DNA of 64,000 bases. Source: Escherichia phage nieznany. Below are positions 1 through 64,000 of the stretch, piece after piece. Made by a program: the position numbers and the translations under genes. The stretch lies in sequence record NC_052659.1, one strand, 5' to 3'. The notes beneath the pieces were generated by a model, which saw nothing but the letters and a program-made list of their open reading frames with translations, was not told the origin of the DNA and did no database searches. Positions within the stretch are counted from its first letter, which is position 1. The number at the start of each line of letters is the position of its first letter.

Positions 1-243
1 GTGACCAAAGATCCAATTAATTTGCCTCCTAATGTGGTAGCTTGTTGTGGGAGTGGTTCAGGGGAAGTGGAGCCTGTATCCCGTTGGGAATTAACTAAAG
101 CTGTTTCAAAACGAAACGGTGAAGTTTTGAATATTGATATCGAGCAAATATGGACTTCTCCAGCAGCTAAATGGAATGATCCGAATGGTTGGGACTTGTT
201 CTTCTGGGATAATGAAACTGATGATGAGGTATTTTTAAAATGA
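1..243 (+). CDS. hypothetical protein (possibly 5' truncated at window edge)
   Basis: ORF begins at base 1 with GTG; no recognisable motif. Confidence 0.25.
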   Translation: MTKDPINLPPNVVACCGSGSGEVEPVSRWELTKAVSKRNGEVLNIDIEQIWTSPAAKWNDPNGWDLFFWDNETDDEVFLK

Positions 244-426
244 AATACTTGTTGGTTGTGTTTGAAAATATTTGTTTTGCAATAGGGTTGTTTGTTGTAA
301 TTTTTGTATTGACAAGCGTAATCAACGGCAGTAAAGTGAGTTTATACCGAGATGGAGAGCAACTTTATTGCTTCTCTGGAGATTTCAAACACAGATGTAT
401 TAATAGCCAAAACGAGGAAAGCAAAT

Positions 427-864
427 ATGAAAAAACTAGCCCTGATTTTAATTGGTTGTATCTTTTTAACAGCTTGCGAGGATGAGACAAATCCTGCACA
501 ATACCAACAACCTCCTCAACAATACGCTCAACAAGGATCTGACGGAGATACAACTATTATCAACAATGGTGGCGGTTCTAGTAGTAGCGGTGTTGGTGAG
601 TTTGCTACAGGTATGTTGTTAGGGCATATGATGAGTGGCGGTAGTAATCGTAGCAGTGGGGATTATAACGATAACAGAACGATTATTAATAAGCATTATA
701 ATACACCTAAACCGAAAACTAATTTTTATGGTAAGCCTAAACAAGAGATAAAAACTTATGAAAAGCCGAGACAAACTTTTAAAACAAATAGTAGCTATAC
801 AACTCGTAAATCTTACAATAGCCCTTTAAGTAAAAAGAGTTCATCTCGTAGCAAGCGACGTTAA
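427..864 (+). CDS. putative lipoprotein, Gly/Ser-rich
   Basis: Internal ATG at 427 preceded by AGGAAA; N-terminus MKKLALILIGCIFLTAC = signal peptide with lipobox Cys; track start 352 rejected. Confidence 0.5.
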   Translation: MKKLALILIGCIFLTACEDETNPAQYQQPPQQYAQQGSDGDTTIINNGGGSSSSGVGEFATGMLLGHMMSGGSNRSSGDYNDNRTIINKHYNTPKPKTNFYGKPKQEIKTYEKPRQTFKTNSSYTTRKSYNSPLSKKSSSRSKRR

Positions 865-878
865 TAAGGAGAAAAACA

Positions 879-1472
879 ATGACAATTTCTATTCGTACTT
901 CCATTACAGGTGTTAAAAGTTTGCCTAATGCTTTGCAAATCACACGTGCTTTGAGGGATACGTTCTCTGCTGTGGATGAGCATAAGATGCTCGATAATCT
1001 CTCAAATTGGCCCTATTTTCATTATTTTAAAAATGAAGACGACGAGTTTATAGACGCTGTTTCTTACGGTTATGATTTCGGTAAGGAGGTTTCTCCTGAA
1101 GAATTTGTAGTTATGGTGTTCCCAAACGGTTTGCCTACTCGCAGTAAACGTAAAAAAGGACCAAAAAACAAGAAACGTGCTACTAATAAAGCTACCATTT
1201 TCTTTACTGATGGCACACAATATACGATTAAAGATTTTGAAGAGGTATCTTATACAGCAGGTGGGAATCTTTCTTTCTACACCATCAAAAAACAAAACTC
1301 TACGTTCAGCCATGTTTCTAACATGATTGAAATGTTAGTAGAAGATATTGAAAGCGTAGCTGTGTTAGGTATGCATAAAAGCTTTTTAATTACAAATATT
1401 TCAGATTTCAGTGCACGTTTATCTGGTCCTGATTTTGAAACCACGACCACGCATTTCACTTTTAAGGTGTAA
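879..1472 (+). CDS. hypothetical protein
   Basis: ORF with RBS AAGGAG upstream of ATG. Confidence 0.45.
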   Translation: MTISIRTSITGVKSLPNALQITRALRDTFSAVDEHKMLDNLSNWPYFHYFKNEDDEFIDAVSYGYDFGKEVSPEEFVVMVFPNGLPTRSKRKKGPKNKKRATNKATIFFTDGTQYTIKDFEEVSYTAGGNLSFYTIKKQNSTFSHVSNMIEMLVEDIESVAVLGMHKSFLITNISDFSARLSGPDFETTTTHFTFKV

Positions 1473-1475
1473 GTT

Positions 1476-2066
1476 ATGTATACCGAGAGAGACTTGCAAC
1501 TCTTGTGGTGGGAAGTGATGCAGGAAATAAAAGAAGATTTTCCTGTTTACTACAACATGTTACGTGAAGCAGGATATAAAGCTTGTGTTAGAAACAAAGT
1601 GAATAACTCTTTCGGTTGGTGCAACTACCGAGATAAAATTGTTGTTGTAAATTGGCACTTGCATAAGAACTCTACAAGAGATATGATCGTGGATACAATG
1701 AAGCACGAAATTGCTCATGCTATTGATGGTTGTATGGGTAAGTTTAGTAGACACGGTGCTCATTGGCAAAAACTGGCAGCAGAGTTAGGGGCTAATCCTA
1801 AAGCCACTTCCAAAGAGCCGTTGAACCACGAATATAAATATGTTCTTGTTCTGGTAGATAGGTTTGCGACAAGATGTGTTAGAGGTTATAATCGTAAACC
1901 TAATCGCATGTACCCAGGTAAGCAACCTAATATGTGGTTGAAATCAGATAAAGAAGGGACCGAAGGAAAATTATGGTTGTATAAATGGGACGATTGGGTT
2001 AAAGTAGCTAAAGAGTACGGTGTTTCACCATATATAAGAGATGCAGAAGAGGAGAATGAAGAATGA
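1476..2066 (+). CDS. putative SprT-like zinc metalloprotease
   Basis: HEIAH (HExxH) motif followed by a downstream His, as in SprT-like domains. Confidence 0.4.
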   Translation: MYTERDLQLLWWEVMQEIKEDFPVYYNMLREAGYKACVRNKVNNSFGWCNYRDKIVVVNWHLHKNSTRDMIVDTMKHEIAHAIDGCMGKFSRHGAHWQKLAAELGANPKATSKEPLNHEYKYVLVLVDRFATRCVRGYNRKPNRMYPGKQPNMWLKSDKEGTEGKLWLYKWDDWVKVAKEYGVSPYIRDAEEENEE

Positions 2067-3175
2067 CAAGTCCATTTTTAAAAGCAGCTACTGGCGGTCA
2101 GAAGAAGCCTGAAATGAGCGTATTTGCTGCAACAACAGATGCAAGTAAATCTGTATTCGCTCCAAGCGTGTTAGATGCCAGTCCTGTTTATGCACCAGCG
2201 GCACCGCAAGAAGTTCCAGTTTTGCCTTCTATGACCCGACAAGAGATCGAAGAGATTGGGGCAGAGGCAGGAACAACCTTGCGTTCCTTGAATGCCGAGG
2301 TATTAAAACATCAACGTAGTAATCAAGGCGATCAGATGAGTGAACGACTCACAGCTTTGATTAAACAGGCAAAACAACTTGATCCAAACTCTATTAAACA
2401 AAGCAAGGGTATTACTAAACTCATTAAAAAAGTTATGGGTATGAAAGAAGATCTGTTTGGGGAGTTTGATAATGTTAATAACCGTATTGAAGAGTTGGTA
2501 AAAAACCTTCAAATGGATATTCGCAAAGAAGAAGATTCCTTGGTATATCTTGAAAAGCTACATCAAGCTATTGGACAATATGCTGCAAGTTTGAACCGAG
2601 ATATGCAGCTTCTAACAGCAACCTATGAAAAAGAAGAACAAGCTTTGGCTGCTCTTCCAGAAGATGCAGTAGAACAGCGACAAGTGATCCGAGATACTTT
2701 GGATCTTCTGGAGATTCGTATTGCAGATTTAAAAGCATTGCGCCTACTGTGTGTCCAAATGGGACCGCGTGTACAAGGTATGCAAAAAGTTTCTGCAAGC
2801 TTAATGCGATCTGCGCGTAACATAGTAAATAATGTTATTCCTGCTTACTCTGCTAACTTCTCAATGTATATCGAGAGCTTACGTCAAATGAAAGCAGCAG
2901 AGACGCAGAATAACGTTCTTGATGAATTTAACCTGGCAATTAAACTGGGTAGCGATCTTGCCACACAGAATCAGATCGAAGCAGCAGCACTGGCTAACCG
3001 TCAAGTGTTGGATATTGAAACTCTGCGTCACGATCAGGAAAACTTGGTTAAGATGTTGGAAGAAACTAACCGCATCAATACGGAAGCCCGTGCTGCTCGT
3101 GTTGATTATATTAATGAAGTTCAATCTTTGGAAGACGGGATGGTAGCTGCTGTGAAACGAGGGCTTGGTAAATGA
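2063..3175 (+). CDS. alpha-helical coiled-coil protein, possibly TelA-like (toxic anion resistance family)
   Basis: 370 aa, predicted helical with coiled-coil character; sits upstream of vWA and TerD genes; family assignment is inference only. Confidence 0.35.
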   Translation: MTSPFLKAATGGQKKPEMSVFAATTDASKSVFAPSVLDASPVYAPAAPQEVPVLPSMTRQEIEEIGAEAGTTLRSLNAEVLKHQRSNQGDQMSERLTALIKQAKQLDPNSIKQSKGITKLIKKVMGMKEDLFGEFDNVNNRIEELVKNLQMDIRKEEDSLVYLEKLHQAIGQYAASLNRDMQLLTATYEKEEQALAALPEDAVEQRQVIRDTLDLLEIRIADLKALRLLCVQMGPRVQGMQKVSASLMRSARNIVNNVIPAYSANFSMYIESLRQMKAAETQNNVLDEFNLAIKLGSDLATQNQIEAAALANRQVLDIETLRHDQENLVKMLEETNRINTEARAARVDYINEVQSLEDGMVAAVKRGLGK

Positions 3176-3372
3176 GAATCCGTATCTATATAATTGATGA
3201 GGACATTGGTGTCCGTTATGATGACGAAAAACGATTCGCGCCGATGGGAGGCATATATCCCCCAAGTGTTCTAGCAGTTTGTCGTGATTGTTATATTTAT
3301 GAAGGTTGTCGTAACTTCCGTAAATTCGAACTCCTTGCAGATATTGACTTCAATGAGGAGGAGGAGGAGTAA
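3172..3372 (+). CDS. hypothetical protein
   Basis: ORF overlapping upstream stop by 4 nt (translational coupling); acidic C-terminus. Confidence 0.3.
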   Translation: MRIRIYIIDEDIGVRYDDEKRFAPMGGIYPPSVLAVCRDCYIYEGCRNFRKFELLADIDFNEEEEE

Positions 3373-3545
3373 TGAAAATATTACGAGTGAATATTGAAAC
3401 TGCTTGGTGTGGATGCAATGAGGTTGTGGATATCGAAATTGAAGATGATATGTCTCAAGAGGATATAGAAGATCTTGCACACGAAACCTTTCAGGACTAT
3501 TGTAATTACGGGTTCCATATTTTAGAGGAGGAAGAGGATGTTTAA
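3372..3545 (+). CDS. hypothetical small acidic protein (57 aa)
   Basis: ATG at 3372 preceded by GAGGAGGAGG; below the 60-aa cutoff of the ORF track. Confidence 0.25.
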   Translation: MKILRVNIETAWCGCNEVVDIEIEDDMSQEDIEDLAHETFQDYCNYGFHILEEEEDV

Positions 3546-3741
3546 CTACGATAACGACCCTAATATTATCCAGTTAACCCGACAAGAACTGATCACAATC
3601 ATTGAAGATGCTTTTATTGATGGCTGGAATACACAAGACAATGATTGGGGTGGACCCGAAGCTTTTCTGGAACATCATAAAGCTTATGGAGAATTTTGTG
3701 AAACCACTGTAGCTCTTGATAATCTGAAGGAGGGTTTGTAA
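3538..3741 (+). CDS. hypothetical protein
   Basis: ORF in tight early-gene array. Confidence 0.35.
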   Translation: MFNYDNDPNIIQLTRQELITIIEDAFIDGWNTQDNDWGGPEAFLEHHKAYGEFCETTVALDNLKEGL

Positions 3742-4304
3742 TGGGTTGTTTTAGCTTTTTGTGCAAAGAATCGGGCAAAGCTGCCCTTTCTACTTCTTTC
3801 GACGGATCACCTTGTTATCTCTTTCTTTTGAAGGACGGTGTTGTTATTGAAGAGATGTATGGCAACTATGATAGTTATGGTTGTGTTTTCTCTGGAAAGG
3901 AGGATGAAAATGGCGTTCGTGAACGGTTCGAATGGGCTATGGATTGGGGTAAGGTTTGTGATTTAATGCATTCCTCGAATCCAAGGGATGGTATCGCTAT
4001 GGTGCTGGAAGAGTATTTTACAGGTGAAATCCCTACAGAACAATCTGACGGAGATCCTAACCAAGGTTGGGGTGATGGCGAAGAAGATCCAGATTGTTTT
4101 TTCAGCACAGAAAAGAATAAGTTTAAACGTGTTGACAACCCTTATCACAAAGTGCATAATACTCTCATTGAAACAGAAGATGACAAGATGGAAATTGAAG
4201 AAGATGATCCTCTTGTAACACTTCCTATAAGTGAGTTACAAAAGATCACTAAGGAAGCTTACGATTTGGGCTTCAAAATTGGTAGAGGAGGTATGCGTGT
4301 TTAG
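3741..4304 (+). CDS. hypothetical protein
   Basis: ORF, RBS GGAGGG upstream. Confidence 0.4.
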   Translation: MGCFSFLCKESGKAALSTSFDGSPCYLFLLKDGVVIEEMYGNYDSYGCVFSGKEDENGVRERFEWAMDWGKVCDLMHSSNPRDGIAMVLEEYFTGEIPTEQSDGDPNQGWGDGEEDPDCFFSTEKNKFKRVDNPYHKVHNTLIETEDDKMEIEEDDPLVTLPISELQKITKEAYDLGFKIGRGGMRV

Positions 4305-4575
4305 ATTCAATATTCAAGAAGAAAAAAGTCAGGATTTACCTATTGCTTTCGAAGATCTTGACGTAGGGGCCACATTCATGTATTATGATGCCTATGAAGA
4401 CGCAGGGTTGGATACCTACCGTAACTTGGTGTTCATTAAAAATTCCACAAACAGTGCGATTTGTATTAATGGATCACTAGCACAACGAGGCTATACTCAT
4501 TGCATCCCACCAGATACAAATATGGTGGAAGTAGATTTAGAAGTTACCAATATTACACTTAAGAAGGAGAAATAA
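4297..4575 (+). CDS. small protein, paralog A of duplicated Ter-associated ORF
   Basis: GTG start 6 nt after GAGGAGG; paralogous to 5597..5866 (shared DLDVG.TF, ITLK); directly precedes vWA gene. Confidence 0.45.
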   Translation: MFRFNIQEEKSQDLPIAFEDLDVGATFMYYDAYEDAGLDTYRNLVFIKNSTNSAICINGSLAQRGYTHCIPPDTNMVEVDLEVTNITLKKEK

Positions 4576-4576
4576 T

Positions 4577-5371
4577 ATGTCCGAGAAAATCAGCCTGAAA
4601 AAACGTCAAGAAAACCTTGCTTTCTCTCTGAAAAAGAATAAGAACCTGAATGAAGGTAAGATTGTTCTTCGTGTAGCATGTGCTCTAGATATTTCTGGTA
4701 GTATGCATGGTCTATATTCTAGTGGGGTAGTGAGTGATTTTGTAGGTAAACTGCTTCCTTTTGGTATGCTGTTCGACGATAATCAACAAATTGATATGTG
4801 GGCCTTCAATACGAGTTCCCAAGAGCTTACTCCAGCAACAGCAGACGTTTACGATGACTATGTTGGTAAATGTATGCGTAATGTTCGTATCGGAGGTGGA
4901 ACAAATTACGCCCCTGTAATGGCAGATATCTACGATGAGTATTTTGGCACTGTTACCAAATATATTACCACTAAACAAGTGGTACAAGAGGAGGCTCCAA
5001 AGAAAGGCTTCTTTAATCGTCTGCTTGGTAAAACTGAAACAGTGTCTGTAGAGCGTGAAAAAGTTGTAGCTGTATCTGAACCAGGTGCTGACGTTACCCC
5101 TGGTGTTGTATTCTTCCAGACGGATGGTGAGAATGGTGATCCTAGTGCTGTTCGTCGTCTTATTGAAGAGAATAAGAATAAACCTATTTATTGGTTCATG
5201 GTTGGCGTTGGTAATGAGAAGTTTGGCTTCCTGAAAGAACTGGCAAATGCTTATGATAATGTTGGTTTTATTGGCATTAAAGATTTAGACTTGACAGATT
5301 CAGAGCTTTATGACAAACTCTTATCTGAAGAGTTCGGAGAGTGGGTTGTTAAAGTAGGTGCTAAAAAATGA
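4577..5371 (+). CDS. von Willebrand factor A domain protein with TerD-like N-terminal leader (TerY/TerF-like)
   Basis: MIDAS-like DISGS motif, GGGTNY and TDGENGD motifs; N-terminus SEKISLKK resembles TerD N-terminus. Confidence 0.55.
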   Translation: MSEKISLKKRQENLAFSLKKNKNLNEGKIVLRVACALDISGSMHGLYSSGVVSDFVGKLLPFGMLFDDNQQIDMWAFNTSSQELTPATADVYDDYVGKCMRNVRIGGGTNYAPVMADIYDEYFGTVTKYITTKQVVQEEAPKKGFFNRLLGKTETVSVEREKVVAVSEPGADVTPGVVFFQTDGENGDPSAVRRLIEENKNKPIYWFMVGVGNEKFGFLKELANAYDNVGFIGIKDLDLTDSELYDKLLSEEFGEWVVKVGAKK

Positions 5372-5616
5372 TCGACGAGCTTGCCTCTCAAGTCGTAGAA
5401 AATTATTGGCGCGAGAGAGAAGCTTTCATTATGCGCAGTCTCAAAGAGTATTTCATTGGGACTGTGCGAATGGAAGATATTGTAAGTAGAGTAGAGATTC
5501 ATGTATGGCCCGATTATGAAGAATGGGTTGACAAAGAAAATGAAAATGCTATAATTCTTCGTATATACAAACCGGAGATAACATTAGGAGGAAGAAGTGT
5601 TAAACTTCGAAATTGA
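5368..5616 (+). CDS. hypothetical protein
   Basis: ORF overlapping neighbours by a few nt. Confidence 0.35.
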   Translation: MIDELASQVVENYWREREAFIMRSLKEYFIGTVRMEDIVSRVEIHVWPDYEEWVDKENENAIILRIYKPEITLGGRSVKLRN

Positions 5617-5866
5617 TGAGCAAAAAGTAAATAAACGATGCCTTACCATTAAAGATTTGGATGTAGGAGATACTTTCGTCTATGAAAATGCATTTGACGA
5701 AAATGGTTTAGACCTTAGTGAAATCATTGTTTATTTAAAAGTAGATGATGGGGAAAATGATTATTCTGCTGTAGAACTAAACCATCATGCACAATTAGTA
5801 TCAATCCAAAACACATCTAAGCTTTTGGAAGTAGAATTGACTGTAACTGGTATTACACTTAAATAA
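5597..5866 (+). CDS. small protein, paralog B of duplicated Ter-associated ORF
   Basis: GTG start after AGGAGG; paralog of 4297..4575; directly precedes TerD gene. Confidence 0.45.
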   Translation: MLNFEIDEQKVNKRCLTIKDLDVGDTFVYENAFDENGLDLSEIIVYLKVDDGENDYSAVELNHHAQLVSIQNTSKLLEVELTVTGITLK

Positions 5867-5881
5867 TAGAGGAGACAAAAG

Positions 5882-6484
5882 ATGACTGATAAAATTTCCC
5901 TGAAAAAAGGCTCTAGCGAAAAAATTTCCCTGAAGAAAGTTGCTCCGGCTCTGAAAGAACTGCGCCTGGAATTCTCTTGGAAATCTGATTCTAAACTGGA
6001 TCTGGATGTAAGTGCACTGGTTTGTCGTCACAATGCCGCTGGCAATCCTGAAATGCTGTCTGCACGTCATCTGGTTTGCTATGCTAACAAGTTTGATCCT
6101 GAACGTTCTACCTTCGCTGGTGACGATGTTCGTGATGGGACTGGCAGCATGGAGCAGATTGATATTACTCTGGCTAAAATCTCTCCTGATGCACAAGAGA
6201 TTGCCTTTGTTCTGACCATTGATGATGATACAGGTCTGAAACGTTTTGGTCATGCTTCTGAAGGTATGCTTAAAATCTTCGACTCCGAGCGTAATGTGGA
6301 AATTCTGGATTTTGACTTCCTGGCTCCTGAAGTAGCTGGCAACACAATCTGCCACGTGGCTTCCCTGGTTCGTGAAGATGGAGAATGGAAGCTGAAAGCA
6401 TATGGTGTAGGTAAAGCTGGTCTGGATATTTGCGATGTGGTGATGGCCTTCGGTGGTAAAAAAGAATGGTATGAATGTCCATAA
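5882..6484 (+). CDS. TerD-domain protein (tellurite resistance TerD/TerE/TerZ family)
   Basis: N-terminal repeated KISLKKG/KISLKKV, central LTIDDDTG acidic patch, C-terminal GEWK.KAYGVGKAGLD, about 200 aa: pattern of TerD family. Confidence 0.7.
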   Translation: MTDKISLKKGSSEKISLKKVAPALKELRLEFSWKSDSKLDLDVSALVCRHNAAGNPEMLSARHLVCYANKFDPERSTFAGDDVRDGTGSMEQIDITLAKISPDAQEIAFVLTIDDDTGLKRFGHASEGMLKIFDSERNVEILDFDFLAPEVAGNTICHVASLVREDGEWKLKAYGVGKAGLDICDVVMAFGGKKEWYECP

Positions 6485-6502
6485 TAATTAACAAATGATT
6501 TT

Positions 6503-6523
6503 GAGGGGGAGAAGTCCCCCCTC
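6503..6523 (+). terminator. GC-rich hairpin after TerD gene (weak intrinsic terminator)
   Basis: GAGGGGGAG..TCCCCCCTC stem; no clear T-run. Confidence 0.3.
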
Positions 6524-6524
6524 T

Positions 6525-6553
6525 TGCAATAAAGCCTCTATCGTGTTATACTA
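6525..6553 (+). promoter_or_regulatory. sigma70-like promoter (TTGCAA-17-TATACT)
   Basis: -35 TTGCAA 6525..6530, 17-nt spacer, -10 TATACT 6548..6553; RBS AGGAGG and TTG start at 6585 follow. Confidence 0.5.
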
Positions 6554-6584
6554 GAAGTTCGTTAACTTAAAAAGGAGGCAAAAT

Positions 6585-7106
6585 TTGCTGATAAAAAACT
6601 TTGTAACAGTTGCGTTACTATCCTTAACTGCTTTTACATTTACACCTGTTGTGGCGAAAGCCGAAGCTGCAAACGTAAAAACCGCTAAAGTAGTTCACAA
6701 ATGTACAAAGCAATATAATGATAAAATTCTATTAGCTTGTGCAATTTACGCAGAAGGTCGCGGTCTGGGTAAAAAAGGAATGAATGCCGTTGGGAATGTG
6801 GTAATCAACAGAAGAAATGATGCCTACTTCCCTAACACAGTCAAGGGAGTCTTGTTCCAGAAAGGGCAATTCTCATATGCGAAAACTTTTAACGTGACAG
6901 AGAAAGATAAGTGGCAGGAAGCAAAAGCAATAGCGGAGCGTTTACTTTATTTAGAGAAACATTTTCCTGAATTGCGGTCTGTTTTAGATGTTACTAAAGG
7001 TGCTCTATACTTCAAGAAACGGAATATAAGGACACACTGGGAGCGTGATATGCGTCTTGTTTATCGAGATAAAGTGCATGGTTTCTATCTACCAAAGGGG
7101 AGTTAA
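6585..7106 (+). CDS. SleB/CwlJ-like cell wall hydrolase with N-terminal signal sequence (endolysin candidate)
   Basis: AIYAEGRG...GMNAVGNVVINRR...VLFQKGQFSYA matches Hydrolase_2 signature; hydrophobic N-terminus. Confidence 0.55.
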   Translation: MLIKNFVTVALLSLTAFTFTPVVAKAEAANVKTAKVVHKCTKQYNDKILLACAIYAEGRGLGKKGMNAVGNVVINRRNDAYFPNTVKGVLFQKGQFSYAKTFNVTEKDKWQEAKAIAERLLYLEKHFPELRSVLDVTKGALYFKKRNIRTHWERDMRLVYRDKVHGFYLPKGS

Positions 7107-7107
7107 A

Positions 7108-7392
7108 ATGCAAGAAGATAATACTGTTGTTGTAGCAAGTTACCTGGTTGTCGGTCTTACCGAAGAGGACGTATACTACACCCGTAAACATTTGGAAGCA
7201 TACGCTACTTTGTTTATGGAAGATGAAAAGGATGTAGATAAATATAGCATTGATATGATCAACGACAGTATTTATCCTTGTATGGTTCTTAAAGTAGATG
7301 CTGTGCTGTGGGAGCGTTTTGCAAGGACTCATGATGCTGTAGAATGCTCCGCAGTAATGTCTCAAAACAACATTTTAGGGGAGATTCACTGA
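7108..7392 (+). CDS. hypothetical protein
   Basis: ATG at 7108 after AGGGGAG; track start 7045 rejected. Confidence 0.4.
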   Translation: MQEDNTVVVASYLVVGLTEEDVYYTRKHLEAYATLFMEDEKDVDKYSIDMINDSIYPCMVLKVDAVLWERFARTHDAVECSAVMSQNNILGEIH

Positions 7393-7622
7393 TGGGAGAA
7401 GTCATTGAAGTAAATTTTCGCACTAAACAAAAAGTGCAAAAATATGTTGTTATTAAAAACATTTGCGTTGTCTGCTTCAATACTGTAATATACGATTCAC
7501 GACGCGGAGAAAACGAAAATGAACCTTACATTGAAATTTCTAAGAACAAAGGTCAATGTATTTGTAAGAACTGTGCAGTAGCTATTAAGGAGGTTGTAAA
7601 TGAAAACGCTTGGGACCAATGA
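7392..7622 (+). CDS. putative zinc-ribbon protein
   Basis: ATGA overlap with upstream stop; two CxxC pairs (CVVC, CKNC). Confidence 0.35.
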   Translation: MGEVIEVNFRTKQKVQKYVVIKNICVVCFNTVIYDSRRGENENEPYIEISKNKGQCICKNCAVAIKEVVNENAWDQ

Positions 7623-7791
7623 AACTGGCGAGATCTCTCTTCAAGAAGTGACAAACGACAAGCTGATTAAACTACGGGATGTAGCTCGTGACCATCTCCA
7701 AGAATCTTTTAAAGAATATATGGAAGCACGAGATCGTGTCATCCAAATCCAACAAGAAATGATTAAACGTGGGATTGTAGCTGACAGTTAA
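7600..7791 (+). CDS. hypothetical protein
   Basis: ATG after AAGGAGG. Confidence 0.35.
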   Translation: MKTLGTNETGEISLQEVTNDKLIKLRDVARDHLQESFKEYMEARDRVIQIQQEMIKRGIVADS

Positions 7792-7807
7792 TATAACGGA
7801 GGGGAGA

Positions 7808-8371
7808 ATGATTTATTATATTACTCCCTATCTGACAGGAAATATCGGCAAGGCTATCAATGAAGCTATTGCCGTTCTTCCAGATGATAGTTGGGTGTGC
7901 TTAAGAGATACCGATACAATGTTCCTCCTGCCTGATCAACCATCTATGCTTGAAGAGCTTATTATGTCAAACCCGCCTTTTGATGTAATAGGTGCAACTT
8001 GTAACAGGTTAGGTAGTGGTTATCAGCTTTTCTCTAACCAAATTAACGATGATCCAAATATTCTAAACCATATAGAATATGCTAAGATTGCAAGAGAATA
8101 TCATAAAGTGAGTGTTGAAGAAGTTCCTTTCGGAACACCTCTGGCAGGTTTCTTTTTGCTTTTTAGAAAATCATTGTGGAATGAAATTCCTTTCGAAGAA
8201 AAATCTATCCAATTCGACCTAATTTTCTCTCGCACTTTACATGAAAAAGGAAAAAGGTTAGGATTGATGCGGGGAATGTATCTGTTTCACATTTACAGAT
8301 TAGGTCAAACAAATCCTCAACGGTCTATACATCATTTATTACACTGTCACGATCACAGTAAAACTATCTAG
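7808..8371 (+). CDS. hypothetical protein, possible GT-A-like glycosyltransferase
   Basis: DTD acidic motif; adjacency to other putative glycosyltransferases; weak. Confidence 0.3.
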   Translation: MIYYITPYLTGNIGKAINEAIAVLPDDSWVCLRDTDTMFLLPDQPSMLEELIMSNPPFDVIGATCNRLGSGYQLFSNQINDDPNILNHIEYAKIAREYHKVSVEEVPFGTPLAGFFLLFRKSLWNEIPFEEKSIQFDLIFSRTLHEKGKRLGLMRGMYLFHIYRLGQTNPQRSIHHLLHCHDHSKTI

Positions 8372-8379
8372 GAGAGAAA

Positions 8380-9063
8380 ATGGAAAATATTAAAATCGGA
8401 GTGGGTGTTATCACTGTAGGTGTCCGTCCACTTAAAGACTATCTTGTAACAGATCCACATGCAGATTTTCGAGTATTCAACGATCCAGATCGTAAAGGTG
8501 TAGCTTACGCCAGGAATGAACTTATGCACCAGTTTTATGAAGAAGGTTATGATTATTGGTTTATTTTTGACGACGATTGCTACCCAATCATGGAGGGATG
8601 GGAAACATATTTTGTAGATCAAGCTGTCTCTGGAGGATGGGATTTCTTTGGTATGCCGGAGTATTTCAAAGATAAAGTTGTTGGGAGTAAAGGAGAAGTT
8701 ATTCTCTGGGAACTTGCAATGTGTCAATTTGCAATGTATTCTCGTGCCGTTGTTGAGAAGATGGGTTATTTCCGCCCTTACACTCACGGCTATGGTTTTG
8801 AAGATGCTGAATGGGTACACCGTTTGAAAGCTGCTGGTTTGAATCAGGGCATTCAGGCAATACCTTGTCCACTTCATATCATGGCTTATATCCACCCAGA
8901 CGATGTTTTTGGAAACAATCCTATGCCTTTTGCTAATCTGACAAAAGAAGAGAAAGAAGCTGCTATTGGCATTAACTGGGAAGAATATAAAGCGTCTTTA
9001 GAAGATATTAAAAATGGGAAAATCCGAATTTCTTATGAGGAGGCACTGGCACATGTCAAATAA
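8380..9063 (+). CDS. hypothetical protein, possible GT-A-like glycosyltransferase (DxD)
   Basis: FIFDDDCYP motif resembles DxD of GT-A fold enzymes; weak. Confidence 0.3.
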   Translation: MENIKIGVGVITVGVRPLKDYLVTDPHADFRVFNDPDRKGVAYARNELMHQFYEEGYDYWFIFDDDCYPIMEGWETYFVDQAVSGGWDFFGMPEYFKDKVVGSKGEVILWELAMCQFAMYSRAVVEKMGYFRPYTHGYGFEDAEWVHRLKAAGLNQGIQAIPCPLHIMAYIHPDDVFGNNPMPFANLTKEEKEAAIGINWEEYKASLEDIKNGKIRISYEEALAHVK

Positions 9064-10000
9064 AAAATGGACTAAACTGAAAATTGATGCAAAACCTCAC
9101 AGTGGTTGTGATTATCATCGTATTGTTATACCATTTAACAACAATAATCTTCAACCTAAGAAAGATGTTGTTGTGTTTAACCGTATTCACTCTAAAGGTG
9201 CAGAATATGTTTTGTCCCTGAAACGTCAAGGTGTTAAGATTGTTGTAGATTTAGATGATTTCTACCAACTTAATCCAGAACATTATTTAGCAAGTCTATA
9301 CGAGTCAAACACCCATTCTATTGTAGCTATGGTTAAGCTTGCTGATGTGGTCATTGTGACTACGGAATACTTGGCATATAAGATCCGTCACTTAAATAGG
9401 AATGTTGTTGTGATCCGAAATGCACTTCCTTTTGATAGCGGACAATTCACTTTGTCAAATGATCGTTCATCCGGTACCCCTGTCGTATGGGCTGGCGGTG
9501 CTAGTCACGAACCCGACTTACGACTAGTCTCTAATACTTTCGACGATGACCTTCTTACTATTGCGGGATATGAGGCATCACAGAGCATCACGGGACAAGA
9601 GTGGATTAAGATTCGCAGAAATTTACCAAATGCCAAATATAAAGCCGCTGTAAAAGATTTAGATAATTACATGAGTGTTTACGAGGGTCATGCTATTGCT
9701 ATAGCTCCTCTGGTAGATAACGATTTTAATAATTGTAAAAGTAATCTCAAAATCTTGGAAGCTGGGGCAAAAGGTATTCCAATTGTTTGTTCTAAGGTAT
9801 TACCTTATTTTAACCCTGTAGATGCTCGCGCTGTTGCTTACGCAGAGAATAAAGCAGAATGGCATTACGAAATTGTTAAGCTTCTTCGCAATCCGAACTA
9901 TCGGGAAGATCGTGGCTTGTTCTTAGCGGAACATGTTCGAACACATTATAATCTGGCAGATGCAAACGAATTGCGACGCCAGGTTATTGAAAGTTTGTAG
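9053..10000 (+). CDS. putative GT-B fold glycosyltransferase (paralog 1)
   Basis: ATG 9053 after GAGGAGG; C-terminal NNCKSNLKILEAGAKGIPIVCS resembles GT1/GT4 motif; paralog of 10008..10952. Confidence 0.45.
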   Translation: MSNKKWTKLKIDAKPHSGCDYHRIVIPFNNNNLQPKKDVVVFNRIHSKGAEYVLSLKRQGVKIVVDLDDFYQLNPEHYLASLYESNTHSIVAMVKLADVVIVTTEYLAYKIRHLNRNVVVIRNALPFDSGQFTLSNDRSSGTPVVWAGGASHEPDLRLVSNTFDDDLLTIAGYEASQSITGQEWIKIRRNLPNAKYKAAVKDLDNYMSVYEGHAIAIAPLVDNDFNNCKSNLKILEAGAKGIPIVCSKVLPYFNPVDARAVAYAENKAEWHYEIVKLLRNPNYREDRGLFLAEHVRTHYNLADANELRRQVIESL

Positions 10001-10007
10001 GTGAAGT

Positions 10008-10952
10008 ATGGGACAAATAATTCTTGACAATCGTAACGGAATCAATTATAGTGTCTGCGATTTCCATAGGGTAGTGCTGCCTTACTCAAGGCAGTTCTCT
10101 TCACAACCTAAATACAACGTTTTCGTTTTTAACGGAGTGCCAACAAAAGGTAAAGAGGGCTTTTTAGCCCTTAAAAACCTGGGCTTTAAAATGGTTATGG
10201 ATTTGGATGACTCTTTAGTTATTCCAAAAGGACACATGTTAGAAGGTATTTTTGAATCAGGTATTCGTGAACATTTAAAATGGTTTTTAGAGCACAGTGA
10301 TCTTGTTACAACTACGACACCTGCCTTGCAAGTTGAACTTTCACAATACAATGATAATGTGCACATAATCCCTAATGGACTTCCTTACGATGAAGGTCAA
10401 TTTGTGTTGACCCGTGATCGCTACTCCAAAACTCCATTAGTCTGGGCTGGAAGTGAAACACATAAACAAGATTTGGCTATCTTGCCCGATTTTGGTAAAG
10501 ATCTTACAATATGTGGTTTTCGTAGGGATTCTGAAGTTTTAAGTAGTCGTGAATGGTCTTTAATCAGGGAAAATGTAGCACCAACTTGTGTTTATGAAGG
10601 TGTAAGACCATATGCCAACTACATGGAATCTTACGATGGTCATCAAATCAGTCTTGCACCATTGATCGATAACGTGTTTAATAATGCAAAAAGCAATCTT
10701 AAAATTCTTGAGGCAGGTGCTAAGGGTTTACCTTTAATCTGCTCTCCTCGTGAGAATTATCATACACAAGAGTTTAAAGATTTGTTATTCTTTGCTGAAA
10801 CACCTTCCGAGTGGAAAGATATTACGGAATACTTATTAAGTGCTCCCGATGTTTGCATGGAGAAAGGATTAGCATTAGCTAAGTATGTCAGGACTCATTA
10901 TCACATTGATGTGTTGAATGAGCGTCGTAGACTTTTATTTGAGGAGCTATAA
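10008..10952 (+). CDS. putative GT-B fold glycosyltransferase (paralog 2)
   Basis: Shares CD(Y/F)HR, DLDD, PLVWAG, NNAKSNLKILEAGAKGLPLICS with 9053..10000. Confidence 0.45.
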   Translation: MGQIILDNRNGINYSVCDFHRVVLPYSRQFSSQPKYNVFVFNGVPTKGKEGFLALKNLGFKMVMDLDDSLVIPKGHMLEGIFESGIREHLKWFLEHSDLVTTTTPALQVELSQYNDNVHIIPNGLPYDEGQFVLTRDRYSKTPLVWAGSETHKQDLAILPDFGKDLTICGFRRDSEVLSSREWSLIRENVAPTCVYEGVRPYANYMESYDGHQISLAPLIDNVFNNAKSNLKILEAGAKGLPLICSPRENYHTQEFKDLLFFAETPSEWKDITEYLLSAPDVCMEKGLALAKYVRTHYHIDVLNERRRLLFEEL

Positions 10953-11230
10953 TGATTAACACTTTTGATTTTGAATACACCACTCGTAACGGGAAAGCCT
11001 TGGTTGTGGAGGTGGATTACTATTATGAAGAACCTAATCCACTTTCTCGTGAAAGCGATTGGGATTACCACGGAGGGCTTTTAATTGACGGTATTCGTTT
11101 TTATGAAGGATCTACAGAAGTTTTTGAAAAAGATTTAAATGTAACTGTAGCAGAAATTGCTTTCCAATTTAGAAAGCACATGGAAGAACTAGAAGCAGAA
11201 TATATGATGGAGACTAACGAACCATTTTAA
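10952..11230 (+). CDS. hypothetical protein
   Basis: ATGA overlap with upstream gene. Confidence 0.4.
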   Translation: MINTFDFEYTTRNGKALVVEVDYYYEEPNPLSRESDWDYHGGLLIDGIRFYEGSTEVFEKDLNVTVAEIAFQFRKHMEELEAEYMMETNEPF

Positions 11231-11242
11231 CAGGAGAACAAA

Positions 11243-13021
11243 GTGTCGCACATTATAACTAAATATGGATTTGATGTTGATCTTAGCAAGGAAGGGCATA
11301 CAGGTTGTCCGCGCTGCATGAAAAATGGCAAGGATCGCTCTCGTAATAACCTGATGGTTTATGGATTAGATTCTAATGGAGAGCATAAAGGTGCTAAGTG
11401 CTTTGCGTGTGAATACACTATTCCTAGCGTAGAATGGTTACGAGAAAATGGTGAAGTTTTAGAAGAAGAGGAGGAGATTGTGGGTTCGGAATTTAATAAA
11501 CAGATTCATCGTAAAATTGTTCAAGAAACATCAACCAACCCACGTGGTTATCGAGGCATTAAAGAAAAAGTTTCATCTTTCTATGGTGTTCGTTATGAAT
11601 ACCGTCAGGAAGGGGATCAGATGGTAGTAGAAAGTTGTTTATATCCAACTACTATCGGTAAAGAATTGGTTGGTTTTAAGCGTCGTATTCATCCTAAAGA
11701 TTTCAGTAAACCTATTGGTCAAGTAGGTAAAGATGTAGATCTTTTTGGACAAATTCGTTTTGCAGACCGTTCTCATACTGTGGTAATTACAGGTGGTGAA
11801 CACGATGCTCTGGCAGCTTATCAAATGCTGTCTGAAAACTTGGACAACAAATATGAACTTCCAGCAGTAGTTAGTGGCACAACTGGTGAAACCAGTATGT
11901 ATAAACAAGTTCAGGCACAATACCCTTTCTTTGAAAAATTTAAGAAGATTATTGTTTGCATGGATAATGACAAAGCAGGTAATGAGGCATTTGAAAATAT
12001 TGTTAAGGTGCTGCCTCGTAACAAAGTCTACCGTATGCAGATGGATCTTAAGGATGCCAATCAGTATCTGGAAGAAGGTCGTGCAAAAGATTTCGTAAAA
12101 GCTTTTTGGAGTGCTCGTCTATACACCCCAGCAGGTGTTTATGCTTCTAATGTCTTGTATGAAGCTGCATTAGAATGCTTGGAATCCAAGATGATTACCT
12201 TGCCTCCTTTTATGCGTGTTGCTGCAAATATGCTGGGTGGTGGTTTAGTAGAGGAAGAGATTACAGTCATCCTGGCAAAGACCAGTATCGGTAAAACTTT
12301 GATGGTGAACGAGATCACCAAACATATTATTGTTGCGCACCCAGAACATACCCTAGGTATTCTGTCCTTGGAAGCAACTTATAAGAAATATTCTCGTAAC
12401 CTGTTGTCCTCGTTCCTGCATATTCCTCTACACAGGAAAACACCGGAAGAGAAATTTCAAATCTTGGAAGAGAATAAAGAAAAAATCCTAGATTTTTACG
12501 AAAGAGAAGATGGATCACCACGTTTTTATGTGTGTGATGATCGTGGAGCAGATGTGGAGTCTATCAAAGAAAAAGTTTTGGAGATGATCATCTATTTTGG
12601 AGTAACAATTCTTGTTATCGACCCTTATTCTGATTTGCTTTCTGGTATGGATGTTCAAGCCCAGGAAGAGTTAGCAACATGGTTGAAGCGCATCATGAAA
12701 GAGTATGCTATAACTATTATCGTCATCTCACACGTTAAGAAATCGGCTAATGGTGGCAATGAACACTTAACAGAGGACGATGCAATGGGTAGTAGTTTCT
12801 TGGCTAAAGGTGCTGGTATTACCTTGGCTTTGGAACGAGATAAAGCCGCTGAAGACCCTGTAGAACGCAATACGACTCATTGCTTTATCCTAAAAAACCG
12901 TGAGTTCTCGGAAACTGGTCCGGCAGGGCAGTTTTACTATGACATTAGAACTGCAACTCTGCATGACAAAGAGCAGTATTTCAACAATCCTGCTAATTTG
13001 CCTACGGATAGCAACTACTAA
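11243..13021 (+). CDS. bifunctional DNA primase/helicase (T7 gp4-like)
   Basis: N-terminal Zn finger CPRC...CFAC, TOPRIM-like region, Walker A SIGKT and Walker B ILVIDPY of DnaB-like helicase. Confidence 0.85.
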   Translation: MSHIITKYGFDVDLSKEGHTGCPRCMKNGKDRSRNNLMVYGLDSNGEHKGAKCFACEYTIPSVEWLRENGEVLEEEEEIVGSEFNKQIHRKIVQETSTNPRGYRGIKEKVSSFYGVRYEYRQEGDQMVVESCLYPTTIGKELVGFKRRIHPKDFSKPIGQVGKDVDLFGQIRFADRSHTVVITGGEHDALAAYQMLSENLDNKYELPAVVSGTTGETSMYKQVQAQYPFFEKFKKIIVCMDNDKAGNEAFENIVKVLPRNKVYRMQMDLKDANQYLEEGRAKDFVKAFWSARLYTPAGVYASNVLYEAALECLESKMITLPPFMRVAANMLGGGLVEEEITVILAKTSIGKTLMVNEITKHIIVAHPEHTLGILSLEATYKKYSRNLLSSFLHIPLHRKTPEEKFQILEENKEKILDFYEREDGSPRFYVCDDRGADVESIKEKVLEMIIYFGVTILVIDPYSDLLSGMDVQAQEELATWLKRIMKEYAITIIVISHVKKSANGGNEHLTEDDAMGSSFLAKGAGITLALERDKAAEDPVERNTTHCFILKNREFSETGPAGQFYYDIRTATLHDKEQYFNNPANLPTDSNY

Positions 13022-13040
13022 GGGCTTCGGCCCTTTTATT
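13021..13040 (+). terminator. rho-independent terminator
   Basis: AGGGC-TTCG-GCCCT hairpin followed by TTTTATT. Confidence 0.6.
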
Positions 13041-13051
13041 AAAAATACCTG

Positions 13052-13080
13052 TTGACAACTTTGCGGAAGGGACTTATACT
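13052..13080 (+). promoter_or_regulatory. sigma70-like promoter (TTGACA-17-TATACT)
   Basis: Consensus -35 TTGACA 13052..13057, 17-nt spacer, -10 TATACT 13075..13080; strong RBS and ATG 13114 downstream. Confidence 0.6.
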
Positions 13081-13113
13081 TGTCTCATCAACCAAACAAG
13101 AGGAGAAGTAAAA

Positions 13114-13545
13114 ATGCGTATGACAATCGATCTGAATGCAAAAGTTAAAGCTGCTGGTGCTCTGGGTGCTGGTGTTATTAAACACAAACAAGCGTTGGCA
13201 TTTGCCATCCCACATATGATTGTTGAGGATCATCCTGAAGAGTTTGCTGTAAAAGTTGTTGAGAACAATGTCTCTGTTATTGAACATCTTCCAACTGGAC
13301 GTTCTTACCGTGTTGTTTCTTCTAAAGGTTTCCGTTTCGATGTAAGCCCTTCTTTCACAAAAGGTGCTGGTCGTAGTAAAGTGGGTATTCTTTCTTACAA
13401 ATATTATATCGATAAAGTTGCAGATGGTGTTGCATTCTGTCGTGTAAGTGAAGGTAAAGTAGATATCATCTTTAAAAATACCAAAAACATGGTTATTTCT
13501 GACGATGGTAAAGTTGACCTCACTATTGAGTTCGCTAACAACTAA
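13114..13545 (+). CDS. hypothetical protein (likely highly expressed)
   Basis: Behind near-consensus promoter and strong RBS; no recognisable motif. Confidence 0.5.
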   Translation: MRMTIDLNAKVKAAGALGAGVIKHKQALAFAIPHMIVEDHPEEFAVKVVENNVSVIEHLPTGRSYRVVSSKGFRFDVSPSFTKGAGRSKVGILSYKYYIDKVADGVAFCRVSEGKVDIIFKNTKNMVISDDGKVDLTIEFANN

Positions 13546-13554
13546 GGAGGACTA

Positions 13555-14349
13555 TTGAGCAAGTTGAACACACTTGATCAATATTACACTAACCCCGCTT
13601 ATGCGGGGTTCTTATGTGATAAGATCAAAGAAATTTTTGGAGAGGAAGCTAACTACGTAGAACCATCTGCGGGAGAAGGAGCTTTCTCTTCTTGTTTTAA
13701 AAACATAACTTCTTTTGATATTGATCCTAAGTTTGAAGATTGTATTGAGGCAGATTTTTTAGCTCAATCTGTAGAGTCTGTTGGTAGTGTAACTGCTTTT
13801 GTCGGTAATCCTCCGTTTGGAAAAAATGCTAGTCTTGCCATTAAGTTCTTTAACCATTGTGCTGAAATGTTGGATAACGAAGGTGGTATTTGTTTTATCT
13901 TGCCTCGCACATTTCAAAAAATCTTTTTTGCACACAAACTAAATCCCCACATGCATCTTCTTTACGAAGAAGAATGTCCAAAAGGATCTTTTATTCTTCA
14001 TGGAGAACCTTGGGATGTTCCTTGTGTATTCCAGATATGGACTAAACGCAACGAGAAGCGTTCTCCCGTTGTTTTAGGAGAAAATCGACTATTCGTATTA
14101 GGCAACAGTAAAGACTACGACATAGCCGTTAGGAGAGCGGGAGCAAGTGCAGGTAAAGTGTTATCAGAAGAAGATTCTTTATCTGAAGCATCTACCTATT
14201 TTTTAAAAGCCTTGACTTCTGATCTTAAAACGCGTATCATTGAGGCTTACCCGTTACTTAAAGCTGAAGCTAGTAAAACTGCGGGAGTAAGAAGTTTAAG
14301 TTTAAAAGAACTTCAGTGGGTTCTGGAGAACATTAGAAAGGAGGAATAG
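13555..14349 (+). CDS. putative DNA N6-adenine (or N4-cytosine) methyltransferase
   Basis: SAM-binding EPSAGEGAF followed by catalytic NPPF motif; TTG start after AAGGAGG. Confidence 0.55.
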   Translation: MSKLNTLDQYYTNPAYAGFLCDKIKEIFGEEANYVEPSAGEGAFSSCFKNITSFDIDPKFEDCIEADFLAQSVESVGSVTAFVGNPPFGKNASLAIKFFNHCAEMLDNEGGICFILPRTFQKIFFAHKLNPHMHLLYEEECPKGSFILHGEPWDVPCVFQIWTKRNEKRSPVVLGENRLFVLGNSKDYDIAVRRAGASAGKVLSEEDSLSEASTYFLKALTSDLKTRIIEAYPLLKAEASKTAGVRSLSLKELQWVLENIRKEE

Positions 14350-17300
14350 TGAGTAAGTTTACATGGGATATTGAAGCAAACGGATTGTTGAATAATGACA
14401 CTATTGATTATTTAGCTAGTCCTTATCGTCTCAAAGACACATTTCAAATGCACTGTATTGTCTTAGAGAACCATGAAACAGGAGAAATAGTAGCTTTCCA
14501 CGATGGCCCTAAATACATTTTTGATGGTCGTCCTTATGAAGAGTCAGATGATAAATATACATATGTTCTTAAAGAATATGTGGCGCAAGATTACACACAT
14601 TTTCAACTAAAAGATTTCCCAGATTTTATTAATCATGAAGGTTATTTTAAAGACAAGCCTGAATATTTGGTTGAAATGGCTGTGGCACACAACGGTATCA
14701 ACTATGACTGGTTGGCTACAAAACTGTTTTATGGATTAGATTACAGTGTTAAATATAACACGTGGGGTAAAAGCAAGGTAAAACTTATTGACTCCTTAAT
14801 TTTGAGTAAAGTGTTAAACCCAGATCGAAAGATTGAGGGCAAATCAGGACATAGTTTGGCAGCACTTTCTCGAAAGGCAGGTGGGGATGTAAAAATAGAT
14901 TTCCGTAAAGAGATTCCAGAAGAAGATCGATTTAAGACTTTTGCTGCGGATATGCTTTATTACTGTATCTATGACAACAAAGCCAATACGAGCGTATATA
15001 ATTACCTTATGGAAGAGTGGGGTGATTATGATAAATGGGAAGGTCCATTTGAACTTGAACAACGTGTAGCAGACATTATTACACGCCAGGAACACCGTGG
15101 GTTTGCTTTTAACATGAAGCAAGCAGAAGAGAACCTTGCTTTTTTAGATGCAGAAATGGAGCGTCTTCGTTTACTCGTTGAGCCTATTTTGCCACCTAAA
15201 CCAGCAACAAAAGGTTATCTTAAGGCTTTTATTCCACCTAAGTTGCAAATTAAAAAGAACTTAGAGCCAACTAACCATATGATCAATTTTGCTAAGAAAC
15301 ATGATGGTCATTTGGAAGAGAGGGATGGAGATTGGTGGTTAGTGATGTTGGGGAAAGAGTGGAAACTGCCAGTTGCAGCAGATGAGCCTTTGTGTGATCC
15401 TAATATCCCTGCAACATTGAACGATACAACCCATATTAAAAACTGGCTTGTAGGATTAGGTTGGGTACCATCGGAATATAAAGATAAAGATTTGACTCTT
15501 AAATCTGGCACCAAGATTAAAAAGAGTGAGGAAGAACTTCAGAAAGGTATTCGAGCTTACGTTGAGCAAACTCTATCTTCTAATTTTTGTCAAGACCGTT
15601 GTGATCATCTGGAGTGCACACCGGAAACCTTGGAAAGGAAGATTCAAGAGCGTATAGCAAAAGGTAAAGGTCGAGGTCTTAAAGTATTGACTAACCCATG
15701 TTTTACCAAAGGTCAGGAAAAAGAAATCTGTCCTAACCTGCAAGCTTTGGGTGAGAAATTTCCTTATGCTACACAGATTGTAGAATACTTAACGTATAAA
15801 CACCGTAGGAACTCTATTTTAGGTGGTGGTGCCGATTGGGAAGAAGACGAAGAAGATCAAGAATACAACAAAGGTTTCTTGGCAGCAGTTCGTGCAGATG
15901 GACGTATACCTACGCCAGCGGCTACATGCGATGCAGCAACCTCTCGTATGAAGCATAGGTCTGTAGCCAATATTCCTCGTGTTACCTCTTTGTTTGGATG
16001 GCAGATGCGTAACCTGTTTGGTGTAGAGGTTCCTAAATACTTCCAGATTGGTTATGACTTTGATTCATTAGAGGCGAAGATTGAGTCGCATTATACGTGG
16101 AGATATGATAATCCTGATCATGCTTACTGTAATGCACTTCTGTTAGAAAAACCAAACGATGTGCATACTATGATGGCAAAACATATTACTGATATTATTG
16201 GACGTAAGTTTGAACGTGGTCCTGCTAAGAGCGTTAAATACGGTTGTGTACCTGTAGATAATACGGAAGTGTTAACAAGAACGGGTTGGAAGAAACGTAA
16301 AGATCTTTTTGTAGGGGATGAAGTTTTATCTTATAATACTCACACCGCTCTTTACGAATATACCCCTATTCTTAAGCTGTGGGACTATAACGATGCAGAA
16401 GTTGTCTCTCTCGGTAACAAGTGGTTCAAAGTAGAAGTTACTAACGATCATATGTGGATTAACGCACAGAGAAAAACTATGCGATCAGATGGTAACAATG
16501 TTAAGTATATGCAAGTGGAGCGTAGATCTACAGAGGATTTAAACTCGGAGTCAAACATAATTGCAGCAGGGCGATCTGGTGTGGTGTCTACTCTAACAGT
16601 GGAAGAAGGTCGTTTCTTAGGCTGGCTTCTTTCGGATGGCTACTATAAGTGGTCTGGCAAAGCCAGAAATAAAGTAATGGGTATTACAGTCACGGTAGAT
16701 CAAGATGAGAAAAAATTCTTAGAAGAAGCACGTGAGGCTGTGGGAGATATCTTCACATTTGACGAGTATGTATCTGGAACGATGCATTCATTACGTCCTA
16801 ATAAGAGTCAGTTTAGGGAATTTTTGACTAAATGTGGCGTTGAAGTGGGTCAAAATAAGCACGAAGTGGACTGGTCTACATTAATTGCTAATCAAGGTCA
16901 AGCTGTGTTGGAAGCATTCTTAGAGGCATTCTGGATGGCAGATGGTCATAAGCGTCCAAACGGCAGTCTTGTTATCCGTCAAAAGAAAGGTAAGATTAGC
17001 GACGCTGTTTCTTTGGCTATCAATATGACAGGTAATATTGCGTATGGTTCTGTTCAAAAAGATGGCATGTTAACGTTGGCAATCAATAACGGACAAACTA
17101 TTTCAGGACAGAGGTTGACAAAAGCTTTTTCACGAGTAACAGATGTATTCTGTATCTCAACCAAGAATGAATCTTTTGTTATGCGTCAGAATGGTTTTAT
17201 CACGTTGACAGGTAACTGCACGTACGGCGCTCAAGCAGACAAGGTTGCTAAAACAATTGGTAGCGATAAATACACAGGGCAACTGGTGTTCGATGCTTTC

Positions 17301-17918
17301 TGGGAAGCTGCATTCCCACTGGCGCGTCTTAAAGAACGTTTAAACGATTTCTGGGTTAAGACTGGTAAACAGTATGTTTTGGGTATTGACGGTCGTAAGG
17401 TTCCTACTCGTTCTGCTCACGCGATTCTTAACTCTCTGTTCCAAAGTGGTGGGGTTATCTGTGCTAAACGTGCAATGGTTATTTATGACGACATGATCGA
17501 AGAAGAAGGGCTAAGTGTTGACTTCTTTAAAGATGACTGGAAGAATAAAGACTTCGTGCAACAAATGATTGCATATCACGATGAAGCCCAGCTTGAAGTT
17601 TCTCGTAACCTTGTAGAATTTAAATGGTTTTCACCTGAATCATTAGGTTGGAAGAAAGTAGACGATCCTGAAGAACAAAAGAAAATTGATAAAGAATGCC
17701 TTGCTAAAGTTGAAGAATGGAAGCATAATAAGGAAAAAGAGACAGGGCAAATTTGGGCTAACATTCATGAATCTCCCAAAGGTGGATGGTTTACAGCCTA
17801 TAGTCGGGCAGGTGAACTTGCTGCTTTAGCTGTTACTAAGGCTGGAGAATTTTACAATCTTAATGTTCAGCTTACTGCCGGATATGATGTGGGTAACTCC
17901 TGGGCGAGCTGCCATTAG
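14349..17918 (+). CDS. family A DNA polymerase with 3'-5' exonuclease domain, interrupted by an intein
   Basis: Exo I DIEANGL; motif A GYDFDSLEAK; motif B RGPAKSVKYG|intein|CTYGAQADK (compare T7 RDNAKTFIYGFLYGAG); motif C YHDE. Confidence 0.9.
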   Translation: MSKFTWDIEANGLLNNDTIDYLASPYRLKDTFQMHCIVLENHETGEIVAFHDGPKYIFDGRPYEESDDKYTYVLKEYVAQDYTHFQLKDFPDFINHEGYFKDKPEYLVEMAVAHNGINYDWLATKLFYGLDYSVKYNTWGKSKVKLIDSLILSKVLNPDRKIEGKSGHSLAALSRKAGGDVKIDFRKEIPEEDRFKTFAADMLYYCIYDNKANTSVYNYLMEEWGDYDKWEGPFELEQRVADIITRQEHRGFAFNMKQAEENLAFLDAEMERLRLLVEPILPPKPATKGYLKAFIPPKLQIKKNLEPTNHMINFAKKHDGHLEERDGDWWLVMLGKEWKLPVAADEPLCDPNIPATLNDTTHIKNWLVGLGWVPSEYKDKDLTLKSGTKIKKSEEELQKGIRAYVEQTLSSNFCQDRCDHLECTPETLERKIQERIAKGKGRGLKVLTNPCFTKGQEKEICPNLQALGEKFPYATQIVEYLTYKHRRNSILGGGADWEEDEEDQEYNKGFLAAVRADGRIPTPAATCDAATSRMKHRSVANIPRVTSLFGWQMRNLFGVEVPKYFQIGYDFDSLEAKIESHYTWRYDNPDHAYCNALLLEKPNDVHTMMAKHITDIIGRKFERGPAKSVKYGCVPVDNTEVLTRTGWKKRKDLFVGDEVLSYNTHTALYEYTPILKLWDYNDAEVVSLGNKWFKVEVTNDHMWINAQRKTMRSDGNNVKYMQVERRSTEDLNSESNIIAAGRSGVVSTLTVEEGRFLGWLLSDGYYKWSGKARNKVMGITVTVDQDEKKFLEEAREAVGDIFTFDEYVSGTMHSLRPNKSQFREFLTKCGVEVGQNKHEVDWSTLIANQGQAVLEAFLEAFWMADGHKRPNGSLVIRQKKGKISDAVSLAINMTGNIAYGSVQKDGMLTLAINNGQTISGQRLTKAFSRVTDVFCISTKNESFVMRQNGFITLTGNCTYGAQADKVAKTIGSDKYTGQLVFDAFWEAAFPLARLKERLNDFWVKTGKQYVLGIDGRKVPTRSAHAILNSLFQSGGVICAKRAMVIYDDMIEEEGLSVDFFKDDWKNKDFVQQMIAYHDEAQLEVSRNLVEFKWFSPESLGWKKVDDPEEQKKIDKECLAKVEEWKHNKEKETGQIWANIHESPKGGWFTAYSRAGELAALAVTKAGEFYNLNVQLTAGYDVGNSWASCH
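16245..17216 (+). mobile_element. intein (324 aa) with LAGLIDADG homing endonuclease, inserted in polymerase motif B
   Basis: Starts with Cys after KYG; ends ...FITLTGN before Cys+1; LAGLIDADG-like LGWLLSDGYY and LEAFWMADGH; excision restores motif B. Confidence 0.7.
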
Positions 17919-17947
17919 TCTAACATGTTGTTTATTAAGGAGGTTTT

Positions 17948-18526
17948 ATGGTTTATGATCATGGTGTTTTTGATGGAGATATTACCGTAAGATCTCCTGA
18001 AGGAGTTATGCATCCTGCTTATATGAAATGGATGGCTATGTTGGGGAGGTGTTACTCCCCTTGCCAGCAGGTAAGAGATGTTGCCTACCACGGTGTTACG
18101 GTTTGTGATGATTGGAAGTTATTCTCTAACTTCTATTCTTGGTTACAAACTTGGGACAACTGGGAAAAATTAGAACTTGACAAGGATCTTATAGGAGGGG
18201 GCGTTTACTCCCCTGCTTCTTGCTTGATGATTTCTGGAAACCTTAATAAGTTCTTAGCTTATAGGAAGAAGACGGGGCAAATGGTAGGTTGTAATTACGA
18301 AAAGGATCGCAAGAAATATAAGGCCCATATAAAAGTAGACGGTCGTATTATAACACTCGGACGTTTTGATACTGAACTTGAGGCACATCTTTGTTGGTTG
18401 AAAGCTAAAGCAGAACAACTCACAAAGTTTTTTGAAATAGAAGACAAGAGAGTTGTTCCTTATCTTAAAGCATTGTATAATGAAATGCTTGAGCACGTAG
18501 AACAACACAAAGAGTGGACACGATAG
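17948..18526 (+). CDS. AP2-domain DNA-binding protein, putative homing-endonuclease-like
   Basis: C-terminal YKAHIKVDGRIITLGRFDTELEAHLCW matches AP2 domain; N-terminal Y..W..M..RC motif common in phage HNH-AP2 proteins; no clear HNH catalytic motif seen. Confidence 0.5.
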   Translation: MVYDHGVFDGDITVRSPEGVMHPAYMKWMAMLGRCYSPCQQVRDVAYHGVTVCDDWKLFSNFYSWLQTWDNWEKLELDKDLIGGGVYSPASCLMISGNLNKFLAYRKKTGQMVGCNYEKDRKKYKAHIKVDGRIITLGRFDTELEAHLCWLKAKAEQLTKFFEIEDKRVVPYLKALYNEMLEHVEQHKEWTR

Positions 18527-18729
18527 GAGGAGATATGAGTTACGATTTAGATTACTTTGGACAGCCTTACCTGCCAGACGAATTCGCAGATGAGGCGGAG
18601 GGTCGTGAATGGGATGATGGGGATATCCGTTGTTGGTCTTGTGGTAAAGATATGTCCTATGAACAACATATGCACAATGATGGTTTCTGCATACATTGTT
18701 ATAATGAAATTGATCTGGAGGAAGATTAA
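18514..18729 (+). CDS. small zinc-ribbon protein
   Basis: CWSCG...CIHC pairs. Confidence 0.35.
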   Translation: MDTIGGDMSYDLDYFGQPYLPDEFADEAEGREWDDGDIRCWSCGKDMSYEQHMHNDGFCIHCYNEIDLEED

Positions 18730-18896
18730 TGGGAAATGGTATCATGATTTGCTATAAAATTGTGCGTATTGTCGGAGACGAAGTTACCACTCGGTATTTT
18801 ATGATAGAGTCTCAAGCCGATGAGGTTTACAATGACTGGCTTGAAAAAGGTGGATACGATTTTGTATCTAAAGAAACTTTCCGTTTAGAAGTATAA
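18729..18896 (+). CDS. hypothetical small protein (55 aa)
   Basis: TAATG overlap with upstream stop; below ORF-track cutoff. Confidence 0.2.
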   Translation: MGNGIMICYKIVRIVGDEVTTRYFMIESQADEVYNDWLEKGGYDFVSKETFRLEV

Positions 18897-18906
18897 GGAG
18901 AAAACA

Positions 18907-19125
18907 ATGCGTAAATTAGTGAGCTTTAATGTTTCAATTCTTGTTGATGAACAAAATGAAGATGTTATTAAAGGTCTTGCAAATAAGATTGCAGGTGGAA
19001 TGACGGAAGCTGAAGTGTGGGAAGAATGTGCTCGACTTTATGAGGAAGGTGTTATTGAGGTCTTGGGGGATGAGATTAATATGGACGATGTTGTAAAAGT
19101 AACTGTGGAGCGTATCAATGACTAA
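18907..19125 (+). CDS. hypothetical protein
   Basis: RBS AAGGAG upstream. Confidence 0.4.
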   Translation: MRKLVSFNVSILVDEQNEDVIKGLANKIAGGMTEAEVWEECARLYEEGVIEVLGDEINMDDVVKVTVERIND

Positions 19126-19711
19126 ATCAAAACAAATCAATATTGCCAAAGAAATTCTTACCGTATTAAAGATCGCTGATCCTAATTCTGTCTTGGCTGG
19201 CGGTGCTGTTCGTGATTGGCGTATTCTTGATATTGCTGGACGTGATCTGGATTTCTATACATCCCTTCCTGCACATCGGACTGAAGAACAAATACAAGGA
19301 TTAATTGCATCTGCTTTAATGGGAACCAATATTCGTAAACTAGGAAACAAAGAGGCTTCTGACAATTATGAAGGTGTTACTGGTCTTAAACACGTTTTTG
19401 AGTTTGAACGTGATGGTCAGCTTTGCAACCTTATGATTATGGAACCAAGCGTAATGACAACCTTTCTAAATGAGTTCGATCTGTCCATCTGCCAGGCTGC
19501 ATTTGATGGGAAGGACTGTTATTATTCTAAAGATTTTGAAACAACCTTGGAAACAGGGATCTGCTTCTTGCACAAAGATGTTAGAGAAGATGCCAAACAT
19601 GTTATTAAAATTGCTACACGTTTCCCATATCTTCGTTTTGTGAAAGAGGTTAAGGTTCCACGTCCACCTCAAGTAGATACCAGATTGGAAGAAGATGATA
19701 TTCCTTGGTAA
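19118..19711 (+). CDS. nucleotidyltransferase-fold protein, possible tRNA nucleotidyltransferase (CCA-adding) head domain
   Basis: LAGGAVRDW...DIAGRDLD resembles GG.VRD...D.D of Pol-beta-like tRNA nucleotidyltransferases. Confidence 0.4.
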   Translation: MTKSKQINIAKEILTVLKIADPNSVLAGGAVRDWRILDIAGRDLDFYTSLPAHRTEEQIQGLIASALMGTNIRKLGNKEASDNYEGVTGLKHVFEFERDGQLCNLMIMEPSVMTTFLNEFDLSICQAAFDGKDCYYSKDFETTLETGICFLHKDVREDAKHVIKIATRFPYLRFVKEVKVPRPPQVDTRLEEDDIPW

Positions 19712-19718
19712 TTAAAGC

Positions 19719-19748
19719 TTGACAATATTAAACATTTTATGATAGGAT
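19719..19748 (+). promoter_or_regulatory. sigma70-like promoter (TTGACA-18-TAGGAT)
   Basis: TTGACA 19719..19724 and TAGGAT 19743..19748; same ATG-TAGGAT-type -10 context as the minus-strand tRNA promoters; ATG 19757 only 8 nt downstream. Confidence 0.35.
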
Positions 19749-19756
19749 AGCATTCA

Positions 19757-20149
19757 ATGACTGAACGTTCTAAGATAGCTGTTGAAACTGTTTATGGAAA
19801 CTATACCAGTTTGACACTAGTTGAGAAAAATGTTGTAGGTCTTGACAACTCTTTTTATTTTCAAATTTTGGTTATTCAAGGTGGAAACAAGAAGCTAACT
19901 GCTCGTGTCGAAACATCTGAAATAATTGAAACCACTGTTACAAACAAAGAATTCATTTCACTGCAAGATACAATCCGAAACGTTATAGACGAAGAAGGCA
20001 AAGCTGCCACAATTAAACTCGGAGGTTTCCCAGTGCAAATAGTTCATTTTCCTAATGGTGAAATTGGAGTTGGAATAGGTAAAGGTAAATACCTGTTAGA
20101 GCAAGATGATATGGAAAGACTCCGCTCTTTCTGTGCAAAATTAATGTAA
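19757..20149 (+). CDS. hypothetical protein
   Basis: ORF; possibly leaderless given promoter position. Confidence 0.4.
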   Translation: MTERSKIAVETVYGNYTSLTLVEKNVVGLDNSFYFQILVIQGGNKKLTARVETSEIIETTVTNKEFISLQDTIRNVIDEEGKAATIKLGGFPVQIVHFPNGEIGVGIGKGKYLLEQDDMERLRSFCAKLM

Positions 20150-20165
20150 TGTAGAGGAGATAATA

Positions 20166-21098
20166 ATGTCCGTAATTAATACTGAAACTGATCGTAAAGG
20201 CAAAACCGTAACTTATGCAACTGGTATCGTAGACTACGTCAAACTGGATAAATTCGCTGAACCTAAAACTTTTCATTGGGAAGGAAAAACGATTGTTTCA
20301 ACTCACCGAGCCTCTCTTGTTCTGAAAGAGAAAGGTGCTAAACCAGATGAGAAAGGTGTTTGGATTTCTCTTGGTGACATTGAACTGAAAGAAGGTTATG
20401 AAAACCTGCAAGTCAAAGAAGGTGATAATTGGATCACTATTGAAAAAGGTGTAGAAGTAAGTATTGATATTGATCGCGTTGATAATAAAGGCGGTAAAAC
20501 TTACTACAATACTAAAAAATCTCGTATTACAGTATTGTCTACCGATGGTGTTCAGAAGTCTAACAAATCTTCTGGCAATAAAGGTTCCAACGATGCTGCT
20601 CCTAAGCAGTCCTATAAAAAACGTGATACTGTAGGTCTGGAAACTGGTCACGCAGTAAATGGTGCACTGGAACTGATTCGTAATGGTGTTAAAGGCGATG
20701 CTTTCGATATCGCTGGGGTTGTTCAATCTGCAACTGTCACGCTGAAATCTGAAATTGCTGAATCTCGTGGCGTTGATATTAATGATTATGATCTTGGGGC
20801 ATCTGTTGGTCACGCTATTCTCAATGCTTGTAAAGACCATACCATTAAGACTGTCTCTGTAGAAGATCTGATTGATTCTGCTCGTAAAGTTCTGGCTCTG
20901 TCTGATAAAGTTGCTGCTGCCATTCGTGGTTCCGCAGAACAGCCTAAGAAAGAAGAGAAGAAAGAAGTTAAGAAACCTGAACCACAACCAGAACCAACTC
21001 CAAGTAATCAAGAAGAACCTCCAATGGACTTCGACGATGATATTCCATTTGCCCCTATTGGACTGCAATATGGTCGAAACTTCCTGCATTGCTTCTAA
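20166..21098 (+). CDS. ssb: single-stranded DNA-binding protein
   Basis: OB-fold-like N-terminus, Gly/Ser/Pro-rich linker, acidic C-terminal tail MDFDDDIPF matching the bacterial SSB tail. Confidence 0.8.
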   Translation: MSVINTETDRKGKTVTYATGIVDYVKLDKFAEPKTFHWEGKTIVSTHRASLVLKEKGAKPDEKGVWISLGDIELKEGYENLQVKEGDNWITIEKGVEVSIDIDRVDNKGGKTYYNTKKSRITVLSTDGVQKSNKSSGNKGSNDAAPKQSYKKRDTVGLETGHAVNGALELIRNGVKGDAFDIAGVVQSATVTLKSEIAESRGVDINDYDLGASVGHAILNACKDHTIKTVSVEDLIDSARKVLALSDKVAAAIRGSAEQPKKEEKKEVKKPEPQPEPTPSNQEEPPMDFDDDIPFAPIGLQYGRNFLHCF

Positions 21099-21564
21099 GG
21101 TTTGTTTCAAGTGTGGGGTGTTAAAGCCCCTCACTGAATTTTACAAACATAAAGCTATGGCTGACGGTCACGTCAATAAATGCAAGGAATGTAATAAGAA
21201 AGATGTTAAACAGAATCGTAAAGATAAATCTGAATATTACAAAGAGTATGATAAAAACAGAGATCAGACCCCAGAGCGCAAAGCTTTGAAAGAGGCTTAC
21301 GCAAAAGGGAAAGGTAAAAATAAGGCCAATGAAGCTAAGAAACGTTACATCGAAAAGAATCCGAAAAAACGTTCTGCTCATATAGCTGTAGGTAACGCAC
21401 TCCGAGATGGAAAGTTAGTAAAACAACCTTGCCAAGTGTGTGGGTCTGTTGATGTTCATGCTCATCATTGTGATTATGATAAACCGTTAGATGTTCTATG
21501 GCTGTGTCCTCTACACCATGAGGCTTGGCATCAAGAACATGGTGAAGGATTGAACGCTGAATAA
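21070..21564 (+). CDS. HNH homing endonuclease
   Basis: CFKCG...CKEC zinc-finger-like N-terminus and HNH core VHAHHCDYDKPLDVLWLCPLHHEAWH; ATG 21070 overlaps SSB 3' end; alternative ATG 21037. Confidence 0.75.
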   Translation: MVETSCIASKVCFKCGVLKPLTEFYKHKAMADGHVNKCKECNKKDVKQNRKDKSEYYKEYDKNRDQTPERKALKEAYAKGKGKNKANEAKKRYIEKNPKKRSAHIAVGNALRDGKLVKQPCQVCGSVDVHAHHCDYDKPLDVLWLCPLHHEAWHQEHGEGLNAE

Positions 21565-21600
21565 AAGAAAAGGGAACCTTTACGGGTTCCCTTTTTTATT
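21563..21600. terminator. bidirectional rho-independent terminator
   Basis: GGGAACC..GGTTCCC hairpin flanked by A-run upstream and TTTTTT downstream; between convergent genes. Confidence 0.65.
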
Positions 21601-24274
21601 AGTCGTAATATTTCAAACCTGTAATGAACTTCGATCCCCAATCCGCACTTGCGGCGGTGAACGTCAACATCCAAGTTGTAGCTGTACCAGTGAAGACCTC
21701 TCGTTGCACAGTACCATCAGTGTGGTAAATGTCCACGCCAGTATGTCCATTCTTAGGAATAGTGAAGGTAACAGCACTGGTAGTGTCTCGTGCATAAGAA
21801 CAAACAAATGGTGTCCCCGCCCAAACTGGATTTGTCATATCACCCATCTCAAGCTGTGGAACCCAAGCAATAAGACCTGCCGTACCATCTCCTGCGAAAG
21901 TGTCTGATCCACTTGCATTCAAAGCTATAATCTCATAGGTTATAGATGCTTGTTTGGCAACTGTCACTTTGTGTAGAATTACACGATACCAACCATTCCC
22001 CATATCGATTATGTTTGCATCTGCACCTGTAAATGTTCCAGCTACAAGATCATAAGTCCCTTCGTTAATCTCATCTCCTGAAGTCAATTTGAGTTTCACT
22101 TTAGTGATCCCGTCTGGCTTCAAGAATACGGATGCCGCCCAGTGCTTACCTGCTGTAATATCAGAAGCTGTATTCACTGCTGATAAAATATGTTGTCCTG
22201 AAGTTGTAGAAGGTGTTAACTTGTAAGTGTTAGCCGTAGTTCCAACCGGAGAGTTGATTGTTGATGCTGTGACTGTCAAGTTCGTCTTCAACCACGGGGA
22301 AGCTGTTGTCAAGTTATTGTTGATAAAGATATGTGTACGGTTGGCTGCTACAACACGTCTACCTTGTGGAGTTGTACCAACATATTCTAAAGGTGCTACG
22401 GGAGCAGAACTCTCTGTAGGTACAAGGATATCTCCAGAAGCCCTGGCATAACGGTTACTCCTGTTGACCTTTACATCCGTTGGAATAGTTTCTTGCGTCA
22501 AATCATAGTCCATCACAATCACCACAGCATTCACTGCGAGATAAGAACTATCTTCGGCAGTTACCACACCTTGATAAGTTGCTCTACAACCGATACGACA
22601 ATCCCCATCAGCAACCGCTGTAATAACGCCTGTAACGGGGTCAACTGTTGCTACCGTAGGGTCATTAGAGAAATACTCAACAACCATACCAGGTAAGCTT
22701 GCTGCTCCTGTTGGCGTTATTTCTGCTACCATTGTTTGTGTTGTTCCTACATCCATCGCAGATAAGCTAGGGGTGTAAACGCTCAATGTTGAAGCATATC
22801 CTCCAGAGGTATCTGATAAAGTTGTTCCTTCAGCGTTTAAGGCTGTCATACCTGCATCAAAACCACCTTCTGCATGGAAAGTCATTAAACCAGTAGATGA
22901 TATTGTCATGTTTGCAGGGGCAGAAGAAGTGTATTTAATATTGAAAAGTTTACCTCCTTCTGGGCTAACAGAATGTGTCAACTGTTTAGTTCCACCTACA
23001 ATACAAATTCCTAAAGAATCTGTAGTTAAGTCAGTTGCCAGAATATCACCCGTAATCACGGAGCTTGCTATTGGTGTGAATTTATTATAGTTTAGACCGC
23101 TATTGAACAGATACGAGGCTTTCCCATCTTTCCAAATACCGGAATAATACATATCTCCATTATAAACGAAAAAGGTTCCTTGATAACCTAATTGGTTAGT
23201 AACATCCATATTCAGCGTATGAACGCTTGTGAGCTTGTTTATATCCCAGGAACCCACTCCTTCAGGTTTAACTGGTTTTCCCACTTGAAGTGGATCTCCG
23301 CTCGCAGAATCATACCCCAAACCTAAGTTTGCAGTGTAGTTCTTACCAATAGCCCACAAGGAATTATTGATCCCAACGAAAAAAGAGTGGCGGCTTGGTG
23401 GAAATTTCCATGTTGAGAAACCTGCTGCAAAGGTATTCAGTTTAGTATAGGTTGTTTCTGTATTAGATCTAACATATAAGTAGTTTACTGCACCCGTGCC
23501 ACCGGAGGTATCTCCTACAACTATTGTCTGGGAAACTGTATTGATGTAATCTTTGACATACACTGTTTCAGTAGCGGATATCTTGGCATTGACAAAAGCT
23601 GTTGTTGTGTTATTATTACCTGCTAAACCTTTACTAGCTCCACAAACACGCAAGGTTCCCACATTGTTGACATAAGAGCATTGGTTGTAACCTGCATCAA
23701 AAGCAACTGCTGCACTTGTTATCTGACGAGGAGTAGAAACTTCGTTAGTAGTACTTGCACCTAAACTGCCTACTGTGTTTTGACCAGATCCGTAAAGAAC
23801 ACCACTATTCATTAACCAGAGAGTGTTGTTATATCCTCCCTTAACCTCTTTAAGATTGGCTAAAGAGATAGTCCCTGTTATTACAGATGGAAAGCTGGTC
23901 CAAGTAGTTACACATGCGTCCGTACCACCTGCTGCTATAGATCCTACCAATCCTGCTGTCAATCCTGAATATTGCCATCCCCCACTGTTAGTTTTAATAA
24001 CAAAACAACGATCTGCGGTAAACACATCCGCTACTACAGTAGAAGCTAAGTGGAAATTATTGAATCGTGCACTACGAGTTCCATCTGCAATCTCACCAAA
24101 AAGGTTTGCGCCTTGAGTAAACAATCTACCATCATTAAGCAAAATTGCTAAACTGCTGTTAGAATTACCAGCATTATCTGGGTAATCTAAAGTGATTACT
24201 TTTTTAACAATACCTGCTGGCAGAGGAACGACACCAGTGCTGGTCATAATAGTAAATATTGGAATTGGAAACAT
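21599..24274 (-). CDS. tail fiber / receptor-binding protein (with Ig-like domain)
   Basis: 891 aa, Gly/Thr/Ser/Asn-rich beta-rich sequence, position at distal end of tail module. Confidence 0.45.
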   Translation of the reverse strand: MFPIPIFTIMTSTGVVPLPAGIVKKVITLDYPDNAGNSNSSLAILLNDGRLFTQGANLFGEIADGTRSARFNNFHLASTVVADVFTADRCFVIKTNSGGWQYSGLTAGLVGSIAAGGTDACVTTWTSFPSVITGTISLANLKEVKGGYNNTLWLMNSGVLYGSGQNTVGSLGASTTNEVSTPRQITSAAVAFDAGYNQCSYVNNVGTLRVCGASKGLAGNNNTTTAFVNAKISATETVYVKDYINTVSQTIVVGDTSGGTGAVNYLYVRSNTETTYTKLNTFAAGFSTWKFPPSRHSFFVGINNSLWAIGKNYTANLGLGYDSASGDPLQVGKPVKPEGVGSWDINKLTSVHTLNMDVTNQLGYQGTFFVYNGDMYYSGIWKDGKASYLFNSGLNYNKFTPIASSVITGDILATDLTTDSLGICIVGGTKQLTHSVSPEGGKLFNIKYTSSAPANMTISSTGLMTFHAEGGFDAGMTALNAEGTTLSDTSGGYASTLSVYTPSLSAMDVGTTQTMVAEITPTGAASLPGMVVEYFSNDPTVATVDPVTGVITAVADGDCRIGCRATYQGVVTAEDSSYLAVNAVVIVMDYDLTQETIPTDVKVNRSNRYARASGDILVPTESSAPVAPLEYVGTTPQGRRVVAANRTHIFINNNLTTASPWLKTNLTVTASTINSPVGTTANTYKLTPSTTSGQHILSAVNTASDITAGKHWAASVFLKPDGITKVKLKLTSGDEINEGTYDLVAGTFTGADANIIDMGNGWYRVILHKVTVAKQASITYEIIALNASGSDTFAGDGTAGLIAWVPQLEMGDMTNPVWAGTPFVCSYARDTTSAVTFTIPKNGHTGVDIYHTDGTVQREVFTGTATTWMLTFTAASADWGSKFITGLKYYD

Positions 24275-24285
24275 TTAAACCCTCC

Positions 24286-24311
24286 ATAAAAAGAAAGCCC
24301 CTTTCGGGGCT
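24286..24311 (-). terminator. rho-independent terminator (minus strand)
   Basis: AGCCCC-TTTC-GGGGCT hairpin with A-run on plus side (U-run on minus transcript). Confidence 0.5.
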
Positions 24312-24315
24312 TCTG

Positions 24316-26340
24316 TTATCGTGTTACAACAACCATGTCCACGATATCACCCACACCAGGATACGTTAATTGCAAAATTGTTACTGCGTTAGCAGTAGTT
24401 GCTATTTCTGTATCATTTAGTGCTCCATAAGACGCATCTAGTGTAACCGTGTGTCCCGTTGTATCTTGAATCAAATAAATCATTGCTGAAAACGCTTTAG
24501 GTTTTGTAGAGCCAGTGACACCAGGCCATGCTCCAACTGTCAGAGCGTCAGTTACTGTAACAACATACATATTGGAAGTTCCAGAAGGAGTCCAAGATGC
24601 TCCAGAGTTGGCAGTAGTTGTTTCAAGTTCCATGAAACCTGCTGTAACTTTAGTTGGTGTTATAGCTTCCGTAGGATCTGATCCTGATATTTCGATCCAG
24701 TTTCCATCAGAACGACCATACGTCAAGCCGTCTTGAGGGGCTTCTGGTATACTAGGAAGAGTTCCTATAAGTGTCCACGTAGAAGAATCTGTTTTCTTAA
24801 ACACTGCTCCAGTGGTAGTATTGAAGGCGTAATCATTGATAACACCGTCTCCTGCGACTGGATTAGTTGTTGCTACAAACCATTGTGCGCCGTCCTTACC
24901 GTTGGTCCCATTAGTACCATTGGTTCCGTTTGCTCCTGGATCACCTTTCTCACCTTTATCTCCCTTCTCGCCTTTGTCACCTTTAATACTCCCCATGTCA
25001 ACAAAAGATGCGGAATTGGTGTCTTGATCATAAGTATAGATGTAAAGATTACTGGTGTCTTCAGTTAAATAAGCATCGCCATAGTTATTATAAACGGGGA
25101 GAGCTTCTCCATTTGCAACATGACCTTTAGCTGTAATAGATCTACCACCCAAACTACCCACATTGAGCCACGTTTGATTGTCGTCGATCCACACGTAAAG
25201 GTCATTTTTTACAATGTAGGCATCACCAACCTCCGCTACAGACGGTAGTTCTGAAACATCTGACAATTCGCCATTTACAGAAAGACCTGCACCAACCGGA
25301 CCTTGGATACCTTGAACACCCTGTTCACCTTGTGGACCAGGATCTCCCTTATCTCCTTTGTCCCCCTTCTCTCCTTTTAAGGAAGCAACAAAATCTACTT
25401 CTGTCCCTTCATTACCAGCATCCAGCCAACTTTGATATGCAGATTTCCCTTCGTCTCCATCTGTTCCATCTAGACCGTCTTTACCTGCCTCACCTTGTGG
25501 ACCTTGAGGACCAACAATATTACCCATGTTGACCCAAGCTGTCCCATTAGAGACATAAAGATTGCCATTGATAGAATAAGCTTGGCTTACGTTTTCAGAG
25601 TTAGGTTGTGGTAAGTTACTTGTAGAAGGCAAATCCCCACGATAATCAAAACCGTTGGCGTTAACACCAGGTGCTCCCTGTGGCCCTGTAGGACCAACAT
25701 CGCCTTTATCGCCTTTTATAGAGGTAAGAAAATCATAAACAGACCCTGTATTACCATCTGCCAACCATACCTCGTAAGCTGATTTACCTTCTGGCCCAAG
25801 AGAAGAAATAAGTTTCCAAACAGAACCATCCCAAGCGTAAATCACATCACCTACAATATAACCATCCCCTGCAACGTTACCTGTAGATGGTAGTTCACTA
25901 GTGCTTGCTAATGATCCTTTAATATTAAGTTGAGCACCAGTATCCCCTTTCAAAGAGGCAAGCCATTGTGCTTCTGTTCCAACAAAACCATTATCAAGTG
26001 CGATCTGATAAGCCGATTTACCAGCTTCAGGTATTGTTTCCGACAGATCATCAATCTGTTGCTGCACTGCCGTAAACTTGGCATTGATAATTGCTATATC
26101 ATCAGCGGTCCCAACACTTTGCCATGCAAGGGAAGAAATACCACCTGTGGTGGCTGGCGTAGAGTTTGCTGGAACTACTTTAGGAAAAGTTCCTTTCCAT
26201 TGGTAATAATTCCCTTCTGCTGCTAACAGCAAAACTTCACGGGAATTACGTAATGTAAAACCTGCCTCAAAGCTGCGACGTTTTCGATAAGTAGCTTCTA
26301 CCAGATCGGCTATCGCACTATTAGGTCTTGTTAAATTCAT
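24316..26340 (-). CDS. tail fiber protein with collagen-like Gly-X-Y repeats
   Basis: GPQGPQGEAGKDGLDGTDG and KGDKGEKGDKGEKGDPGANGTNGTNGTNGKDG tracts; three copies of a ~30-aa GKSAY..WL..GN.G...F..SLKGD.G repeat. Confidence 0.6.
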   Translation of the reverse strand: MNLTRPNSAIADLVEATYRKRRSFEAGFTLRNSREVLLLAAEGNYYQWKGTFPKVVPANSTPATTGGISSLAWQSVGTADDIAIINAKFTAVQQQIDDLSETIPEAGKSAYQIALDNGFVGTEAQWLASLKGDTGAQLNIKGSLASTSELPSTGNVAGDGYIVGDVIYAWDGSVWKLISSLGPEGKSAYEVWLADGNTGSVYDFLTSIKGDKGDVGPTGPQGAPGVNANGFDYRGDLPSTSNLPQPNSENVSQAYSINGNLYVSNGTAWVNMGNIVGPQGPQGEAGKDGLDGTDGDEGKSAYQSWLDAGNEGTEVDFVASLKGEKGDKGDKGDPGPQGEQGVQGIQGPVGAGLSVNGELSDVSELPSVAEVGDAYIVKNDLYVWIDDNQTWLNVGSLGGRSITAKGHVANGEALPVYNNYGDAYLTEDTSNLYIYTYDQDTNSASFVDMGSIKGDKGEKGDKGEKGDPGANGTNGTNGTNGKDGAQWFVATTNPVAGDGVINDYAFNTTTGAVFKKTDSSTWTLIGTLPSIPEAPQDGLTYGRSDGNWIEISGSDPTEAITPTKVTAGFMELETTTANSGASWTPSGTSNMYVVTVTDALTVGAWPGVTGSTKPKAFSAMIYLIQDTTGHTVTLDASYGALNDTEIATTANAVTILQLTYPGVGDIVDMVVVTR

Positions 26341-26402
26341 TTATCTCTCCTATCATTAGACCATTCTATTGGAAGAAGAGGGGGGAATCCCCCTCTATTC
26401 CA

Positions 26403-29400
26403 TTAGGTTGTTGGCACATCTACTACTGGCGTTGGGCGAATAACCGCAGTATTACCTACAGAAACATTACTGGAATCATTAGGTATGGTTTTAATTCTAA
26501 CTCCAGCACTTGTAGGCGTTACAATTGGATCTGCAATGTCTATTTTAACTGGGTTAGTCCACGTATCATTATCTTGATAAGGTGCACGAGTAATAACTGT
26601 GTCCAAATCTGCTCCACCTACGCCAGCACCAGGAATACGGATACGTGTCCCTGCTGATAGAGGGTAATGATACAACCAAGAAGCATTTGTTGCTGTCCCG
26701 TTAGGAGTCAAGTTCTGTGTCAGGAAGGTATCTCCTGCCTGTGTAGCTCGAATACCGAAAGCTGGGATATCTGGAATATATGCCCCACTTGTTGTTACAA
26801 GGAAGAACGTATTATCCGCCTTGACTATCATATCACCTTTGTCAAACTCTTTCCCTGTTGGGAAATGCATTCCATCAATGTTTCGACTAGGATTAGGCTC
26901 TAAGTAATAAACTTTGCCCGTTGTCCCTACAATAGCTCCAATACCACCTGCGATATTGGTATACATATTAGCTTCAACATTACAGTTGACACGATGAATA
27001 TCCGAGTAACGGCAACGGCTCCACTGTGGACGACCAGTAACCATCGTCTTGCCATCTGGGTAACAGTTTACGTTAACCATTTCAAGAACAGATTTTTCTC
27101 TACGGAAGAATCCATCATAAAATGTCCCTGGACCAGATTCAGGTTGACCAACACAATCGAAGATATTACAGGTGATGTTAGACATTGAAAGCCAAGAAGC
27201 TATACCGAACAACTGCAATGCAGCGCAACGAATATTTTCAAAGCTAACTCTGTTTTCATAACCTGGCCCAGCGGAAACTCCTGCAAAAACACGCCCAGTT
27301 TTGGTGTGAATGTTACGAACAGAATAGTTAAAGCATGGGTTTGAAGGTCTACCCTGTGCCGGAACTACCGGATTACCCTCTTCGTCCAGAACTGCGTTAG
27401 TTCCCCACTCCAAATAAATCATACGGATATTACTTGCAAGTGTGCTACCGTCTGTTTTAGGTTCTCCATAAACACCGTCAATCGTAAAATCTTTACTTCC
27501 ATACATTACAACTGCGCCAGTTGCCAAACCTGTTCCAACAGATACGGTTTGATCTGGATCGCCATGAATGTTTTCGATAGAAATATTACGACCAACTTCT
27601 ACGTGGACAATCTGACGGCAACGTTTTGCAAAAACGTTACGAATTGTAATATTCTTGCAATATTGATCATCAGAGATTCCGTAACCATATGGTCCTTTAC
27701 CAGCTACACCGATACCGATACCCCAGTTGGACAGAGGAATAGGAGCGTTAGTCCCATCGATATTAGACAGGTAAATATTCTCAATCACACAACCATCGTC
27801 ATAATGTTTATTGATGACGTTCAGTTCTATTGCATCACCTTGCATGTCCATGAAGGTAAGGTTACGGAAGACACCGCGTGTTACTGGCTCCCCTGTCCCT
27901 TGTTGAAGGATGCCATATAACCCGTTTTTAAAAGTACAATTATCAATTTCAAAAGTACCTGATATTGGGTTGCCTTGGAATACCAAGCTACCAACTTGAC
28001 CTGCGCGAGGAGCACCGTCCCACAAACAATCGAACATGCGCACAGCACCACCCCAATACATAACACGAGAGTTACGGAAAGTTGTGCCTTCTACTGTAGC
28101 ATTCTGCACACGATAGTCGCGTTGACCACGGAACACACCCCCACGCAAAGTGATACCTTGAATATCAAAAGAGCTTGTCGTGAAAGTCATATCGCAACCG
28201 TAAGCATCGAGAATCTTACTTTTCGAAGCTTTTGCTGCTAACAGTGCCGCCTGGAAAGCTGCTTCTGGTGTGGTATAGGTGGTTGTATTGTTAGCAAATT
28301 CTGACAAGTAGACAACATCGAATAAATCATTGTATGTTCCACCGCGAGGGGTTAACAGTCCTTCTGTATTAGTTAGAACCCATGCGTTTGGACCTAATCC
28401 ACCGCTTGTCTCCAATGTGTCAGAGGCCAAAATACTTTTTGGTAAACTCCCCGCCCAACGATAACGACCAGCACCACGTCCAATCGTCTGATTTTTAGCT
28501 GTCAGAGTTACATTATTACCAAAGCTTGTAGGCAAATGAACAAACTGTCCACGTTCAACAGCCAGTGCAGAAAGATCTACAGATCCCCCAGAGTAAGTCA
28601 TTACTCCAGAAACAGACAGGGATGTTAAAGTTCCTGTAATGTTAGGAGGTAGTGTGTAGGAAGACTGTGCTACCGGATCATATAGGGCTTTAATACCTGT
28701 TAAAGACTGTCCTGCTGTAGCATAAGCTACCTCATCATCTAACAAACCATACTTACGAGCAATGGTTTGCAGCGGAACTTTATCCATGCTTTCTGTCAGT
28801 TCTTCAGTTTTTGTTTCTAAACTGACAAGACGGTTCTCTAAGTTAGGATCTGTATCTGCGGAAGCTACAATTTTACCAATGTAAGCAAAAAGCTTGTTTG
28901 GTAATCCTGTTGCAGGATCATGCCCCAAAGGTTCAGATAAAATGATTTTACTATCTTCTATGCGGAAAGCTTCTCCCAAAACCTGAATAACACCATTGAT
29001 CGTAACAATAGCACTATCAAAGATGTAGGGTGGACTGATTACTGTTTCATAACCAGTTGCACCAGAATATACCCAAGGGGTGACTTCTGTTGCCAATTGT
29101 TCTGTCTTCAGTCCCCACAATACCCAGTTGTTATCTCCTACTGGAGTCCCTTGCATAGGGATTGGGTTAACCAATGTAGCGTTAGGAGCATAGTAATAAC
29201 CGCTCAATACCCCATTCTGGAAATAACGAAGTTGGTTAAAAACTGTTTCGTTTGTGCCTTGCGCCCAATCTAATGGGCTTTTAAAGAAAAAGTTGTCAAC
29301 AAGGGCTTTTCTCAGGGTTGGTATCAACCCTGATTCTGTTTCAATACTCTCTGTAGCACTTCCATTAATAACATCATGGAGTTGGTTAGATGAGAAAATA

Positions 29401-29456
29401 ACCAGGTCTACGCCCTGTTCGAGAGACGTTGCTGGATATGTTGGGAATGTTGCCAT
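26403..29456 (-). CDS. large tail fiber / tailspike-like protein
   Basis: 1017 aa, beta-rich Asn/Gly/Thr-rich sequence; position among fiber genes. Confidence 0.4.
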   Translation of the reverse strand: MATFPTYPATSLEQGVDLVIFSSNQLHDVINGSATESIETESGLIPTLRKALVDNFFFKSPLDWAQGTNETVFNQLRYFQNGVLSGYYYAPNATLVNPIPMQGTPVGDNNWVLWGLKTEQLATEVTPWVYSGATGYETVISPPYIFDSAIVTINGVIQVLGEAFRIEDSKIILSEPLGHDPATGLPNKLFAYIGKIVASADTDPNLENRLVSLETKTEELTESMDKVPLQTIARKYGLLDDEVAYATAGQSLTGIKALYDPVAQSSYTLPPNITGTLTSLSVSGVMTYSGGSVDLSALAVERGQFVHLPTSFGNNVTLTAKNQTIGRGAGRYRWAGSLPKSILASDTLETSGGLGPNAWVLTNTEGLLTPRGGTYNDLFDVVYLSEFANNTTTYTTPEAAFQAALLAAKASKSKILDAYGCDMTFTTSSFDIQGITLRGGVFRGQRDYRVQNATVEGTTFRNSRVMYWGGAVRMFDCLWDGAPRAGQVGSLVFQGNPISGTFEIDNCTFKNGLYGILQQGTGEPVTRGVFRNLTFMDMQGDAIELNVINKHYDDGCVIENIYLSNIDGTNAPIPLSNWGIGIGVAGKGPYGYGISDDQYCKNITIRNVFAKRCRQIVHVEVGRNISIENIHGDPDQTVSVGTGLATGAVVMYGSKDFTIDGVYGEPKTDGSTLASNIRMIYLEWGTNAVLDEEGNPVVPAQGRPSNPCFNYSVRNIHTKTGRVFAGVSAGPGYENRVSFENIRCAALQLFGIASWLSMSNITCNIFDCVGQPESGPGTFYDGFFRREKSVLEMVNVNCYPDGKTMVTGRPQWSRCRYSDIHRVNCNVEANMYTNIAGGIGAIVGTTGKVYYLEPNPSRNIDGMHFPTGKEFDKGDMIVKADNTFFLVTTSGAYIPDIPAFGIRATQAGDTFLTQNLTPNGTATNASWLYHYPLSAGTRIRIPGAGVGGADLDTVITRAPYQDNDTWTNPVKIDIADPIVTPTSAGVRIKTIPNDSSNVSVGNTAVIRPTPVVDVPTT

Positions 29457-29459
29457 TAA

Positions 29460-29795
29460 TTACCCCTTATTCTGTGTACGTTTAACTATGTCATCTAGCA
29501 TCATTTGGATAGTCGCATTCTTGAGATCCATAATCTTTTCAATTTTTTGCTCAAGGGTGTTGTTATTTGCCATTAATGTAGAGTTAATTTGATTTAGCAT
29601 CTGGGTAAGTTCGGCTTTAGTTGCGTAAGTTGATTCAACAAAGACCAACTTCTTCTCTAGCTCTCGACTTTTCTCCTCCATTTCCTCAAGATCAGAGCCG
29701 AATTTATCCATTTTTTGTTTGAAAAAGAACCAGATGACTCCGATTAAAGGGATAATTGCATCCTTGGCAAGTCCCCATGCTTCTTGAAATTCCAT
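29460..29795 (-). CDS. hypothetical protein with N-terminal TM helix and coiled coil
   Basis: Hydrophobic AIIPLIGVIWFFF then heptad-like charged region. Confidence 0.35.
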   Translation of the reverse strand: MEFQEAWGLAKDAIIPLIGVIWFFFKQKMDKFGSDLEEMEEKSRELEKKLVFVESTYATKAELTQMLNQINSTLMANNNTLEQKIEKIMDLKNATIQMMLDDIVKRTQNKG

Positions 29796-29805
29796 ACTGT
29801 ATCCC

Positions 29806-30345
29806 TTACTGAGTAGGTCTATCAGGCCACTGAATGTTGTTCAAGTCTTTCAGATCTAATAGAACTAAAGATGCTCGGTATAACTTAACAGCTTTTAACC
29901 ATTTTTCTTGTTCCTCTGACAAACCTTGCAACTCCTGCAAATCTGTCAAAGCACCTATTTGGTTTCCAGCCCACGTCAATTCTGTCTCTAGTGTAGTATC
30001 CACGTCTTCTTGTGTCCAAGTATTGTGTTTTTCAAAAGTTGTTCCGTTATATCTCCATTGTCTTGGATATTCGGTCATACCTTTTGGAACACTATCTGTA
30101 ACAACAACACGCATATTGTGGGGGAATAATCCTACCGCATCTTCCCCTACACCTAAAACTAAATTATCAGTATTCAAACTAACAAAATATGCATCAGGAT
30201 ACTTAGCATCCAACTCTTTCGACAAATCGTACCAATCCCTGCCAGACGAATCTCTTAAAAATCCTACCCCTAAACCAATTAAAAAGAGCGTATCTTCATT
30301 AGGTTCTGGAGTATATAGTTCAAAACCATCGTAAACAATGTTCAT
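29806..30345 (-). CDS. hypothetical protein (possible tail fiber assembly protein)
   Basis: Position immediately downstream of fiber gene; no motif. Confidence 0.3.
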   Translation of the reverse strand: MNIVYDGFELYTPEPNEDTLFLIGLGVGFLRDSSGRDWYDLSKELDAKYPDAYFVSLNTDNLVLGVGEDAVGLFPHNMRVVVTDSVPKGMTEYPRQWRYNGTTFEKHNTWTQEDVDTTLETELTWAGNQIGALTDLQELQGLSEEQEKWLKAVKLYRASLVLLDLKDLNNIQWPDRPTQ

Positions 30346-30360
30346 TATTTATTCTCCTAC

Positions 30361-31392
30361 TTAGTAGCTTACTGTTACCCATCCACCATTTACATAGTAC
30401 TGCAATGGCCCAGACCAATAAGAAGCACCACGAAGTTCTTTCTTATTACCGAAAGCCCAACCAGTCATAACGTGACCAGCATAGTAAGGGGATTCTGATA
30501 CACCTAACTGAATACGTCCATTAATACGAACTGCCGTTACACGTGCATTCACTTGACTTTGAAGGGAGTTTATTTGATTTTGTAAGCTGTTTTGCAAATT
30601 ATCAATACGAGAATTTAAATTGCTATTAACATTATTCAAATTGTTTTGAACACTGTTAATGTTTGTTTGTAATGTATTTTGAAGAGAGCTTAAACGAGAG
30701 TTCAAATAATCTAAGCGGACCAAAGCATTTCCATTTGAAGTGTCTTGTCCATTGTTTGATCTTGGATTATCGATTAGAACATAACCCGCATCATATAAAC
30801 GAACGCCAGCAGCTACACTACCTGTGCTAGGATTTCTACGATAAATGTAAAGCTGACCACCGCTTTGATACTCAGCAGAAATCTCACCATTTGTTTGTCC
30901 TGCAAAGTTTTTGAAGAATAGAGTTGCAGGATCTGTTGTGGAAGTGCCATTAACATAGATATCTCCGCCGTAAATAGCACCACCTGCGTCACGTTTTACC
31001 AATACATTTGGTGTTACTATGGAACTAGTAGCATCTGTAATATTTGCCGACAAGTGATTATGACTGTTATCTAGAACTTGAATAGATAAAGTAACTTCTT
31101 TATCACCATTCCAAGTAGCCTCACCAGTAGCATCACCTGCCATTGTAATCTTAGTTCCAACTAAAGGTAAGTAAGTATTAGGTAAAGTTGGAAGAAAGTC
31201 ATCTACCAAATAGCGAATCCATAAACCGATATTATTAAGAATCCAGTTCATTTCTTCGCAAGTCATGATTTGACCATAATCCATACCAACTGTGCGGATG
31301 GTTTCTTTAGGTCTAATTTTGTTTGTGTTTAAAGTTCCTGGGAGCGTTACAGTTTGTGTAGCCCAGTCAGGATAATATATTGGCTTCGCCAT
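30361..31392 (-). CDS. tail fiber protein with Asn/Gln-rich coiled-coil repeats
   Basis: NINSVQNNLNNVNSNLNSRIDNLQNSLQNQINSLQSQVNA heptad-like repeats. Confidence 0.4.
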   Translation of the reverse strand: MAKPIYYPDWATQTVTLPGTLNTNKIRPKETIRTVGMDYGQIMTCEEMNWILNNIGLWIRYLVDDFLPTLPNTYLPLVGTKITMAGDATGEATWNGDKEVTLSIQVLDNSHNHLSANITDATSSIVTPNVLVKRDAGGAIYGGDIYVNGTSTTDPATLFFKNFAGQTNGEISAEYQSGGQLYIYRRNPSTGSVAAGVRLYDAGYVLIDNPRSNNGQDTSNGNALVRLDYLNSRLSSLQNTLQTNINSVQNNLNNVNSNLNSRIDNLQNSLQNQINSLQSQVNARVTAVRINGRIQLGVSESPYYAGHVMTGWAFGNKKELRGASYWSGPLQYYVNGGWVTVSY

Positions 31393-31401
31393 TTAAACTC
31401 C

Positions 31402-32031
31402 TTAATCTATTTGCTTGAGAAGCGTACACATGCGTCCTGTTTCATCCCCAGTAGATTCCATATACAGGGAACCTAAACCACCAATACCATGAGGCGGTTT
31501 GGTAGCATAATAAGAACTAAAACCAAAAGCTGATCCTGCTTTTGCTCCAAGACGGTAGCTACTAATGATAGGGAAAACACTTAGCAACTGTTCTAAAGCT
31601 TGATCAGATTGAAGACACAGGTTGTAGAAAAACACATCAAAGGTTTTATTCAAACCTACGTAAGTATTAAGCGTTTCACGCTCTGTTCCTGTGAAACGGG
31701 CGAAGATATCAATTATGTCACCACGAGTCCCCGATGAGGCTACGCGGTAAGCCCTGATTTTTAATATTGTTCTATACTCTTCATCATCAGAGCCATTACG
31801 TTCGATCCCCATTTCTTCTCCTAAGATATCTAGGTATTTGCCTGTGGCTGTGGAGATCAAGCGGTGTTTAGCAAGATAGATCATTGCCTGATCTATCTTT
31901 TGCTTTTCACTGGATACGATGTAGAGGAGCTTGACAATGTTAGGAGAAGATTTAAAATCTTCAATCAGAAGGTTTTTAACGTCTTCATTGATACTGGCCC
32001 AAGTTGTTACATGGTCAACACTCACTGCCAT
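31402..32031 (-). CDS. putative baseplate/tail protein
   Basis: Position downstream of baseplate J-like gene. Confidence 0.3.
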   Translation of the reverse strand: MAVSVDHVTTWASINEDVKNLLIEDFKSSPNIVKLLYIVSSEKQKIDQAMIYLAKHRLISTATGKYLDILGEEMGIERNGSDDEEYRTILKIRAYRVASSGTRGDIIDIFARFTGTERETLNTYVGLNKTFDVFFYNLCLQSDQALEQLLSVFPIISSYRLGAKAGSAFGFSSYYATKPPHGIGGLGSLYMESTGDETGRMCTLLKQID

Positions 32032-32033
32032 TT

Positions 32034-33521
32034 TTACACTCCATACTCGTAAGAAATGTTATCAAGGTCAAAAGAAGGGACAACATTATAAGCAGGAACT
32101 ATATTATTCTCTGTATATTTACTGTCATCCTCAGTATTAAGTTTAACATAAACACGAAGAGAAGTCAAGCGTCCAAAAGCAAGTGCTGCATAAATAACAC
32201 CTTTGATTTGATCGTTCGTTACTGAAGAACCTAATTCAAAGTAAGCTTGCAGGTTTTGTAAAGCTTCTACGATGTTTTGTTTTTCTGTTCCACTTAAAGT
32301 TGTTCCGTTGACAGTTTGATAAACAAGTTTTACAGAATACATAGCAGAAGCACCAGGGGAGAAGCGAATAATTTCTTGTCCTCCATCTTCTGTTGTAACT
32401 GTTATGTTAGTTGTTCCGTGTGTCAAAGTGTTGATTGGTTTGGTTTTATAGATAACATTTGCAATTTCTTCAGCACTCCCTCCATAAACTATAGTCTGGA
32501 AAGTCATAGCTGGAGCATGTTCTTGATCATGTAACGTAGGGTTATCATAAATCTTCACCTTAGTAACACCATCTGTAAGTAACAGAGCTTTCACAATAGC
32601 TGCTCGTGTCCCTGCGTTAGCTTCGTCAACGTTGTCATTGAAACGAGAGCGGAATTCTGCGTCTGTCTCAACATCTCGACCAGGGGAAAATGAATAGAAG
32701 TTACCACTATCAAGATAACCTGTAAAGGTAGAAGATATCCCTGTAATAGACTCCACACCAACAGGATTGTATCCTTTCTCTGCTGCAACTACCGGAATCT
32801 CACTCCACTTGGTTCCAACCGGAACACTAGCATAAAATTTAATAGGAGTTACCAGCCCCACTGGAGTATCACTGGTTAAAGAAGTAAAACCAATTGATAA
32901 GTTACCTGAATCAGAAAATACAAGACTACGATCAGCTTCTGTTAAATTCGCCTTGATAAAAGTTTCAAGATCGGTTATAAATGTAGAAGAACCAGGTGCA
33001 AGTGTTTTACTGTTTAGTCCTCCATCCACCGCACTTTGTGCATAAAAAGTAATATTTGGAACACCTGTAGCAGTTGCATTAGCACGAGAGATTTGATAAG
33101 CTGCAATCTTAGCATTCAACATAGTTGGTGTGCTAACATAGTAGTTCATATCACTATCAGAGTTGAAGTAAATATCCGTGCCTAACTCATAAGTCCAAGC
33201 TGCTTTGTTATTACTCTTAACATAGGCATAACCTGTACTTGCTGCTGCCCCTGCTCGATAGAAACCGCGTTTAGAAAAGATTTCGTCAAGATAAATACCT
33301 TCTGCACCATCCAGTGTTTGAGTATTATAAACACCTTGCATACCTTCCCACAATGTGTAATCTGTGTACGCAATTATTCTAAACAGTTGTCCGATCACAG
33401 TATCTTCCGAAGTGGCTGCATCTGCACCAAATGTGTTTTTTACTGCTGTCATATAATTGTTTAGAACATCGTCAAAAGTCGGGATTACAAATCCCGCATC
33501 TGTCAAACCATATTCGTCCAT
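32034..33521 (-). CDS. baseplate J-like protein
   Basis: Size, position and N-terminal character resemble baseplate J/gp6-family wedge proteins (inference). Confidence 0.4.
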   Translation of the reverse strand: MDEYGLTDAGFVIPTFDDVLNNYMTAVKNTFGADAATSEDTVIGQLFRIIAYTDYTLWEGMQGVYNTQTLDGAEGIYLDEIFSKRGFYRAGAAASTGYAYVKSNNKAAWTYELGTDIYFNSDSDMNYYVSTPTMLNAKIAAYQISRANATATGVPNITFYAQSAVDGGLNSKTLAPGSSTFITDLETFIKANLTEADRSLVFSDSGNLSIGFTSLTSDTPVGLVTPIKFYASVPVGTKWSEIPVVAAEKGYNPVGVESITGISSTFTGYLDSGNFYSFSPGRDVETDAEFRSRFNDNVDEANAGTRAAIVKALLLTDGVTKVKIYDNPTLHDQEHAPAMTFQTIVYGGSAEEIANVIYKTKPINTLTHGTTNITVTTEDGGQEIIRFSPGASAMYSVKLVYQTVNGTTLSGTEKQNIVEALQNLQAYFELGSSVTNDQIKGVIYAALAFGRLTSLRVYVKLNTEDDSKYTENNIVPAYNVVPSFDLDNISYEYGV

Positions 33522-33763
33522 TAGTCATCCTCTTTGGTAGATTGTGATCTGCCCCAACGTAAATCAATAAGATTTTTCATGAGGCGAGAAGGGGTTATCA
33601 TGAAAACAAAAGCCCAACCCATCCATTCAGGAATTTCTTTTTCTATTCCTAAAAAGATAAACATGCCTGTCATAACCGACATGCCTACAGCGTTCCAGAC
33701 TTTAGTAGAACTGACTTTATTATCAGGATATGTACAGAACATACCTATTAAAAATTTTCTCAT
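33521..33763 (-). CDS. small two-TM membrane protein, holin-like
   Basis: Two hydrophobic segments and charged C-terminus RWGRSQSTKEDD. Confidence 0.3.
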   Translation of the reverse strand: MRKFLIGMFCTYPDNKVSSTKVWNAVGMSVMTGMFIFLGIEKEIPEWMGWAFVFMITPSRLMKNLIDLRWGRSQSTKEDD

Positions 33764-34068
33764 AGTGCGTTCTCATTACTTTTTAAATCACGAGATACAA
33801 CTAATTCCCCAAGGTCTACAGAACCCGCTGAATGCACAAATACAGCAGCACTAAGACTAATGGCAGTAGTACCTGGGGCAATATCAGCAGGTAGGGAATA
33901 CGCCCTTTGCGTCTCCTTATCATAGATAACCTTATACCCACCCAAATCCACACCAACTGAGAAGTAAACAACCTCAGATTGTTTAACTCCAAAGTGACGG
34001 GCTACTGCTTGTTTATTGGTTAAGATTCCGGTTGAACCTTTACCACCTTGTGAGAACATTTCGTTCAT
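33760..34068 (-). CDS. hypothetical structural protein
   Basis: ORF in baseplate module. Confidence 0.35.
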   Translation of the reverse strand: MNEMFSQGGKGSTGILTNKQAVARHFGVKQSEVVYFSVGVDLGGYKVIYDKETQRAYSLPADIAPGTTAISLSAAVFVHSAGSVDLGELVVSRDLKSNENAL

Positions 34069-34088
34069 AACGACCTCTTTGTTTTTCT

Positions 34089-34116
34089 AAAAAACCCCTC
34101 CGAAGAGGGGTGCTTA
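34089..34116 (-). terminator. rho-independent terminator (minus strand)
   Basis: CCCCTC-CGAA-GAGGGG hairpin with A-run on plus side. Confidence 0.45.
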
Positions 34117-34141
34117 TTAATACTAACAATAGTCGATGTTT

Positions 34142-34423
34142 TCAACAGTCAATACTAGTTGCTGCGTAAGGAGGCGCTAATTTTGTGGGAACGTGACGCT
34201 GTTCGAAAGCAACGCACGCAGCGGCATACAGTGCATCTATTGCAGGCAACGGAAACATCGACAGTGCACAGGCGTCACGAAACTCGTTCAGATCAGGCTT
34301 ATTCCCATAGACTTTAACGGCAATATTTGGTTTAAGGTAAAAACCAGCACTCCACCCATCACCCCGTACTTCAAGAATGGCAACGCCAACCGCTGTAAAT
34401 TTTTCAAATTTCATCTTAAACAT
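34142..34423 (-). CDS. hypothetical protein
   Basis: ORF. Confidence 0.35.
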   Translation of the reverse strand: MFKMKFEKFTAVGVAILEVRGDGWSAGFYLKPNIAVKVYGNKPDLNEFRDACALSMFPLPAIDALYAAACVAFEQRHVPTKLAPPYAATSIDC

Positions 34424-34614
34424 TCTCCATAGATTCGTTGTTATGAGCAGAATTTTCTCGGTCTAACTCTGCCTGTAATGCATTCATCGCTACAGTAAAG
34501 GCAGGAACTTCCTGCCCAGTTAAATTAACTCTCAGCATAAACTGCATGATATTTTGAATAGTTTGCTTATCCATGATTATTCCTATTAAGTTGGGCCAAT
34601 AAGACCGTGTGTGA

Positions 34615-35973
34615 TTAGAGCATCAGATAATTTTTTACATATCTGGCCAATTCTACCAGCGTCATTGTTTCGGTATTTTTGACCGTGCCATCCGCTGTTC
34701 CACCTAGCTGGAAAATTCCAGTTTGTCTGACTGAAAGAACTTTAGTGCTGTTTATAGATATGTTCATATTTCTGAAGTTAAATGCACCTGTCGCATCTTC
34801 GTAACCAATCCACTTCGTTACTCCGGCGACCGGACCCCAGTAAATCCTATGGTCTATATCTAAGTTTATTGCATTACTTTCTTGAAATCTCGCACCAAGA
34901 GTGTTCAGACCATATGTGAAGTTGATTCCAGTTCCGTCAGCCCGTGGACCAAGTTTTATTCCTCCATAACGATGAAGGTTAGACACTGACCCTTCGATTT
35001 TCAGCTGTTGAGTATCTTCCAAATAAGCATTTTTCCAATCTCCGGAAGGGAGCACACCACCCCTTCTAAGCCTCATGCCTATCCACCAGCCAGACTCTCC
35101 TACTGGACGGTTTGAGCCATCTCCAACGTCAATTCCAATACCACAAGCTGAACCACCGTCCGCAGTAGTAACGATAAGACCTCGATAAGGCCCCTCCCCT
35201 GTGGGAAGGTTTTCCGGATGAGGCTGAGATGAGAATGAATTCACCAGATTTAATTCACATCCGACTAACTGAGAAGAGCGCACTCCAGAGCCATCATTAC
35301 CATTCCCTGCCTGACCCCAAAGACCCCAAACCCTCCCGTTTCGTCCTATAGCTTTACCAGAACCATGTACGCCTATAGCGTCAACTGATTTTCCAGAGGT
35401 TAATACATCACCAGCCGAAGATCTTACATAGCCCGAGACACCAATCCCAAAGGCTGACGCCTCCGGTTCAAGGGTTATCGTTCCCTGCATAGCAACATCA
35501 AACCATTTTGTGCCCCCCTCTTCCCTTTTCATCTTGGAGGTTTTTTCTGCCCAGATTAATGGGTAAGGGTTTTCGGCTCCGGCTCCGGGTAAACCGCGCT
35601 TTAATTTGAACCCACCAGAATAGTTCCTAAACGAAGGATATATATTAAACGTTGCATCAACAGTATTGGGCCAATACCCTTCTGGGACAAGGTAGGTAAG
35701 GCCCGTGTTGTTCGCGGCAGTAATAGCTACCGTATTGGATTCGGAATCCCCTTTGGCTCCGCCAGCGAACCCACCCCACGTAATTGGTTTTGGAATATCA
35801 CCAATAAGACCAGCCCCACCTGAATCTTTCAACTGGGTGGCTAAAACCACCCCAGTGTCAGTAAGAAAGTTGGAAACTGTGCTTTTAACAGTCTTATCAG
35901 GTTGATCTAAAACCAGGTAATCTGAACCATTAACTTTTGATGTTTCGGGTAAATTAGTAATTGTAGTTGACAT
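34615..35973 (-). CDS. tail/baseplate structural protein
   Basis: 452 aa Gly-rich beta-rich ORF in tail module. Confidence 0.4.
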   Translation of the reverse strand: MSTTITNLPETSKVNGSDYLVLDQPDKTVKSTVSNFLTDTGVVLATQLKDSGGAGLIGDIPKPITWGGFAGGAKGDSESNTVAITAANNTGLTYLVPEGYWPNTVDATFNIYPSFRNYSGGFKLKRGLPGAGAENPYPLIWAEKTSKMKREEGGTKWFDVAMQGTITLEPEASAFGIGVSGYVRSSAGDVLTSGKSVDAIGVHGSGKAIGRNGRVWGLWGQAGNGNDGSGVRSSQLVGCELNLVNSFSSQPHPENLPTGEGPYRGLIVTTADGGSACGIGIDVGDGSNRPVGESGWWIGMRLRRGGVLPSGDWKNAYLEDTQQLKIEGSVSNLHRYGGIKLGPRADGTGINFTYGLNTLGARFQESNAINLDIDHRIYWGPVAGVTKWIGYEDATGAFNFRNMNISINSTKVLSVRQTGIFQLGGTADGTVKNTETMTLVELARYVKNYLML

Positions 35974-35981
35974 TTTTACTC

Positions 35982-38135
35982 CTATATATAAAATTTTTGT
36001 GTTGTTACTAAATCTTCTCCAGATTTAGTGGCTAATGTAATTCCACTTATGGTGGCAATCTCAACATTTACCTGTTTAAGAGTGATATCCTGTAAATAAA
36101 CGTTCAAAGGCACGTTACCCATATAGAAAACTTGGGATTGAGAATTAACTACTGTGATAGAATCATGCATTATTTGAGGATAGGCCCATATATATTGTGT
36201 AAGTCCGTCAAACTTATTGGCGTTCAACACTATGTTACCTATAATCATCTTCCAAAGATATGTGCGGTAGTTTGATTTAGGATCAAAGCCATACAAAGGT
36301 GCAAGAGTAGCATCTGGAACAAAACCTGAAAGGTAGTGAATATCAGAATATTCAAAACCTAATTTTTCATGTGGTATAGTAATTGCATCAAATGCTTTCA
36401 TCATCTTACCTTCCAGAAGCCAGTCATAACACTCTGAACAGTAAAAATCAAAAGCTTCAGGAATGTAGTAATCAGACGGGAAGTTAACTTTCTCCATCAA
36501 ACCGTTGCCGATAATTGATGGCAAGAACGGAAGCAATGTTACCTTGGCTCCTGGGTAAGTTGCTCTAGTATCTGTTGCAAACTTTGTAACTCTTAATCCT
36601 AGTTTACGAGACAAAAATGCATAGTATTCGTCAAACGGCGTTCCTGTTTTATAATTATCTATTGTTCCTGCATCTTGTGCAAATAAACCTGTTTCTGTGT
36701 TGAATGCCAGTTTGGTAGTGTAATCATATATGCAAGGCATTTTACTTGCTGTATTATACCACCACCAAGGCTCACCAATTTGAATGACAACTGGAATATT
36801 ATTAGCTTGCGAAATAGATGCTATTTTATTAATAACATTTTGCAAATATTCCATACCTTCGTCAATAGTTGGAGACAACACATAACTAGGAGGTTTATAC
36901 CCTGTTGCTGCAAGAGCATCGTTCCAATCATGCTGAACCCATTCTACAGGACAAACTGTGCTCATCAATTCAAAACTTAAAGAGTTCATTATTGTGTAGC
37001 CCTTCTCGTTTGCTATAGAATGGAAGCTGTTAAGCCAAGCTTCTGTAGCCGGATTCAGGAAAACAGATTTATTTAAAGCCCAAGATGTTCCATTCCATGA
37101 GAACTCATAATAGTGAGACATTCCGTTATAATGGTTAATCATCCCACGATAACCTAGTGCATATGTATTATAAATAACTCTCTCTGGAGTCAGGTTATAC
37201 ATATCATCATAAGATGTGCACATGCGAATATCATGTTCAGGCTGGACAAGGTTGCTGACTTTCATCATACTGTAACCAGAGGTAGGTTCAAGAAGAGTGA
37301 AAGTAAACCAAGCCTCTTGACTGTCAATAGGTACAACCTCTTCTATTTCTTCGTACCTTGCTGTAATCAAAGAGAAGAAAATATTATCTACAGCACTCAT
37401 ATCCAAAGGAATATCATTATTAGGGCCAGAAAAGATATTACCAAAATCTAACTTGATTGTAGCTGTTTTACCATCTTCTGAAATATCTAAAGCGTAGAAT
37501 CCTAAACTGACATAATGAACACTTTTATCCAGGAGAGTTACAGTCAAAGTCGGCACCAAAGGTTCTTCTTTAAAACCTGGCATGTTTTGACTAATTTCCA
37601 TTTTAAACCAAAGTTTCTCTGAACTTAAATCTGTGTGGGGTAAATACCCAACACCTTTATGGTCATATTTGTCAACTGTGCTCCAGATAACCCCTGCCAA
37701 ACCTGCTGTTGTTCTGTTTACAAATCTTGCAGTAAAAGAGTCTCCATGAGATACAATAGAACAACTTTCCGTTGCTTGAGAATCTATTGTCCAATACATA
37801 GGAGAGAACATTTTAACGTCTTTTGTAGTCCAAGTTATTGGAGTAGTATTTTCTTGGATAGTAGTTATAATACAATTGATGGTTGTTTCAACCATCATAT
37901 TATTTTGACTAATCCCTGAAACTTGGAGGGAGAAGTTAAGATCTATTGAGTTCTTTGGTCGTTCAAATACTTCAACCACAATAGTAGCAGAATCAGCATC
38001 ATCAGGGAACACAAGTGTTCCCGATTTTGCAATATAATCTCTACCAGCGACTGCTGTTCCGTCAACAGTCGTGTAGTTAAATGAACTCGCATTTACTCTC
38101 TTGTCTCGCGTGACAGTAAATATAGCTTGTTTCAT
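35982..38135 (-). CDS. tail/baseplate structural protein
   Basis: 717 aa ORF in tail module. Confidence 0.4.
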   Translation of the reverse strand: MKQAIFTVTRDKRVNASSFNYTTVDGTAVAGRDYIAKSGTLVFPDDADSATIVVEVFERPKNSIDLNFSLQVSGISQNNMMVETTINCIITTIQENTTPITWTTKDVKMFSPMYWTIDSQATESCSIVSHGDSFTARFVNRTTAGLAGVIWSTVDKYDHKGVGYLPHTDLSSEKLWFKMEISQNMPGFKEEPLVPTLTVTLLDKSVHYVSLGFYALDISEDGKTATIKLDFGNIFSGPNNDIPLDMSAVDNIFFSLITARYEEIEEVVPIDSQEAWFTFTLLEPTSGYSMMKVSNLVQPEHDIRMCTSYDDMYNLTPERVIYNTYALGYRGMINHYNGMSHYYEFSWNGTSWALNKSVFLNPATEAWLNSFHSIANEKGYTIMNSLSFELMSTVCPVEWVQHDWNDALAATGYKPPSYVLSPTIDEGMEYLQNVINKIASISQANNIPVVIQIGEPWWWYNTASKMPCIYDYTTKLAFNTETGLFAQDAGTIDNYKTGTPFDEYYAFLSRKLGLRVTKFATDTRATYPGAKVTLLPFLPSIIGNGLMEKVNFPSDYYIPEAFDFYCSECYDWLLEGKMMKAFDAITIPHEKLGFEYSDIHYLSGFVPDATLAPLYGFDPKSNYRTYLWKMIIGNIVLNANKFDGLTQYIWAYPQIMHDSITVVNSQSQVFYMGNVPLNVYLQDITLKQVNVEIATISGITLATKSGEDLVTTQKFYI

Positions 38136-38143
38136 TTTACCCC

Positions 38144-41020
38144 TTACTCGGTAACGTCCACACTAATGTTTGCCATTGTCAAAACAGTAAGTGCAGGAAT
38201 ATTGCTCGAATCCAAAACAGGTAATGCATTTTGGGGATTAAGTTTTTTGTATAAAGCATACAACCCAAAACCACGTAACAACTCTCCAGCGTGGAAGCCA
38301 AAGAAGACTCCGTTATCACTGTCTGGTCTAGGAGCAGCACTCCAACAACCATTCATAACGTGATTAGGACCAAGAACAATATAGTTTTCCTGAATAAGTT
38401 CAAAACAGCGGTCTGCTACTATTTTAATGTTAGGAATTTCTGAATCATATCCAGCCATCCCCATTATAGCACATCCCGCCATAAAGAGCGCAGACATGTG
38501 ACTTGTAAAGTCATCTACAGGCGCAGCCACTTCTCCGTTGGGATAAAATATTGTTGGTGTTCTTCCTTCGTTGTTATCTTGGAACCACTTCAGGTAGTTG
38601 ATCCAGTTTTTACAAACTGTTAAAAGTTTTTCAGGAACTTCGGCTCCTCGTCGCTTTAGTTCGTATACCGTATGACACGCACAGAAGAATGCTCGTGCTT
38701 CATAACCATCCCAAGCTTTATCGTTCCAATGATACATTGTGAACTCATTTTTGTTTCCATATTTATGAGCATCCCAACGATCCCAAACATAAGCTTGTGC
38801 CATTGGCCCAGGCATTACAGGGGCAAACTTATTATAAAACCACATTTGTGAATCATATAAAAAGTCTATACTGTTGTTCATACGAACCCAGTCAATATCT
38901 CTCCCTTTAAAACAATATAAGGATGGGTATTGATAACCTGGGTAAGGAATACCACGCCAACCGTCATATAATGCTGTGTTAGGATCACTAATATTGGAAA
39001 ATGGAATGATTCCTGGAGTATAATTCAAACTGTCAAGTTTGTAGTCCAGTATTGTACAATCTCCAAGTTTTGCTGTATAAGGATTTTCAGATGAAACTGT
39101 AACCCTGAAATACATTGTGTAATCATCGCCAGCGGCTGAAGAATACAAAGATGGGATATCGTTAACGCAATAAAAGTCGATTGCCCCTGTCAAGCCATTT
39201 GCAGGTTCAGAATCCAATGCAATATTGATCTGATCAACAGCAGTCAGGTTTATTGACGAAGGTTTTGCCTCTGTGTCTTCGTGATTAGGTTGCCAAGTAC
39301 TTAATTTGAAATCGGCAGGACTTAAAGCTTTAGTAACCCATGCAGAATTTGTTTTTTCTAACATGGCCCACCATCTCCAACCTGCGGAATCCGTAATAGT
39401 GATGTTAAAATCATCTGCGTATGAACGATACGTAATAGATTTTAAATTGGCTGTTTTAGTTGGTGTTAACCAAAACCCAACAGTAAAACCACCATCTGAA
39501 TCCATATTAGCAGAAACTATCTGATCACTATTTGTCCCAGCAATACCAGTTGCATATTTATATTGTATCACAGTATTGCTTCCCCAGTCAACAATAATTC
39601 TGGGTTCAGCAATAATATATACACCACCTCCAGGAGGTTCGGTGCGCATAAAACTAGATAAAGGTATATCCATCTTAGTCATATTAGCTGCACCAAGAGG
39701 TAAGCCACAACGATATGTCACTGTGTCTGTTTCACTCTTAGTCTTGCTTAATTCTAACTCTGGACGGAAAAGAACACCTTCCCCTGCATCATCTACACCT
39801 TGAAACTCAATACGCAGTTTTGAATTCTGATCCACTCTGAACCAAACTGCCTGTTGTTCTAGAGTTGTTTGTGCTGAAACATCTTGGCGAATTACTGTGT
39901 ATCCTAATTCGTCACGAGAATATTTAGGTATTGCTGTAGATGGGTATGAGTAATCATACGAGATACCATCTGTAAAAGGAATTATTGCTGTCGTAGATCT
40001 ACGGAAGAATTTATCAAACATATCGATGTTTGAGTAGTCTTGACACAACAATAAAGAAGATTGCCAGCAAAGCCAGTATTTTCTCTCTCCTGTGATCTGA
40101 TACATCAAGTAGTTTGCATCACACCACCACGTTTCAGCATCGGAAGCATTATCTTGATAGCCTAACTCTACCGGAACGTTCACAGGACGGTTATGCCACA
40201 TCTCATTACGCTTAAGCAGATATCCACCGTGTTCTACAGGATTGCATGTAGCGTAGTTGAATTTATAGTCCCCGTTCACAGAAGCATTTTTAAGTTGCAC
40301 TGTTCCATATTCTGCGAAGCTGTGACCTGTAGATAAAATGTTACCATCCCAATCAACTTTACGTCCTAGACGATCTATAATCCATTCAACGTCCCACTGA
40401 TCTCCATATTCTTTCCAGTTGGTTGAACCATCTGGGTTAGTTGCATACACTGTTGCGTTAACAGAGTTCCAACCAAGATTACCATTGAAAGCAAACCAAG
40501 CTTTATCTAAGTATTCTCCCCAGTGTGGCGCACCTTTAGGAATAATAGTCCTTCCGTTAATCCAAGTCATCATGCTACCTTTGAACCCACCGTGCGTAGG
40601 ATACCCATCATCTGTGAGAGGGTAATGTGCTAAACGTGGTTCTTTACCATTGATGATCCAGTTGGGACGATATTTAGCCGGAGGATCAGGAATAGGTTGG
40701 CCCCCGAAGAAGTGATCTATATAGGCTTGCCAATACTTCTCGGCAGATTCAAGATATTTTTTATCCCCTGTAGCCAAATATGCATAAGCAAAACCAGTGA
40801 TAAGCACAGATTGACCTTCGGTAGTAGCGTCACCGTTTGGTTGCCCTTCCTGCGCTGTCCAGTTAATAAAGTGTCTGTTGTTCGCCAATACGTTTTGTGG
40901 GTTGATAATGTAATGCTGAACCGTAGGATCTATGGTAAGCCCAGTATTTCTTTCCAAAAACTGAACCAACCCTTCAATCAACTGAAACGTGTTGTCAATA
41001 TTGTGCTTAACTCTTGACAT
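38144..41020 (-). CDS. large tail/baseplate structural protein (possible enzymatic tailspike)
   Basis: 958 aa, Trp/Tyr-rich, in tail module; function inferred from position only. Confidence 0.35.
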   Translation of the reverse strand: MSRVKHNIDNTFQLIEGLVQFLERNTGLTIDPTVQHYIINPQNVLANNRHFINWTAQEGQPNGDATTEGQSVLITGFAYAYLATGDKKYLESAEKYWQAYIDHFFGGQPIPDPPAKYRPNWIINGKEPRLAHYPLTDDGYPTHGGFKGSMMTWINGRTIIPKGAPHWGEYLDKAWFAFNGNLGWNSVNATVYATNPDGSTNWKEYGDQWDVEWIIDRLGRKVDWDGNILSTGHSFAEYGTVQLKNASVNGDYKFNYATCNPVEHGGYLLKRNEMWHNRPVNVPVELGYQDNASDAETWWCDANYLMYQITGERKYWLCWQSSLLLCQDYSNIDMFDKFFRRSTTAIIPFTDGISYDYSYPSTAIPKYSRDELGYTVIRQDVSAQTTLEQQAVWFRVDQNSKLRIEFQGVDDAGEGVLFRPELELSKTKSETDTVTYRCGLPLGAANMTKMDIPLSSFMRTEPPGGGVYIIAEPRIIVDWGSNTVIQYKYATGIAGTNSDQIVSANMDSDGGFTVGFWLTPTKTANLKSITYRSYADDFNITITDSAGWRWWAMLEKTNSAWVTKALSPADFKLSTWQPNHEDTEAKPSSINLTAVDQINIALDSEPANGLTGAIDFYCVNDIPSLYSSAAGDDYTMYFRVTVSSENPYTAKLGDCTILDYKLDSLNYTPGIIPFSNISDPNTALYDGWRGIPYPGYQYPSLYCFKGRDIDWVRMNNSIDFLYDSQMWFYNKFAPVMPGPMAQAYVWDRWDAHKYGNKNEFTMYHWNDKAWDGYEARAFFCACHTVYELKRRGAEVPEKLLTVCKNWINYLKWFQDNNEGRTPTIFYPNGEVAAPVDDFTSHMSALFMAGCAIMGMAGYDSEIPNIKIVADRCFELIQENYIVLGPNHVMNGCWSAAPRPDSDNGVFFGFHAGELLRGFGLYALYKKLNPQNALPVLDSSNIPALTVLTMANISVDVTE

Positions 41021-41493
41021 TAAATAACTCCTGCTAAAACTAAGCTACCTGTCCAAGTTGCACCATTATCATAACTGATAAACTCAAAAGTGTCTGTTGC
41101 ACCTTGACGATAACTCAAAACTGGGGGACGACCAAAACTCCATTTTACAGAAGAAGGCCATACGACTTTATTTGCACCACTTCCTTGACGCAAAGCTAAA
41201 GTAAAGTTTAAAACTGCATTTGTTGCTACTGGAATATTAGTAAAACTAATTGTGCACGTTGCAGAAGATAAAGTTGCAGAAAAATATTCTGCTGAACTAA
41301 TATCTAATGCCAAGGTGCTGGTTACTGTTCCCCGTGCATTCAGACGGTTTCTAGTTACCCCTGCACCACTCAACAGCACTTTCAAAGAAGTTTTCTTTGT
41401 TATTCCAGCCTGATCTGTTACAAAGAAATCTGTATCAGACACAGAGGTTGTTTGTGTAAGATCAGAAATTTTGATCGTAGTTAAATCTGCCAT
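41020..41493 (-). CDS. hypothetical tail protein
   Basis: ORF, translationally coupled to neighbours. Confidence 0.35.
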   Translation of the reverse strand: MADLTTIKISDLTQTTSVSDTDFFVTDQAGITKKTSLKVLLSGAGVTRNRLNARGTVTSTLALDISSAEYFSATLSSATCTISFTNIPVATNAVLNFTLALRQGSGANKVVWPSSVKWSFGRPPVLSYRQGATDTFEFISYDNGATWTGSLVLAGVI

Positions 41494-42119
41494 TACTCTT
41501 CTACTCCTGTCATAGCTGTTATACCGAAATTATTGTTTGTAGTTAATGCATCACCTTTTTCGTTAACCATGATTCTTTCCACTGCTGACTCTGTAGACCA
41601 TTCATTCCACCAAGTAGAGTAGGTATCACGTGGCAAACCAACAAAGTTGATAAAGCGATAAAGTCTATTCGAATTCTCAACAATACTGTAAGCTTCACAA
41701 ATGATCGCTGCATTGTCTTCACCAGCTTCAGGGTAAATAAACTCTTCAGAAGGTTGAGTATTGAATATAGATGTTACTGTATCTGCTCCTACTGTGACCA
41801 TAACTGTCATTGAGTAATAACGTTGATCCATGTCATAAGCAGATTTATAACTGTTTATTGTATCTATGTAAACGTTTTTGGCAATCTCTGCTAAAAATAT
41901 TCTGTCTACAATATCTTTCTTTCTAGCAACACCAATAATCTCTTGTAAGTAAGGAACACCGAAGTTAGTATTTAAAAACCACTCCCCACGATACGTGTTC
42001 AGAGTTATCCCAAGAGTTTGTGCTGCAATTTCTGTTCTGGTTGTAGTGAGGACCAAATCCCCATCATCCATGATGAGGTCGTTGTTTGGTCCAAGTTTTA
42101 AGTCAAAAGGGATTCCCAT
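41493..42119 (-). CDS. putative baseplate protein
   Basis: ORF in baseplate module. Confidence 0.35.
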   Translation of the reverse strand: MGIPFDLKLGPNNDLIMDDGDLVLTTTRTEIAAQTLGITLNTYRGEWFLNTNFGVPYLQEIIGVARKKDIVDRIFLAEIAKNVYIDTINSYKSAYDMDQRYYSMTVMVTVGADTVTSIFNTQPSEEFIYPEAGEDNAAIICEAYSIVENSNRLYRFINFVGLPRDTYSTWWNEWSTESAVERIMVNEKGDALTTNNNFGITAMTGVEE

Positions 42120-42120
42120 G

Positions 42121-42855
42121 TTAGGCTCCTGTTGGTTTTAAGGACTCGGCACTTGAGCTACCGCTCTGAATGTTACGAACCGTGTGCGTGTGAGTATGGA
42201 ATCCGATGCCATTACCATCTGTCATCAAACCGTTCTGATCTATTTTAAGACCATTGATATCTGCCACGCCGCCTTTGAAAGTTAAATTACCACCTTTTAG
42301 ATCCAAAGTCCCTGTGCCATCTGTAATAGTAATACCGGAGGTAGTAATATCTATTTTCATCCCTTGACTATTCCATATTGAAATATTACCTGTAGGGTCG
42401 AAAGAAGCGTACGTGTTTTTGTTATTAGAAATAACTACCTTTTCAGAATCTACAGCTTCTGTTGAATCTGTTCCTGTAGCTATTTTGGGAATAAAACAAA
42501 TAGGGTATAATCCACAAGGCTGCATAAAAGTGGATGATGAAGAGGTTTCTCCACTAGTTTGCAGTGCATTAGAAGGATCTCTTTCAGAAAATATAACAGT
42601 TCCTAAATCGCCAGCTTTAATAGGGAATGAGATTCTTCCTGTCCCACCCCCATTAACCATAAAAGGAACATCTTCAAAAGTAGGGTAATCTATTTCATCT
42701 TCACTAGATCGTGTGTTTTTAACAATAGATTCTAAAGTGACAGTTTTAGCACCATAATTAACGCCAGTCACACGGACTGGCAGGGCTGTATGGACTTCTG
42801 CTAATTGTTCTGTCATTAAGCCACGCATTGCTGTGACAAAATTTAATGCATCCAT
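42121..42855 (-). CDS. putative baseplate spike/assembly protein (gpV-like)
   Basis: Gly-rich C-terminal repeats and position after hub-like gene. Confidence 0.35.
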   Translation of the reverse strand: MDALNFVTAMRGLMTEQLAEVHTALPVRVTGVNYGAKTVTLESIVKNTRSSEDEIDYPTFEDVPFMVNGGGTGRISFPIKAGDLGTVIFSERDPSNALQTSGETSSSSTFMQPCGLYPICFIPKIATGTDSTEAVDSEKVVISNNKNTYASFDPTGNISIWNSQGMKIDITTSGITITDGTGTLDLKGGNLTFKGGVADINGLKIDQNGLMTDGNGIGFHTHTHTVRNIQSGSSSAESLKPTGA

Positions 42856-43865
42856 TATTTCTCCTTAGTCATTATTTCAGACACGGATACACACTCCACT
42901 TCAGTAACCCACTCTTTACCCTCTTTATCACCATTGTGAGAAACAGAAACAACTTTAAATGGACCATCATAATCTCGGCTTTTTAACCAGATTGTTTTTT
43001 CTGGTAATATTGCACCATTCATTTGGCATTTGAATTTAACACCATCTGTAGGTTTCTTTGCCTTCTTAGATGACTTGGTAACTTTTTTAGTAGGTTTTAT
43101 ATCGTTGTGGAATGGTTCTGGACTTCCTATCAGACCAGTTTCAGGGCTAATGTAGGCGCTACGTGCACTAGACATTTGTGAACGAGGAGTGACATAAACA
43201 GATCCATCTTGTATTGACACATTGTGATCAATACTTTTACAAATATGTTCTAGGTAATGTGAAGTGTTTCCACACATAGCTGTTGCTGAGGATAAGGTTT
43301 GATCATTATCTACGTGTATATTACCTTCTGTAGTTCCTAAATCCTTTACCAAATCTGTCACAACACGTTTGATTTTAGTTCCTTTTGGATAACTGCGGCT
43401 TGTTCTTGCTTCTGCAATGTTAATACCGCCATCCAAACAGTGTAAAGTGGTTTTCCTGTCTACCGAGTCAAAAGTATCACTAACCCACTGGATAGTTCCT
43501 TTGAAGACCATAACCAACTCTTCACCTTCGTATCCTACCGCTAAAGCAACAGCCAAGTTATTTCGGATACCACGGTTTATATAGTTAACAGTATCATCCG
43601 AAAGGTTATAAACTACAATCTCTGCTTGGTTAGGATCTTTGTTATTATCTTTCTTAATACTGAAGGTTATTTGATGGTCTTGCAACAAATACAAATTAGA
43701 AGAGGATTTTTCTGTTGTTCCTAACTTGGTATCCAAATCTACTGTAGATTTAAATGCCGAGTTCTTAGTTCTCTTCTGTATTGTGTTTGTGGCAGAACCA
43801 ATTAATAGTTTGTATGCCCTGTTTAAATTAGGGGCAGGAGCTTTTGTATACTCTCTTTCTGCCAT
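42855..43865 (-). CDS. putative baseplate hub / tail protein
   Basis: Position between tape measure-proximal genes and spike. Confidence 0.3.
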   Translation of the reverse strand: MAEREYTKAPAPNLNRAYKLLIGSATNTIQKRTKNSAFKSTVDLDTKLGTTEKSSSNLYLLQDHQITFSIKKDNNKDPNQAEIVVYNLSDDTVNYINRGIRNNLAVALAVGYEGEELVMVFKGTIQWVSDTFDSVDRKTTLHCLDGGINIAEARTSRSYPKGTKIKRVVTDLVKDLGTTEGNIHVDNDQTLSSATAMCGNTSHYLEHICKSIDHNVSIQDGSVYVTPRSQMSSARSAYISPETGLIGSPEPFHNDIKPTKKVTKSSKKAKKPTDGVKFKCQMNGAILPEKTIWLKSRDYDGPFKVVSVSHNGDKEGKEWVTEVECVSVSEIMTKEK

Positions 43866-43874
43866 ATTATCTCC

Positions 43875-44288
43875 TTACGCCTGATTAGGTTTGTTATCAA
43901 TATAAACCAATACAAAACGTTTATCTCGACCTGTAGTTGTATACCCAGGACGACCATTAATCTTAACTGTATCTACTATATACAATTGACCATCTGGCAC
44001 ACTTTCAAGATATTTATAAGGTTTAAGAAGATCTAAACCATTTGTAACTTTGAAACTTATACTTGGATCATCTCCAGATAATCCAATCTGACATTGCCAA
44101 GACTCGTCCCTAGTGTTCCACCTTAAACGAATGTCATAATCAACCCCATCCAATGTAACTGTATATGTTTGATCAGGATACTCTTCAGTTTTCAGATACC
44201 ATGCAAAATAAGTAGAATGGTCCTCTAGATAAACTGCACTGTAGCCTGTATTACTTGTAGACCTTGTTGTTTTAGAATAAGTTGTCAC
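43875..44288 (-). CDS. hypothetical tail protein
   Basis: ORF. Confidence 0.35.
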   Translation of the reverse strand: MTTYSKTTRSTSNTGYSAVYLEDHSTYFAWYLKTEEYPDQTYTVTLDGVDYDIRLRWNTRDESWQCQIGLSGDDPSISFKVTNGLDLLKPYKYLESVPDGQLYIVDTVKINGRPGYTTTGRDKRFVLVYIDNKPNQA

Positions 44289-44290
44289 TA

Positions 44291-44992
44291 TTAACCTCCG
44301 TTGTTTGTTGGGGTATTAGTAGCTTCAGCAGTTCTTACTGTAATATCTGACTTAGGACCATTCGAAGCAACTTGACCTTTCACATCACCACCAGTCGATT
44401 TATTTGGTGCTGTTTTTACAGCAATAGCATTAGTAGTGGCCTTAGAAACGAGACGGATTTGTTCAAACTCTAAATCAAATTGCATAGCAAATTCAGATTT
44501 ATAATCATAAGAGTAGCCTTTGAGAATAACATTTTCAAAAGTCCTATGTTCTGTCAAAAGAACTATTGGTTGTCTTGACTCAAATATTTGATCTAAATAT
44601 TCTATTGCTTGAGAAATCCTTGCCCCATTTACACCTGCACTGTATAATTGATCTCGCATAAGCCGAATTGGTGTTTCGGTAATTATACCTGAAAGTTTAA
44701 ATCTGTTGTTTTTTATTTGAACGTGGTCACTTACATCCGATCCTGATTCTACTGGAAAACTTGTAACATCTGCCTCACGAGTTACACCTACTTCAGGGAC
44801 CGAATCGAAAGTAATTGCTTTAAAGTTTTGAATGTATTGATCACTTGAACTATTATAAACACTTGCTAAAATGCAGAAACCATTATCACCCTTTACAGTA
44901 GATGCCGAGGTATTTTTATTCTCGGTAGAGTTGATTTCCTGTTCTGCCTTATAGACGGCTCTCACCGACTGTTGTGGAGTCATTGCTGCCAT
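44291..44992 (-). CDS. hypothetical tail protein
   Basis: ORF immediately downstream of tape measure gene. Confidence 0.35.
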   Translation of the reverse strand: MAAMTPQQSVRAVYKAEQEINSTENKNTSASTVKGDNGFCILASVYNSSSDQYIQNFKAITFDSVPEVGVTREADVTSFPVESGSDVSDHVQIKNNRFKLSGIITETPIRLMRDQLYSAGVNGARISQAIEYLDQIFESRQPIVLLTEHRTFENVILKGYSYDYKSEFAMQFDLEFEQIRLVSKATTNAIAVKTAPNKSTGGDVKGQVASNGPKSDITVRTAEATNTPTNNGG

Positions 44993-45089
44993 GATAACCT
45001 CGTAGTAATGATAATGCCAAAAGGAAGATGCAAGATCTTCCCATATTGATTATTGTAACACATATAGAAACTTCGTGTCAAGGGAAACG

Positions 45090-45118
45090 AAAAAACCCCG
45101 CCGAAGCGAGGTATTTTA
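45090..45118. terminator. hairpin terminator downstream of tape measure gene
   Basis: CCCCGC-CGAA-GCGAGG hairpin with A-run upstream and T-rich run downstream on plus. Confidence 0.4.
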
Positions 45119-47107
45119 TTAACCACCAGTGTTAGATTGTCCACTTAGAGTTGAAAGAGACAAACGTTGGAAAATGCTATTTCCGCTATTTTGAATTCTT
45201 GCATCAAGAATATTTCCAAACTCTGAAGAAGGGCTGATCGTAACTTTGATAAGATCACTTGGTATTGCTACCGTATTCTCAACAACAGGTTGATTACGAG
45301 CCAAACTTACGTTAGGTGTATAAGCTGATTCACGTAAATCTTCAAGAGGATTACCAAATCCAAAAGCACGTGTCCTTGTTTGTTCTCCTCTCCACATACG
45401 ACCAATATCTTGTGTATCAATACCTGTTAAATTGTACAACCAATCTGCTACAGGATTGCTGTCTCCACTTTGCGTTGCCTCGTATGCTTTTTGTGCTATA
45501 GGTTTATTAGGATCTGTGTTGTCTCCGAATGTATCTGGGAATGTTTCTTTAAGCCAATTGGTAAAAGATCCGAAACCATCTCCCAATTCTTTAGCAAAAC
45601 CTCCTAATTGAACTGTTGTCTTACCGAGTTCTTCACCTAAATCTTTGGCAAACTGGTCTAGCACTTTAACGTTATCCAACCAAGAATCATCTTTAGGTAA
45701 GGCTTTCACAAAACCCTCTAAGAAGTGGTTCTGCATACCTTGACCTACAAGCTGAACTGTTGCAGCAAAACGAGTAAACTCTTTAGAAGCATCTATTTGT
45801 TCTTGAGTTAATGTTGCACCTGTTCTTTGAAGCATTTTCAATACTTCATTATACCCTTCGCCGTTTTTACTAAACATACGTTGGTAGTGCATAAGGTCAT
45901 CACCAAGGTTTTCAAGAAGTCGCCCGATTTGAGCAGAGTTCATACCTCGACGCTCACCTTCATTAACAGTAGCCTGAATAAAAGCTAAAGGATCGTTCTG
46001 TAAAGGTTTAAGCTGTTCTGGATTCCATCCAAACAAGTTCATAATGTCATTTATGCCATTATCACCGCCTTTCCACTTCCCTTCTTTCTCATTCCATTTT
46101 GAGGCTAAAACTGTATTACCAAGACGTTCACGAACGTCTTTAATATTATCTATTGACTTAATAATATTTGCAGAGTCTACACCGTTCTGTTCACCCCAAG
46201 CTGTCATTGCCAAAATAGCGTTGGCGTTTGTCTGAACGTTTTCAGCACCACGACTTACAAGTTTAATTCTTTCGTTAGTATTCATCAACGTGTTACCAAC
46301 TACAGAACCACCTGCAAACAGCCCAGCACCTATTAAAGAGGATGCAATCATGCGTGGATTAAGACCTGCTGCACCTTCTTTTAATTGTCCATATCGACGA
46401 TCACGATCACGTTTTTGTTGAGCTAATTCACGCTTACGGTTGCGTTCTATATCTCTAAGTTCACGATTTCGCATACGTATACGCATTTTAGCTTCTGCTT
46501 CTAGCTCTCTACGAATACGGCGACGACCGCGAACCTCGTCTTCTATTTCGGCATTCTTTTCACGATGAGATCTGCGTAAGGCATCTAACTGGTGAGCAAG
46601 AGCTTGGTTCATACGTTGAAGAGTTATTTCACCCTTTTTGTATTGCTCTACAGCTTTACCCATAACGTCCCTAGCTTCTTGCATAGCACCAGGACTGGCT
46701 TTACTAAATGCTCTTGCTCTGTAGTTAAAGTTCTGCAAACGAAGATTACCTAAATCTTCCCTACGTGCTGCTGCTTTAGCTTCGCGTTCAGCAGCTTTAC
46801 GAGCTTTTTCTTCTTCTCTTCCTTGCGGGGTTTTAGGAGTTCTAGGTCTACCAGATCCTCCTACAGGAGCACCCGCTCCAGCGTGAGTAGGTGCTCGCAT
46901 AGGTTTTTGACTTTGAGTTTGAGCTTTCTTAAGTTCACGCTCAATCTCTTTCATTTGTTGTCTAAACTTGGTCATGTTCATAGTGGGTTGCATTTTATTT
47001 GCAAACTTCTGAACACTCAACACGGCATCTTTTGCTTCCTTGAGACTGTTCTTGTCCACCTTAAACGTAACCACGTTACTAATTTTGGAGGCGTTAATTT
47101 CTAACAA
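45119..47107 (-). CDS. tail tape measure protein
   Basis: 662 aa, long charged coiled-coil segments (Arg/Glu/Lys-rich), downstream of tube and chaperone genes. Confidence 0.6.
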   Translation of the reverse strand: MLEINASKISNVVTFKVDKNSLKEAKDAVLSVQKFANKMQPTMNMTKFRQQMKEIERELKKAQTQSQKPMRAPTHAGAGAPVGGSGRPRTPKTPQGREEEKARKAAEREAKAAARREDLGNLRLQNFNYRARAFSKASPGAMQEARDVMGKAVEQYKKGEITLQRMNQALAHQLDALRRSHREKNAEIEDEVRGRRRIRRELEAEAKMRIRMRNRELRDIERNRKRELAQQKRDRDRRYGQLKEGAAGLNPRMIASSLIGAGLFAGGSVVGNTLMNTNERIKLVSRGAENVQTNANAILAMTAWGEQNGVDSANIIKSIDNIKDVRERLGNTVLASKWNEKEGKWKGGDNGINDIMNLFGWNPEQLKPLQNDPLAFIQATVNEGERRGMNSAQIGRLLENLGDDLMHYQRMFSKNGEGYNEVLKMLQRTGATLTQEQIDASKEFTRFAATVQLVGQGMQNHFLEGFVKALPKDDSWLDNVKVLDQFAKDLGEELGKTTVQLGGFAKELGDGFGSFTNWLKETFPDTFGDNTDPNKPIAQKAYEATQSGDSNPVADWLYNLTGIDTQDIGRMWRGEQTRTRAFGFGNPLEDLRESAYTPNVSLARNQPVVENTVAIPSDLIKVTISPSSEFGNILDARIQNSGNSIFQRLSLSTLSGQSNTGG

Positions 47108-47127
47108 AGTATGTTCCTCGTGTTGGA

Positions 47128-47346
47128 TTAAACAAGTTTCTTAAACAAATCTGACATTTTATTTGTCTGGTTTTGATGTTTTCTCTTTATTGAAGTGTCT
47201 TTAACATACATGGCTTCAACATACTCTTCGTATGTTAAATACTCATATAGTTTTAAAAGATAATCTACACCGTAGTTATCCAATGTTTTCAGTGTTTCCG
47301 AGGTATCTTTAACGACTTTGCAAAGAATAACCTCATACCACTTCAA
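47128..47346 (-). CDS. possible tail assembly chaperone (downstream segment)
   Basis: Small ORF between chaperone-position gene and tape measure. Confidence 0.3.
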   Translation of the reverse strand: MKWYEVILCKVVKDTSETLKTLDNYGVDYLLKLYEYLTYEEYVEAMYVKDTSIKRKHQNQTNKMSDLFKKLV

Positions 47347-47393
47347 AGTAAGGGTTTTCGTTGCTGTGTCGATAGCATGTTCAATCGCAGGTG

Positions 47394-47876
47394 TTAATTT
47401 GCTGCTAAACTCGTCATCGCCTGAAGCTGTGTGAACAGTTTTCCGAAACCTCGTTTGAAAAAAGGGCCGTAGTTTACCTCCAGAACTTTAGCAGTAAGAT
47501 CTAACACTAGTTCTGGGTGAGCCATAAATAATTCATCAAAATTTTCTGCAACGTTATAACCGTCTTGAGTATAAACCTCATCTAAAATTTTACGCAAAAA
47601 GACCGTTAAATTCTTTTCTTCCAAACCTGCAAAAAGTTGGATCAGTGCCATAGCAATACGTGACTCAAGGTCTTCGTCTGCGGACATTGTTGCTGTGCTA
47701 TACATAGTCATAGGAACAACCAGAACACTACCCAATTCTGGAATCCTGTCAAACACTTTAGATGGACTCCACTTCATAATACGGAAAGTAACAGATCTGT
47801 TTCCATCTAACGGAATCTCAACTACTTCTTCTGGTCGAGCATATTTTTGAATTGTGTTATCTTGTTCTTGTGACAT
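47394..47876 (-). CDS. putative tail assembly chaperone
   Basis: Position between tail tube and tape measure. Confidence 0.35.
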   Translation of the reverse strand: MSQEQDNTIQKYARPEEVVEIPLDGNRSVTFRIMKWSPSKVFDRIPELGSVLVVPMTMYSTATMSADEDLESRIAMALIQLFAGLEEKNLTVFLRKILDEVYTQDGYNVAENFDELFMAHPELVLDLTAKVLEVNYGPFFKRGFGKLFTQLQAMTSLAAN

Positions 47877-47894
47877 ATTTTCCTCTCTAATGAT

Positions 47895-47920
47895 AAAAAG
47901 GGCATTTCTGCCCTTTATTT
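47895..47920. terminator. bidirectional hairpin terminator after tail tube gene
   Basis: AGGGCA-TTTC-TGCCCT hairpin flanked by A-run and T-run. Confidence 0.5.
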
Positions 47921-47921
47921 A

Positions 47922-48401
47922 TTATTGAATTGTCAGAGCAGAGATTGAGTTAAGGGTGCTCAAACCTACACCAACTTCATTACGCAGAAGACTTGCATCT
48001 TTAAGACCAATAACCCATTGGTTCTCTGTAATCATTTCGCCAATAGTATCTTCAGGCTGACTTTGAATCCATCCAATCGTGCTAATGTAATAGCCACGTG
48101 GGTCTTCCAAGTAAACACTGAACGCTACTTGACGAGTAGAATACATTGTTTGTGCATATGTTGCAAGCACTTCGTTAGCTGGAGATGTGCGTTGCAAAGA
48201 CATTGTGAGTGTTCCCAAACGGTTACGACTCAAAGCTAGTGAAACGTCGCCATCAGTCCCTGAATAAGGGTTGATAATATCGTTAGATTTAGCAATAACG
48301 ATTTTAGTATCAGCCGCAAAACCCCACGGTTCCCAACCACCTAATGAAAGGATAACTTGAGATGGGTCGTAGGCCATTACGCCAGTAAGCATTTTATCCA
48401 T
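47922..48401 (-). CDS. tail tube protein
   Basis: 159 aa ORF immediately downstream of sheath gene. Confidence 0.5.
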   Translation of the reverse strand: MDKMLTGVMAYDPSQVILSLGGWEPWGFAADTKIVIAKSNDIINPYSGTDGDVSLALSRNRLGTLTMSLQRTSPANEVLATYAQTMYSTRQVAFSVYLEDPRGYYISTIGWIQSQPEDTIGEMITENQWVIGLKDASLLRNEVGVGLSTLNSISALTIQ

Positions 48402-48447
48402 TATAGATCCTCTTTATTTTGATAACGGGGGCTTAACCCCCGCCATA

Positions 48448-49821
48448 TTAGTTTGCAGTACGGTTAGTCAGGACGTTGACCTGAACTTTAACGTAATGGA
48501 AGAAGCCAGCGTAAACATATTCAATCTTCATCCCATCGACCAGACGAGCATTGATTTGCGCATCAGTCATATCGGCACGAGAAGGAATATAAACAATAGG
48601 TTTCAGATCGACACGCAAACCAGTCTCTTCAGAAGTAACAACTTCATTAGCGATGGAACCGTTGAGGATACCTACTTGGATCGGGTTAGCCAGAACAGCT
48701 TGTCGAATCAAAGCCAGACCGTTTGAAGTAGCACGAACACCACCACCCAGCATAGACTGTTGTTTAAACAGTGTAAACAGTGATTCTTCTGTGCGAGCTT
48801 TAAACCACAAAGCATGAACAACATAGTCAACAAAGAAACCGCTAACCATCAATCCATCACGATAGAACAGAGTTCCATGCTCTTTACGATAGATGTTACC
48901 GTTCTGTTGAACAATATTGTTTTCCGAAGTCTGATCCAGTTTCTCGATCTCTACACCTACCAGTGTTTTACCGTGAAGAGTAGTTAAACCAGGTTGACGA
49001 GAACAGATTGCACCAACAACTGCTGCTTCTGGGAATACAGAATCTGCATCGGTCATCCACAAAGCAAAGCAAGTGTTATTATAACCGAGGTCATTCAGTC
49101 GTTCCAGAACGTTATCTTCTGCTTTCGTTTTAATTCCAGGTTCAGAGCTAGAGAAGAAGTAAACTTTATCATTCTCTTCTACCCATGCAGCCAAAGCTAG
49201 AACATCTTCTGTTTCATGGGAATCTGAAAGGGTCCAGAACCAGCTACTATCAATATCATGCAGAGCAGCGATATCTTCCGTAATAGCATTAGCATAGACA
49301 GTTTCTTGAGTGAAACCTGTGCTGTCAATAGAACCAAACTTACCTTCTACTGGAGTGAAAGTCATTGCAGCGCCGTTGTTAGCTACTGTAAACAGTGGGC
49401 CATAAACAAGATCTGCATTGATCATTTCAGTCAGACCAACTACAATCTCTTGTGCAGTTGCAGTGTCATCAGCAATGAATTTAAATTCTTTTTTCTTGGT
49501 ACCATTTTTGATGGTAATTGTGTAAGTTGCACTATCTTCTACGATTGGAGTTAGAGTAAAGTTTGTAACTTCACGCTTACCAACCATGACTTGATCTGGT
49601 GGGAACAAACCGTTAAACAGTTTGACTGCCATAATATACGCTGGATCATTTAATCCATAACCTGCTTCCAAAAGTGCATCGGAAGAAGAGTAATATTGAA
49701 TCGCTTCGCCAGTTACGTTCTGACCTGTAAGGATCAGGGGAATATCGAACTGGGTTTCACGAATTGATGTAGCACCATACAGTAAAGTTACGGTTGCTAC
49801 CTTTTCACGAAAAGTTGCCAT
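48448..49821 (-). CDS. tail sheath protein
   Basis: 457 aa, position upstream of tube gene (contractile-tail order). Confidence 0.55.
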   Translation of the reverse strand: MATFREKVATVTLLYGATSIRETQFDIPLILTGQNVTGEAIQYYSSSDALLEAGYGLNDPAYIMAVKLFNGLFPPDQVMVGKREVTNFTLTPIVEDSATYTITIKNGTKKKEFKFIADDTATAQEIVVGLTEMINADLVYGPLFTVANNGAAMTFTPVEGKFGSIDSTGFTQETVYANAITEDIAALHDIDSSWFWTLSDSHETEDVLALAAWVEENDKVYFFSSSEPGIKTKAEDNVLERLNDLGYNNTCFALWMTDADSVFPEAAVVGAICSRQPGLTTLHGKTLVGVEIEKLDQTSENNIVQQNGNIYRKEHGTLFYRDGLMVSGFFVDYVVHALWFKARTEESLFTLFKQQSMLGGGVRATSNGLALIRQAVLANPIQVGILNGSIANEVVTSEETGLRVDLKPIVYIPSRADMTDAQINARLVDGMKIEYVYAGFFHYVKVQVNVLTNRTAN

Positions 49822-49855
49822 TTATGCTCCTGTTAGAAACTTAATTCCAATGAGT

Positions 49856-50515
49856 TTATTCGGTAGGGTTGTTAAATAATGATCCATTTTGATTGACTGA
49901 CGAGTATTCGCCTGGAACCAAAGTAATTGCATAAACCCTGTTTAGAATTAAATCTAAAGGGATAGGATCATTGTAACTATCTCTGAATGAACGGATGTGC
50001 ATGTTGATTGCTTCTATTGGTGTAGTAGCAATATCTTCAATACTCATACGAGTGTTGAACGTCATAACCATACGCGCTCTTAATTCAGTCTTATCTCCGT
50101 CTACAATTGTATTGGCTTGAGCTATATTGGAGGCTCCTAAAAAACCAAGACCTTTAGAATAGAGATGTTTGTATTTTAATTCCTCTGCACCACGGAGAGC
50201 AGCCAGAACATAGCTCATCAAAGTGGTAGGTCTTCCACGATAGGCTACAAGTTCAATCTCGTAGGTATTATCCATCTCGTAGGAATACATATCATTTTGA
50301 ATAGAGCTTCGGTAAGACCAACCTCCAGAATCGCTGGAAGTGATAATACGTAGTGCTAGGTAAGGAGTATCCGGTTTAATGAATGGCTTATCCATAACAT
50401 AGACTGGCAACCCCACTAATTCTTGAAGGAAGCCACCTATATTTAAGTAGATGGCATTTTCGTATGCTTCTATTTGTTGGTAAATATTAGCCAAAGTTTC
50501 CTCCTTCTGTTCCAT
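49856..50515 (-). CDS. putative head-tail joining / tail completion protein
   Basis: Position between capsid and sheath genes. Confidence 0.35.
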   Translation of the reverse strand: MEQKEETLANIYQQIEAYENAIYLNIGGFLQELVGLPVYVMDKPFIKPDTPYLALRIITSSDSGGWSYRSSIQNDMYSYEMDNTYEIELVAYRGRPTTLMSYVLAALRGAEELKYKHLYSKGLGFLGASNIAQANTIVDGDKTELRARMVMTFNTRMSIEDIATTPIEAINMHIRSFRDSYNDPIPLDLILNRVYAITLVPGEYSSVNQNGSLFNNPTE

Positions 50516-50936
50516 AAGACCAGGAGTTGTTTTGATCGTCTAATATTGCAACACAGTGATGATGGACTAAGAAAGATGTTCTGGTCCAATCTTTAAGGGA
50601 ATAAACAGAATACCATTTACCATCTATCAGTATTTGATCTGATAACTGTTCTGTTCCTTGTTGTAACCCCTTCATTTCTGTTTTAGTCCAGAAACTATAT
50701 TGAGCCTTAGATCTGTAACCTTCAGGTAGTGCATTCAGTGTTTTACCAGATATCGGTTGTAAGCTTGCCGCTTCAATGGTAAATGGTTCATATTCTACAC
50801 TACTTTCTAAGTTAGCAATAACTGAACCAACTGCCTCTTTGTAGACTCGTCTACGACCTTGGTATTCAGTTAGATCAAGGAGAGTAAATTGATCTAGTAA
50901 CACTTGTATCTCCTTTTTAGTATACATCAAAAACAA
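50487..50936 (-). CDS. putative head-tail connector protein
   Basis: Position. Confidence 0.35.
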   Translation of the reverse strand: MFLMYTKKEIQVLLDQFTLLDLTEYQGRRRVYKEAVGSVIANLESSVEYEPFTIEAASLQPISGKTLNALPEGYRSKAQYSFWTKTEMKGLQQGTEQLSDQILIDGKWYSVYSLKDWTRTSFLVHHHCVAILDDQNNSWSYGTEGGNFG

Positions 50937-50948
50937 AGTTTATGCAAG

Positions 50949-51437
50949 TTATTTTTTAGACTTGCTTTTTGTGATTTTTGTTTCGATTGCATTTATCATG
51001 TGTGCCGTATCTATTAAGATATGATTAGAATAGTTGCCTTTATCTTGTCGTATCTTAATTGTCACAGGAGATAAAGGACGATAACGTTGCATTGCAATCG
51101 CTTGAGCTATTCCTTCTCTAGAGGCTCTCGCTATAGGCTCAAAAACAGCTAACCCGACATTATTCAGTAAGTAATTTGCAAACACCTGCTTCATCTTTTT
51201 AGCGATATTGTTCTGTGAGATAACAGCACCATCTGTTATAAAAGGGCGAGCAGGTATGTTATTTGTTTCATTACCATATTGTTGAATAGCTGCTATTGCA
51301 GGAATAGTGAGATCTGATTCAGGATGCCTTTTGTTTGTTAAAAAACCAGCCTCGATTTGAACTTGTTCAAGGTCCATCATCTTTTTGATAATGGTTTCCC
51401 AATCTGTATCGTCACCTGGTAAGATCTCACTTTCCAT
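50949..51437 (-). CDS. putative head-tail connector protein
   Basis: Position. Confidence 0.35.
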   Translation of the reverse strand: MESEILPGDDTDWETIIKKMMDLEQVQIEAGFLTNKRHPESDLTIPAIAAIQQYGNETNNIPARPFITDGAVISQNNIAKKMKQVFANYLLNNVGLAVFEPIARASREGIAQAIAMQRYRPLSPVTIKIRQDKGNYSNHILIDTAHMINAIETKITKSKSKK

Positions 51438-51985
51438 TATTTGTCCCTACGATAAAAAGAAACAGGTCCGTAATTTCGCAAATAATTAACGTTGCGTGTA
51501 TTACGATCAACACTTGCAACATTACCAAGACCATTCACAGAGTTAGGATCGCTGTTTACTCGATCAATCTCACGAGCATCCACACCACCAATAAGAACTT
51601 TACTGGTTGCTCCTCGTCCTGCCGTGCACCCAGGAATGACCATAAGACCATTTAAATAGTTATGATAAATATCTTCCCACGGAGATTTATAAGTGACTTG
51701 ACCGTTGTTAAATTTAACTTCAACTTCGACTTCACCCATCTTTTCTCTGCGGGACATAGCTCCTCCTGTTTGAGTATTGTTGTTAAGAACATCGTTGTTC
51801 CATAAATACTCTAAAACAGAAATCAAGCTGTTCCACAATACTGCACACTTATCCTTATCTTCATTCCCTATAATATCAATCCAAGTTTGGATGATCTGAA
51901 TCAGCATTGCGTCTGGCAATACTTCTTGAGAAGGGTTATAAACAAGGATTCGGATCAGTGGTGCCAACTCTACCGCATTCAGCAT
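51437..51985 (-). CDS. putative head completion protein
   Basis: Position. Confidence 0.35.
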   Translation of the reverse strand: MLNAVELAPLIRILVYNPSQEVLPDAMLIQIIQTWIDIIGNEDKDKCAVLWNSLISVLEYLWNNDVLNNNTQTGGAMSRREKMGEVEVEVKFNNGQVTYKSPWEDIYHNYLNGLMVIPGCTAGRGATSKVLIGGVDAREIDRVNSDPNSVNGLGNVASVDRNTRNVNYLRNYGPVSFYRRDK

Positions 51986-51994
51986 AAGCCCACC

Positions 51995-52393
51995 TTATTT
52001 TTTACGAAGGGAACGTTTTTTAGCTGGAGTGTCTACCGCTTCTACTTTTAAAACTTCTTCTTTGATTTTTACAGGCGAATAGTCTTCATAACTTACAAGA
52101 TAGTAACCCATGTGTTCTTCACTTGCAAAAGGATGCACAAGAATACCTGTTTCTTCTCTCAAACGCGTGAGGAAGTGAATGAAGTTTCCACCTAATGCAA
52201 TACGACCATCTTTCAGATAGAAAGACATTGGTGGCGCAGATACTAATGTTTTATCAGCATCAATCAGTGGTGAAAGCGATTCGAAATCACGAATCATTTC
52301 GTGATAACTAAAGTAACGTTTCAATTCTGGGTTTGACATATCAATCTCCTCATTGTAAACTCTTATTGTAAACAGAAAAGGCTCGCCCATCAC
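51995..52393 (-). CDS. hypothetical head protein
   Basis: ORF after major capsid gene; ATG at 52390 behind AGAGG more likely than GTG 52393. Confidence 0.4.
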   Translation of the reverse strand: MMGEPFLFTIRVYNEEIDMSNPELKRYFSYHEMIRDFESLSPLIDADKTLVSAPPMSFYLKDGRIALGGNFIHFLTRLREETGILVHPFASEEHMGYYLVSYEDYSPVKIKEEVLKVEAVDTPAKKRSLRKK

Positions 52394-52423
52394 GGACGAG
52401 CCTCTAATATTAACAGAGTTCTA

Positions 52424-53425
52424 TTAAGCCGTAGTCAGTTTAACTACCAGTTCTGGACGGGTGTTAACTGCGAGCAGCGAGAATTCAGACTGAAGCTGAA
52501 TAGTGCGGTGCTGGCTGATCATGAAGGTATACAGTTCACGAGCCTGGGTGTTAGCCAGTTCTGGAGTATCCGCAGGAGCGTAGTGTGCCTGGAACATACC
52601 TTCGATACCCATAGGCAGAACATATGCTTCACCAGCAGGGATGTTACCGTGGATATCTTCAATGTAAGTTACACCGTTCCATTCGAACACCTGAACATCC
52701 ATGTTACCGCTAAGGCGGTCACGCAGAAGGTTAGGAGTTCCCTGGAAATACTGATATGCCTGGCGAACAAATGGAGAGTTAACCAGAGATGCGAAAAACT
52801 CACGAGAACACAGAGCTACGATACGGGTAGCGGTAGAGCCATCTTGTTTAGTATCGATGATGTAAGCACGAGCTTCTTGTTCGATAGTGGCTGCTGGAGA
52901 AACAGTGGTAGAAGCAAAGTCTACAGCAACAGATTTCTGGGTAGCACCCCATTCGGTATACCAGTTGTATGCAGAGTTAGCTGCACCACCTACGCCGTTA
53001 TAGGCACGACCCATAACTGCTTCTGCAAAGATTTTCTCTTTGGTTTTTGCTACGTCACGCAGAATCTGGGACATATAGCGGTTAACAACTTCAGCGTCTG
53101 TGCGCAGAGAGTCATTGATTCCTGCCATTGCAAAGCTACGGAAAGATTGAATATCTTGAGCTTTGATGTTTTTATCCAGAGGGAAGAACGGAATGCGGAA
53201 CGCTTTCAGTTCTGGATTTTTCATGGTCAGGAAGTTACGCTCACCACCACGCTCACGAGCGGAGATCAGAGCATCTTCAGCTTTTTCTTTACCGATTTCA
53301 ATAGCGGTAGTTGAATGATAGTCAACACTGAACAGATTCAGGCTGGCAATCAGTGTATCAGGGGAATCCTGAAGTTCGATCATAGGGCTGAAATCTACAA
53401 CCTGATCTAAAATTACTGCTGGCAT
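52424..53425 (-). CDS. major capsid protein
   Basis: 333 aa, position after scaffold/decoration genes, followed by a hairpin. Confidence 0.6.
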   Translation of the reverse strand: MPAVILDQVVDFSPMIELQDSPDTLIASLNLFSVDYHSTTAIEIGKEKAEDALISARERGGERNFLTMKNPELKAFRIPFFPLDKNIKAQDIQSFRSFAMAGINDSLRTDAEVVNRYMSQILRDVAKTKEKIFAEAVMGRAYNGVGGAANSAYNWYTEWGATQKSVAVDFASTTVSPAATIEQEARAYIIDTKQDGSTATRIVALCSREFFASLVNSPFVRQAYQYFQGTPNLLRDRLSGNMDVQVFEWNGVTYIEDIHGNIPAGEAYVLPMGIEGMFQAHYAPADTPELANTQARELYTFMISQHRTIQLQSEFSLLAVNTRPELVVKLTTA

Positions 53426-53446
53426 TATATTAATCTCCTATTAAAA

Positions 53447-53845
53447 TTAAGAAGTGAAAACGACTTTTTCGGTCAGTTTCAGATCATGTGTTTCCAGTGC
53501 TGCTACGCCAGCGTCATCTACCAGGGAGCCATCTTTGTAGTATACTGCAAAGCGGTTCAGAGTAAGATCACGTACGCCAACAACTGCGGTGAAAGTGTCA
53601 CCTACTGCTACATCGTCAATACCGAACAGAGCATCAGTCCAAAGCAGAACTTTAGCAGCATCGGCAGCTTCAGCTTTAGCAGCTTCAGTGTTGTCAGCTT
53701 TCAGGATAGAACCAATTTTCATGGTTGCTGTTTTAACCAGGTTAACTTCACGTACACAGTGTCCAAGGTCAGAGCTAAACACTCCACCCAGAACCAGGTG
53801 TCCGAATTCCTGGCGAGAGTTAGATAAAGTAATTCCTTTAGCCAT
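53447..53845 (-). CDS. putative head decoration protein
   Basis: 132 aa Ala/Gly/Val-rich ORF immediately upstream of major capsid gene. Confidence 0.3.
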   Translation of the reverse strand: MAKGITLSNSRQEFGHLVLGGVFSSDLGHCVREVNLVKTATMKIGSILKADNTEAAKAEAADAAKVLLWTDALFGIDDVAVGDTFTAVVGVRDLTLNRFAVYYKDGSLVDDAGVAALETHDLKLTEKVVFTS

Positions 53846-53864
53846 TTAATTTAATCTCCTAAGA

Positions 53865-54980
53865 TTATTGTTTCTGGGCTTTTTTAAGTTCAGCAGCTTT
53901 CTGACTAATCAGTTCAGAAGAAGATTTAGCTACAGGTTGAGTATTGATCACATCAACACCACGTTCTGTTCCAAATTCTTTCTTAACTGCGTCCACTTCT
54001 GCACGTGCTTTTTCGAATGCTTTGACGATAGTTTCAGCGATATCTTTATTGTCTACCAGATATTTAACGAGAGCTTCAACTTTGTCTTCTTCTACGAAAG
54101 AATAGGATTTAACAACAGTTGTATATTCTTCTTCGATACGAGCTTGTTCAGCTTTACGAAGTTCTTCTGCTTCCTGTTCTGCCTTAGCGATTTTTTCCTG
54201 TGCTTCAAGTTCTGCGGCTGCACGTGCATCTGCTGCTGCTTTTTCTACAGCTTCAGCGATCTGTGCTTTCATCAGTTCTTGGAATTCAGCAGATTTCAGG
54301 AATTCTTCTTTGTTGATATTTTCCAAAGGGGTTTCTCCTTTATTGATTCCAGTTGTGTTTGCAGATTTATCACCTGCGGGGTTAGCCTCTGCATCCACAG
54401 AGTTTGTATTAGCTTTAGCGTGAGCTTTCACTAAATAATCTTTAACTTGACTTTGTTTCAAGGAACTCTTAACGAGATTACTCAAAGCATCGTCTAAAAC
54501 GTCCTCAAAGAAATCAATGGAGATCATTACATCACCATCAACAACTTGATAATCAGTAACACGAACAACAGGTTTAGCAACCTCTTCAACTTCAACATTC
54601 AGTCCGTCAACTTTAAAGCCAACAGAGAACATACCGTTATCTGAACAGAAAATTGCAACGTTCGCATCGAAGTCAGCATCAATAACGTAAACCCAATCCC
54701 AACCAGCTTCAAATTTTTCACGCACTTTTTCAGAAATGCGATCCATCACTTGTTGAATATAGCTTTTACGTAACTCTGTAACATCTTCTCCCATTTTAGT
54801 GAGAGCTTCTAACTTTTCAAAAGTTATGTCTGGAGATCCGTCTGACTTAAATAAAAGGGGGGTATTATAACCAGATGCCGCTCCACCTTGAAAATCAAAA
54901 GTGTAAGCAATATGAGCACCTAGTGACTCTTCCGTAGCTTTTCCAGAAAAGTCTACGTTAGTTAAATATGTATTTGCCAC
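53865..54980 (-). CDS. putative scaffolding protein (possibly with protease function)
   Basis: C-terminal charged coiled coil KAEQEAEELRKAEQARIEEE; position between portal and capsid. Confidence 0.35.
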   Translation of the reverse strand: MANTYLTNVDFSGKATEESLGAHIAYTFDFQGGAASGYNTPLLFKSDGSPDITFEKLEALTKMGEDVTELRKSYIQQVMDRISEKVREKFEAGWDWVYVIDADFDANVAIFCSDNGMFSVGFKVDGLNVEVEEVAKPVVRVTDYQVVDGDVMISIDFFEDVLDDALSNLVKSSLKQSQVKDYLVKAHAKANTNSVDAEANPAGDKSANTTGINKGETPLENINKEEFLKSAEFQELMKAQIAEAVEKAAADARAAAELEAQEKIAKAEQEAEELRKAEQARIEEEYTTVVKSYSFVEEDKVEALVKYLVDNKDIAETIVKAFEKARAEVDAVKKEFGTERGVDVINTQPVAKSSSELISQKAAELKKAQKQ

Positions 54981-54982
54981 GA

Positions 54983-55462
54983 TTAGTCCTTCTTGACTTT
55001 AACGCCCATTGCGCCTATACTCAAACCTTTAAGAACGCCGTCTTTACGAGCTTGATATAATTCAGGGTCGTTGAATTGGATTTTAACGAGGGGAGTTCCT
55101 TCCACAACGAGTTCGTCACCAATGTAACAATCGACTTCATTTACCCAAGCTTTAATTGGAGAAAACTTATCGGTGTTCTTCATGTGACCAAGATTACCAC
55201 TAATGTTGGTAATATTCTCATTGAAGTTGTCAACCATCTTCCTGATTTCCAAATCAGACATGCGCTCTCCGTGGAGATCGTCTTCTTCAGGTGGACAATA
55301 CAAGACCTCAATAACCTGCATCTTTTCTTCATCAAATTTATTTTGTTTGACTAGAGTTTCAGGTTTTTGAGATGGTATAGAATCTTGTTGGGATTCAGAA
55401 TTCTCTTTAAAACCAGCGAAGGTTTTGAAGAGTTCCCACAGTGTATCTTTATTGAGTTCCAT
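54983..55462 (-). CDS. hypothetical head morphogenesis protein
   Basis: Position downstream of portal. Confidence 0.3.
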   Translation of the reverse strand: MELNKDTLWELFKTFAGFKENSESQQDSIPSQKPETLVKQNKFDEEKMQVIEVLYCPPEEDDLHGERMSDLEIRKMVDNFNENITNISGNLGHMKNTDKFSPIKAWVNEVDCYIGDELVVEGTPLVKIQFNDPELYQARKDGVLKGLSIGAMGVKVKKD

Positions 55463-55498
55463 TTGAAACCTCTTAAAAACAGATATCCCATAAATCTT

Positions 55499-55527
55499 AG
55501 TCTACAGGATATTTGTTGTTTTGTCAA
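55499..55527 (-). promoter_or_regulatory. sigma70-like promoter (TTGACA-17-TAGACT), minus strand
   Basis: Plus-strand TGTCAA at 55522..55527 within CTATTGACAA motif shared with tRNA promoters; weak -10. Confidence 0.3.
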
Positions 55528-55555
55528 TAGAAAAATTAAAAAATATTAAATATTT

Positions 55556-57121
55556 TTAATTCGACAGGTTTTGTGCTGAAGGATCTAAAGCAGAAACAGT
55601 ATCAGATGTTCCAGTTCCCGCTGTAGCTAAACCGTCTCCTGATCGTGAAGTTTTGTCAGGCATATAGTTATCCATGAATTCAAAGAATTTCTCTTTATTG
55701 GCAACAATATCGTCAGGGATGCGATATTCAAAACCAATTTTTTCAAGGAACTCGTTAATAACTTCTGGGGTTAAAGGTATTGCACCAGAGGCTACCAACT
55801 GCTGAATAGCTTTAGCATTTACTTCAATATCAGGATCACCCATTTCACCACTGACAAACTTAGGCATATCTTCATCAGAAAGGAAGATATTGTTTAGTCG
55901 TAGTGTTTGAGGGATCAGTTGAGAGTTTATAGCTTCTACAACAATATCTACATCTCGCTCAATAAAATGAGACAATAGTGTTTGTTTGTTGTCAGAAAGC
56001 GCAAAACTTCCTGCATCACCATCACCCATAATCAACACACCCGCACCAAAGCGGTTATAAATATCTAGCTTGCGTTGTTTGATTAGTGCTTGAGTGTCAA
56101 ACTGTTTACCCGTGCCATCAACACCTTGGAATACAAGATCGTATTGACGCATCACTGTGCCTTCATAAACGTCTGAAGGCAATACCATGTAGGCTTGCTC
56201 ACCAGAGTGCAGGTTAGCGATGTTGGCTTGGAGAACTCGAAGAGATTGTGCTTCATCCCCAGCAGGATCTAAAGATGCCCTGTTTAGAATGTCACTTGGA
56301 ACCTTAAGAACTGGCATACCACCTAAATCTTTAGATACCCCAATAACCTCAAATTCCTGAATAAGAGATTTTTCACGCCAGCTACGATATACAGCTAAAA
56401 GCGGACTAACTCCTAGTGGGTTATTCTCTGTAATGTTGCTACCAACAAATAGAACTTTACTGAAAGGAATTTCTTTAATACCAGTTTCTAAAGTTGTATT
56501 ACCTGGAGCTAACATCGTATTGGTGATATTCTGGTTAACAGATAGAATAGAACGTCCGTCTGCCGAATATGTAAAAGGTTGAGCCATGTGAAGAGTGTCT
56601 TGTGGTCTAAAAGCCAGTTTGGTTAATCGCCAATACCCAAAGTAAGGACTTTTAGGATCTTCATCCAACTCATAAACTTTCTCTGCGAATGCAAAACCAT
56701 ATTGCTTATATGTCAAAAGTGATCTAACATATTGACGTAGAGGGGCTTGCATATTGCGCAACATGTAATCAATAAACTTAGCAGCTTTTCTTGACTTTGC
56801 CGAGTTTACATTGTATTTTATCTTGAAATCAAAGAATGCTCTATCTACAAAGATATATGTAGCGTCAAGAGCAGTAGCTACATCAGGGTCTTCACCCATC
56901 TCTTTAAAAGTGCGAATACATTCTGGGAAACGAGTCTCATAAGGTTGCATGAAATTCGTAAATGCTTTGATTGAGTTTAATCCGATCGTTCCTATTTCAG
57001 GTGACAGGAGTAACGTTTTCTCTTTCTCTGCCTCTTTTGTTGGAGAGAGAGCAGCTTTATTTGCAGCACCTTTGTCCCAGTATTCTGACTTTTTAGTGTA
57101 CGTTCTTTTTCCTGTTGACAC
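55556..57121 (-). CDS. portal protein
   Basis: 521 aa ORF immediately downstream of large terminase. Confidence 0.5.
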   Translation of the reverse strand: MSTGKRTYTKKSEYWDKGAANKAALSPTKEAEKEKTLLLSPEIGTIGLNSIKAFTNFMQPYETRFPECIRTFKEMGEDPDVATALDATYIFVDRAFFDFKIKYNVNSAKSRKAAKFIDYMLRNMQAPLRQYVRSLLTYKQYGFAFAEKVYELDEDPKSPYFGYWRLTKLAFRPQDTLHMAQPFTYSADGRSILSVNQNITNTMLAPGNTTLETGIKEIPFSKVLFVGSNITENNPLGVSPLLAVYRSWREKSLIQEFEVIGVSKDLGGMPVLKVPSDILNRASLDPAGDEAQSLRVLQANIANLHSGEQAYMVLPSDVYEGTVMRQYDLVFQGVDGTGKQFDTQALIKQRKLDIYNRFGAGVLIMGDGDAGSFALSDNKQTLLSHFIERDVDIVVEAINSQLIPQTLRLNNIFLSDEDMPKFVSGEMGDPDIEVNAKAIQQLVASGAIPLTPEVINEFLEKIGFEYRIPDDIVANKEKFFEFMDNYMPDKTSRSGDGLATAGTGTSDTVSALDPSAQNLSN

Positions 57122-57190
57122 TTGTTCCTCCAGTCAGGTATAAAATCGTTAAGGCAAGGCTGTATTATATACAACCTCACCTATCTAGTT

Positions 57191-57219
57191 ATAATACACT
57201 TTAAAGTGACTTTTGTCAA
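57191..57219 (-). promoter_or_regulatory. sigma70-like promoter (TTGACA-17-TATTAT), minus strand
   Basis: Plus TGTCAA 57214..57219 and ATAATA 57191..57196 give consensus-like -35/-10 in the terminase-portal gap. Confidence 0.5.
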
Positions 57220-57222
57220 CAA

Positions 57223-59298
57223 TTATCTTTTACGGACACTATACGGTTGGTGAAATCCGCTGTTCATTCTACTGTATCCTGTAGGAGCATTTGTTGTTGT
57301 AGGGATAGCTACTGCTTTGAAAGTATTCTCTTTTGACAGAGTATTAAAACAAGAGGCAGCAGCATCGGGAATGTCATCTTTAATAGTGGCTGTAGATCTT
57401 TCACCATTGAAAGATTCCAATTCTTTATAAAAGTGGGTTAAAGTTTCCACATTAGGGAAAGAATCTTCAACAATATAAACAAAGCCGTTTTGACACGCAC
57501 TACTAAAAGGCATAAAACGCTGAAGCTTTTTCTTGTTACCTGGCATAGCATCTGGTTTAACAACAAAACCCTCTAGAATAAGTTTCTTTGCAGACTCTGT
57601 GTATTCTATTGTCCCAGCACCAGATGGGTCTTTAGGAAGCACTACTGTAACTTCTGGTCCATCAATCTTACATTGATTTAGAATCAGGTTATCCCTTTCC
57701 CCAGGTAGTCTTCGAAACCTTCCGAAAATTTTACTTTTCTCATCCACAGCATCATAATCATAGTCGCCAAAGATGTAGATATTACCATCTTGGTCTTTAC
57801 CCATTTTGACAGATGTTGTATAGTCTGGATAACGGTAAGTTTCTGTAGGAACTGAAACAGCTTTATCCCATGCTCGCATTAGTTTAAGATTGTTAGGAAC
57901 ATCTTTATAAGATATTTTATGTAACCATTCACGTTGAAAGAAAGATTCTTTCTGGATACGTGCAAACCAACAACCGTCCAGAAGCTGTGCTCTTTTTATC
58001 GCTGTTTGTGATTTAAGCTGTGCTAAGTAATTAGGGTTAAGCCTAATGAGTTCTGGGTTATCAAATATTGTCCCACCAATAAATACGAAAGTTTGTGGTT
58101 CAATAACAACTGTCTCCCCTGTATTAGGGTTTTCCATGAAACAGTTTTCTGGGTATTTTTCTTTCAGTTCTTCAGGTGTGTCAGCAAAAACAGGTTCATC
58201 GTTAACAATGATGAAATATTTTTGTTTACCACACATATCTTCTCTAGGATAACCACCCTCATCAAGATAAGGTAACACCCAATTCAAAACCCAACTATCT
58301 GCGTCAGGGTTACATGTGCACAACATGAAACTTGTTTCTGACTCTGAACGCATACGTCCCAGAAGATAGAGCATTTCATATTGTGTGAAGTGGGTTAACT
58401 CGTCAAAACCTACCATTGAATACTGTGTACCCTGATGGTTTGTTTCTGCTGTTACGTTATCATTTTCCAAATGGTCAAATTTGAGGGTTCCACCACCAGT
58501 GGCTTCAAAAATGATATCCATTGTACTTTCTTTTACGTGTGGTTGTAAAGGAAGATACAAACGTTTTGCTTCTGTAAACAGACCACCTGGTTTACGGTGA
58601 GCAGTGGTGTTCTTACGGAAAAGTATTCCACCAAACAAAGGGTCTTTGTAGGCGTATTTTAAAGCTTTCAGCAATAGCAGACGAGACTTGCCGCTATTCC
58701 CAGTAACGAAGCAGTGATCGCCACGTCTAAAGACAATATAGCTGCTTGGAGTCTCAAAACAATATTTCTTATCATCTGTTGAAATAACCTCGTGTATTTT
58801 TAAGTAAGTGCTCTTTTTACCAGGTATGTTAAAAGGAACACGTTTACCGAATGGATTTTCTACATAACCTTGCAGGGGTTTTCCTATTTGCTGTAATGCA
58901 ATAAGATCTCCTACAAGAATCTCGAAATGTTTCTTTGATTTCTTTTTCTTATAGAATACAAAACGGTGTTCCATACTAAGTTCTTGGAATAATCCTACAC
59001 CATTTGTTATTCTGTATAGGTTATCTCCATTTAAATCGTATTCTACAAAATAAGGTGTTACCAATTCTAAACGCTTATTCTTAGGATTGTATTGGTAAAT
59101 ATCCTCTCCCGAATATTCACTAATCTGCCTCCAACCATCTTTTGTAAGATATTCCGTTTCAGCAGAAACACATCCAGCGGCACCACCATAAATCATAACT
59201 TCTGGCATTAAATCCATTGCAAGAGTCTGTTTACCTGGTTGAGCCTTTACTTCAATATCTACTCCAGCTAAACTACCTGCTGCCTTTTTCTTTGCCAC
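57223..59298 (-). CDS. terminase large subunit, interrupted by a mini-intein in the Walker A P-loop
   Basis: Extein junction IYGGAAG|intein|SGKSRLLLLKA reconstitutes Walker A GGAAGSGKS; size and position upstream of portal. Confidence 0.8.
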   Translation of the reverse strand: MAKKKAAGSLAGVDIEVKAQPGKQTLAMDLMPEVMIYGGAAGCVSAETEYLTKDGWRQISEYSGEDIYQYNPKNKRLELVTPYFVEYDLNGDNLYRITNGVGLFQELSMEHRFVFYKKKKSKKHFEILVGDLIALQQIGKPLQGYVENPFGKRVPFNIPGKKSTYLKIHEVISTDDKKYCFETPSSYIVFRRGDHCFVTGNSGKSRLLLLKALKYAYKDPLFGGILFRKNTTAHRKPGGLFTEAKRLYLPLQPHVKESTMDIIFEATGGGTLKFDHLENDNVTAETNHQGTQYSMVGFDELTHFTQYEMLYLLGRMRSESETSFMLCTCNPDADSWVLNWVLPYLDEGGYPREDMCGKQKYFIIVNDEPVFADTPEELKEKYPENCFMENPNTGETVVIEPQTFVFIGGTIFDNPELIRLNPNYLAQLKSQTAIKRAQLLDGCWFARIQKESFFQREWLHKISYKDVPNNLKLMRAWDKAVSVPTETYRYPDYTTSVKMGKDQDGNIYIFGDYDYDAVDEKSKIFGRFRRLPGERDNLILNQCKIDGPEVTVVLPKDPSGAGTIEYTESAKKLILEGFVVKPDAMPGNKKKLQRFMPFSSACQNGFVYIVEDSFPNVETLTHFYKELESFNGERSTATIKDDIPDAAASCFNTLSKENTFKAVAIPTTTNAPTGYSRMNSGFHQPYSVRKR
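58696..59172 (-). mobile_element. mini-intein (159 aa) in terminase P-loop
   Basis: Cys1 codon TGT at 59170..59172, terminal Asn at 58696..58698, Ser+1; N- and C-terminal blocks homologous to the polymerase intein; no endonuclease domain. Confidence 0.65.
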
Positions 59299-59307
59299 AT
59301 TTCCTCC

Positions 59308-59652
59308 TTATTCAGCAATAATACCTTTTTCTTGCAGTGTTTTAATATATGTTTGTAAACCTAGAACCTTTCGTCTATCTTGCTCCCAAAGAGCATTGTT
59401 TTGAGTTTGGTTGTTAACAACTTCAGATCTACTAACCCCTTTTGCAATTTGATTTTTAGTGTATGGCACAGGTGTCGATACTTTATCCATCAAGTCCGAA
59501 TCTGGACCTTTAACCTTTTCTATGGCTACAGCCTTACACTCATCAATAAGAACTGGGGAAACTTTTGTTGATGATGAACAACCCGTCATCATTAGGGGCA
59601 AAGCAAGACATACTGCCAGAATTAGTTTTTGCATAATTCGTTGTATCCTCAT
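59308..59652 (-). CDS. o-spanin (Rz1-like outer-membrane lipoprotein)
   Basis: Signal peptide with lipobox LMMTGC; overlaps 3' end of i-spanin in another frame; alternative ATG at 59634. Confidence 0.5.
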   Translation of the reverse strand: MRIQRIMQKLILAVCLALPLMMTGCSSSTKVSPVLIDECKAVAIEKVKGPDSDLMDKVSTPVPYTKNQIAKGVSRSEVVNNQTQNNALWEQDRRKVLGLQTYIKTLQEKGIIAE

Positions 59653-59935
59653 TGATCGTTTGTTTCTTCTTCTCTAAATCTGCTTTTAATTGTGCATTGT
59701 TTTTAGACAAGTTGTTTATTTGAGTATTTAATAATGCTCTTTCTTCATCTGCTCTTTTTTGAAGAACATCAAAATCTTGTTTTGCTTTTGCTTGGGCTGC
59801 TTGATATACTTGCGTTTGATAGGCAACACCATCTTTGTAGCCAGACTCACGTATCTTGTTATAAGCAAACATTCCGGCAAGAATAAGAACAACAATTAAA
59901 ACAAAACTTAATACAGTTTTAGTCTTTAGATTCAT
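59543..59935 (-). CDS. i-spanin (Rz-like)
   Basis: N-terminal TM helix then periplasmic coiled coil; overlapped by o-spanin. Confidence 0.5.
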   Translation of the reverse strand: MNLKTKTVLSFVLIVVLILAGMFAYNKIRESGYKDGVAYQTQVYQAAQAKAKQDFDVLQKRADEERALLNTQINNLSKNNAQLKADLEKKKQTINEDTTNYAKTNSGSMSCFAPNDDGLFIINKSFPSSY

Positions 59936-60134
59936 TATCTTCTACTTCCTCATAAAATTTTATTTTAGGAAGAGAAGGGGCGTTGTTAACTATCTTCTTC
60001 ACTTCCATTGGTTGAGCCTCCGCTAGGATCTCTTCCCAAGTCTTCTCTGTCATCATAAAGTTCTTCCTCCAAGTTCCAAGCCCGTGTGTAATCATTCTTT
60101 TTATCTTTATGATAAGAAGAACGGTTAAAATCAT
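59919..60134 (-). CDS. hypothetical small protein
   Basis: ORF adjacent to spanins; start uncertain. Confidence 0.25.
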   Translation of the reverse strand: MILTVLLIIKIKRMITHGLGTWRKNFMMTEKTWEEILAEAQPMEVKKIVNNAPSLPKIKFYEEVEDNESKD

Positions 60135-60210
60135 TTTTAACTACAAAATTGCGCATATTTTATCCTCCTCATATCTGATCTTATCACAAAATGATATATA
60201 ATTGCAAGCA

Positions 60211-60248
60211 TTAAAAATAAAAAAGCCCCTAACCTTTCGGAGAGGGGT
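60211..60248 (-). terminator. rho-independent terminator (minus strand)
   Basis: GC-rich hairpin (CCCCT..AGGGG) with long A-run on plus side giving U-run on minus transcript. Confidence 0.5.
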
Positions 60249-60296
60249 GTTAAAAATAACAAGGAGGAGGGGCAAAGCCCCAAGAGAGGAGAGGGA

Positions 60297-60593
60297 TTAG
60301 ATTACGATCTTTTTAGGAACGTCATCTGTATTCTGCACGGCAGGGGTTTCTTCTTCCATAGCTTCATAATGTTCTTCTAACCATTCTTCTACTTGCTCTT
60401 TAATAGCTTTAGCTGCTTGGAAGCGGAGAGGTTTTGCTGCATCCTTATCATTAACAAGTTCAACAATATACCGCATAGCTTCTAAATAATGCTCTGCAAA
60501 TAATTCTTTTACACTTGCTTGCGCCGCATCCATTGCGTAAATCTGTTGCATTTCGGCTGTTGGTCTTCCACGACCACGTTTTAGTTTAGGCAT
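60297..60593 (-). CDS. small DNA-binding-like protein (possible terminase small subunit)
   Basis: N-terminal KRGRGRP AT-hook-like motif, helical acidic remainder; function is inference. Confidence 0.3.
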   Translation of the reverse strand: MPKLKRGRGRPTAEMQQIYAMDAAQASVKELFAEHYLEAMRYIVELVNDKDAAKPLRFQAAKAIKEQVEEWLEEHYEAMEEETPAVQNTDDVPKKIVI

Positions 60594-60613
60594 AATAAAA
60601 TCCTCCTAAACTT

Positions 60614-60642
60614 TATCTTAACATATAAAAAATAATAAGTCA
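60614..60642 (-). promoter_or_regulatory. sigma70-like promoter (TTGACT-17-TAAGAT), minus strand
   Basis: Plus AGTCAA 60637..60642 and ATCTTA 60614..60619; RBS and start 60593 immediately downstream. Confidence 0.3.
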
Positions 60643-60661
60643 AGTTTTATTCAATAGATAG

Positions 60662-60685
60662 CAAAAAGCCTCCAATAAGGAGGCT
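60662..60685 (-). terminator. rho-independent terminator downstream of tRNA cluster (minus strand)
   Basis: GCCTCC-AATAA-GGAGGC hairpin with A-run on plus side. Confidence 0.45.
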
Positions 60686-60800
60686 AATAAATACTGTTAA
60701 TTTGAAATGCTTTATTATAATTGTGCGTTAAGGAGTCGCACCCCTCCATCTTAGAAGGAACCAGGCAAGGTCTTCAAAGATACCGCTGGCAAGCGATATT

Positions 60801-60879
60801 TGGAGGCGGGAATTGGATTTGAACCAATGATCTCCAGCATATGAAACTGGCGAGGACGACCAGACTCCTCTATCCCGCT
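60801..60879 (-). tRNA. tRNA-Met or tRNA-Ile2 (anticodon CAT), CCA encoded
   Basis: Manual cloverleaf: acceptor AGCGGGA/TCCCGCC (1-72 mismatch), anticodon loop TTCATAT, T-arm ATTGG-TTCAAAT-CCAAT, discriminator U. Confidence 0.6.
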
Positions 60880-60885
60880 ATTAGG

Positions 60886-60955
60886 TATCCCGTGCTGGAT
60901 TCGAACCAGCATCACAATAAGCTGTGGAACTCTTATCCTGTAAGTCTAACGGGAA
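60886..60955 (-). tRNA. tRNA-like gene with non-canonical anticodon region (anticodon undetermined)
   Basis: Canonical T-arm GCTGG-TTCGAAT-CCAGC and 6-bp acceptor stem, but no D-arm and only a 5-bp stem with 10-nt loop where the anticodon arm should be. Confidence 0.35.
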
Positions 60956-60957
60956 AC

Positions 60958-61031
60958 TGGTTGTTTCGACAAGAATCGAACTTGTGTCTCACGATTATCA
61001 GTCGTGGGTTCTACCATTGAACTACGAAACA
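60958..61031 (-). tRNA. tRNA-Ile (anticodon GAT), CCA encoded
   Basis: Acceptor CGAAACA/TGTTTCG, D-arm GTTC-AATGGTA-GAAC, anticodon loop CTGATAA, T-loop TTCGATT. Confidence 0.8.
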
Positions 61032-61037
61032 TTAAAT

Positions 61038-61114
61038 TGGTCGGAATTGCAGGATTCGAACCTGCGACCCTACGCTCCCAAAGCGTATGCTCTACCAAAC
61101 TGAGCTAAATTCCG
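61038..61114 (-). tRNA. tRNA-Pro (anticodon TGG), CCA encoded
   Basis: Acceptor AATTCCG/CGGAATT, D-arm GCTC..GAGC, anticodon loop TTTGGGA, T-loop TTCGAAT. Confidence 0.8.
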
Positions 61115-61207
61115 TCATAACATTCTAAAGGTACACCGCAAAAGAAAGTGTTCGGCGGCTCCTCGTTTTTAACTTCACACTTGAGGTAGTGACTCACCTT
61201 TGTTATA

Positions 61208-61283
61208 TGGCTGGTCTGTCTGGATTTGAACCAAACCTACGACAGTCAAAGTGTCGTGTGCTACCGGACTACACTACAAACCA
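61208..61283 (-). tRNA. tRNA-Gln (anticodon TTG), CCA encoded
   Basis: Acceptor TGGTTTG/CAGACCA, anticodon stem CGACA/TGTCG, loop CTTTGAC, T-loop TTCAAAT. Confidence 0.7.
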
Positions 61284-61381
61284 ATAAATCATTTAATGAA
61301 GGGCAACCAGAAGAGGTGTGAGAGAAGGAGAAAACCATGAGTAAAAGAGAAAGTTTTCTGGCAACCCTTTATTAAATAATT

Positions 61382-61455
61382 TGGAGCGTTCTACGAGGAT
61401 CGAACTCGTGCCGCCGACTTGGAAGGACGGAATGCTACCGCTACACCAAGAACGC
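61382..61455 (-). tRNA. tRNA-Gly (anticodon TCC), CCA encoded
   Basis: Acceptor GCGTTCT/AGAACGC, anticodon loop CTTCCAA, discriminator U as typical of bacterial tRNA-Gly. Confidence 0.7.
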
Positions 61456-61466
61456 CCTACATCTTT

Positions 61467-61496
61467 ACTATACTACATTTTACTATTGGTTGTCAA
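61467..61496 (-). promoter_or_regulatory. sigma70-like promoter for tRNA sub-cluster 1 (TTGACA-18-TATAGT), minus strand
   Basis: Plus TGTCAA 61491..61496 within CTATTGACAA motif; -10 about 6 nt upstream of tRNA-Gly 5' end. Confidence 0.45.
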
Positions 61497-61771
61497 TAGT
61501 TTTATTGAGTGGGACAGTGACGAGTATCCCGTTGGGTGACTAGCCCTACGTTCGGTAAGCTAACTTAAAATAATACAAAACCAAAGTCAAATATTATTCT
61601 TCGTTGCTGTCGATGGGAGAGCCGCTTCTTCTTTTGCCCCATCCAACCCTACTCCGGTCAAGTTTCAGGTAACTCTTTTTGTGTGATCAACACAATACTA
61701 AGAACACTGTCTTTCGAACAGACCTTGTGCACAGGATACGACGATCAATCACAGTGCTCTTAATGTTGTGT

Positions 61772-61846
61772 TGGTGCTCCCACTCTGAATCGAACAGAGA
61801 TCCACGGATTACAAAACCGTTGTAATAGCCATTATACTATAGGAGC
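61772..61846 (-). tRNA. tRNA-Thr (anticodon TGT), CCA encoded
   Basis: Acceptor GCTCCTA/TGGGAGC, anticodon loop TTTGTAA, T-arm CTCTG-TTCGATT-CAGAG. Confidence 0.65.
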
Positions 61847-61852
61847 AAAGCT

Positions 61853-61929
61853 GGGACTCGGCAGGATTCGATACCTGCAATTCCAGAAGCCTCTTGGCGA
61901 CTGGGGGTTTACCTTAACTCTACAAGTCC
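61853..61929 (-). tRNA. tRNA-like gene with non-canonical T-loop and anticodon region (anticodon undetermined)
   Basis: 7-bp acceptor stem GGACTTG/CGAGTCC, T-stem GCAGG/CCTGC with 8-nt loop TATCGAAT, no clean 5-7-5 anticodon arm. Confidence 0.3.
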
Positions 61930-61936
61930 ATAATTC

Positions 61937-62023
61937 TGGCGATGAGTATAGGATTTGAACCTATATCGTTCTTTCGAACACGGATTAACAGTCCGCCGCT
62001 TAAACCATTCAGCCAACTCATCT
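61937..62023 (-). tRNA. tRNA with Asn anticodon (GTT) on a long-variable-arm scaffold, CCA encoded
   Basis: Perfect acceptor ACTCATC/GATGAGT, discriminator G, anticodon arm GCGGA-CTGTTAA-TCCGT, plus a 15-nt extra arm GTTCGAAAGAACGAT. Confidence 0.55.
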
Positions 62024-62028
62024 TAATT

Positions 62029-62116
62029 TGGTGGTGAGTGATGGAGTCGAACCACCCGAATCGCAATGATAACAGATTTACAGTCTGCCCCGCTACCCCT
62101 ACGGAATTAACTCACC
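62029..62116 (-). tRNA. tRNA-Tyr (anticodon GTA), type II, CCA encoded
   Basis: Acceptor ACTCACC/GGTGAGT, anticodon arm GCAGA-CTGTAAA-TCTGT, long variable arm, T-loop TTCGACT. Confidence 0.7.
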
Positions 62117-62245
62117 TAAATACTAATATTTAAATTCTTTTTAAAATAGCCAGTGTTCACACCACTAACTATGAGTTATCGGTAAGATGGTGGGGCCATC
62201 TGCCGAAAGTTTACTCTATTAAAGTAAGCCATATTAAAAAGAACT

Positions 62246-62331
62246 TGGCGGTAGATGTAGGACTCGAACCTACACGCCGTTTCCGACTACAGTTTAGCAA
62301 ACTGTCGTGGCTACCATTTCACCAATCTACC
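62246..62331 (-). tRNA. tRNA-Ser (anticodon GCT), type II, CCA encoded
   Basis: Acceptor ATCTACC/GGTAGAT, 3-bp D-stem GTG/CAC, anticodon arm ACAGT-TTGCTAA-ACTGT, 15-nt variable arm, discriminator G. Confidence 0.75.
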
Positions 62332-62336
62332 TAATC

Positions 62337-62427
62337 TGGCGGAAGGAGGGAGAGTCGAACTCCCAAGGCTCTTTCAAGCTCGGCGGTTTTCAAGACCGTT
62401 TTCGTCGCCACGTCGATTTGCCCTTCC
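62337..62427 (-). tRNA. tRNA-Ser (anticodon TGA), type II, CCA encoded
   Basis: Acceptor GGAAGGG/TCCTTCC, anticodon loop CTTGAAA, long variable arm, T-arm GGGAG-TTCGACT-CTCCC; D-region atypical. Confidence 0.6.
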
Positions 62428-62436
62428 ATACTTATA

Positions 62437-62465
62437 ATCTAACATAAAATAATGTTTGTTGTCAA
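62437..62465 (-). promoter_or_regulatory. sigma70-like promoter for tRNA sub-cluster 2 (TTGACA-17/18-TTAGAT), minus strand
   Basis: Plus TGTCAA 62460..62465 within CTATTGACAA motif; ends a few nt upstream of tRNA-Ser(TGA) 5' end. Confidence 0.4.
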
Positions 62466-62661
62466 TAGTTTTTTAAAACATTTTACCATGAATGGTGACT
62501 CCACCAACCCCCGTTCTCCACGAACGGTGCTCTTCGAGCATTTATGTCTTCTAATATAACCGTGGCCTTTGTTTATAATGTCTGACATACTTGCCTCATT
62601 CTCTGCCACCATGATCAGTAGTGGGTTCAAATCACTTGAGCTAATTCATGTTAAAATGTTC

Positions 62662-62736
62662 TGGTGTCTTTACAAGGAATCGAACCTTGACTAAGAGTTT
62701 AGAAGACTCCTGTGCTATCCATTACACCATAAAGAC
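62662..62736 (-). tRNA. tRNA-Arg (anticodon TCT), CCA encoded
   Basis: Acceptor TAAAGAC/GTCTTTA, D-arm GTGT..GCAC, anticodon loop CTTCTAA, T-arm CAAGG-TTCGATT-CCTTG. Confidence 0.75.
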
Positions 62737-62738
62737 GT

Positions 62739-62813
62739 TGGTGGCCCTGGCTGGTTTCGATCCAGCTACCTATCGGTTATGAGCCGACAGCTCTCCCATT
62801 GAGCTACAGGGCC
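62739..62813 (-). tRNA. tRNA-Met, elongator-type (anticodon CAT), CCA encoded
   Basis: Perfect acceptor CAGGGCC/GGCCCTG, D-arm GCTC-AATGGGA-GAGC, anticodon loop CTCATAA, atypical T-loop ATCGAAA. Confidence 0.65.
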
Positions 62814-63022
62814 ATAAATGTGGTAACAGAGACGCTGACGATTGTAGAGAACCGCTACATTCTCTAAGACCAAGCCCAACTTTCAGCGTAAAAGTTCTTG
62901 AGCCGAGACTGTTCCTTTTCCTCTTTGGTAGCTAACCTCTGAAGAAGTAGTCTCTAACACTACCGCAGTGCAAGCCCCTCTTAACAAAAGTCAACGACAC
63001 TGTTACCACACTTGATGAACGT

Positions 63023-63052
63023 ATCCTAACATATGAAGGATACGTTTGTCAA
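63023..63052 (-). promoter_or_regulatory. sigma70-like promoter for tRNA sub-cluster 3 (TTGACA-18-TAGGAT), minus strand
   Basis: Plus TGTCAA 63047..63052 within CTATTGACAA motif; -10 TAGGAT in the same ATG-TAGGAT context as plus-strand promoter at 19719. Confidence 0.4.
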
Positions 63053-63059
63053 TAGTTAT

Positions 63060-63308
63060 TTAAGCATATTCTGCTACTTCTTCACTATCTTTCTTTTCCA
63101 GAAGAGCAACAACCAAAGCTTCTGCGTTAAAAGTATTAATTTCAAGATCCATCTCTCGCATCAGAGCCAAGAAATCAATAACTTTAACATCTTTAGTGAT
63201 TACAATAGAAGTTGTACCATTGTTTTCAGATGTGTATTTTTCTGGATGGAAAAGAAAAACTGCATTGCCGTTACCATCTTCAAACACGTGTTTTTCTAAT
63301 AGAGACAT
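63060..63308 (-). CDS. hypothetical protein
   Basis: ORF with RBS AGGAGG before ATG 63308. Confidence 0.35.
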   Translation of the reverse strand: MSLLEKHVFEDGNGNAVFLFHPEKYTSENNGTTSIVITKDVKVIDFLALMREMDLEINTFNAEALVVALLEKKDSEEVAEYA

Positions 63309-63316
63309 TGTTCCTC

Positions 63317-63568
63317 CTAATCTGTTAGTTGTTCGTCCTCTACCAAGTTTGACACGAGAACGTCTGTTATATATTGATGCTGATAAACCCTTTCGGGACT
63401 ATCATCAAAAGCCAAACCTGTGCAAATAGAACAGAGGTCTGATTCCTTGATGACTCCATTTTTATCACGTCTGGAGTGGTTTGTCAAATGCCTATTACAA
63501 GCACGGCACCTAAAATAAAAGCTATTTTGCATATATCCTTCGAACCCCAAATGGGGAGTGATCGGCAT
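63317..63568 (-). CDS. putative zinc-ribbon protein
   Basis: CRACNRHL...CSICTG Cys pairs. Confidence 0.35.
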   Translation of the reverse strand: MPITPHLGFEGYMQNSFYFRCRACNRHLTNHSRRDKNGVIKESDLCSICTGLAFDDSPERVYQHQYITDVLVSNLVEDEQLTD

Positions 63569-63605
63569 CTCCTCACTTCTAGTTTAGCACGAAGGATATC
63601 TTAAG

Positions 63606-63791
63606 TCAACTAGGAATAATTTTATCCCTTTTGGTTTCATAACCAGTCCAATCTAAATCCTCCCAGCCTTCATCATCGTCTAACACATTGTCATCATCAT
63701 AAGATGCAATGTTATAAATAGAACGTGGATTACAAGACATACAATCTTTAATAGGCACATGATGCCATTTGCACGGATTCTCACTAATCAT
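63606..63791 (-). CDS. hypothetical small protein
   Basis: ORF with RBS GGAGG before ATG 63791. Confidence 0.3.
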   Translation of the reverse strand: MISENPCKWHHVPIKDCMSCNPRSIYNIASYDDDNVLDDDEGWEDLDWTGYETKRDKIIPS

Positions 63792-63799
63792 TGCACACC

Positions 63800-64000
63800 T
63801 CCATTCTTGTTAAGATATTTCGTACTGTACTTCATACTAATCTATAGATCAAGTATTATTTATAATAATTTATTATTTTATTTTTAATTGATAGAAGTTG
63901 ATCTGTACGTACCAGTTCTGATACACTGTACCTGTTTGTTAGATCTAATAATTATTTATTATTAATATTTAATAATTATTAATCTAGTACGGAGTACAGT
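63800..64000. repeat. AT-rich region with short direct and inverted repeats (GTAC- and AGATC-containing)
   Basis: Repeated ACTGTAC/GTACAGT and (T)AGATC motifs in ATTATT-rich sequence; no ORF. Confidence 0.4.

What the first reader, a model, noticed from the sequence alone, without database searches (positions are those of the whole stretch)
20166..21098. Phage SSB ends in the bacterial SSB tail motif DFDDDIPF
The last residues MDFDDDIPF match the conserved C-terminal tail of bacterial, E. coli-type SSB, which recruits host replication and repair proteins. This indicates a Gram-negative, likely enterobacterial host and suggests the phage SSB competes for or recruits host SSB-interacting proteins.
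Basis: partly seen in the sequence, partly recalled or inferred. Interest (0 to 1): 0.4.

Follow-up and report, generated by a model that had tools for sequence, protein, structure and literature searches.

The report
Endonuclease cassette caps phage SSB tail
The phage's SSB-like protein does carry the E. coli SSB tail motif, but not at its end: an HNH endonuclease gene, from a family found here only just after such tails, sits at the stop codon and adds 15 conserved residues, which should change how the tail meets host proteins.

Summary
The ORF (20166-21098, +, 310 aa) is real and holds MDFDDDIPF, identical to the last nine residues of E. coli SSB. The motif is at aa 287-295, not at the end; APIGLQYGRNFLHCF follows it. 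Most near-identical phAPEC8-type phages end exactly at ...DIPF*. In this window about 510 bp replace that stop codon. They supply the 15 extra codons and a Zn-ribbon/HNH endonuclease ORF (21070-21564) that starts inside them with a 29-nt overlap. rV5 versus AlexBoehm shows the same indel. DE16 and ECO340P2 carry a decayed copy.

All 77 assessable relatives of the endonuclease lie directly after tip-encoding genes, on at least nine unrelated SSB-type backbones. Insertion usually displaces the stop codon (+1 Asn or +15 aa): the endonuclease follows 69/104 DDDIPFN* ends but 1/109 FDDDIPF* ends. The best reading is a free-standing homing endonuclease specialised on SSB-tail coding DNA, analogous to T4 SegG at gene 32.

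The extension is also a selected peptide. It occurs without the endonuclease in many temperate-phage SSBs, including one allele family in 409 of 5,426 complete E. coli genomes. Its function is unknown.

The protein body is OB-fold SSB-like and homologous to Bas52_0087, the DRT10 trigger, but it is not a Pfam SSB.

The parts
20166..21098 (+). SSB-like protein gene, extended allele (310 aa plus stop)
   Evidence: ORF. phrog_4477 E=3e-97. 100% identical to the vB_EcoM_DE16 protein. Homologous to bas52_0087.
20166..20540 (+). N-terminal beta-rich domain (aa 1-125), predicted OB fold
20631..20924 (+). Four-helix domain (aa 156-253), the best-conserved part; includes invariant D154/G157/G161-H162-A163 just upstream
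   Evidence: AF2 pLDDT above 90. Invariant columns in A2. D154 aligns with Bas52_0087 D252, a DRT10 escape site.
20925..21023 (+). Disordered Lys/Glu/Pro-rich linker (aa 254-286)
   Evidence: AF2 pLDDT below 55. Length and sequence vary among homologs.
21024..21050 (+). SSB-type acidic tip MDFDDDIPF (aa 287-295), internal in this allele
   Evidence: Identical to the E. coli SSB C-terminus. It is the terminus in phAPEC8.
21051..21095 (+). 15-aa extension APIGLQYGRNFLHCF (aa 296-310); first part of the inserted cassette
   Evidence: Absent from tip-only relatives. The motif [AS]P[ILV]GLQY..h..h is conserved on unrelated backbones and is under peptide-level selection.
21051..21561 (+). Inserted cassette relative to tip-only genomes. 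It replaces 'C TRA TCTTATTGATTTATAAAGAGTTTTT' of phAPEC8-type phages.
   Evidence: Alignments. The only fixed upstream difference is the third base of the Phe codon, TTT versus TTC.
21070..21564 (+). Zn-ribbon + HNH endonuclease ORF (164 aa), -1 frame relative to the SSB-like gene, 29-nt overlap; the ATG lies in 'CAA TAT GGT' (Q-Y-G of the extension)
21091..21213 (+). N-terminal Zn-ribbon module of the endonuclease (aa 8-48), shared with the otherwise different rV5 endonuclease; probable DNA-recognition module
   Evidence: 57% identity over 44 aa to rV5 ORF213, with nothing else alignable.
21568..21595 (.). Bidirectional intrinsic terminator shared with tip-only genomes (right flank of the cassette)
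   Evidence: Annotated as a terminator in phAPEC8 and Schickermooser.

Best explanation
The gene encodes the phage's SSB-like protein: an OB-type domain, a helical domain and a disordered linker ending in an E. coli-type SSB tip. In this genome its 3' end has been invaded by a promoter-less, free-standing homing-endonuclease cassette. The cassette begins directly after the Phe codon of the tip. It removes the original stop codon and supplies 15 new codons (APIGLQYGRNFLHCF) plus a Zn-ribbon/HNH endonuclease whose ATG lies inside those codons (29-nt overlap, -1 frame). The endonuclease is therefore co-transcribed with the SSB-like gene and probably translationally coupled to it. It belongs to a large family that, in every relative I could assess, lies immediately 3' of genes encoding an SSB-type tip, whatever the fold of the rest of the protein. 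Inferred mechanism: the enzyme recognises and cuts or nicks the conserved tip-coding DNA (...GAY GAY ATH CCN TTY-stop) of cassette-free relatives during co-infection. Recombinational repair from the cassette-bearing genome then copies the cassette in, and the displaced stop codon makes the carrier immune. Copies later decay, as in DE16. The consequence for the protein is that the tip is no longer the C-terminus, so carboxylate-dependent docking to host SSB partners (ExoI, RecO, chi, PriA and others) should be weakened or re-specified. The 15-aa extension is not junk. It is an older, selected C-terminal motif of many phage SSBs that this cassette subtype carries along. Its own function is unknown. 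Shown here: the anatomy, the polymorphism, the association and the selection. Inferred: cleavage, homing, coupling and the effect on partner binding.
For: (1) Indel: phAPEC8-type genomes end ..CCA TTC TRA. The window, Mt1B1_P17 and ZCKP1 have ..CCA TTT + extension + HNH, and homology resumes at the terminator.
(2) The same unit, with the same 29-nt overlap, distinguishes rV5 (423 aa + 'endonuclease VII') from AlexBoehm/Bas56 (408 aa..DDIPF*) in another subfamily.
(3) Decay: DE16 and ECO340P2 keep the extension, but the HNH ORF is internally deleted (GGTTTGTTTCAAGTGTG|TGAGGTTGAATGCTGAATAA).
(4) Association: 77 of 77 assessable relatives, among the best 80 of at least 492 in IMG/VR, directly follow a tip-encoding ORF. 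The backbones include Pfam SSB, PHROGs 44, 743, 9002, 18154 and 112 (gp2.5-like), 2544, 862 and 24909, and here phrog_4477.
(5) Stop-codon displacement is a cassette signature. Junctions are +1 aa in 42, +0 in 20, +15 in 8 and other in 7. The HNH follows 69/104 DDDIPFN* ends versus 1/109 FDDDIPF* ends, p=6e-28. The last two codons are biased to CCT-TTT (Phe TTT 81% vs 47%, p=3e-6).
(6) Nuclease identity: invariant HH/CxxC/CxxH residues, a high-confidence model and HNH-type structural neighbours.
(7) No promoter lies between the genes, no RNA structure at the start, and no intron.
(8) Precedents in T4 (PMC2988022): segG lies at 32/59 and targets the SSB gene 32; cassettes are promoter-less; overlaps with the upstream ORF are 11-24 bp; a degeneration cycle is described.
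(9) Extension selected as a peptide: synonymous sites are saturated (pS 0.8) while the motif is kept. Window versus L021 has 6 synonymous and 0 non-synonymous changes in the SSB frame, two of which are non-synonymous in the HNH frame.
Confidence: 0.7

Rival explanations
1. The extension is the main point. AP[IV]GLQY..h..h would be a functional short linear motif of phage SSBs: a docking site for a host or phage partner, a composite motif with the tip, a regulated cap or a degron. The window would simply carry that variant, and the endonuclease would be a secondary passenger that adapted to extension-bearing genes.
For: The motif follows the tip on unrelated backbones. It occurs in canonical SSBs of P22-like prophages next to Abc2 with no endonuclease of this family detected downstream (Pfam/PGAP annotations only). 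One allele family is in 409 of 5,426 complete E. coli genomes. None of the 35 loci of the 14-aa class has the endonuclease. There is peptide-level purifying selection, and the tip stays conserved when capped (pN/pS 0.11).
Against: In the window's own genus, and in Vequintavirus, the extension appears and disappears only together with the endonuclease or its remnant. Near-identical phages do without it. No partner is known and the literature search gave no hit. AF2 gives it low confidence and no docking onto the body.
Confidence: 0.4
2. The endonuclease is not selfish. It would be a conserved functional partner of SSB, for example a replication or recombination nuclease recruited by the tip, and the synteny would reflect co-regulation.
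For: Gene order is invariant across very diverse phages. Expression is coupled in the compact type.
Against: Presence and absence vary among genomes more than 97% identical, in two subfamilies. Internally deleted copies occur in viable phages. The nuclease domain is swapped behind the same Zn-ribbon in rV5. Only 1 of 109 ordinary FDDDIPF* SSB genes has it.
Confidence: 0.12
3. The protein is not a true ssDNA-binding protein. It would be a tail-bearing adaptor or decoy that uses the SSB tip only to engage host SSB partners.
Against: The top structural neighbours are dominated by ssDNA-binding OB proteins. The gene lies in the replication module downstream of the DNA polymerase. Bas52_0087 was independently predicted to be SSB-like by Phold and AF2.
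Confidence: 0.15
4. The extension is removed or avoided at the RNA or translation level, so that a free tip is still made. Candidate routes are a group I intron, an intein, or programmed frameshifting or termination.
For: The tip remains strictly conserved in capped alleles.
Against: No Rfam intron match at E<=1. About 510 bp, almost fully occupied by a 164-aa ORF, leaves no room for a ribozyme core. No 3' exon with a stop codon follows. There is no slippery site and no significant RNA structure. The extension is too short for an intein.
Confidence: 0.03
5. The extension is neutral read-through into inserted DNA.
For: It arises exactly at an insertion junction.
Against: The same peptide is conserved at saturated synonymous divergence, on many backbones, and in loci without the insertion.
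Confidence: 0.03

Closest known systems
T4 SegG, the free-standing homing endonuclease at gene 32/59 (PMC2988022)
   Same: A free-standing, promoter-less endonuclease gene lies next to the phage's SSB gene, and its target is that SSB gene in endonuclease-less relatives. It is variably present among close relatives.
   Different: SegG is GIY-YIG and lies upstream of gene 32, and T4 gp32 has no E. coli-type tip. Here the enzyme is Zn-ribbon + HNH and sits exactly at the 3' end. It alters the protein's C-terminus, and relatives occur behind tips of many non-homologous genes. Cleavage is untested here.
T4 mobE, segC, segF, mobA and mobC cassettes (ORF overlap and translational coupling; hairpin plus late-promoter control)
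   Same: The start codon overlaps the upstream ORF: 11-24 bp in T4, 29 nt here. The +0/+1 relatives show a stem plus a TATAAT-like box plus an RBS before the ATG.
   Different: In T4 the overlap does not extend or modify the upstream protein. Here the cassette supplies a new C-terminus for it.
E. coli SSB C-terminal tip (SSB-Ct, ..MDFDDDIPF-COOH)
   Same: An identical 12-residue sequence, EPPMDFDDDIPF, preceded by a disordered linker.
   Different: The tip is not terminal in this allele. The body is not a PF00436 SSB. The DNA uses different synonymous codons, so this is not a recent copy of host ssb.
Bas52_0087 of phage RudolfGeigy, the SSB-like trigger of the DRT10 (UG17) defence (bioRxiv 10.64898/2026.04.29.721553)
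   Same: Homologous N-terminal OB domain (34% identity), helical domain and tail (33%), and FDDDIPF tip. The escape residue D252 corresponds to invariant D154 here. The paper reports that DRT10 also acts on Stephanstirmvirinae.
   Different: Bas52_0087 has a second OB domain (408 aa), a free tip and no endonuclease downstream.
HK620 SSB tail and Sak4 (PMC5928155)
   Same: The last residues of a phage SSB serve as the docking site for a recombination partner, which shows that phage SSB tails can be re-specified.
   Different: The HK620 tail is NDYPPF at the true C-terminus, with no extension and no endonuclease.

Membership tests
Bacterial/E. coli-type SSB (Pfam PF00436) | Sequence match of the OB domain to PF00436 or NCBIfam SSB models | tested here: not met
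   No PF00436 hit at E<=1. The NCBIfam PRK09010 match covers only aa 254-295, 22.7 bits against a cut-off of 260.
Bacterial/E. coli-type SSB (Pfam PF00436) | OB fold | tested here: inconclusive
Bacterial/E. coli-type SSB (Pfam PF00436) | Disordered linker ending in the acidic tip D-D-D-I-P-F | tested here: met
Bacterial/E. coli-type SSB (Pfam PF00436) | The tip is the extreme C-terminus (free Phe carboxylate) | tested here: not met
   Fifteen residues follow it in this window. The feature is met in phAPEC8-type alleles.
Bacterial/E. coli-type SSB (Pfam PF00436) | High-affinity ssDNA binding and oligomerisation | not testable with these tools
   Needs biochemistry.
phrog_4477 / Bas52_0087-like SSB-like proteins of large enterobacterial myoviruses | Full-length sequence homology, including the helical domain with invariant D..G...GHA | tested here: met
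   phrog_4477 E=3e-97. 237 homologs. Invariant columns. BLASTP to bas52_0087 gives E=1e-15 and 8e-13.
Free-standing homing endonuclease gene | Encodes a nuclease of a homing-endonuclease class (HNH) | tested here: met
Free-standing homing endonuclease gene | Presence/absence polymorphism at the same site among otherwise near-identical genomes | tested here: met
   Phapecoctavirus and Vequintavirus.
Free-standing homing endonuclease gene | Inserted next to a highly conserved target sequence | tested here: met
   77/77 lie directly 3' of tip-coding ends, on at least nine backbones.
Free-standing homing endonuclease gene | Degenerate or deleted copies (life cycle) | tested here: met
   Internal deletion in DE16 and ECO340P2. 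Remnant-like ends in L005 and L021.
Free-standing homing endonuclease gene | Co-conversion of flanking markers | tested here: inconclusive
   Only the Phe codon's third base is fixed in this genus. Family-wide there is a CCT-TTT bias in the last two codons.
Free-standing homing endonuclease gene | Site-specific cleavage of the cassette-free allele and super-Mendelian inheritance | not testable with these tools
   Needs enzyme assays and phage crosses.
Intron-encoded endonuclease (group I intron) | Ribozyme core flanking the ORF; a precise exon junction restoring the gene | tested here: not met
   No Rfam intron at E<=1. No downstream exon or stop codon.

The most novel reading that the evidence does not exclude
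A large family of Zn-ribbon/HNH homing endonucleases homes to the roughly 20-25 nt that encode a short linear motif, the SSB acidic tip, rather than to a gene family. It could therefore move between non-homologous SSB-type genes of unrelated phages, and on arrival it rewrites the C-terminus of an essential hub protein (+1 Asn or +15 aa). In parallel, the AP[IV]GLQY..h..h extension would be an undescribed functional motif of phage and prophage SSBs. It may convert a host-type tip into a capped, re-specified or regulated tail, with possible consequences for host partner recruitment and for defences that sense SSB-like proteins, such as DRT10.
Probability: 0.45. Interest if true: 0.75.

Novelty: new variant of a known kind. 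Interest (0 to 1): 0.6.

Why it matters
1. It corrects a tempting annotation. In this genome the 'bacterial SSB tail' is internal, so predictions about recruiting host partners cannot simply be carried over.
2. If the homing reading holds, the target is defined by a peptide-motif-coding sequence shared by non-homologous genes. That would explain how one endonuclease family spreads across very different phages. It also gives a natural set of free-tip, +1 and +15 alleles for asking how much a free SSB C-terminus matters in vivo.
3. The conserved extension is common. One allele family is in 409 of 5,426 complete E. coli genomes, all annotated plainly as 'ssb'. It appears undescribed and is directly testable by peptide binding, pull-down and intact-mass experiments.
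4. The protein family includes the only known trigger of the DRT10 defence, which that paper links to ExoI and the tip. Capped versus free alleles are therefore ready-made probes for that model.

Tried and rejected
- Extended co-conversion tract: an apparent SNP cluster against phAPEC8 alone disappeared when five tip-only and five cassette genomes were compared. Only the Phe codon's third base is fixed.
- Group I intron or other RNA family in 20800-21750: nothing credible.
- Regulatory RNA hairpin at the endonuclease start: not significant, z=-0.09.
- Promoter between the two genes: none.
- Sequence identification of the endonuclease by Pfam, NCBIfam or PDB: no hits.
- 'The extension is always linked to the endonuclease': rejected.
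- 'The extension is just the endonuclease N-terminus or RBS read in another frame': rejected. The substitutions are synonymous in the SSB frame but non-synonymous in the HNH frame, and the motif persists where there is no ATG and no HNH.
- SSB-HNH fusion by frameshift: L040 has a stop 4 codons before the endonuclease ATG, and no slippery site is conserved.
- Beta-clamp-binding-motif and C-terminal-degron readings of the extension: considered from memory of the consensus motifs (QL[SD]LF; ssrA ..YALAA). The resemblance is loose and cannot be tested with these tools, so neither is claimed.

Full report
1. THE OBSERVATION

The ORF is at 20166..21098 (+) and encodes 310 aa. It contains MDFDDDIPF at aa 287-295 (nt 21024-21050). 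BLASTP against E. coli K-12 SSB, taken from NC_000913, aligns ..PSN(QE)EPPMDFDDDIPF with the host protein's last residues, and the terminal 12 are identical. The motif is therefore real and not a chance match.

It is not the C-terminus, however. APIGLQYGRNFLHCF follows it, with the stop at 21096-21098.

2. IDENTITY OF THE GENOME AND THE PROTEIN

The region is 97-99.7% identical to phAPEC8-like E. coli myoviruses (Phapecoctavirus, Stephanstirmvirinae). The gene lies downstream of the DNA polymerase, a nucleotidyltransferase and a small ORF.

Pfam and NCBIfam recognise only the tail. The body belongs to phrog_4477, 'unknown function'.

An AlphaFold2 model built on 51 homologs has mean pLDDT 78. 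It shows:
- a beta-rich N-domain (aa 1-125);
- a disordered linker;
- a confident four-helix domain (aa 156-253);
- a disordered tail that includes the extension.

The protein is homologous in both domains to bas52_0087 of phage RudolfGeigy. A 2026 preprint identified bas52_0087 as an SSB-like protein with an FDDDIPF tip that is required to trigger the DRT10 reverse-transcriptase defence, and linked it to ExoI/SbcB. Its escape site D252 aligns with the invariant D154 here.

'Phage SSB-like protein with a host-type tip' is thus reasonable and already described for this family. It is not a member of the classical SSB sequence family.

3. WHY THE TIP IS INTERNAL

phAPEC8 and most relatives encode a 295-aa protein ending ..MDFDDDIPF*. 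Aligning the DNA shows that the window, Mt1B1_P17 and ZCKP1 carry about 510 bp in place of 29 bp (the stop codon plus spacer). The insertion starts right after the Phe codon and ends at the shared terminator.

The insert holds the 15 extra codons and an ORF with a CxxC..CxxC Zn-ribbon and an HNH-type motif.
- The ORF starts at ATG 21070, embedded in CAA-TAT-GGT (Q-Y-G of the extension), giving a 29-nt overlap in the -1 frame.
- phrog_2340 aligns from residue 9.
- Family members have their first CxxC 3-12 residues from the start, and the NCBI annotation of Citrobacter phage Tr1 uses the same start.
- The RefSeq annotations of Mt1B1_P17 and ZCKP1 start at an internal Met and lose half the Zn-ribbon.

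No promoter lies between the genes, there is no significant RNA structure at the start, and there is no intron.

4. MOBILITY

- In Vequintavirus, rV5 has a 423-aa homolog ending ..DDIPF+APVGLQYGKSRIHAL. It is overlapped by 29 nt by 'endonuclease VII'. AlexBoehm (Bas56) has a 408-aa protein ending ..DDIPF* and no endonuclease.
- The rV5 enzyme shares only the N-terminal 44-aa Zn-ribbon with the window's enzyme (57% identity). The family is therefore modular, with a common presumptive DNA-recognition module.
- DE16 and ECO340P2 carry the 310-aa allele; the DE16 protein is 100% identical to the window's and ECO340P2's 99.4%. Their endonuclease ORF is internally deleted, leaving its first and last ~20 nt.
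- phi92-like phages (L021/L041) and L005 have the extension followed by remnant-like sequence and the terminator.
- All three states occur among near-identical genomes: tip only, tip + extension + endonuclease, and tip + extension + remnant. This is the expected life cycle of a homing endonuclease gene (PMC2988022).
- I found no long co-conversion tract. Only the third base of the Phe codon is fixed between the groups.

5. THE ENDONUCLEASE FAMILY IS TIED TO SSB TAILS

A profile of four members found at least 492 relatives in IMG/VR. For the best 80, every one of the 77 with upstream sequence lies directly behind an ORF ending in an SSB-type tip.

The junctions fall into these classes:
- no added residue: 20;
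- one added residue, mostly Asn (CCYTTT|AAT TAG/TGA): 42;
- fifteen added residues with a constant 52-nt Phe-to-CxxC spacing: 8;
- odd extensions: 7.

The +0 and +1 types have an inverted repeat, a TATAAT-like box and an RBS before the ATG, as in T4 endonuclease genes.

The upstream proteins are heterogeneous:
- Pfam SSB;
- PHROGs 44, 743, 9002 and 18154 ('SSB');
- phrog_112 (gp2.5-like);
- unknown PHROGs 2544, 862 and 24909;
- phrog_4477 in this window.

All they visibly share is the tip-coding DNA.

Independent scans show that the endonuclease follows 69/104 ..DDDIPFN* ends but only 1/109 ..FDDDIPF* ends (Fisher p=6e-28). Endonuclease-adjacent tips are biased to CCT-TTT in their last two codons: Phe TTT 81% versus 47% (p=3e-6) and Pro CCT 69% versus 19%, at similar background composition. 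Insertion at the stop codon, with displacement of that codon, is therefore a signature of the cassette.

The closest known analogue is T4 SegG, a free-standing endonuclease next to the SSB gene 32 and targeting it. My literature searches found no systematic description of a tail-associated HNH family. The only mention was an anecdotal 'ssb followed by HNH genes' in N4-like phages.

6. THE EXTENSION IS A SELECTED PEPTIDE IN ITS OWN RIGHT

Among 120 body-homologs, 27 by hand count carry [AS]P[ILV]GL[QP]Y followed by a short hydrophobic-patterned end (a motif regex matched 37 of all 260 retrieved proteins). The same module follows the tip in unrelated proteins.

It also follows the tip in canonical E. 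coli-type SSBs:
- of Vibrio, Pseudoalteromonas, Oceanisphaera, Glaciecola and Providencia elements;
- of Proteus and Providencia (APIGLPYPRHAIYVI);
- of E. coli, Salmonella and Klebsiella prophages (APVTLPFPRHAIHAI).

In the two contexts examined (an E. coli and a Proteus prophage) it lies in a lambdoid/P22-like early region — next to Abc2 anti-RecBCD in E. coli — with no endonuclease of this family downstream. That single allele family occurs in 409 of 5,426 complete E. coli genomes, annotated simply as ssb.

Evidence for selection on the peptide:
- Among 30 distinct DNA versions of the 14-aa class, synonymous sites are saturated (pS 0.8).
- Positions not fixed by my search pattern have pN/pS 0.47, against 0.76 in the adjacent linker. 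The tip has 0.11.
- Window versus L021 differ by six changes that are synonymous in the SSB frame and none that are non-synonymous. Two of these changes are non-synonymous in the endonuclease frame.

The 14-aa class is never next to the endonuclease (0/35). The 15-17-aa class sometimes is (3/8).

The most economical history is as follows. The extension is an old phage-SSB tail variant. One endonuclease lineage settled just behind it and placed its start codon in it. That lineage now carries the extension along when it invades tip-only genes, as in this window.

7. CONSEQUENCES AND LIMITS

Structures of SSB-Ct complexes bury Pro-Phe and anchor the terminal carboxyl group (RecO Arg132). An internal tip should therefore bind canonical partners poorly. 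That is an inference.

The tip stays conserved in capped proteins. This suggests one of three things: a composite motif, a role that does not need the carboxylate, or removal of the extension.

Viable close relatives exist with free, capped and remnant-capped alleles. If the cap is not removed, this natural series argues that a free tip is not essential for growth in this genus.

What the extension binds, whether the endonuclease cuts tip-coding DNA, and whether the protein binds ssDNA all remain untested.

8. VERDICT

The locus is an SSB-like gene whose tail end carries a homing-type endonuclease cassette. The cassette belongs to a family specialised on SSB tails and brings a conserved, functionally unknown tail extension. 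Each element is of a known kind. The target logic and the tail remodelling appear to be new variants.

Noticed in passing
window 19118-19711 (+): The nucleotidyltransferase (poly(A) polymerase/CCA-adding-like, phrog_10174) two genes upstream ends in an SSB-tip-like ..EEDDIPW*. The [DE]DIPW end is conserved in about 60%-identical homologs (phiWec188 ..FQDDIPW, Pseudomonas phage PsgM04F ..DEDIPW) but absent in phi92. It is the only other ORF in the window with such an end. It may dock into the same pockets as SSB tips.
   Followed up: partly
L002 3158-3565 (Mt1B1_P17) and L003 3158-3565 (ZCKP1); corresponds to window 21157-21564: The RefSeq annotations start the endonuclease at an internal Met (MADGH..) and cut off the first CxxC of the Zn-ribbon. 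The likely true start corresponds to window 21070.
   Followed up: yes
L051 (rV5) about 3350-3370 versus L052 (AlexBoehm) about 3710-3730: The 3' end of the rV5 endonuclease ORF (..TATGACATATACTTTTAG) resembles the 3' end of the SSB-like gene (..GATGACATACCGTTTTAA). The cassette is thus flanked by similar sequences, which may be a target-site duplication or a recombination footprint.
   Followed up: no
L038 (IMGVR_UViG_3300013692_000001), just after the SSB stop: This endonuclease homolog has no ATG, GTG or TTG in frame upstream of its first CxxC. The first in-frame Met is the conserved 'MADGH'. It may use a non-canonical start, or the copy may be decaying.
   Followed up: no
L053-L132, between the SSB stop and the endonuclease ATG: In +0/+1 cassettes the spacer holds an inverted repeat. 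One arm abuts the SSB stop and the other the RBS (for example TGACCCCATTCTAG...ATAGGATGGGG), with an inner hairpin and a TATAAT-like box. This resembles the T4 'RBS-sequestering hairpin plus internal late promoter' control (PMC2988022).
   Followed up: partly
L387 (E. coli E2348/69 prophage) 988-2976: The module is Rad52-like annealase, then an unrelated HNH endonuclease, then ssb with the tip + APVTLPFPRHAIHAI extension, then anti-RecBCD (Abc2). The HNH upstream of ssb is not related to the window's family.
   Followed up: partly
L142 (Proteus prophage) 5695-6231: The SSB is called as two ORFs: 82 aa with PF00436, and 76 aa with the tail and extension. Either the gene is frameshifted or the sequence has an error.
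   Followed up: no
window 20298-21134 (-) and 20872-21564 (+): There is a long antisense ORF (278 aa) and a 230-aa TTG-started ORF in the endonuclease frame that runs back through the Lys/Glu-rich linker. Both are most likely by-products of the biased composition. Only the part from ATG 21070 matches the endonuclease family.
   Followed up: partly
phage database hits: Several records labelled 'Campylobacter phage' (A145, B15, C12, D1 and others) and 'Acinetobacter phage vB_AbaM_ABPW7' are near-identical to E. coli phAPEC8-, phi92- or rV5-like phages. Host labels in these records should be treated with caution.
   Followed up: no

What the first reader, a model, noticed from the sequence alone, without database searches (positions are those of the whole stretch)
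60801..63052. tRNA island in three sub-clusters, each behind a promoter sharing the CTATTGACAA motif
Fourteen tRNA or tRNA-like genes, nearly all with encoded CCA, lie in three groups on the minus strand (60801..61455, 61772..62427, 62662..62813). Immediately upstream of each group in the direction of transcription is the plus-strand motif TTGTCAATAG (61491, 62460, 63047), whose reverse complement gives a consensus -35 TTGACA followed 17-18 nt later by TATAGT, TTAGAT or TAGGAT. The same motif recurs at 55522 upstream of a head gene, and a plus-strand TTGACA-18-TAGGAT promoter at 19719 shares the ATG-TAGGAT -10 context.
Basis: seen in the sequence. Interest (0 to 1): 0.4.

Follow-up and report, generated by a model that had tools for sequence, protein, structure and literature searches.

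The report
Phage tRNA island with internal promoters
This is the tRNA gene cluster of a known type of E. coli phage (phAPEC8/tuntematon group), apparently driven by three host-type promoters; that part is ordinary, but the gaps between the tRNAs hold conserved, folded RNAs that nobody has annotated.

Summary
The minus strand of 60801-62813 carries 12 canonical tRNA genes, all with encoded CCA, plus two tRNA-like elements without CCA. Each island copy is a near-consensus sigma-70 promoter: TTGACA, 18 nt, then TATAGT, TAGATT or TAGGAT.

The window is a Phapecoctavirus; its island is identical to phage tuntematon. Promoter function is supported in silico only. The composite motif is 6-fold enriched genome-wide, and 40-fold with an extended -10. 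P1 and P2 are conserved in position in a second genus while their spacers diverge.

Three corrections apply:
- The CTA flank of the 10-mer is not conserved in relatives.
- No terminator separates the groups, so the promoters are tandem within one unit that ends at a terminator at 60685-60667.
- P3 sits 233 nt upstream of its first tRNA.

The gaps that define the "three groups" are conserved structured RNAs missing from Rfam. S2 (about 188 nt) is shared with Seunavirus phages and has 19 covarying pairs. S1 is a 203-nt leader. An 85-nt hairpin recurs in unrelated phages.

As stated, the finding is ordinary. The unannotated RNAs are the modestly novel part.

The parts
63023..63055 (-). P3 promoter: CTATTGACAA 63055-63046, -35 TTGACA 63052-63047, 18-nt spacer, TG, -10 TAGGAT 63028-63023. 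Predicted start is near 63016.
   Evidence: In phiWec179 the -35 and TGTTAAGAT are kept while the spacer changes and shrinks to 17 nt.
62814..63016 (-). S1: 203-nt structured leader RNA. Its 5' and 3' ends pair in a helix of about 22 bp. It ends a few nt before the first tRNA.
   Evidence: MFE -72.3 kcal/mol, z = -4.4. Against phiWec179 (80% identity): 65 pairs, 8 compensatory, 3 one-sided, 0 broken. Found only in Phapecoctavirus. No Rfam hit.
62739..62813 (-). tRNA with anticodon CAT. Called Met by ARAGORN and Ile-CAT by tRNAscan in ASO2A. CCA encoded.
62662..62736 (-). tRNA-Arg (TCT), CCA encoded.
62473..62661 (-). S2: conserved structured RNA of about 188 nt with 8 helices. It starts right after the CCA of tRNA-Arg and ends at P2. 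In Seunavirus it ends at the 5' end of tRNA-Leu.
   Evidence: z = -4.0. In 9 sequences from two phage subfamilies: 59 pairs, 96.6% paired, 19 pairs with changes on both sides against 4-5 in slid controls, 0/500 shuffles. The covariance model finds one copy per genome. No Rfam hit.
62436..62468 (-). P2 promoter: -35 62465-62460, 18-nt spacer, TG, -10 TAGATT 62441-62436. It ends 8 nt before tRNA-Ser (TGA).
   Evidence: Conserved in phiWec179 and in position in Justusliebigvirus (L143 3852).
62337..62427 (-). tRNA-Ser (TGA), CCA encoded.
   Evidence: Rfam sub-threshold hit to the tRNA-Sec model, 37.4 bits. tRNAscan calls it Ser-TGA in ASO2A. Anticodon loop CTTGAAA and CCA read from sequence.
62246..62331 (-). 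tRNA-Ser (GCT), CCA encoded.
62117..62245 (-). S4: structured spacer RNA with an 11-bp closing stem and three hairpins.
   Evidence: 93% identical over 104 nt in Justusliebigvirus. 38 pairs: 3 compensatory, 2 broken.
62029..62116 (-). tRNA-Tyr (GTA), CCA encoded.
   Evidence: Rfam 39 bits. ASO2A annotation..
61937..62022 (-). tRNA-Asn (GTT), CCA encoded.
61847..61936 (-). TLa: tRNA-shaped RNA. It has a 7-bp acceptor-like stem and a T-arm-like hairpin with an 8-nt loop. A tetraloop hairpin takes the place of the anticodon arm. No CCA.
   Evidence: Not called by ARAGORN or Rfam. Fold. 98% conserved in phiWec179. 70% conserved in Justusliebigvirus, with 4 compensatory pairs in the acceptor and T stems.
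61772..61846 (-). tRNA-Thr (TGT), CCA encoded.
61500..61771 (-). S3: 272-nt spacer. Its first ~85 nt (61687-61771) form a long hairpin module with an invariant internal core.
   Evidence: The hairpin is 81-85% identical to noncoding regions of E. coli prophages, a Salmonella plasmid and unrelated siphophages, once 125 nt upstream of tRNA-Arg. The stems covary.
61467..61499 (-). P1 promoter: -35 61496-61491, 18-nt spacer, -10 TATAGT 61472-61467. It ends 11 nt before tRNA-Gly.
   Evidence: Conserved in position in Justusliebigvirus, with the same 11-nt distance to tRNA-Gly (L143 2508).
61382..61455 (-). tRNA-Gly (TCC), CCA encoded.
61284..61381 (-). S5: 98-nt hairpin spacer with a conserved loop, CUCAUGGUUUUCUCCUUC.
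61208..61283 (-). tRNA-Gln (TTG), CCA encoded.
61115..61207 (-). S6: 93-nt spacer with a closing stem.
61038..61114 (-). tRNA-Pro (TGG), CCA encoded.
60958..61031 (-). tRNA-Ile (GAT), CCA encoded.
60880..60957 (-). TLb: degenerate tRNA-like element. It has a canonical T-arm (GCTGGTTCGAATCCAGC) and an acceptor stem with one U-U mismatch. The anticodon loop has 6 nt. No CCA.
   Evidence: Not called by ARAGORN or Rfam..
60801..60879 (-). tRNA-Met (CAT), 79 nt, with a 5-bp D stem and an A1-C72 mismatch. CCA encoded. The phAPEC8 record labels it 'Pseudo-CAT'.
60715..60800 (-). S7: conserved 3' trailer of about 80 nt.
   Evidence: 94% identical in phiWec179 and 90% in Justusliebigvirus.
60657..60685 (-). 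Intrinsic terminator closing the island: AGCCTCC-TTATT-GGAGGCT followed by TTTTTGC.
   Evidence: Annotated as a terminator in ASO2A.
55499..55530 (-). Fourth copy of CTATTGACAA: TTGACA-17-TAGACT. It lies in the gap between the homologues of tuntematon_162 and _161, at the head of the 161-158 operon, which contains the decoration and major head proteins.
19719..19748 (+). TTGACA-18-(TG)-TAGGAT promoter, intergenic between ORFs 19118-19711 and 19757-20149. The -10 ends 8 nt before the ATG.

Best explanation
The segment is the tRNA island of a lytic Phapecoctavirus (phAPEC8/tuntematon type). The proposed mechanism has five steps.

1. Transcription. Host RNA polymerase with sigma-70 transcribes the island leftward from three tandem near-consensus promoters, P3, P2 and P1. 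Each has TTGACA, an unusual 18-nt spacer, an A-rich upstream tract and, for P2 and P3, an extended -10.

2. Read-through. No terminator separates the promoters. Transcripts should therefore read through to the single strong terminator at 60685-60667, and downstream tRNAs receive the summed output of the upstream promoters.

3. Processing. Host enzymes cut the polycistronic precursors: RNase P at the tRNA 5' ends, and RNase E, RNase III and exonucleases at the 3' ends. CCA is encoded, so it does not need to be added.

4. tRNA function. The 12 tRNAs decode mostly A-ending codons (AGA, ACA, CCA, GGA, CAA, TCA, probably ATA). The phage uses these codons far more than E. coli does.

5. Spacer RNAs. 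The same cuts that free the tRNAs should release the spacers S1-S7, TLa and TLb. These are conserved, tightly folded RNAs whose two ends pair. They are probably stable by-product or accessory RNAs, like T4 species I and II RNAs.

Shown: sequence features, statistics, conservation and covariation. Inferred: promoter use, read-through, processing, and stability or function of the spacer RNAs.
For: tRNAs and CCA.

Promoter matches and TG.

Enrichment: the 10-mer occurs 4 times against 0.27 expected. Genome-scale, TTGACA-N16-18-TAnnnT occurs 56 times against 9.3, and the N15-TGN class 7 times against 0.17, while plain TTGACA is not enriched (149 against 137).

Phylogenetic footprint: -35, TG, -10 and spacing are kept while spacers mutate in phiWec179. 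P1 and P2 are conserved in position in Justusliebigvirus, and P1 keeps the same 11-nt distance to tRNA-Gly.

Terminators: only one terminator with a GC-rich stem and a T-run lies on the transcribed strand after the island; none lies between the groups.

Codon usage in 30 long ORFs of the window: AGA is 19% of Arg codons, ACA 40% of Thr, CCA 38% of Pro. The rV5 paper quotes 5.1%, 14.6% and 19.1% for E. coli O157.

Literature: rV5-like phages carry consensus sigma-70 promoters all over the genome (PMC3606486). T4 makes one ~1.75-kb precursor for 8 tRNAs plus species I and II RNAs (PMC2330249).

Spacer RNA structure.
Against: No transcript 5' ends, Northern blots or reporter data exist for any Phapecoctavirus in the searched library.

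An 18-nt spacer is sub-optimal for sigma-70 (established knowledge), so strengths are unknown. P1 lacks the TG.

P3 is not conserved in position in Justusliebigvirus. There the promoter precedes the upstream small gene instead.

Read-through from promoters upstream of 63060 could supply much of the transcription.

The long helices of S1-S3 might pause or terminate polymerase in ways the simple terminator scan cannot see.
Confidence: 0.8

Rival explanations
1. The island is transcribed mainly by read-through from promoters upstream (for example 63609-63581, or the divergent AT-rich region at about 63.8-64.0 kb). Under this view the three internal consensus matches contribute little. They would be weak, or used only at a particular time in infection.
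For: No terminator lies between the upstream small genes (63791-63060) and P3, and the stop codon of the 82-aa ORF is 4 nt from CTATTGACAA. All three sites have the sub-optimal 18-nt spacer. In Justusliebigvirus the first tRNA follows the upstream gene directly, with no promoter of its own.
Against: Perfect -35 hexamers, TG extensions and A-rich upstream tracts are kept across lineages while neighbouring bases drift. That pattern argues for selection on promoter function. About 0.03 sites of the N18 class are expected by chance in 2.5 kb of one strand, and 3 are seen (derived).
Confidence: 0.12
2. The repeated CTATTGACAA blocks are primarily junction sequences for modular recombination of tRNA and RNA cassettes. 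This would be analogous to the promoter-early stem-loops at module borders in T4-like phages (recalled from memory). Any promoter activity would be secondary.
For: The island is strongly mosaic between tuntematon and phiWec179. Blocks of 97-100% identity (P1-Gly-S5-Gln-S6; TLa; Arg and Ile-CAT) lie next to blocks of 60-82% identity or outright replacement (Tyr, Asn, S1, S2, the second half of S3). In Justusliebigvirus, spacer slots hold small ORFs instead of RNAs.
Against: Apart from the promoter elements, the copies share no extended homology; their spacers and flanks are unrelated. Ten base pairs is short for homologous exchange. Identity breakpoints do not obviously coincide with the motif.
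Confidence: 0.05
3. The matches are chance occurrences in AT-rich intergenic DNA.
For: At its lenient threshold, the generic promoter scan finds as many sites in the region as in shuffles (8 against 9.0+/-3.3).
Against: The exact 10-mer occurs 4 times against 0.27 expected, with 0 of 100 shuffles reaching 4. The composite classes are 6- to 40-fold enriched. All copies lie on the transcribed strand in non-coding gaps, and they are conserved in relatives.
Confidence: 0.01

Closest known systems
Bacteriophage T4 tRNA gene cluster with species I and II stable RNAs
   Same: Both are clustered phage tRNA genes co-transcribed as a polycistronic precursor, with non-tRNA structured RNAs of unknown function that the processing machinery releases. 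In both, one terminator lies after the last RNA (PMC2330249). T4 species I RNA is also an RNase III substrate (Paddock et al. 1976, recalled from memory).
   Different: T4 mainly uses a MotA-dependent middle promoter upstream of the whole cluster. Here there are three internal consensus sigma-70-type promoters. The spacer RNAs here match no Rfam family, and sequence similarity to T4 species I and II RNAs was not tested. They are also more numerous: two of about 190-200 nt, plus S3-S7 and two tRNA-like elements.
Consensus sigma-70 promoters of rV5-like phages (rV5, PVP-SE1)
   Same: rV5 has 33 predicted promoters of the TTGACA-N15-20-TATAAT type spread over the genome, 11 of them with an extended -10 (PMC3606486). 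PVP-SE1 has an annotated promoter inside its tRNA island. The three sites here fit that class.
   Different: These sites are not annotated in any of the five Phapecoctavirus records inspected: tuntematon, ASO2A, phiWec179, phAPEC8 and ESCO13. They form a sub-class with an 18-nt spacer and TGT-TAGnnT. This differs from the roughly 17 promoters of the tuntematon early region, which have a 16-nt spacer, TAAGAT or TAAACT, and a conserved GTATCACATAGG downstream.
E. coli tRNA operons
   Same: Both have sigma-70 promoters, an encoded CCA on every tRNA, short 5' leaders removed by RNase P, and an intrinsic terminator at the end (established knowledge).
   Different: Host operons do not carry internal tandem promoters every 0.6-1 kb, or long structured spacer RNAs with paired ends. 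The predicted leaders here are only about 2-5 nt (P2, P1), or a 203-nt folded RNA (P3).
Phage-associated large or ornate ncRNAs next to tRNAs (GOLLD, ROOL)
   Same: These are structured non-coding RNAs of unknown function that often lie beside tRNA genes in phages (recalled from memory; both are Rfam families).
   Different: No Rfam family matches S1, S2, S3 or TLa even at E<=1. The elements here are much smaller (80-200 nt) and appear to be cut out of the tRNA precursor itself.

Membership tests
sigma-70-dependent promoter | -35 hexamer close to TTGACA | tested here: met
   All three sites, plus 55527 and 19719, have a perfect TTGACA.
sigma-70-dependent promoter | -10 hexamer TAnnnT close to TATAAT, at 17+/-1 nt | tested here: met
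   TATAGT, TAGATT and TAGGAT, all at 18 nt. Two are preceded by TGn.
sigma-70-dependent promoter | Located upstream of, and oriented towards, a transcribed gene, in non-coding DNA | tested here: met
   P1 ends 11 nt before tRNA-Gly. P2 ends 8 nt before tRNA-Ser. P3 lies before the S1 leader and a tRNA.
sigma-70-dependent promoter | Elements conserved in relatives while flanking and spacer bases vary | tested here: met
   phiWec179 and Justusliebigvirus for P1 and P2. P3 is conserved only within Phapecoctavirus.
sigma-70-dependent promoter | Primary transcript 5' end 6-9 nt downstream of the -10; activity with sigma-70 holoenzyme | not testable with these tools
   No transcriptome of a Phapecoctavirus was found.
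bacterial-type tRNA gene | Cloverleaf recognised by ARAGORN, Infernal or tRNAscan, with a 7-nt anticodon loop | tested here: met
   Met for 12 genes. Not met for TLa (61847-61936) and TLb (60880-60957), which stay 'tRNA-like' only.
bacterial-type tRNA gene | Aminoacylation and use in translation | not testable with these tools
   Only the codon-usage match is available.
intrinsic terminator | GC-rich hairpin followed by a U-tract on the transcribed strand | tested here: met
   60685-60667: 7-bp stem with 5 GC pairs, followed by TTTTTGC. It is independently annotated in ASO2A. None lies between the sub-clusters.
T4-type stable RNAs co-processed with tRNAs (species I/II) | Encoded inside the tRNA transcription unit, non-tRNA, with a conserved fold | tested here: met
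   S1 and S2: z = -4.4 and -4.0, with covariation. S2 abuts a CCA on one side and a tRNA 5' end (Seunavirus) or P2 on the other.
T4-type stable RNAs co-processed with tRNAs (species I/II) | Accumulates as a discrete stable RNA; cut out by RNase P or RNase III | not testable with these tools
   Needs Northern blots or RNA-seq and cleavage assays.
T4-type stable RNAs co-processed with tRNAs (species I/II) | Sequence homology to T4 rnaC or rnaD | not tested
   Searches with S1 and S2 returned only Phapecoctavirus and Seunavirus. T4-like phages matched the island only through their tRNAs.
any Rfam 15 family other than tRNA | Covariance-model match | tested here: not met
   Nothing credible at E<=1 in 60400-63400. 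The weak RyhB, YrlA and sX4 hits fall on the terminator or on tRNAs.

The most novel reading that the evidence does not exclude
The island may be as much an ncRNA island as a tRNA island. It holds at least four undescribed structured-RNA families:
- S2, about 188 nt, shared by two phage subfamilies and carrying invariant loops.
- S1, the 203-nt leader.
- TLa, the anticodon-less tRNA mimic.
- The 85-nt S3 hairpin module, which recurs next to tRNAs and in noncoding regions of unrelated phages and prophages.

These RNAs would be cut out of the tRNA precursor by tRNA-processing enzymes and then act in trans. Possible roles are decoys or inhibitors of host tRNA-targeting defences or RNases, or regulators of processing. 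The alternative is that they are inert spacers.
Probability: 0.3. Interest if true: 0.65.

Novelty: new member of a known kind. Interest (0 to 1): 0.3.

Why it matters
As stated, the finding adds three unannotated but conventional host-type promoters to a well-known kind of phage tRNA cluster. That helps annotation and the engineering of phAPEC8-like therapeutic phages, but it is not surprising.

The less ordinary result is that about 1.3 kb of the 2.4-kb island is neither tRNA nor protein-coding. It consists of conserved folded RNAs with covariation support, and one of them is shared between two phage subfamilies. If these RNAs accumulate and act in trans, they would be new phage ncRNA families in genomes used for phage therapy. 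They would also be a tractable modern counterpart to the T4 species I and II RNAs, whose function, to my knowledge, is still unexplained.

Tried and rejected
- Rfam at gathering threshold and at E<=1 gave nothing but tRNAs. The weak RyhB, YrlA and sX4 hits are the terminator or tRNAs.
- Protein-coding reading of the spacers: only short ORFs of 25-63 aa. One-nt indels between lineages and compensatory rather than 3-periodic substitutions argue against coding.
- Pfam on the four small flanking ORFs and on the homologue of the 'tRNA nucleotidyltransferase' gene: no family at E<=0.01.
- IMG/VR scan with the 14-mer GGTGGAGTCACCAT returned only chance hits.
- The 17-base gapped pattern CTGATCAT-N6-9-GAGAATGAG re-found only Phapecoctavirus and Seunavirus in IMG/VR. 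In the genome and metagenome collections it was swamped by chance matches. Screening those loci with nhmmer added only three Seunavirus-type copies.
- The S2 covariance model found no paralogue in the window, in the rest of tuntematon, in Justusliebigvirus or in the E. coli prophage locus. S1 and S2 are therefore not detectably related.
- The E. coli genome search with all spacers found no host counterpart except the S3 hairpin, and that only in prophage regions.
- My first shuffle script timed out.
- I first placed the 19719 promoter inside a CDS, using a constant offset to MN850618. The window is not collinear with that record in its first 25 kb, and the site is in fact intergenic.
- The 'whole genome' used for statistics is therefore a composite: tuntematon 1-38620, then the window, then tuntematon 102621 to the end.
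- A sigma-S or T4 MotA-type reading of the promoters was considered and dropped. There is no -13 C, no MotA box, and the -35 is perfect.

Full report
**Identity of the window.** The segment 60400-63400 is 100% identical to Escherichia phage tuntematon (MN850618, Phapecoctavirus, Stephanstirmvirinae) and 97-99% identical to about 60 other phAPEC8-like phages. The window is not tuntematon itself. Positions 52880-64000 are 99.98-100% identical to it, but the first 25 kb reaches only about 98% identity, with indels, to the best record. A single coordinate offset to the record is therefore valid only for the right-hand part of the window.

**Check of the observation: tRNAs.** ARAGORN tRNAs on the minus strand. 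Rfam adds a tRNA at 62032-62116 (39 bits) and a sub-threshold hit at 62341-62427. In the 99%-identical phage ASO2A, tRNAscan calls these two Tyr-GTA and Ser-TGA, and calls the CAT tRNA at 62739-62813 Ile-CAT.
- All 12 tRNAs end in an encoded CCA.
- Both have acceptor-like and T-arm-like helices but no 7-nt anticodon loop and no CCA, and no tRNA finder calls them.

**Check of the observation: motif.** TTGTCAATAG occurs exactly four times, at 55521, 61490, 62459 and 63046. The expectation is 0.27.

**Are the sites promoters?**

*Sequence.* On the minus strand the three island copies read TTGACA-18-TATAGT (P1), TTGACA-18-TAGATT (P2) and TTGACA-18-TAGGAT (P3). P2 and P3 have a TGn extended -10, and all three follow an A-rich tract.

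*Statistics.* I used a composite genome: tuntematon flanks plus the window.

| Pattern | Observed | Expected |
|---|---|---|
| TTGACA alone | 149 | 137 |
| TTGACA-N16-18-TAnnnT | 56 | 9.3+/-3.1 |
| 18-nt spacer with TGn | 7 | 0.17 |
| CTATTGACAA | 5 (all minus strand) | 0.68 |

All figures are; the strand of the CTATTGACAA copies comes.

*Conservation.* phiWec179 is a Phapecoctavirus that is about 80% identical in the variable blocks. There P3 and P2 keep TTGACA and TGTTAAGAT or TGTTAGATT. Their spacers carry 6-8 substitutions, and P3 has a 1-nt deletion. In the sister genus Justusliebigvirus, a TTGACA-18-TAGAGT site ends 11 nt before tRNA-Gly, the same distance as P1. A TTGACA-18-TAGATT site precedes tRNA-Ser (TGA), like P2. 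The spacer sequences there are unrelated.

*Assessment.* This footprint is the best available evidence for function. No transcript mapping for this phage group was found. The rV5 paper had already noted that rV5-like phages carry consensus sigma-70 promoters genome-wide, 11 of 33 with extended -10 regions (PMC3606486). None of the five inspected Phapecoctavirus records annotates a promoter in the island.

**Corrections to the interpretation.**
1. The 10-mer is not a conserved unit. Relatives have GTATTGACAA, GTGTTGACAA, CTACTTGACAA and CCTCTTGACAA. The four copies in the window share nothing beyond the promoter elements themselves.
2. No intrinsic terminator lies between the groups. The only convincing one on the transcribed strand is at 60685-60667, after the last tRNA and a conserved 80-nt trailer (annotated in ASO2A). 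The promoters are best read as tandem and internal within one leftward unit, so downstream tRNAs receive cumulative transcription (inference).
3. P1 and P2 end 11 and 8 nt before mature tRNA 5' ends, which predicts leaders of only about 5 and 2 nt. P3 is followed by a 203-nt leader.
4. The copy at 55521 lies between the homologues of tuntematon_162 and _161, at the head of the operon that contains the decoration and major head proteins.
5. The plus-strand site at 19719 is intergenic. Its -10 ends 8 nt before the ATG of ORF 19757-20149, which would give a nearly leaderless mRNA.

**What fills the gaps.** The stretches that divide the island into "three groups" are not empty.

*S1 (63016-62814)*
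- It starts at the predicted P3 start site and folds with its two ends paired in a helix of about 22 bp (MFE -72.3 kcal/mol, z = -4.4).
- Against phiWec179, 65 predicted pairs show 8 compensatory and 3 one-sided changes and none broken.

*S2 (62661-62473)*
- It begins right after the CCA of tRNA-Arg and has z = -4.0.
- Homologues at about 70% identity sit in the tRNA islands of Seunavirus phages (Vequintavirinae: PVP-SE1, GAP31, 4MG and others). There its 3' end abuts the 5' end of tRNA-Leu.
- On nine sequences the consensus fold has 59 pairs in 8 helices, 96.6% paired. Nineteen pairs changed on both sides, against 4-5 for slid controls, and 0 of 500 shuffles reach this.
- Its invariant unpaired blocks are UUAGCUCA, CUGAUCAU, GAGAAUGAG and GGUGGAGUCACC.
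- A covariance model finds exactly one copy per genome and none in Justusliebigvirus.

*Other spacers*
- S4, S5, S7 and TLa are conserved in Justusliebigvirus at 93%, 81%, 90% and 70%.
- TLa keeps its acceptor and T stems through compensatory changes.

*S3 hairpin (first 85 nt of S3, 61771-61687)*
- This long hairpin has an invariant internal core.
- It recurs at 81-85% identity in noncoding regions of E. coli prophages, a Salmonella plasmid, Klebsiella siphophage SCNJ1-C (125 nt upstream of tRNA-Arg) and Nonanavirus PJ16. Its stems covary.

*Not coding, not known.* None of these elements matches an Rfam family. None looks protein-coding: one-nt indels separate the lineages, and the substitutions are compensatory.

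**Mechanism.**
- *Shown:* the gene content, the promoter and terminator signatures, their conservation, and the folded nature of the spacers.
- *Inferred transcription:* host sigma-70 polymerase starts at P3, P2 and P1 and reads to the terminator.
- *Inferred processing:* RNase P and 3' processing release the tRNAs, and with them the spacer RNAs. The long end-to-end helices of the spacers are plausible RNase III sites or protection against exonucleases.
- *tRNA role:* the tRNAs serve A-ending codons that the phage uses heavily. AGA is 19% of Arg codons, ACA 40% of Thr and CCA 38% of Pro in the window. The rV5 paper quotes 5.1%, 14.6% and 19.1% for E. coli O157.

**Comparison with known systems.** The nearest precedent is the T4 tRNA cluster. 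[quoted passage not shown] This island differs in three ways. It has internal consensus promoters rather than one middle promoter. It has more and larger spacer RNAs. S1 and S2 searches found only Phapecoctavirus and Seunavirus; homology to T4 species I and II was not tested directly.

**Verdict.** As stated, the finding is correct and ordinary. It is a known phage's tRNA cluster with conventional, previously unannotated host-type promoters, that is, a new member of a known kind. The extra value lies in the unannotated structured RNAs, whose function is open.

Noticed in passing
window 62473-62661 (-); L004 2504-2690, L005 2497-2683 and others: S2 is a ~188-nt structured RNA shared by Phapecoctavirus and Seunavirus tRNA islands. 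It has 19 covarying pairs and four invariant single-stranded blocks, and it is absent from Rfam.
   Followed up: yes
window 61687-61771 (-); L148 2501-2583; L389 1501-1584; L390 1501-1558: The S3 hairpin is an 85-nt module with the invariant core GAUUGAUCGUCGU...CAAGGUCUGYUCGAA. It recurs in E. coli prophages, inside a noncoding stretch of about 800 nt running from a promoter to a terminator, between the portal and terminase genes. It also occurs in a Salmonella plasmid and in unrelated siphophages, once just upstream of tRNA-Arg and tRNA-Met.
   Followed up: partly
window 61847-61936 (-); L143 2944-3022: TLa is a tRNA-shaped RNA with no anticodon loop and an 8-nt T-loop. It is conserved across two genera, with compensatory changes. 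It is more conserved between tuntematon and phiWec179 (98%) than the neighbouring tRNA-Thr.
   Followed up: partly
window 61325-61375 (+), antisense to S5: The conserved loop of S5 reads, on the opposite strand, AAGGAGAAAACCATG. That is a perfect Shine-Dalgarno sequence plus an ATG, opening a 12-codon mini-ORF (MSKRESFLATLY). The SD-ATG is also conserved in Justusliebigvirus, where the ORF has 8 codons. On the tRNA strand the same loop exposes an anti-SD-like UCUCCUUC.
   Followed up: no
L144 (tuntematon 6000-17400, minus strand), outside the window: About 17 promoters, roughly one per small early gene, form a distinct class. Each has an A-rich tract, TTGACA, a 16-nt spacer, TAAGAT or TAAACT, and a conserved downstream GTATYACRTAGG. 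This differs from the 18-nt-spacer class of the tRNA island.
   Followed up: no
window 19719-19757 (+): The TTGACA-18-TAGGAT promoter ends 8 nt before the ATG of ORF 19757-20149, which implies a nearly leaderless mRNA.
   Followed up: partly
window 19118-19711 (+): This ORF is homologous to tuntematon_125, which is annotated 'tRNA nucleotidyltransferase / poly(A) polymerase'. The tuntematon protein has no Pfam match at E<=0.01, so the annotation is unsupported here. If it were real, it would be relevant to the CCA-less tRNA-like RNAs.
   Followed up: partly
window 1-25000: The left part of the window is only ~98% identical, with indels, to the closest public phage records, while the tRNA island is 100% identical to tuntematon. 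The source genome is a mosaic relative, not tuntematon itself.
   Followed up: partly
L143 3992-3870 (-), Justusliebigvirus alia: A separate TTGACA-17-TATAGT promoter drives an odd element resembling tRNA-Arg (TCT) without a D-arm. It has a long variable region and an encoded CCA, and ARAGORN does not call it.
   Followed up: no
window 60801-60879 (-): The last tRNA-Met (CAT) has 79 nt, a 5-bp D stem and an A1-C72 mismatch. It lacks the three G-C pairs of initiator anticodon stems. The phAPEC8 record labels it 'Pseudo-CAT'.
   Followed up: partly
Klebsiella phage ZCKP1 (MH252123) 38156-41869, homologous to window 60400-63400: This relative carries an insertion of about 713 bp inside the island, annotated as an XRE/HigA-type antitoxin. 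Together with the small ORFs in the Justusliebigvirus spacer slots, it shows that the island accepts cargo.
   Followed up: no
window 63800-64000: A very AT-rich stretch with short direct repeats (annotated repeat_region in tuntematon) lies at the divergence point between the leftward tRNA/structural unit and the rightward small genes. It probably holds divergent promoters.
   Followed up: no

What the first reader, a model, noticed from the sequence alone, without database searches (positions are those of the whole stretch)
60886..61929. Two tRNA-like genes with intact acceptor/T arms but non-canonical anticodon regions
60886..60955 has a perfect T-arm and 6-bp acceptor stem but no D-arm and a 5-bp stem with a 10-nt loop instead of an anticodon arm. 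61853..61929 has a 7-bp acceptor stem, an 8-nt T-loop and no clean 5-7-5 anticodon hairpin. Both are packed between canonical tRNAs within the same transcription units. They may be pseudo-tRNAs, tRNA-derived regulatory RNAs or decoys, or tRNAs with expanded anticodon loops.
Basis: seen in the sequence. Interest (0 to 1): 0.5.

Follow-up and report, generated by a model that had tools for sequence, protein, structure and literature searches.

The report
Two non-decoding tRNA-like RNA genes
Inside this coliphage's tRNA gene cluster sit two conserved genes for tRNA-shaped RNAs that have no anticodon loop; one is the counterpart of phage T5's long-annotated but never explained 'RNA3', so they are real and selected, but of a kind already seen and still of unknown function.

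Summary
The window is Escherichia phage tuntematon (Phapecoctavirus). Its tRNA cluster lies on the minus strand. Both observations hold. Each element has an acceptor stem and a T arm, and a closed hairpin replaces the 5-7-5 anticodon arm. Neither encodes CCA, while all 12 neighbouring tRNAs do. ARAGORN calls neither. The Rfam tRNA model gives c1 24.6 bits (cut-off 29) and does not match c2.

c2 (61850-61929) is homologous to phage T5 'rna3 / RNA3, putative tRNA-like RNA'. That gene also lies directly 3' of tRNA-Asn(GUU). The family occurs in Phapecoctavirus, Justusliebigvirus and about 350 T5-like genomes. Covariation is strong: 11 of 16 consensus pairs show compensatory changes. The 8-nt T loop is conserved.

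c1 (60883-60955) belongs to a second, rarer family. It is found in Phapecoctavirus, five Vequintavirinae and phiEB49, where it is annotated tRNA-Val. Covariation is weaker but real, and c1 changes faster within the genus.

Neither is a decoding tRNA, and c2 is not a decaying pseudogene. I infer that they are processed like tRNAs and act in trans as tRNA mimics. A cis processing role, or for c1 decay, is not excluded.

Verdict: new members of a known kind, of moderate interest.

The parts
60883..60955 (-). c1: whole tRNA-like gene, 73 nt: UUCCCGUUAGACUUACAGGAUAAGAGUUCCACAGCUUAUUGUGAUGCUGGUUCGAAUCCAGCACGGGAUACCU
   Evidence: Model R2 match at 98.6 bits. Sequence checked. Homologues found.
60949..60955 (-). 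c1 acceptor 5' strand, UUCCCGU
   Evidence: Pairs with 60887-60893. Six standard pairs plus U1.U72. Three acceptor pairs carry compensatory changes in relatives.
60931..60946 (-). c1 D-arm-like region, GACUUACAGGAUAAGA. The inner pairs CUUA/UAAG are invariant.
   Evidence: Aligned as a D arm by the Rfam tRNA model. Nearly invariant across all three phage groups: among pair columns 12-15/21-24, no member varies. The same D loop is seen in apparent phage tRNA-Arg(UCU) genes.
60913..60926 (-). c1 closed hairpin, CACAG-CUUA-UUGUG. It is 14 nt where a 17-nt anticodon arm would be.
   Evidence: In A7_1 and UPEC06 the same stem is extended to 7 bp with a 3-nt loop. The Rfam tRNA model skips this arm.
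60894..60910 (-). c1 T arm, GCUGG-UUCGAAU-CCAGC (canonical)
   Evidence: The first stem pair changes G-C to A-U in the Vequintavirinae copies.
60887..60893 (-). c1 acceptor 3' strand, ACGGGAU
60883..60886 (-). c1 3' tail, A-C-C-U. No CCA is encoded. The tail is ACAU in phAPEC8 and ESCO5, and ACCA in phiEB49; the Vequintavirinae copies end ...GGAAACCA, where ACCA holds only if the acceptor is read as 6 bp.
61850..61929 (-). c2: whole tRNA-like gene, 80 nt with tail. Homologue of phage T5 RNA3.
   Evidence: Model R1 match at 83.3 bits. Alignments A2 and A3. T5 annotation.
61923..61929 (-). c2 acceptor 5' strand, GGACUUG
   Evidence: Pairs with 61854-61860. Four of the seven pairs carry compensatory changes across genera.
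61906..61922 (-). c2 conserved U8-A9 plus D-arm-like region, UA-GAGUUAAGGUAAACC
   Evidence: UGUAGAGUUAA...AAACC is invariant or nearly so from T5-like phages to Stephanstirmvirinae, while the stems covary.
61883..61904 (-). c2 closed 22-nt hairpin, CCAG-UC-GCC-AAGA-GGC-UU-CUGG, in place of an anticodon arm
   Evidence: The base of the hairpin covaries. Length is 12-22 nt and the loop differs in each genus.
61861..61878 (-). c2 T arm, GCAGG-UAUCGAAU-CCUGC, with an 8-nt loop
   Evidence: The 8-nt loop YAUCRRAU (R at loop positions 5 and 6) is kept in all 11 family members. Four of the five stem pairs carry compensatory changes.
61850..61860 (-). c2 acceptor 3' strand CGAGUCC plus tail C-AGC. 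No CCA is encoded. T5-like copies end in ACCA.

Best explanation
Both loci are genes for non-decoding tRNA-like RNAs. They descend from tRNA genes and keep the tRNA body: an acceptor stem, a D-like region, and a T arm. The anticodon arm has been replaced by a closed hairpin.

Shown here:
- They lie inside promoter-to-terminator tRNA units, spaced like ordinary tRNA genes.
- They fail standard tRNA models.
- Each belongs to a family kept in several phage genera with compensatory base-pair changes.
- c2 is the homologue of T5 RNA3.

Inferred:
- They are cut from the polycistronic precursor by host RNase P at the 5' end and trimmed at the 3' end like tRNAs.
- They may then receive CCA from the host CCA-adding enzyme.
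- They persist as stable L-shaped RNAs of about 73-77 nt that cannot read codons.

Mechanism I commit to, with low certainty: they act in trans as tRNA mimics. They would occupy a protein that recognises the tRNA body, such as a host tRNA-targeting defence nuclease or a tRNA-processing or tRNA-modifying enzyme. The sealed middle arm would keep them out of translation and offer no anticodon loop to cut.
For: Identity and selection:
- ARAGORN and Rfam do not call either element.
- No ORF longer than 63 aa overlaps the cluster.
- c2 family: 94.8% of cells are paired, against 26-49% when the partners are slid. Eleven pairs change on both sides, and 0 of 500 shuffles reach the covariation score. 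RNAalifold independently recovers the acceptor, hairpin and T stems.
- c1 family: 95.2% of cells are paired, against about 40% when slid. Five pairs change on both sides.
- c2 matches T5 rna3 and sits in the same place after tRNA-Asn. About 354 T5-like records hold it.

Transcription context:
- Sigma-70-like promoters lie at 63052, 62465 and 61496, and a terminator at 60685-60667, all on the minus strand.

Trans rather than cis:
- In tuntematon and JohannJBalmer a genuine tRNA (Thr or Met) follows within 6 nt, so its RNase P site would already release the upstream tRNA. The two genera nevertheless keep c2 through compensatory changes in acceptor, T stem and hairpin.
- phiWec190 keeps c2 intact although the upstream tRNA-Asn is gone.
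- c1 follows a different tRNA in each group: Ile, Tyr or Arg.
- The D-like region and a derived 8-nt T loop are conserved in sequence. A bare RNase P site would not need that.
- T5-like c2 copies and the phiEB49 c1 copy keep an encoded ACCA end; the Vequintavirinae c1 copies end ...GGAAACCA, read as ACCA only with a 6-bp acceptor.

Wider context: phage tRNAs are known to counter tRNA-cleaving defences such as PARIS and retron/PtuAB (PMC11464382, PMC11555353).
Against: - There is no expression or processing data for either element. Even the T5 record calls RNA3 only 'putative'.
- Tuntematon's copies encode no CCA, unlike all 12 neighbouring tRNAs. Within Phapecoctavirus the c1 tail drifts from ACCU to ACAU.
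- c1 has the most variable sites of any non-indel segment in the cluster: 8.3%, against 0-2.7% for the tRNAs. That fits relaxed constraint.
- Within-genus divergence is too low to show selection directly, because the spacers are equally conserved.
- No target protein is identified.
- The c2 D loop does not keep G18/G19 in every genus, so a canonical tRNA elbow is not assured.
- The phiWec190 case is a single genome and could be a recent rearrangement.
Confidence: 0.45

Rival explanations
1. Cis-acting processing punctuation. The elements are kept only because their acceptor/T-arm helix gives RNase P a cleavage site. That cut frees the 3' end of the upstream tRNA, or separates tRNA from mRNA as in T5, where an ORF follows RNA3. 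The excised RNA itself is waste.
For: - Both elements start 2-7 nt after the CCA of a canonical tRNA.
- The best-kept helices are those that form the minimal RNase P substrate.
- Loss of the encoded CCA in tuntematon fits a product that is discarded.
- In T5-like phages RNA3 is followed by an ORF.
- RNase P alone can separate polycistronic E. coli tRNA transcripts (Mohanty & Kushner 2007, cited in PMC5291269).
- Plant mitochondrial 't-elements' work this way (PMC1920247).
Against: - In tuntematon a real tRNA follows each element within 6 nt, which makes the extra RNase P site redundant. c2 is still maintained by compensatory evolution between genera that have this same layout.
- Other tRNAs in the same cluster do without such an element and have 93-316-nt spacers downstream.
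- The invariant D-like sequence, the middle hairpin and the special 8-nt T loop are not needed for RNase P.
- phiWec190 keeps c2 without tRNA-Asn upstream.
Confidence: 0.2
2. Decaying pseudo-tRNAs with no present function. They are tRNA genes that lost their anticodon loops and survive only because little time has passed. This is most plausible for c1.
For: - c1 has lost 3-4 nt of the anticodon arm relative to its Vequintavirinae relatives.
- c1 has lost its CCA, and the tail varies.
- c1 has one G18-to-A change in phAPEC8_ev052.
- c1 shows the highest share of variable sites in the cluster.
- The c1 family is rare and patchy: about 76 Phapecoctavirus records, five Vequintavirinae and phiEB49, with nothing more in the metagenome scan.
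Against: - c2: 11 pairs carry compensatory changes across three phage groups, and the element is kept in about 350 T5-like genomes.
- c1: none of the within-genus changes breaks a standard pair of a stem. The only stem change is G.U to A-U, and one change falls at the already mismatched position 72.
- c1: the acceptor and T stems show compensatory changes between families.
Confidence: 0.15
3. Aminoacylated tRNA-like carriers used outside decoding, or for an unusual ribosomal role. They would be charged by a synthetase that ignores the anticodon.
For: - T5-like c2 copies and the phiEB49 c1 copy encode A73-CCA; the Vequintavirinae copies end ...GGAAACCA, which is A73-CCA only with a 6-bp acceptor.
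- A 1.72 mismatch (U.U in T5 RNA3 and in tuntematon c1) and an odd T loop are features that, in known tRNAs, alter handling by EF-Tu. This point comes from my own knowledge of initiator tRNAs and was not tested.
Against: - No identity element was recognised. There is no G3.U70, no long variable arm and no G-1.
- The tuntematon copies lack CCA, and the tail is not conserved among Stephanstirmvirinae: CAGC, AAUU, AAGU, AAUA.
Confidence: 0.05
4. Functional decoding tRNAs with non-standard (expanded or reduced) anticodon loops. ARAGORN and Rfam would simply have missed them.
For: ARAGORN and the GenBank record call phiEB49's c1 homologue tRNA-Val(AAC), with a 7-nt loop UUAACAA.
Against: - That call scores only 24.6 bits, below the cut-off of 29.
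- In tuntematon the loops are CUUA (c1) and AAGA (c2), each closed by a stem.
- Loops differ in length and sequence between genera, and no U33 or anticodon is conserved.
- No CCA is encoded.
Confidence: 0.03

Closest known systems
Phage T5 RNA3 (gene rna3, T5s07; NC_005859 33877-33949), annotated 'putative tRNA-like RNA'
   Same: It is homologous to c2. Both lie directly 3' of tRNA-Asn(GUU). Both share the invariant UGUAGAGUUAA..AAACC 5' region, the AUU linker and the 8-nt T loop YAUCGAAU. The acceptor, hairpin and T stems covary.
   Different: T5 RNA3 has a U1.U72 mismatch, an 18-nt hairpin with the loop CAACCA, and an encoded ACCA end, and an ORF follows it. Tuntematon c2 has a full 7-bp acceptor, a 22-nt hairpin with an AAGA loop and no CCA, and tRNA-Thr follows it. 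The function is unknown in both.
Other stable RNAs in phage tRNA clusters: T5 RNA1 and RNA2 ('tRNA-like stable RNA with unknown functions'), and T4 RNAC and RNAD
   Same: They are small non-coding RNAs encoded among phage tRNA genes, some of them tRNA-like, with function still unknown (PMC9697503).
   Different: No sequence similarity was found between the tuntematon cluster and T5 RNA1, RNA2, RNAI, RNAIII, RNAIV or RNA2H. Those RNAs are longer, at 103-172 nt. T4 RNAC and RNAD were not compared here.
phiEB49 'tRNA-Val(AAC)' and unannotated copies in Vequintavirinae phages A7_1, A73, W70, UPEC06 and LTH01
   Same: They are homologous to c1 at 77-83% identity. The 5' half CCGUUAGGCUUACAGGAUAAGAUUCC and the T arm are the same. 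Each lies directly 3' of a canonical tRNA.
   Different: Their middle arm is 17-18 nt. In the Vequintavirinae it is a 7-bp stem with a 3-nt loop. In phiEB49 it has a 7-nt loop. phiEB49 ends in ACCA and the Vequintavirinae copies in ...GGAAACCA. Tuntematon c1 has a 14-nt arm and an ACCU tail.
Canonical tRNA (Rfam RF00005) and tRNA pseudogenes
   Same: Cloverleaf-like layout, position in tandem tRNA arrays, and a canonical T arm in c1.
   Different: There is no 5-bp/7-nt anticodon arm and no CCA, and scores are sub-threshold or absent. Unlike pseudogenes, the helices are kept by compensatory change.
tRNA-like processing signals: plant mitochondrial t-elements, and mascRNA at the MALAT1 3' end
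   Same: These are tRNA-shaped modules without decoding function that RNase P and RNase Z recognise. They are the model for the cis rival explanation (PMC1920247).
   Different: They are eukaryotic or organellar, and no homology exists. The Rfam mascRNA model matched only a real tRNA here.
Phage tRNAs that neutralise tRNA-cleaving defences: the T5 tRNA-Lys variant against PARIS, and tRNA-Tyr against retron Eco7/PtuAB
   Same: They are encoded in the same kind of phage tRNA cluster, including T5's, and altered anticodon regions are the point of the adaptation (PMC11464382, PMC11555353).
   Different: Those are working, decoding tRNAs that replace the cleaved host tRNAs. c1 and c2 cannot decode, so any anti-defence role would have to work through binding or decoy action. 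That has not been shown for any phage RNA that I know of.

Membership tests
Canonical tRNA (RF00005) | Score at or above the curated cut-off (29 bits), or a call by a tRNA finder | tested here: not met
   ARAGORN calls neither. Neither appears at the gathering score. c1 scores 24.6 bits and c2 has no match at E<=10.
Canonical tRNA (RF00005) | Anticodon arm: 5-bp stem and 7-nt loop with U33 | tested here: not met
   c1 has CACAG-CUUA-UUGUG. c2 has a 22-nt hairpin with an AAGA loop. The Rfam alignment skips the arm.
Canonical tRNA (RF00005) | 7-bp acceptor stem and a T arm with the 7-nt UUCRANY loop | tested here: inconclusive
   c1 has 6 bp plus U.U and a canonical T arm. c2 has a 7-bp acceptor but an 8-nt T loop, UAUCGAAU.
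Canonical tRNA (RF00005) | 3' CCA, encoded in all E. coli tRNA genes and in the tRNA genes of this cluster | tested here: not met
   All 12 canonical genes end in CCA. c1 ends in ACCU and c2 in CAGC. Addition after transcription cannot be tested here.
T5 RNA3 family (tested for c2) | Sequence homology to T5 rna3, including the invariant UGUAGAGUUAA..AAACC region and the AUU linker | tested here: met
   Alignments A2 and A3. BLAST from the tuntematon Asn-c2-Thr stretch reaches T5-like phages across Asn plus c2.
T5 RNA3 family (tested for c2) | Position directly 3' of tRNA-Asn(GUU) | tested here: met
   Tuntematon, JohannJBalmer, KMB37, SSP1, S124 and T5. The exception is phiWec190.
T5 RNA3 family (tested for c2) | Shared secondary structure with an 8-nt T loop, supported by covariation | tested here: met
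   Model R1 scores 80-90 bits on all members, by construction, and no more than 31 bits on true tRNAs.
T5 RNA3 family (tested for c1) | Match to the family model or motif | tested here: not met
   R1 gives c1 25.1 bits, no better than ordinary tRNAs. R2 does not find any c2 copy.
Stable, processed phage RNA (as shown for T5 RNA1/RNA2 and T4 RNAC/RNAD) | A discrete stable transcript with mapped ends in infected cells | not testable with these tools
   No RNA data are available. The T5 record marks RNA3 as 'putative'.
Decaying tRNA pseudogene | Substitutions fall in stems and loops alike, with no compensatory maintenance | tested here: not met
   c2 clearly fails this. c1 fails it on a small sample, with 5 pairs changed on both sides and no standard stem pair broken within the genus. 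c1 nevertheless evolves fastest in the cluster.
tmRNA and Y-RNA-like (YrlA) tRNA mimics | Match to the family model | tested here: not met
   ARAGORN finds no tmRNA. The only YrlA match lies over real tRNAs at 22.8 bits, against a cut-off of 69.

The most novel reading that the evidence does not exclude
c1, c2 and T5 RNA3 are RNA anti-defence decoys. They would be tRNA bodies whose anticodon arm has been sealed into an uncleavable hairpin, so that they bind and block host nucleases or sensors that recognise the tRNA body without entering translation. The fast turnover of the middle hairpin and of c1 would then reflect an arms race. This would be a new, RNA-based class of phage counter-defence. 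It would also finally give a function to the orphan tRNA-like RNAs of T-odd and T-even phages.
Probability: 0.15. Interest if true: 0.85.

Novelty: new member of a known kind. Interest (0 to 1): 0.4.

Why it matters
Small stable RNAs of unknown function have been known in phage tRNA clusters for about fifty years, in T4 (RNAC, RNAD) and T5 (RNA1-3 and others). This analysis adds three things:
- One of them, T5 RNA3, is not a T5 oddity. It is a family shared by siphoviruses and myoviruses.
- Its fold is kept by compensatory evolution.
- Its defining trait is a tRNA body with a sealed anticodon arm and a derived 8-nt T loop.

A second, independent family (c1) has the same design. That gives a concrete object to test, at a time when phage tRNA clusters are being linked to escape from tRNA-cleaving defence systems.

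It also matters for annotation. These genes are unannotated in nearly all of the roughly 450 genomes that carry them, and one is mislabelled tRNA-Val.

Tried and rejected
- **IMG/VR motif scans.** The first pattern was too strict and found only the same phages. Two patterns were too loose and returned ordinary tRNAs or coding DNA. One pattern held my own spacing error and found nothing.
- **Metagenome scan for c1.** It returned only Phapecoctavirus-like contigs.
- **Genome scan for c2.** The six hits are chance matches, at no more than 21 bits with model R1.
- **Kinship of c1 and c2.** Each model scores the other family no better than it scores real tRNAs. I treat them as separate families.
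- **Within-genus substitution rates as a test of selection.** The test has no power, because spacers are as conserved as tRNAs. The high values for the Pro, Tyr and two spacer segments are indel and alignment artefacts.
It is the MFE in tuntematon. In the Vequintavirinae and phiEB49 copies it is broken or interrupted by an insertion. It shows no covariation. The question is left open for tuntematon itself.
- **Homology of the cluster's spacers to T5 stable RNAs.** None was found.
- **Coding potential.** Only short ORFs of up to 63 aa overlap the cluster.
- **Literature on RNA3 or on phage tRNA-like decoys.** Nothing specific is held in the library. Miller et al. 2003 could not be read.
- **Antisense targets of the conserved D-like regions within the window.** Only two look-alikes with 3 mismatches were found. 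I did not pursue them.
Full report
**Source and setting**

The 2.2-kb tRNA region of the window is 100% identical to Escherichia phage tuntematon (MN850618; Stephanstirmvirinae, Phapecoctavirus). About 290 phage records share parts of it.

All RNA genes in the region lie on the minus strand. ARAGORN finds 10 tRNAs between 60801 and 62813. Rfam adds a tRNA-Tyr(GUA) at 62032-62116 and a probable tRNA-Ser(UGA) at 62341-62427.

Three sigma-70-like promoters (63052, 62465, 61496) and one intrinsic terminator (60685-60667), all on the minus strand, frame the cluster. c2 therefore lies in the unit SerUGA-SerGCU-Tyr-Asn-c2-Thr. c1 lies in the unit Gly-Gln-Pro-Ile-c1-Met.

No ORF longer than 63 aa overlaps the cluster. 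The tuntematon record and related GenBank records annotate nothing at either locus.

**Checking the observation**

*c1.* The element reads 5'-UUCCCGU UA GACUUACAGGAUAAGA GUUC CACAGCUUAUUGUG AU GCUGGUUCGAAUCCAGC ACGGGAU ACCU-3' (60955->60883).
- The acceptor has six standard pairs plus a U1.U72 mismatch.
- The T arm is canonical.
- A D arm is not really missing. The Rfam tRNA model, run on the element alone, aligns acceptor, D arm and T arm. It skips only the anticodon arm (14 nt where the model has 18) and scores 24.6 bits against a cut-off of 29.
- The D loop ACAGGAUAA matches D loops seen by eye in IMG/VR sequences whose anticodon loops read CUUCUAA, apparent phage tRNA-Arg(UCU) genes.

*c2.* The element reads 5'-GGACUUG UA GAGUUAAGGUAAACC C CCAGUCGCCAAGAGGCUUCUGG AAUU GCAGGUAUCGAAUCCUGC CGAGUCC CAGC-3' (61929->61850).
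- It gives no tRNA match even at E<=10 with lax filters.

*Shared points.*
- All 12 canonical tRNA genes of the cluster encode CCA. c1 ends in ACCU and c2 in CAGC.
- Folding z-scores are -2.3 to -3.6.

**c2 is the homologue of T5 RNA3**

A BLAST search with the Asn-c2-Thr stretch found full-length matches in Justusliebigvirus at about 70% identity. It also found matches covering tRNA-Asn plus most of c2 in T5-like siphoviruses.

The alignment shows:
- an invariant UGUAGAGUUAA..AAACC 5' region;
- an AUU linker;
- an 8-nt T loop, YAUCRRAU (R at loop positions 5 and 6).

The acceptor, T stem and middle hairpin differ between groups but still pair:

| Group | Acceptor | T stem |
|---|---|---|
| tuntematon | GGACUUG/CGAGUCC | GCAGG/CCUGC |
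| JohannJBalmer | UGCUUG/CAAGCA | GUAGG/CCUAC |
| T5-like | UCUGUG/CACAGA | GCUGA/UCAGC (also ACUGA/UCAGU) |

The RefSeq record of T5 annotates exactly this element as misc_RNA rna3 (T5s07), 'RNA3, putative tRNA-like RNA'. It lies at 33877-33949, two bases after tRNA-Asn(GUU). About 354 T5-like records carry it, almost all without annotation.

On an 11-sequence alignment, the cloverleaf-like structure gives these results:
- 94.8% of cells form standard pairs, against 26-49% when the 3' partners are slid by 1-3 columns.
- 11 pairs change on both sides.
- 0 of 500 shuffles reach the observed covariation score.

RNAalifold on its own recovers the acceptor, hairpin and T stems, and 11 of its 16 pairs show compensatory changes.

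The middle hairpin differs in each group and never has a 7-nt loop:

| Group | Middle hairpin |
|---|---|
| tuntematon | 22 nt, AAGA loop |
| T5 | 18 nt, CAACCA loop |
| JohannJBalmer | 16 nt (UCUAGA-AUUU-UCUAGA), AUUU loop |

Inside the T5-like group the hairpin stem itself covaries: GGUAGC/GCUAUC against AGCAGC/GCUGUU.

T5-like copies have a U1.U72 mismatch and an encoded ACCA end. The Stephanstirmvirinae copies have unrelated tails: CAGC, AAUU, AAGU, AAUA.

**c1 is a second family**

BLAST finds c1 in three places:
- about 76 Phapecoctavirus records;
- five unclassified Vequintavirinae (A7_1, A73, W70, UPEC06, LTH01), directly after tRNA-Tyr;
- the siphovirus phiEB49, directly after tRNA-Arg(CCU), where it is annotated tRNA-Val(AAC).

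That 'tRNA-Val' scores only 24.6 bits with Rfam. The A7_1 copy gets no match at all.

All copies share CCGUUAGRCUUAYAGGAUAAGA..CC and the T arm. The middle arm differs between groups:

| Group | Middle arm |
|---|---|
| Phapecoctavirus | CACAR-(3-4 nt)-UUGUG |
| Vequintavirinae | CRCAACG-UMU-CGUUGUG, a 7-bp stem with a 3-nt loop |
| phiEB49 | GUAC-UUAACAA-GUAU |

The structure test gives 95.2% of cells paired, against about 40% when slid. Five pairs change on both sides, among them acceptor C3-G70 to U-A and T-stem G-C to A-U.

The seven or so differences among Phapecoctavirus copies break no standard stem pair. They fall in the connector, the hairpin loop, the variable region, position 72, the tail and G18. 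The one stem change is G.U to A-U.

Even so, c1 has the largest share of variable sites of any non-indel segment in the cluster: 8.3%, against 0-2.7% for the tRNAs and 1.3% for c2. Its tail also drifts from ACCU to ACAU.

The covariance models find one copy of each family in the window. Each model scores the other family no better than it scores ordinary tRNAs. They are two families with convergent design rather than recent paralogues.

Wider scans added nothing new. The metagenome scan returned only Phapecoctavirus-like contigs, and the bacterial genome scan returned chance matches. Both families appear confined to a few groups of enterobacterial phages.

**What they are not**

- *Decoding tRNAs.* They have no 7-nt loop, no conserved U33 or anticodon and no CCA.
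- *tmRNA or a described Rfam family*.
- *Protein-coding*.
- *A decaying pseudogene, in the case of c2.* For c1, decay is weakened but not excluded.

**How they most likely work**

The following is shown here:
- Position inside tRNA transcription units.
- tRNA-like spacing: 2-7 nt after the upstream CCA, and 6 nt between the discriminator and the next tRNA.
- Selection on the acceptor, T and middle helices.

The following is inferred from established knowledge of E. coli tRNA maturation:
- RNase P recognises the acceptor/T-arm helix.
- Polycistronic tRNA transcripts can be separated by RNase P alone (Mohanty & Kushner 2007, cited in PMC5291269).
- The CCA-adding enzyme recognises the same 'top half'.

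From this I expect both RNAs to be excised like tRNAs, possibly to receive CCA, and to persist as L-shaped RNAs.

Two functional readings compete.

*The cis reading* treats the element as an RNase P punctuation mark. It explains the tight abutment to an upstream tRNA, and the loss of CCA. It does not explain several things:
- The element is maintained by compensatory evolution in tuntematon and JohannJBalmer, where a real tRNA follows within 6 nt and would serve equally well.
- The D-like sequence and a derived 8-nt T loop are invariant.
- phiWec190 keeps c2 after losing tRNA-Asn.
- c1 follows a different tRNA in each phage group.
- Other tRNAs of the cluster manage with long spacers downstream.

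*The trans reading* treats the element as a tRNA mimic that engages a protein recognising the tRNA body. Its sealed middle arm would keep it out of decoding and leave no anticodon loop to cleave. I favour this reading.

Phage tRNA clusters, T5's included, are already known to counter tRNA-cleaving defences by supplying replacement tRNAs (PMC11464382, PMC11555353). A decoy would be a different mechanism, and it has not been demonstrated. I put this reading at about 0.45, the cis reading at 0.2, and loss of function (mainly for c1) at 0.15.

**Comparison with what is known**

- c2 meets every testable criterion for membership of the T5 RNA3 family. c1 does not.
- Both elements fail the defining features of canonical tRNA: the anticodon arm, the model score and the encoded CCA.
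- As a kind, they belong with the orphan stable RNAs of phage tRNA clusters. [quoted passage not shown]
- No sequence similarity to the other T5 stable RNAs was found.

**Verdict**

The elements are new members of a known but unexplained kind. The new content here is the cross-family conservation with covariation, the recognition of the 'sealed anticodon arm' design in two independent families, and the link of c2 to T5 RNA3.

Interest is moderate at 0.4. It would be high if the decoy reading were confirmed.

Noticed in passing
62032-62116 (-) and 62341-62427 (-): Two further probable tRNA genes, Tyr(GUA) at 39 bits in Rfam and Ser(UGA) with an odd D arm, matched only by the tRNA-Sec model at 37 bits. 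ARAGORN misses both, and the tuntematon GenBank record does not annotate them. Related records annotate them as Tyr and Ser-TCA.
   Followed up: partly
60801-60879 (-): The last tRNA-Met(CAU) of the cluster has an A1.C72 mismatch at the top of the acceptor stem. It is labelled tRNA-Pseudo-CAT in phAPEC8 and Mt1B1_P17, and tRNA-fMet in JohannJBalmer. It may be an initiator-like phage tRNA.
   Followed up: no
61456-61771, 62428-62661, 61284-61381, 62117-62245 (-): These are long spacers between tRNA genes. The first three are as conserved within Phapecoctavirus as the tRNAs themselves; 62117-62245 scores 31.8% variable through indels and misalignment. No ORF longer than 63 aa overlaps them. They show no similarity to T5's stable RNAs and have no Rfam match. 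They could encode further stable RNAs.
   Followed up: partly
63023-63052, 62436-62465, 61467-61496 (-); 60667-60685 (-): Three similar sigma-70-like promoters (TTGACA, 18 nt, TAnnnT) split the tRNA cluster into three units. The latter two share the AACTATTGACAAC context. One strong intrinsic terminator closes the cluster. The GenBank record marks one of the promoter regions only as 'repeat_region'.
   Followed up: partly
L271:553-788 (phiWec190, LC739539): In this Phapecoctavirus, tRNA-Asn is absent upstream of an intact c2 copy. A 129-nt 'hypothetical protein' call fills the gap, and tRNA-Thr lies 116 nt downstream. The cluster has been rearranged.
   Followed up: partly
L252:699-777 (phage cardinal); L126:462-543; L253:698-779: Justusliebigvirus phages carry a further odd element, annotated 'tRNA-OTHER' in cardinal. 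The c2 model hits it only weakly, at 15-17 bits. It may be a third tRNA-like RNA, and it is not present in the window.
   Followed up: no
L003:1442-1520 (phage A7_1): A weak tRNA match (33.9 bits) that ARAGORN does not call, next to tRNA-Met in a Vequintavirinae cluster.
   Followed up: no
10725-10742 (-) and 37292-37309 (+): There are two look-alikes, each with 3 mismatches, of the conserved c2 D-like 18-mer GTAGAGTTAAGGTAAACC elsewhere in the window. About 0.05 would be expected by chance. They could be coincidence or pairing partners.
   Followed up: no
L130 (T5, NC_005859 29000-41000): The T5 record lists eight misc_RNA genes in its tRNA region: RNAI, RNAIII, RNAIV, RNA1, RNA2, RNA2H, RNA3 and RNAX. 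All are of unknown function, and most T5-like genome records annotate none of them.
   Followed up: partly
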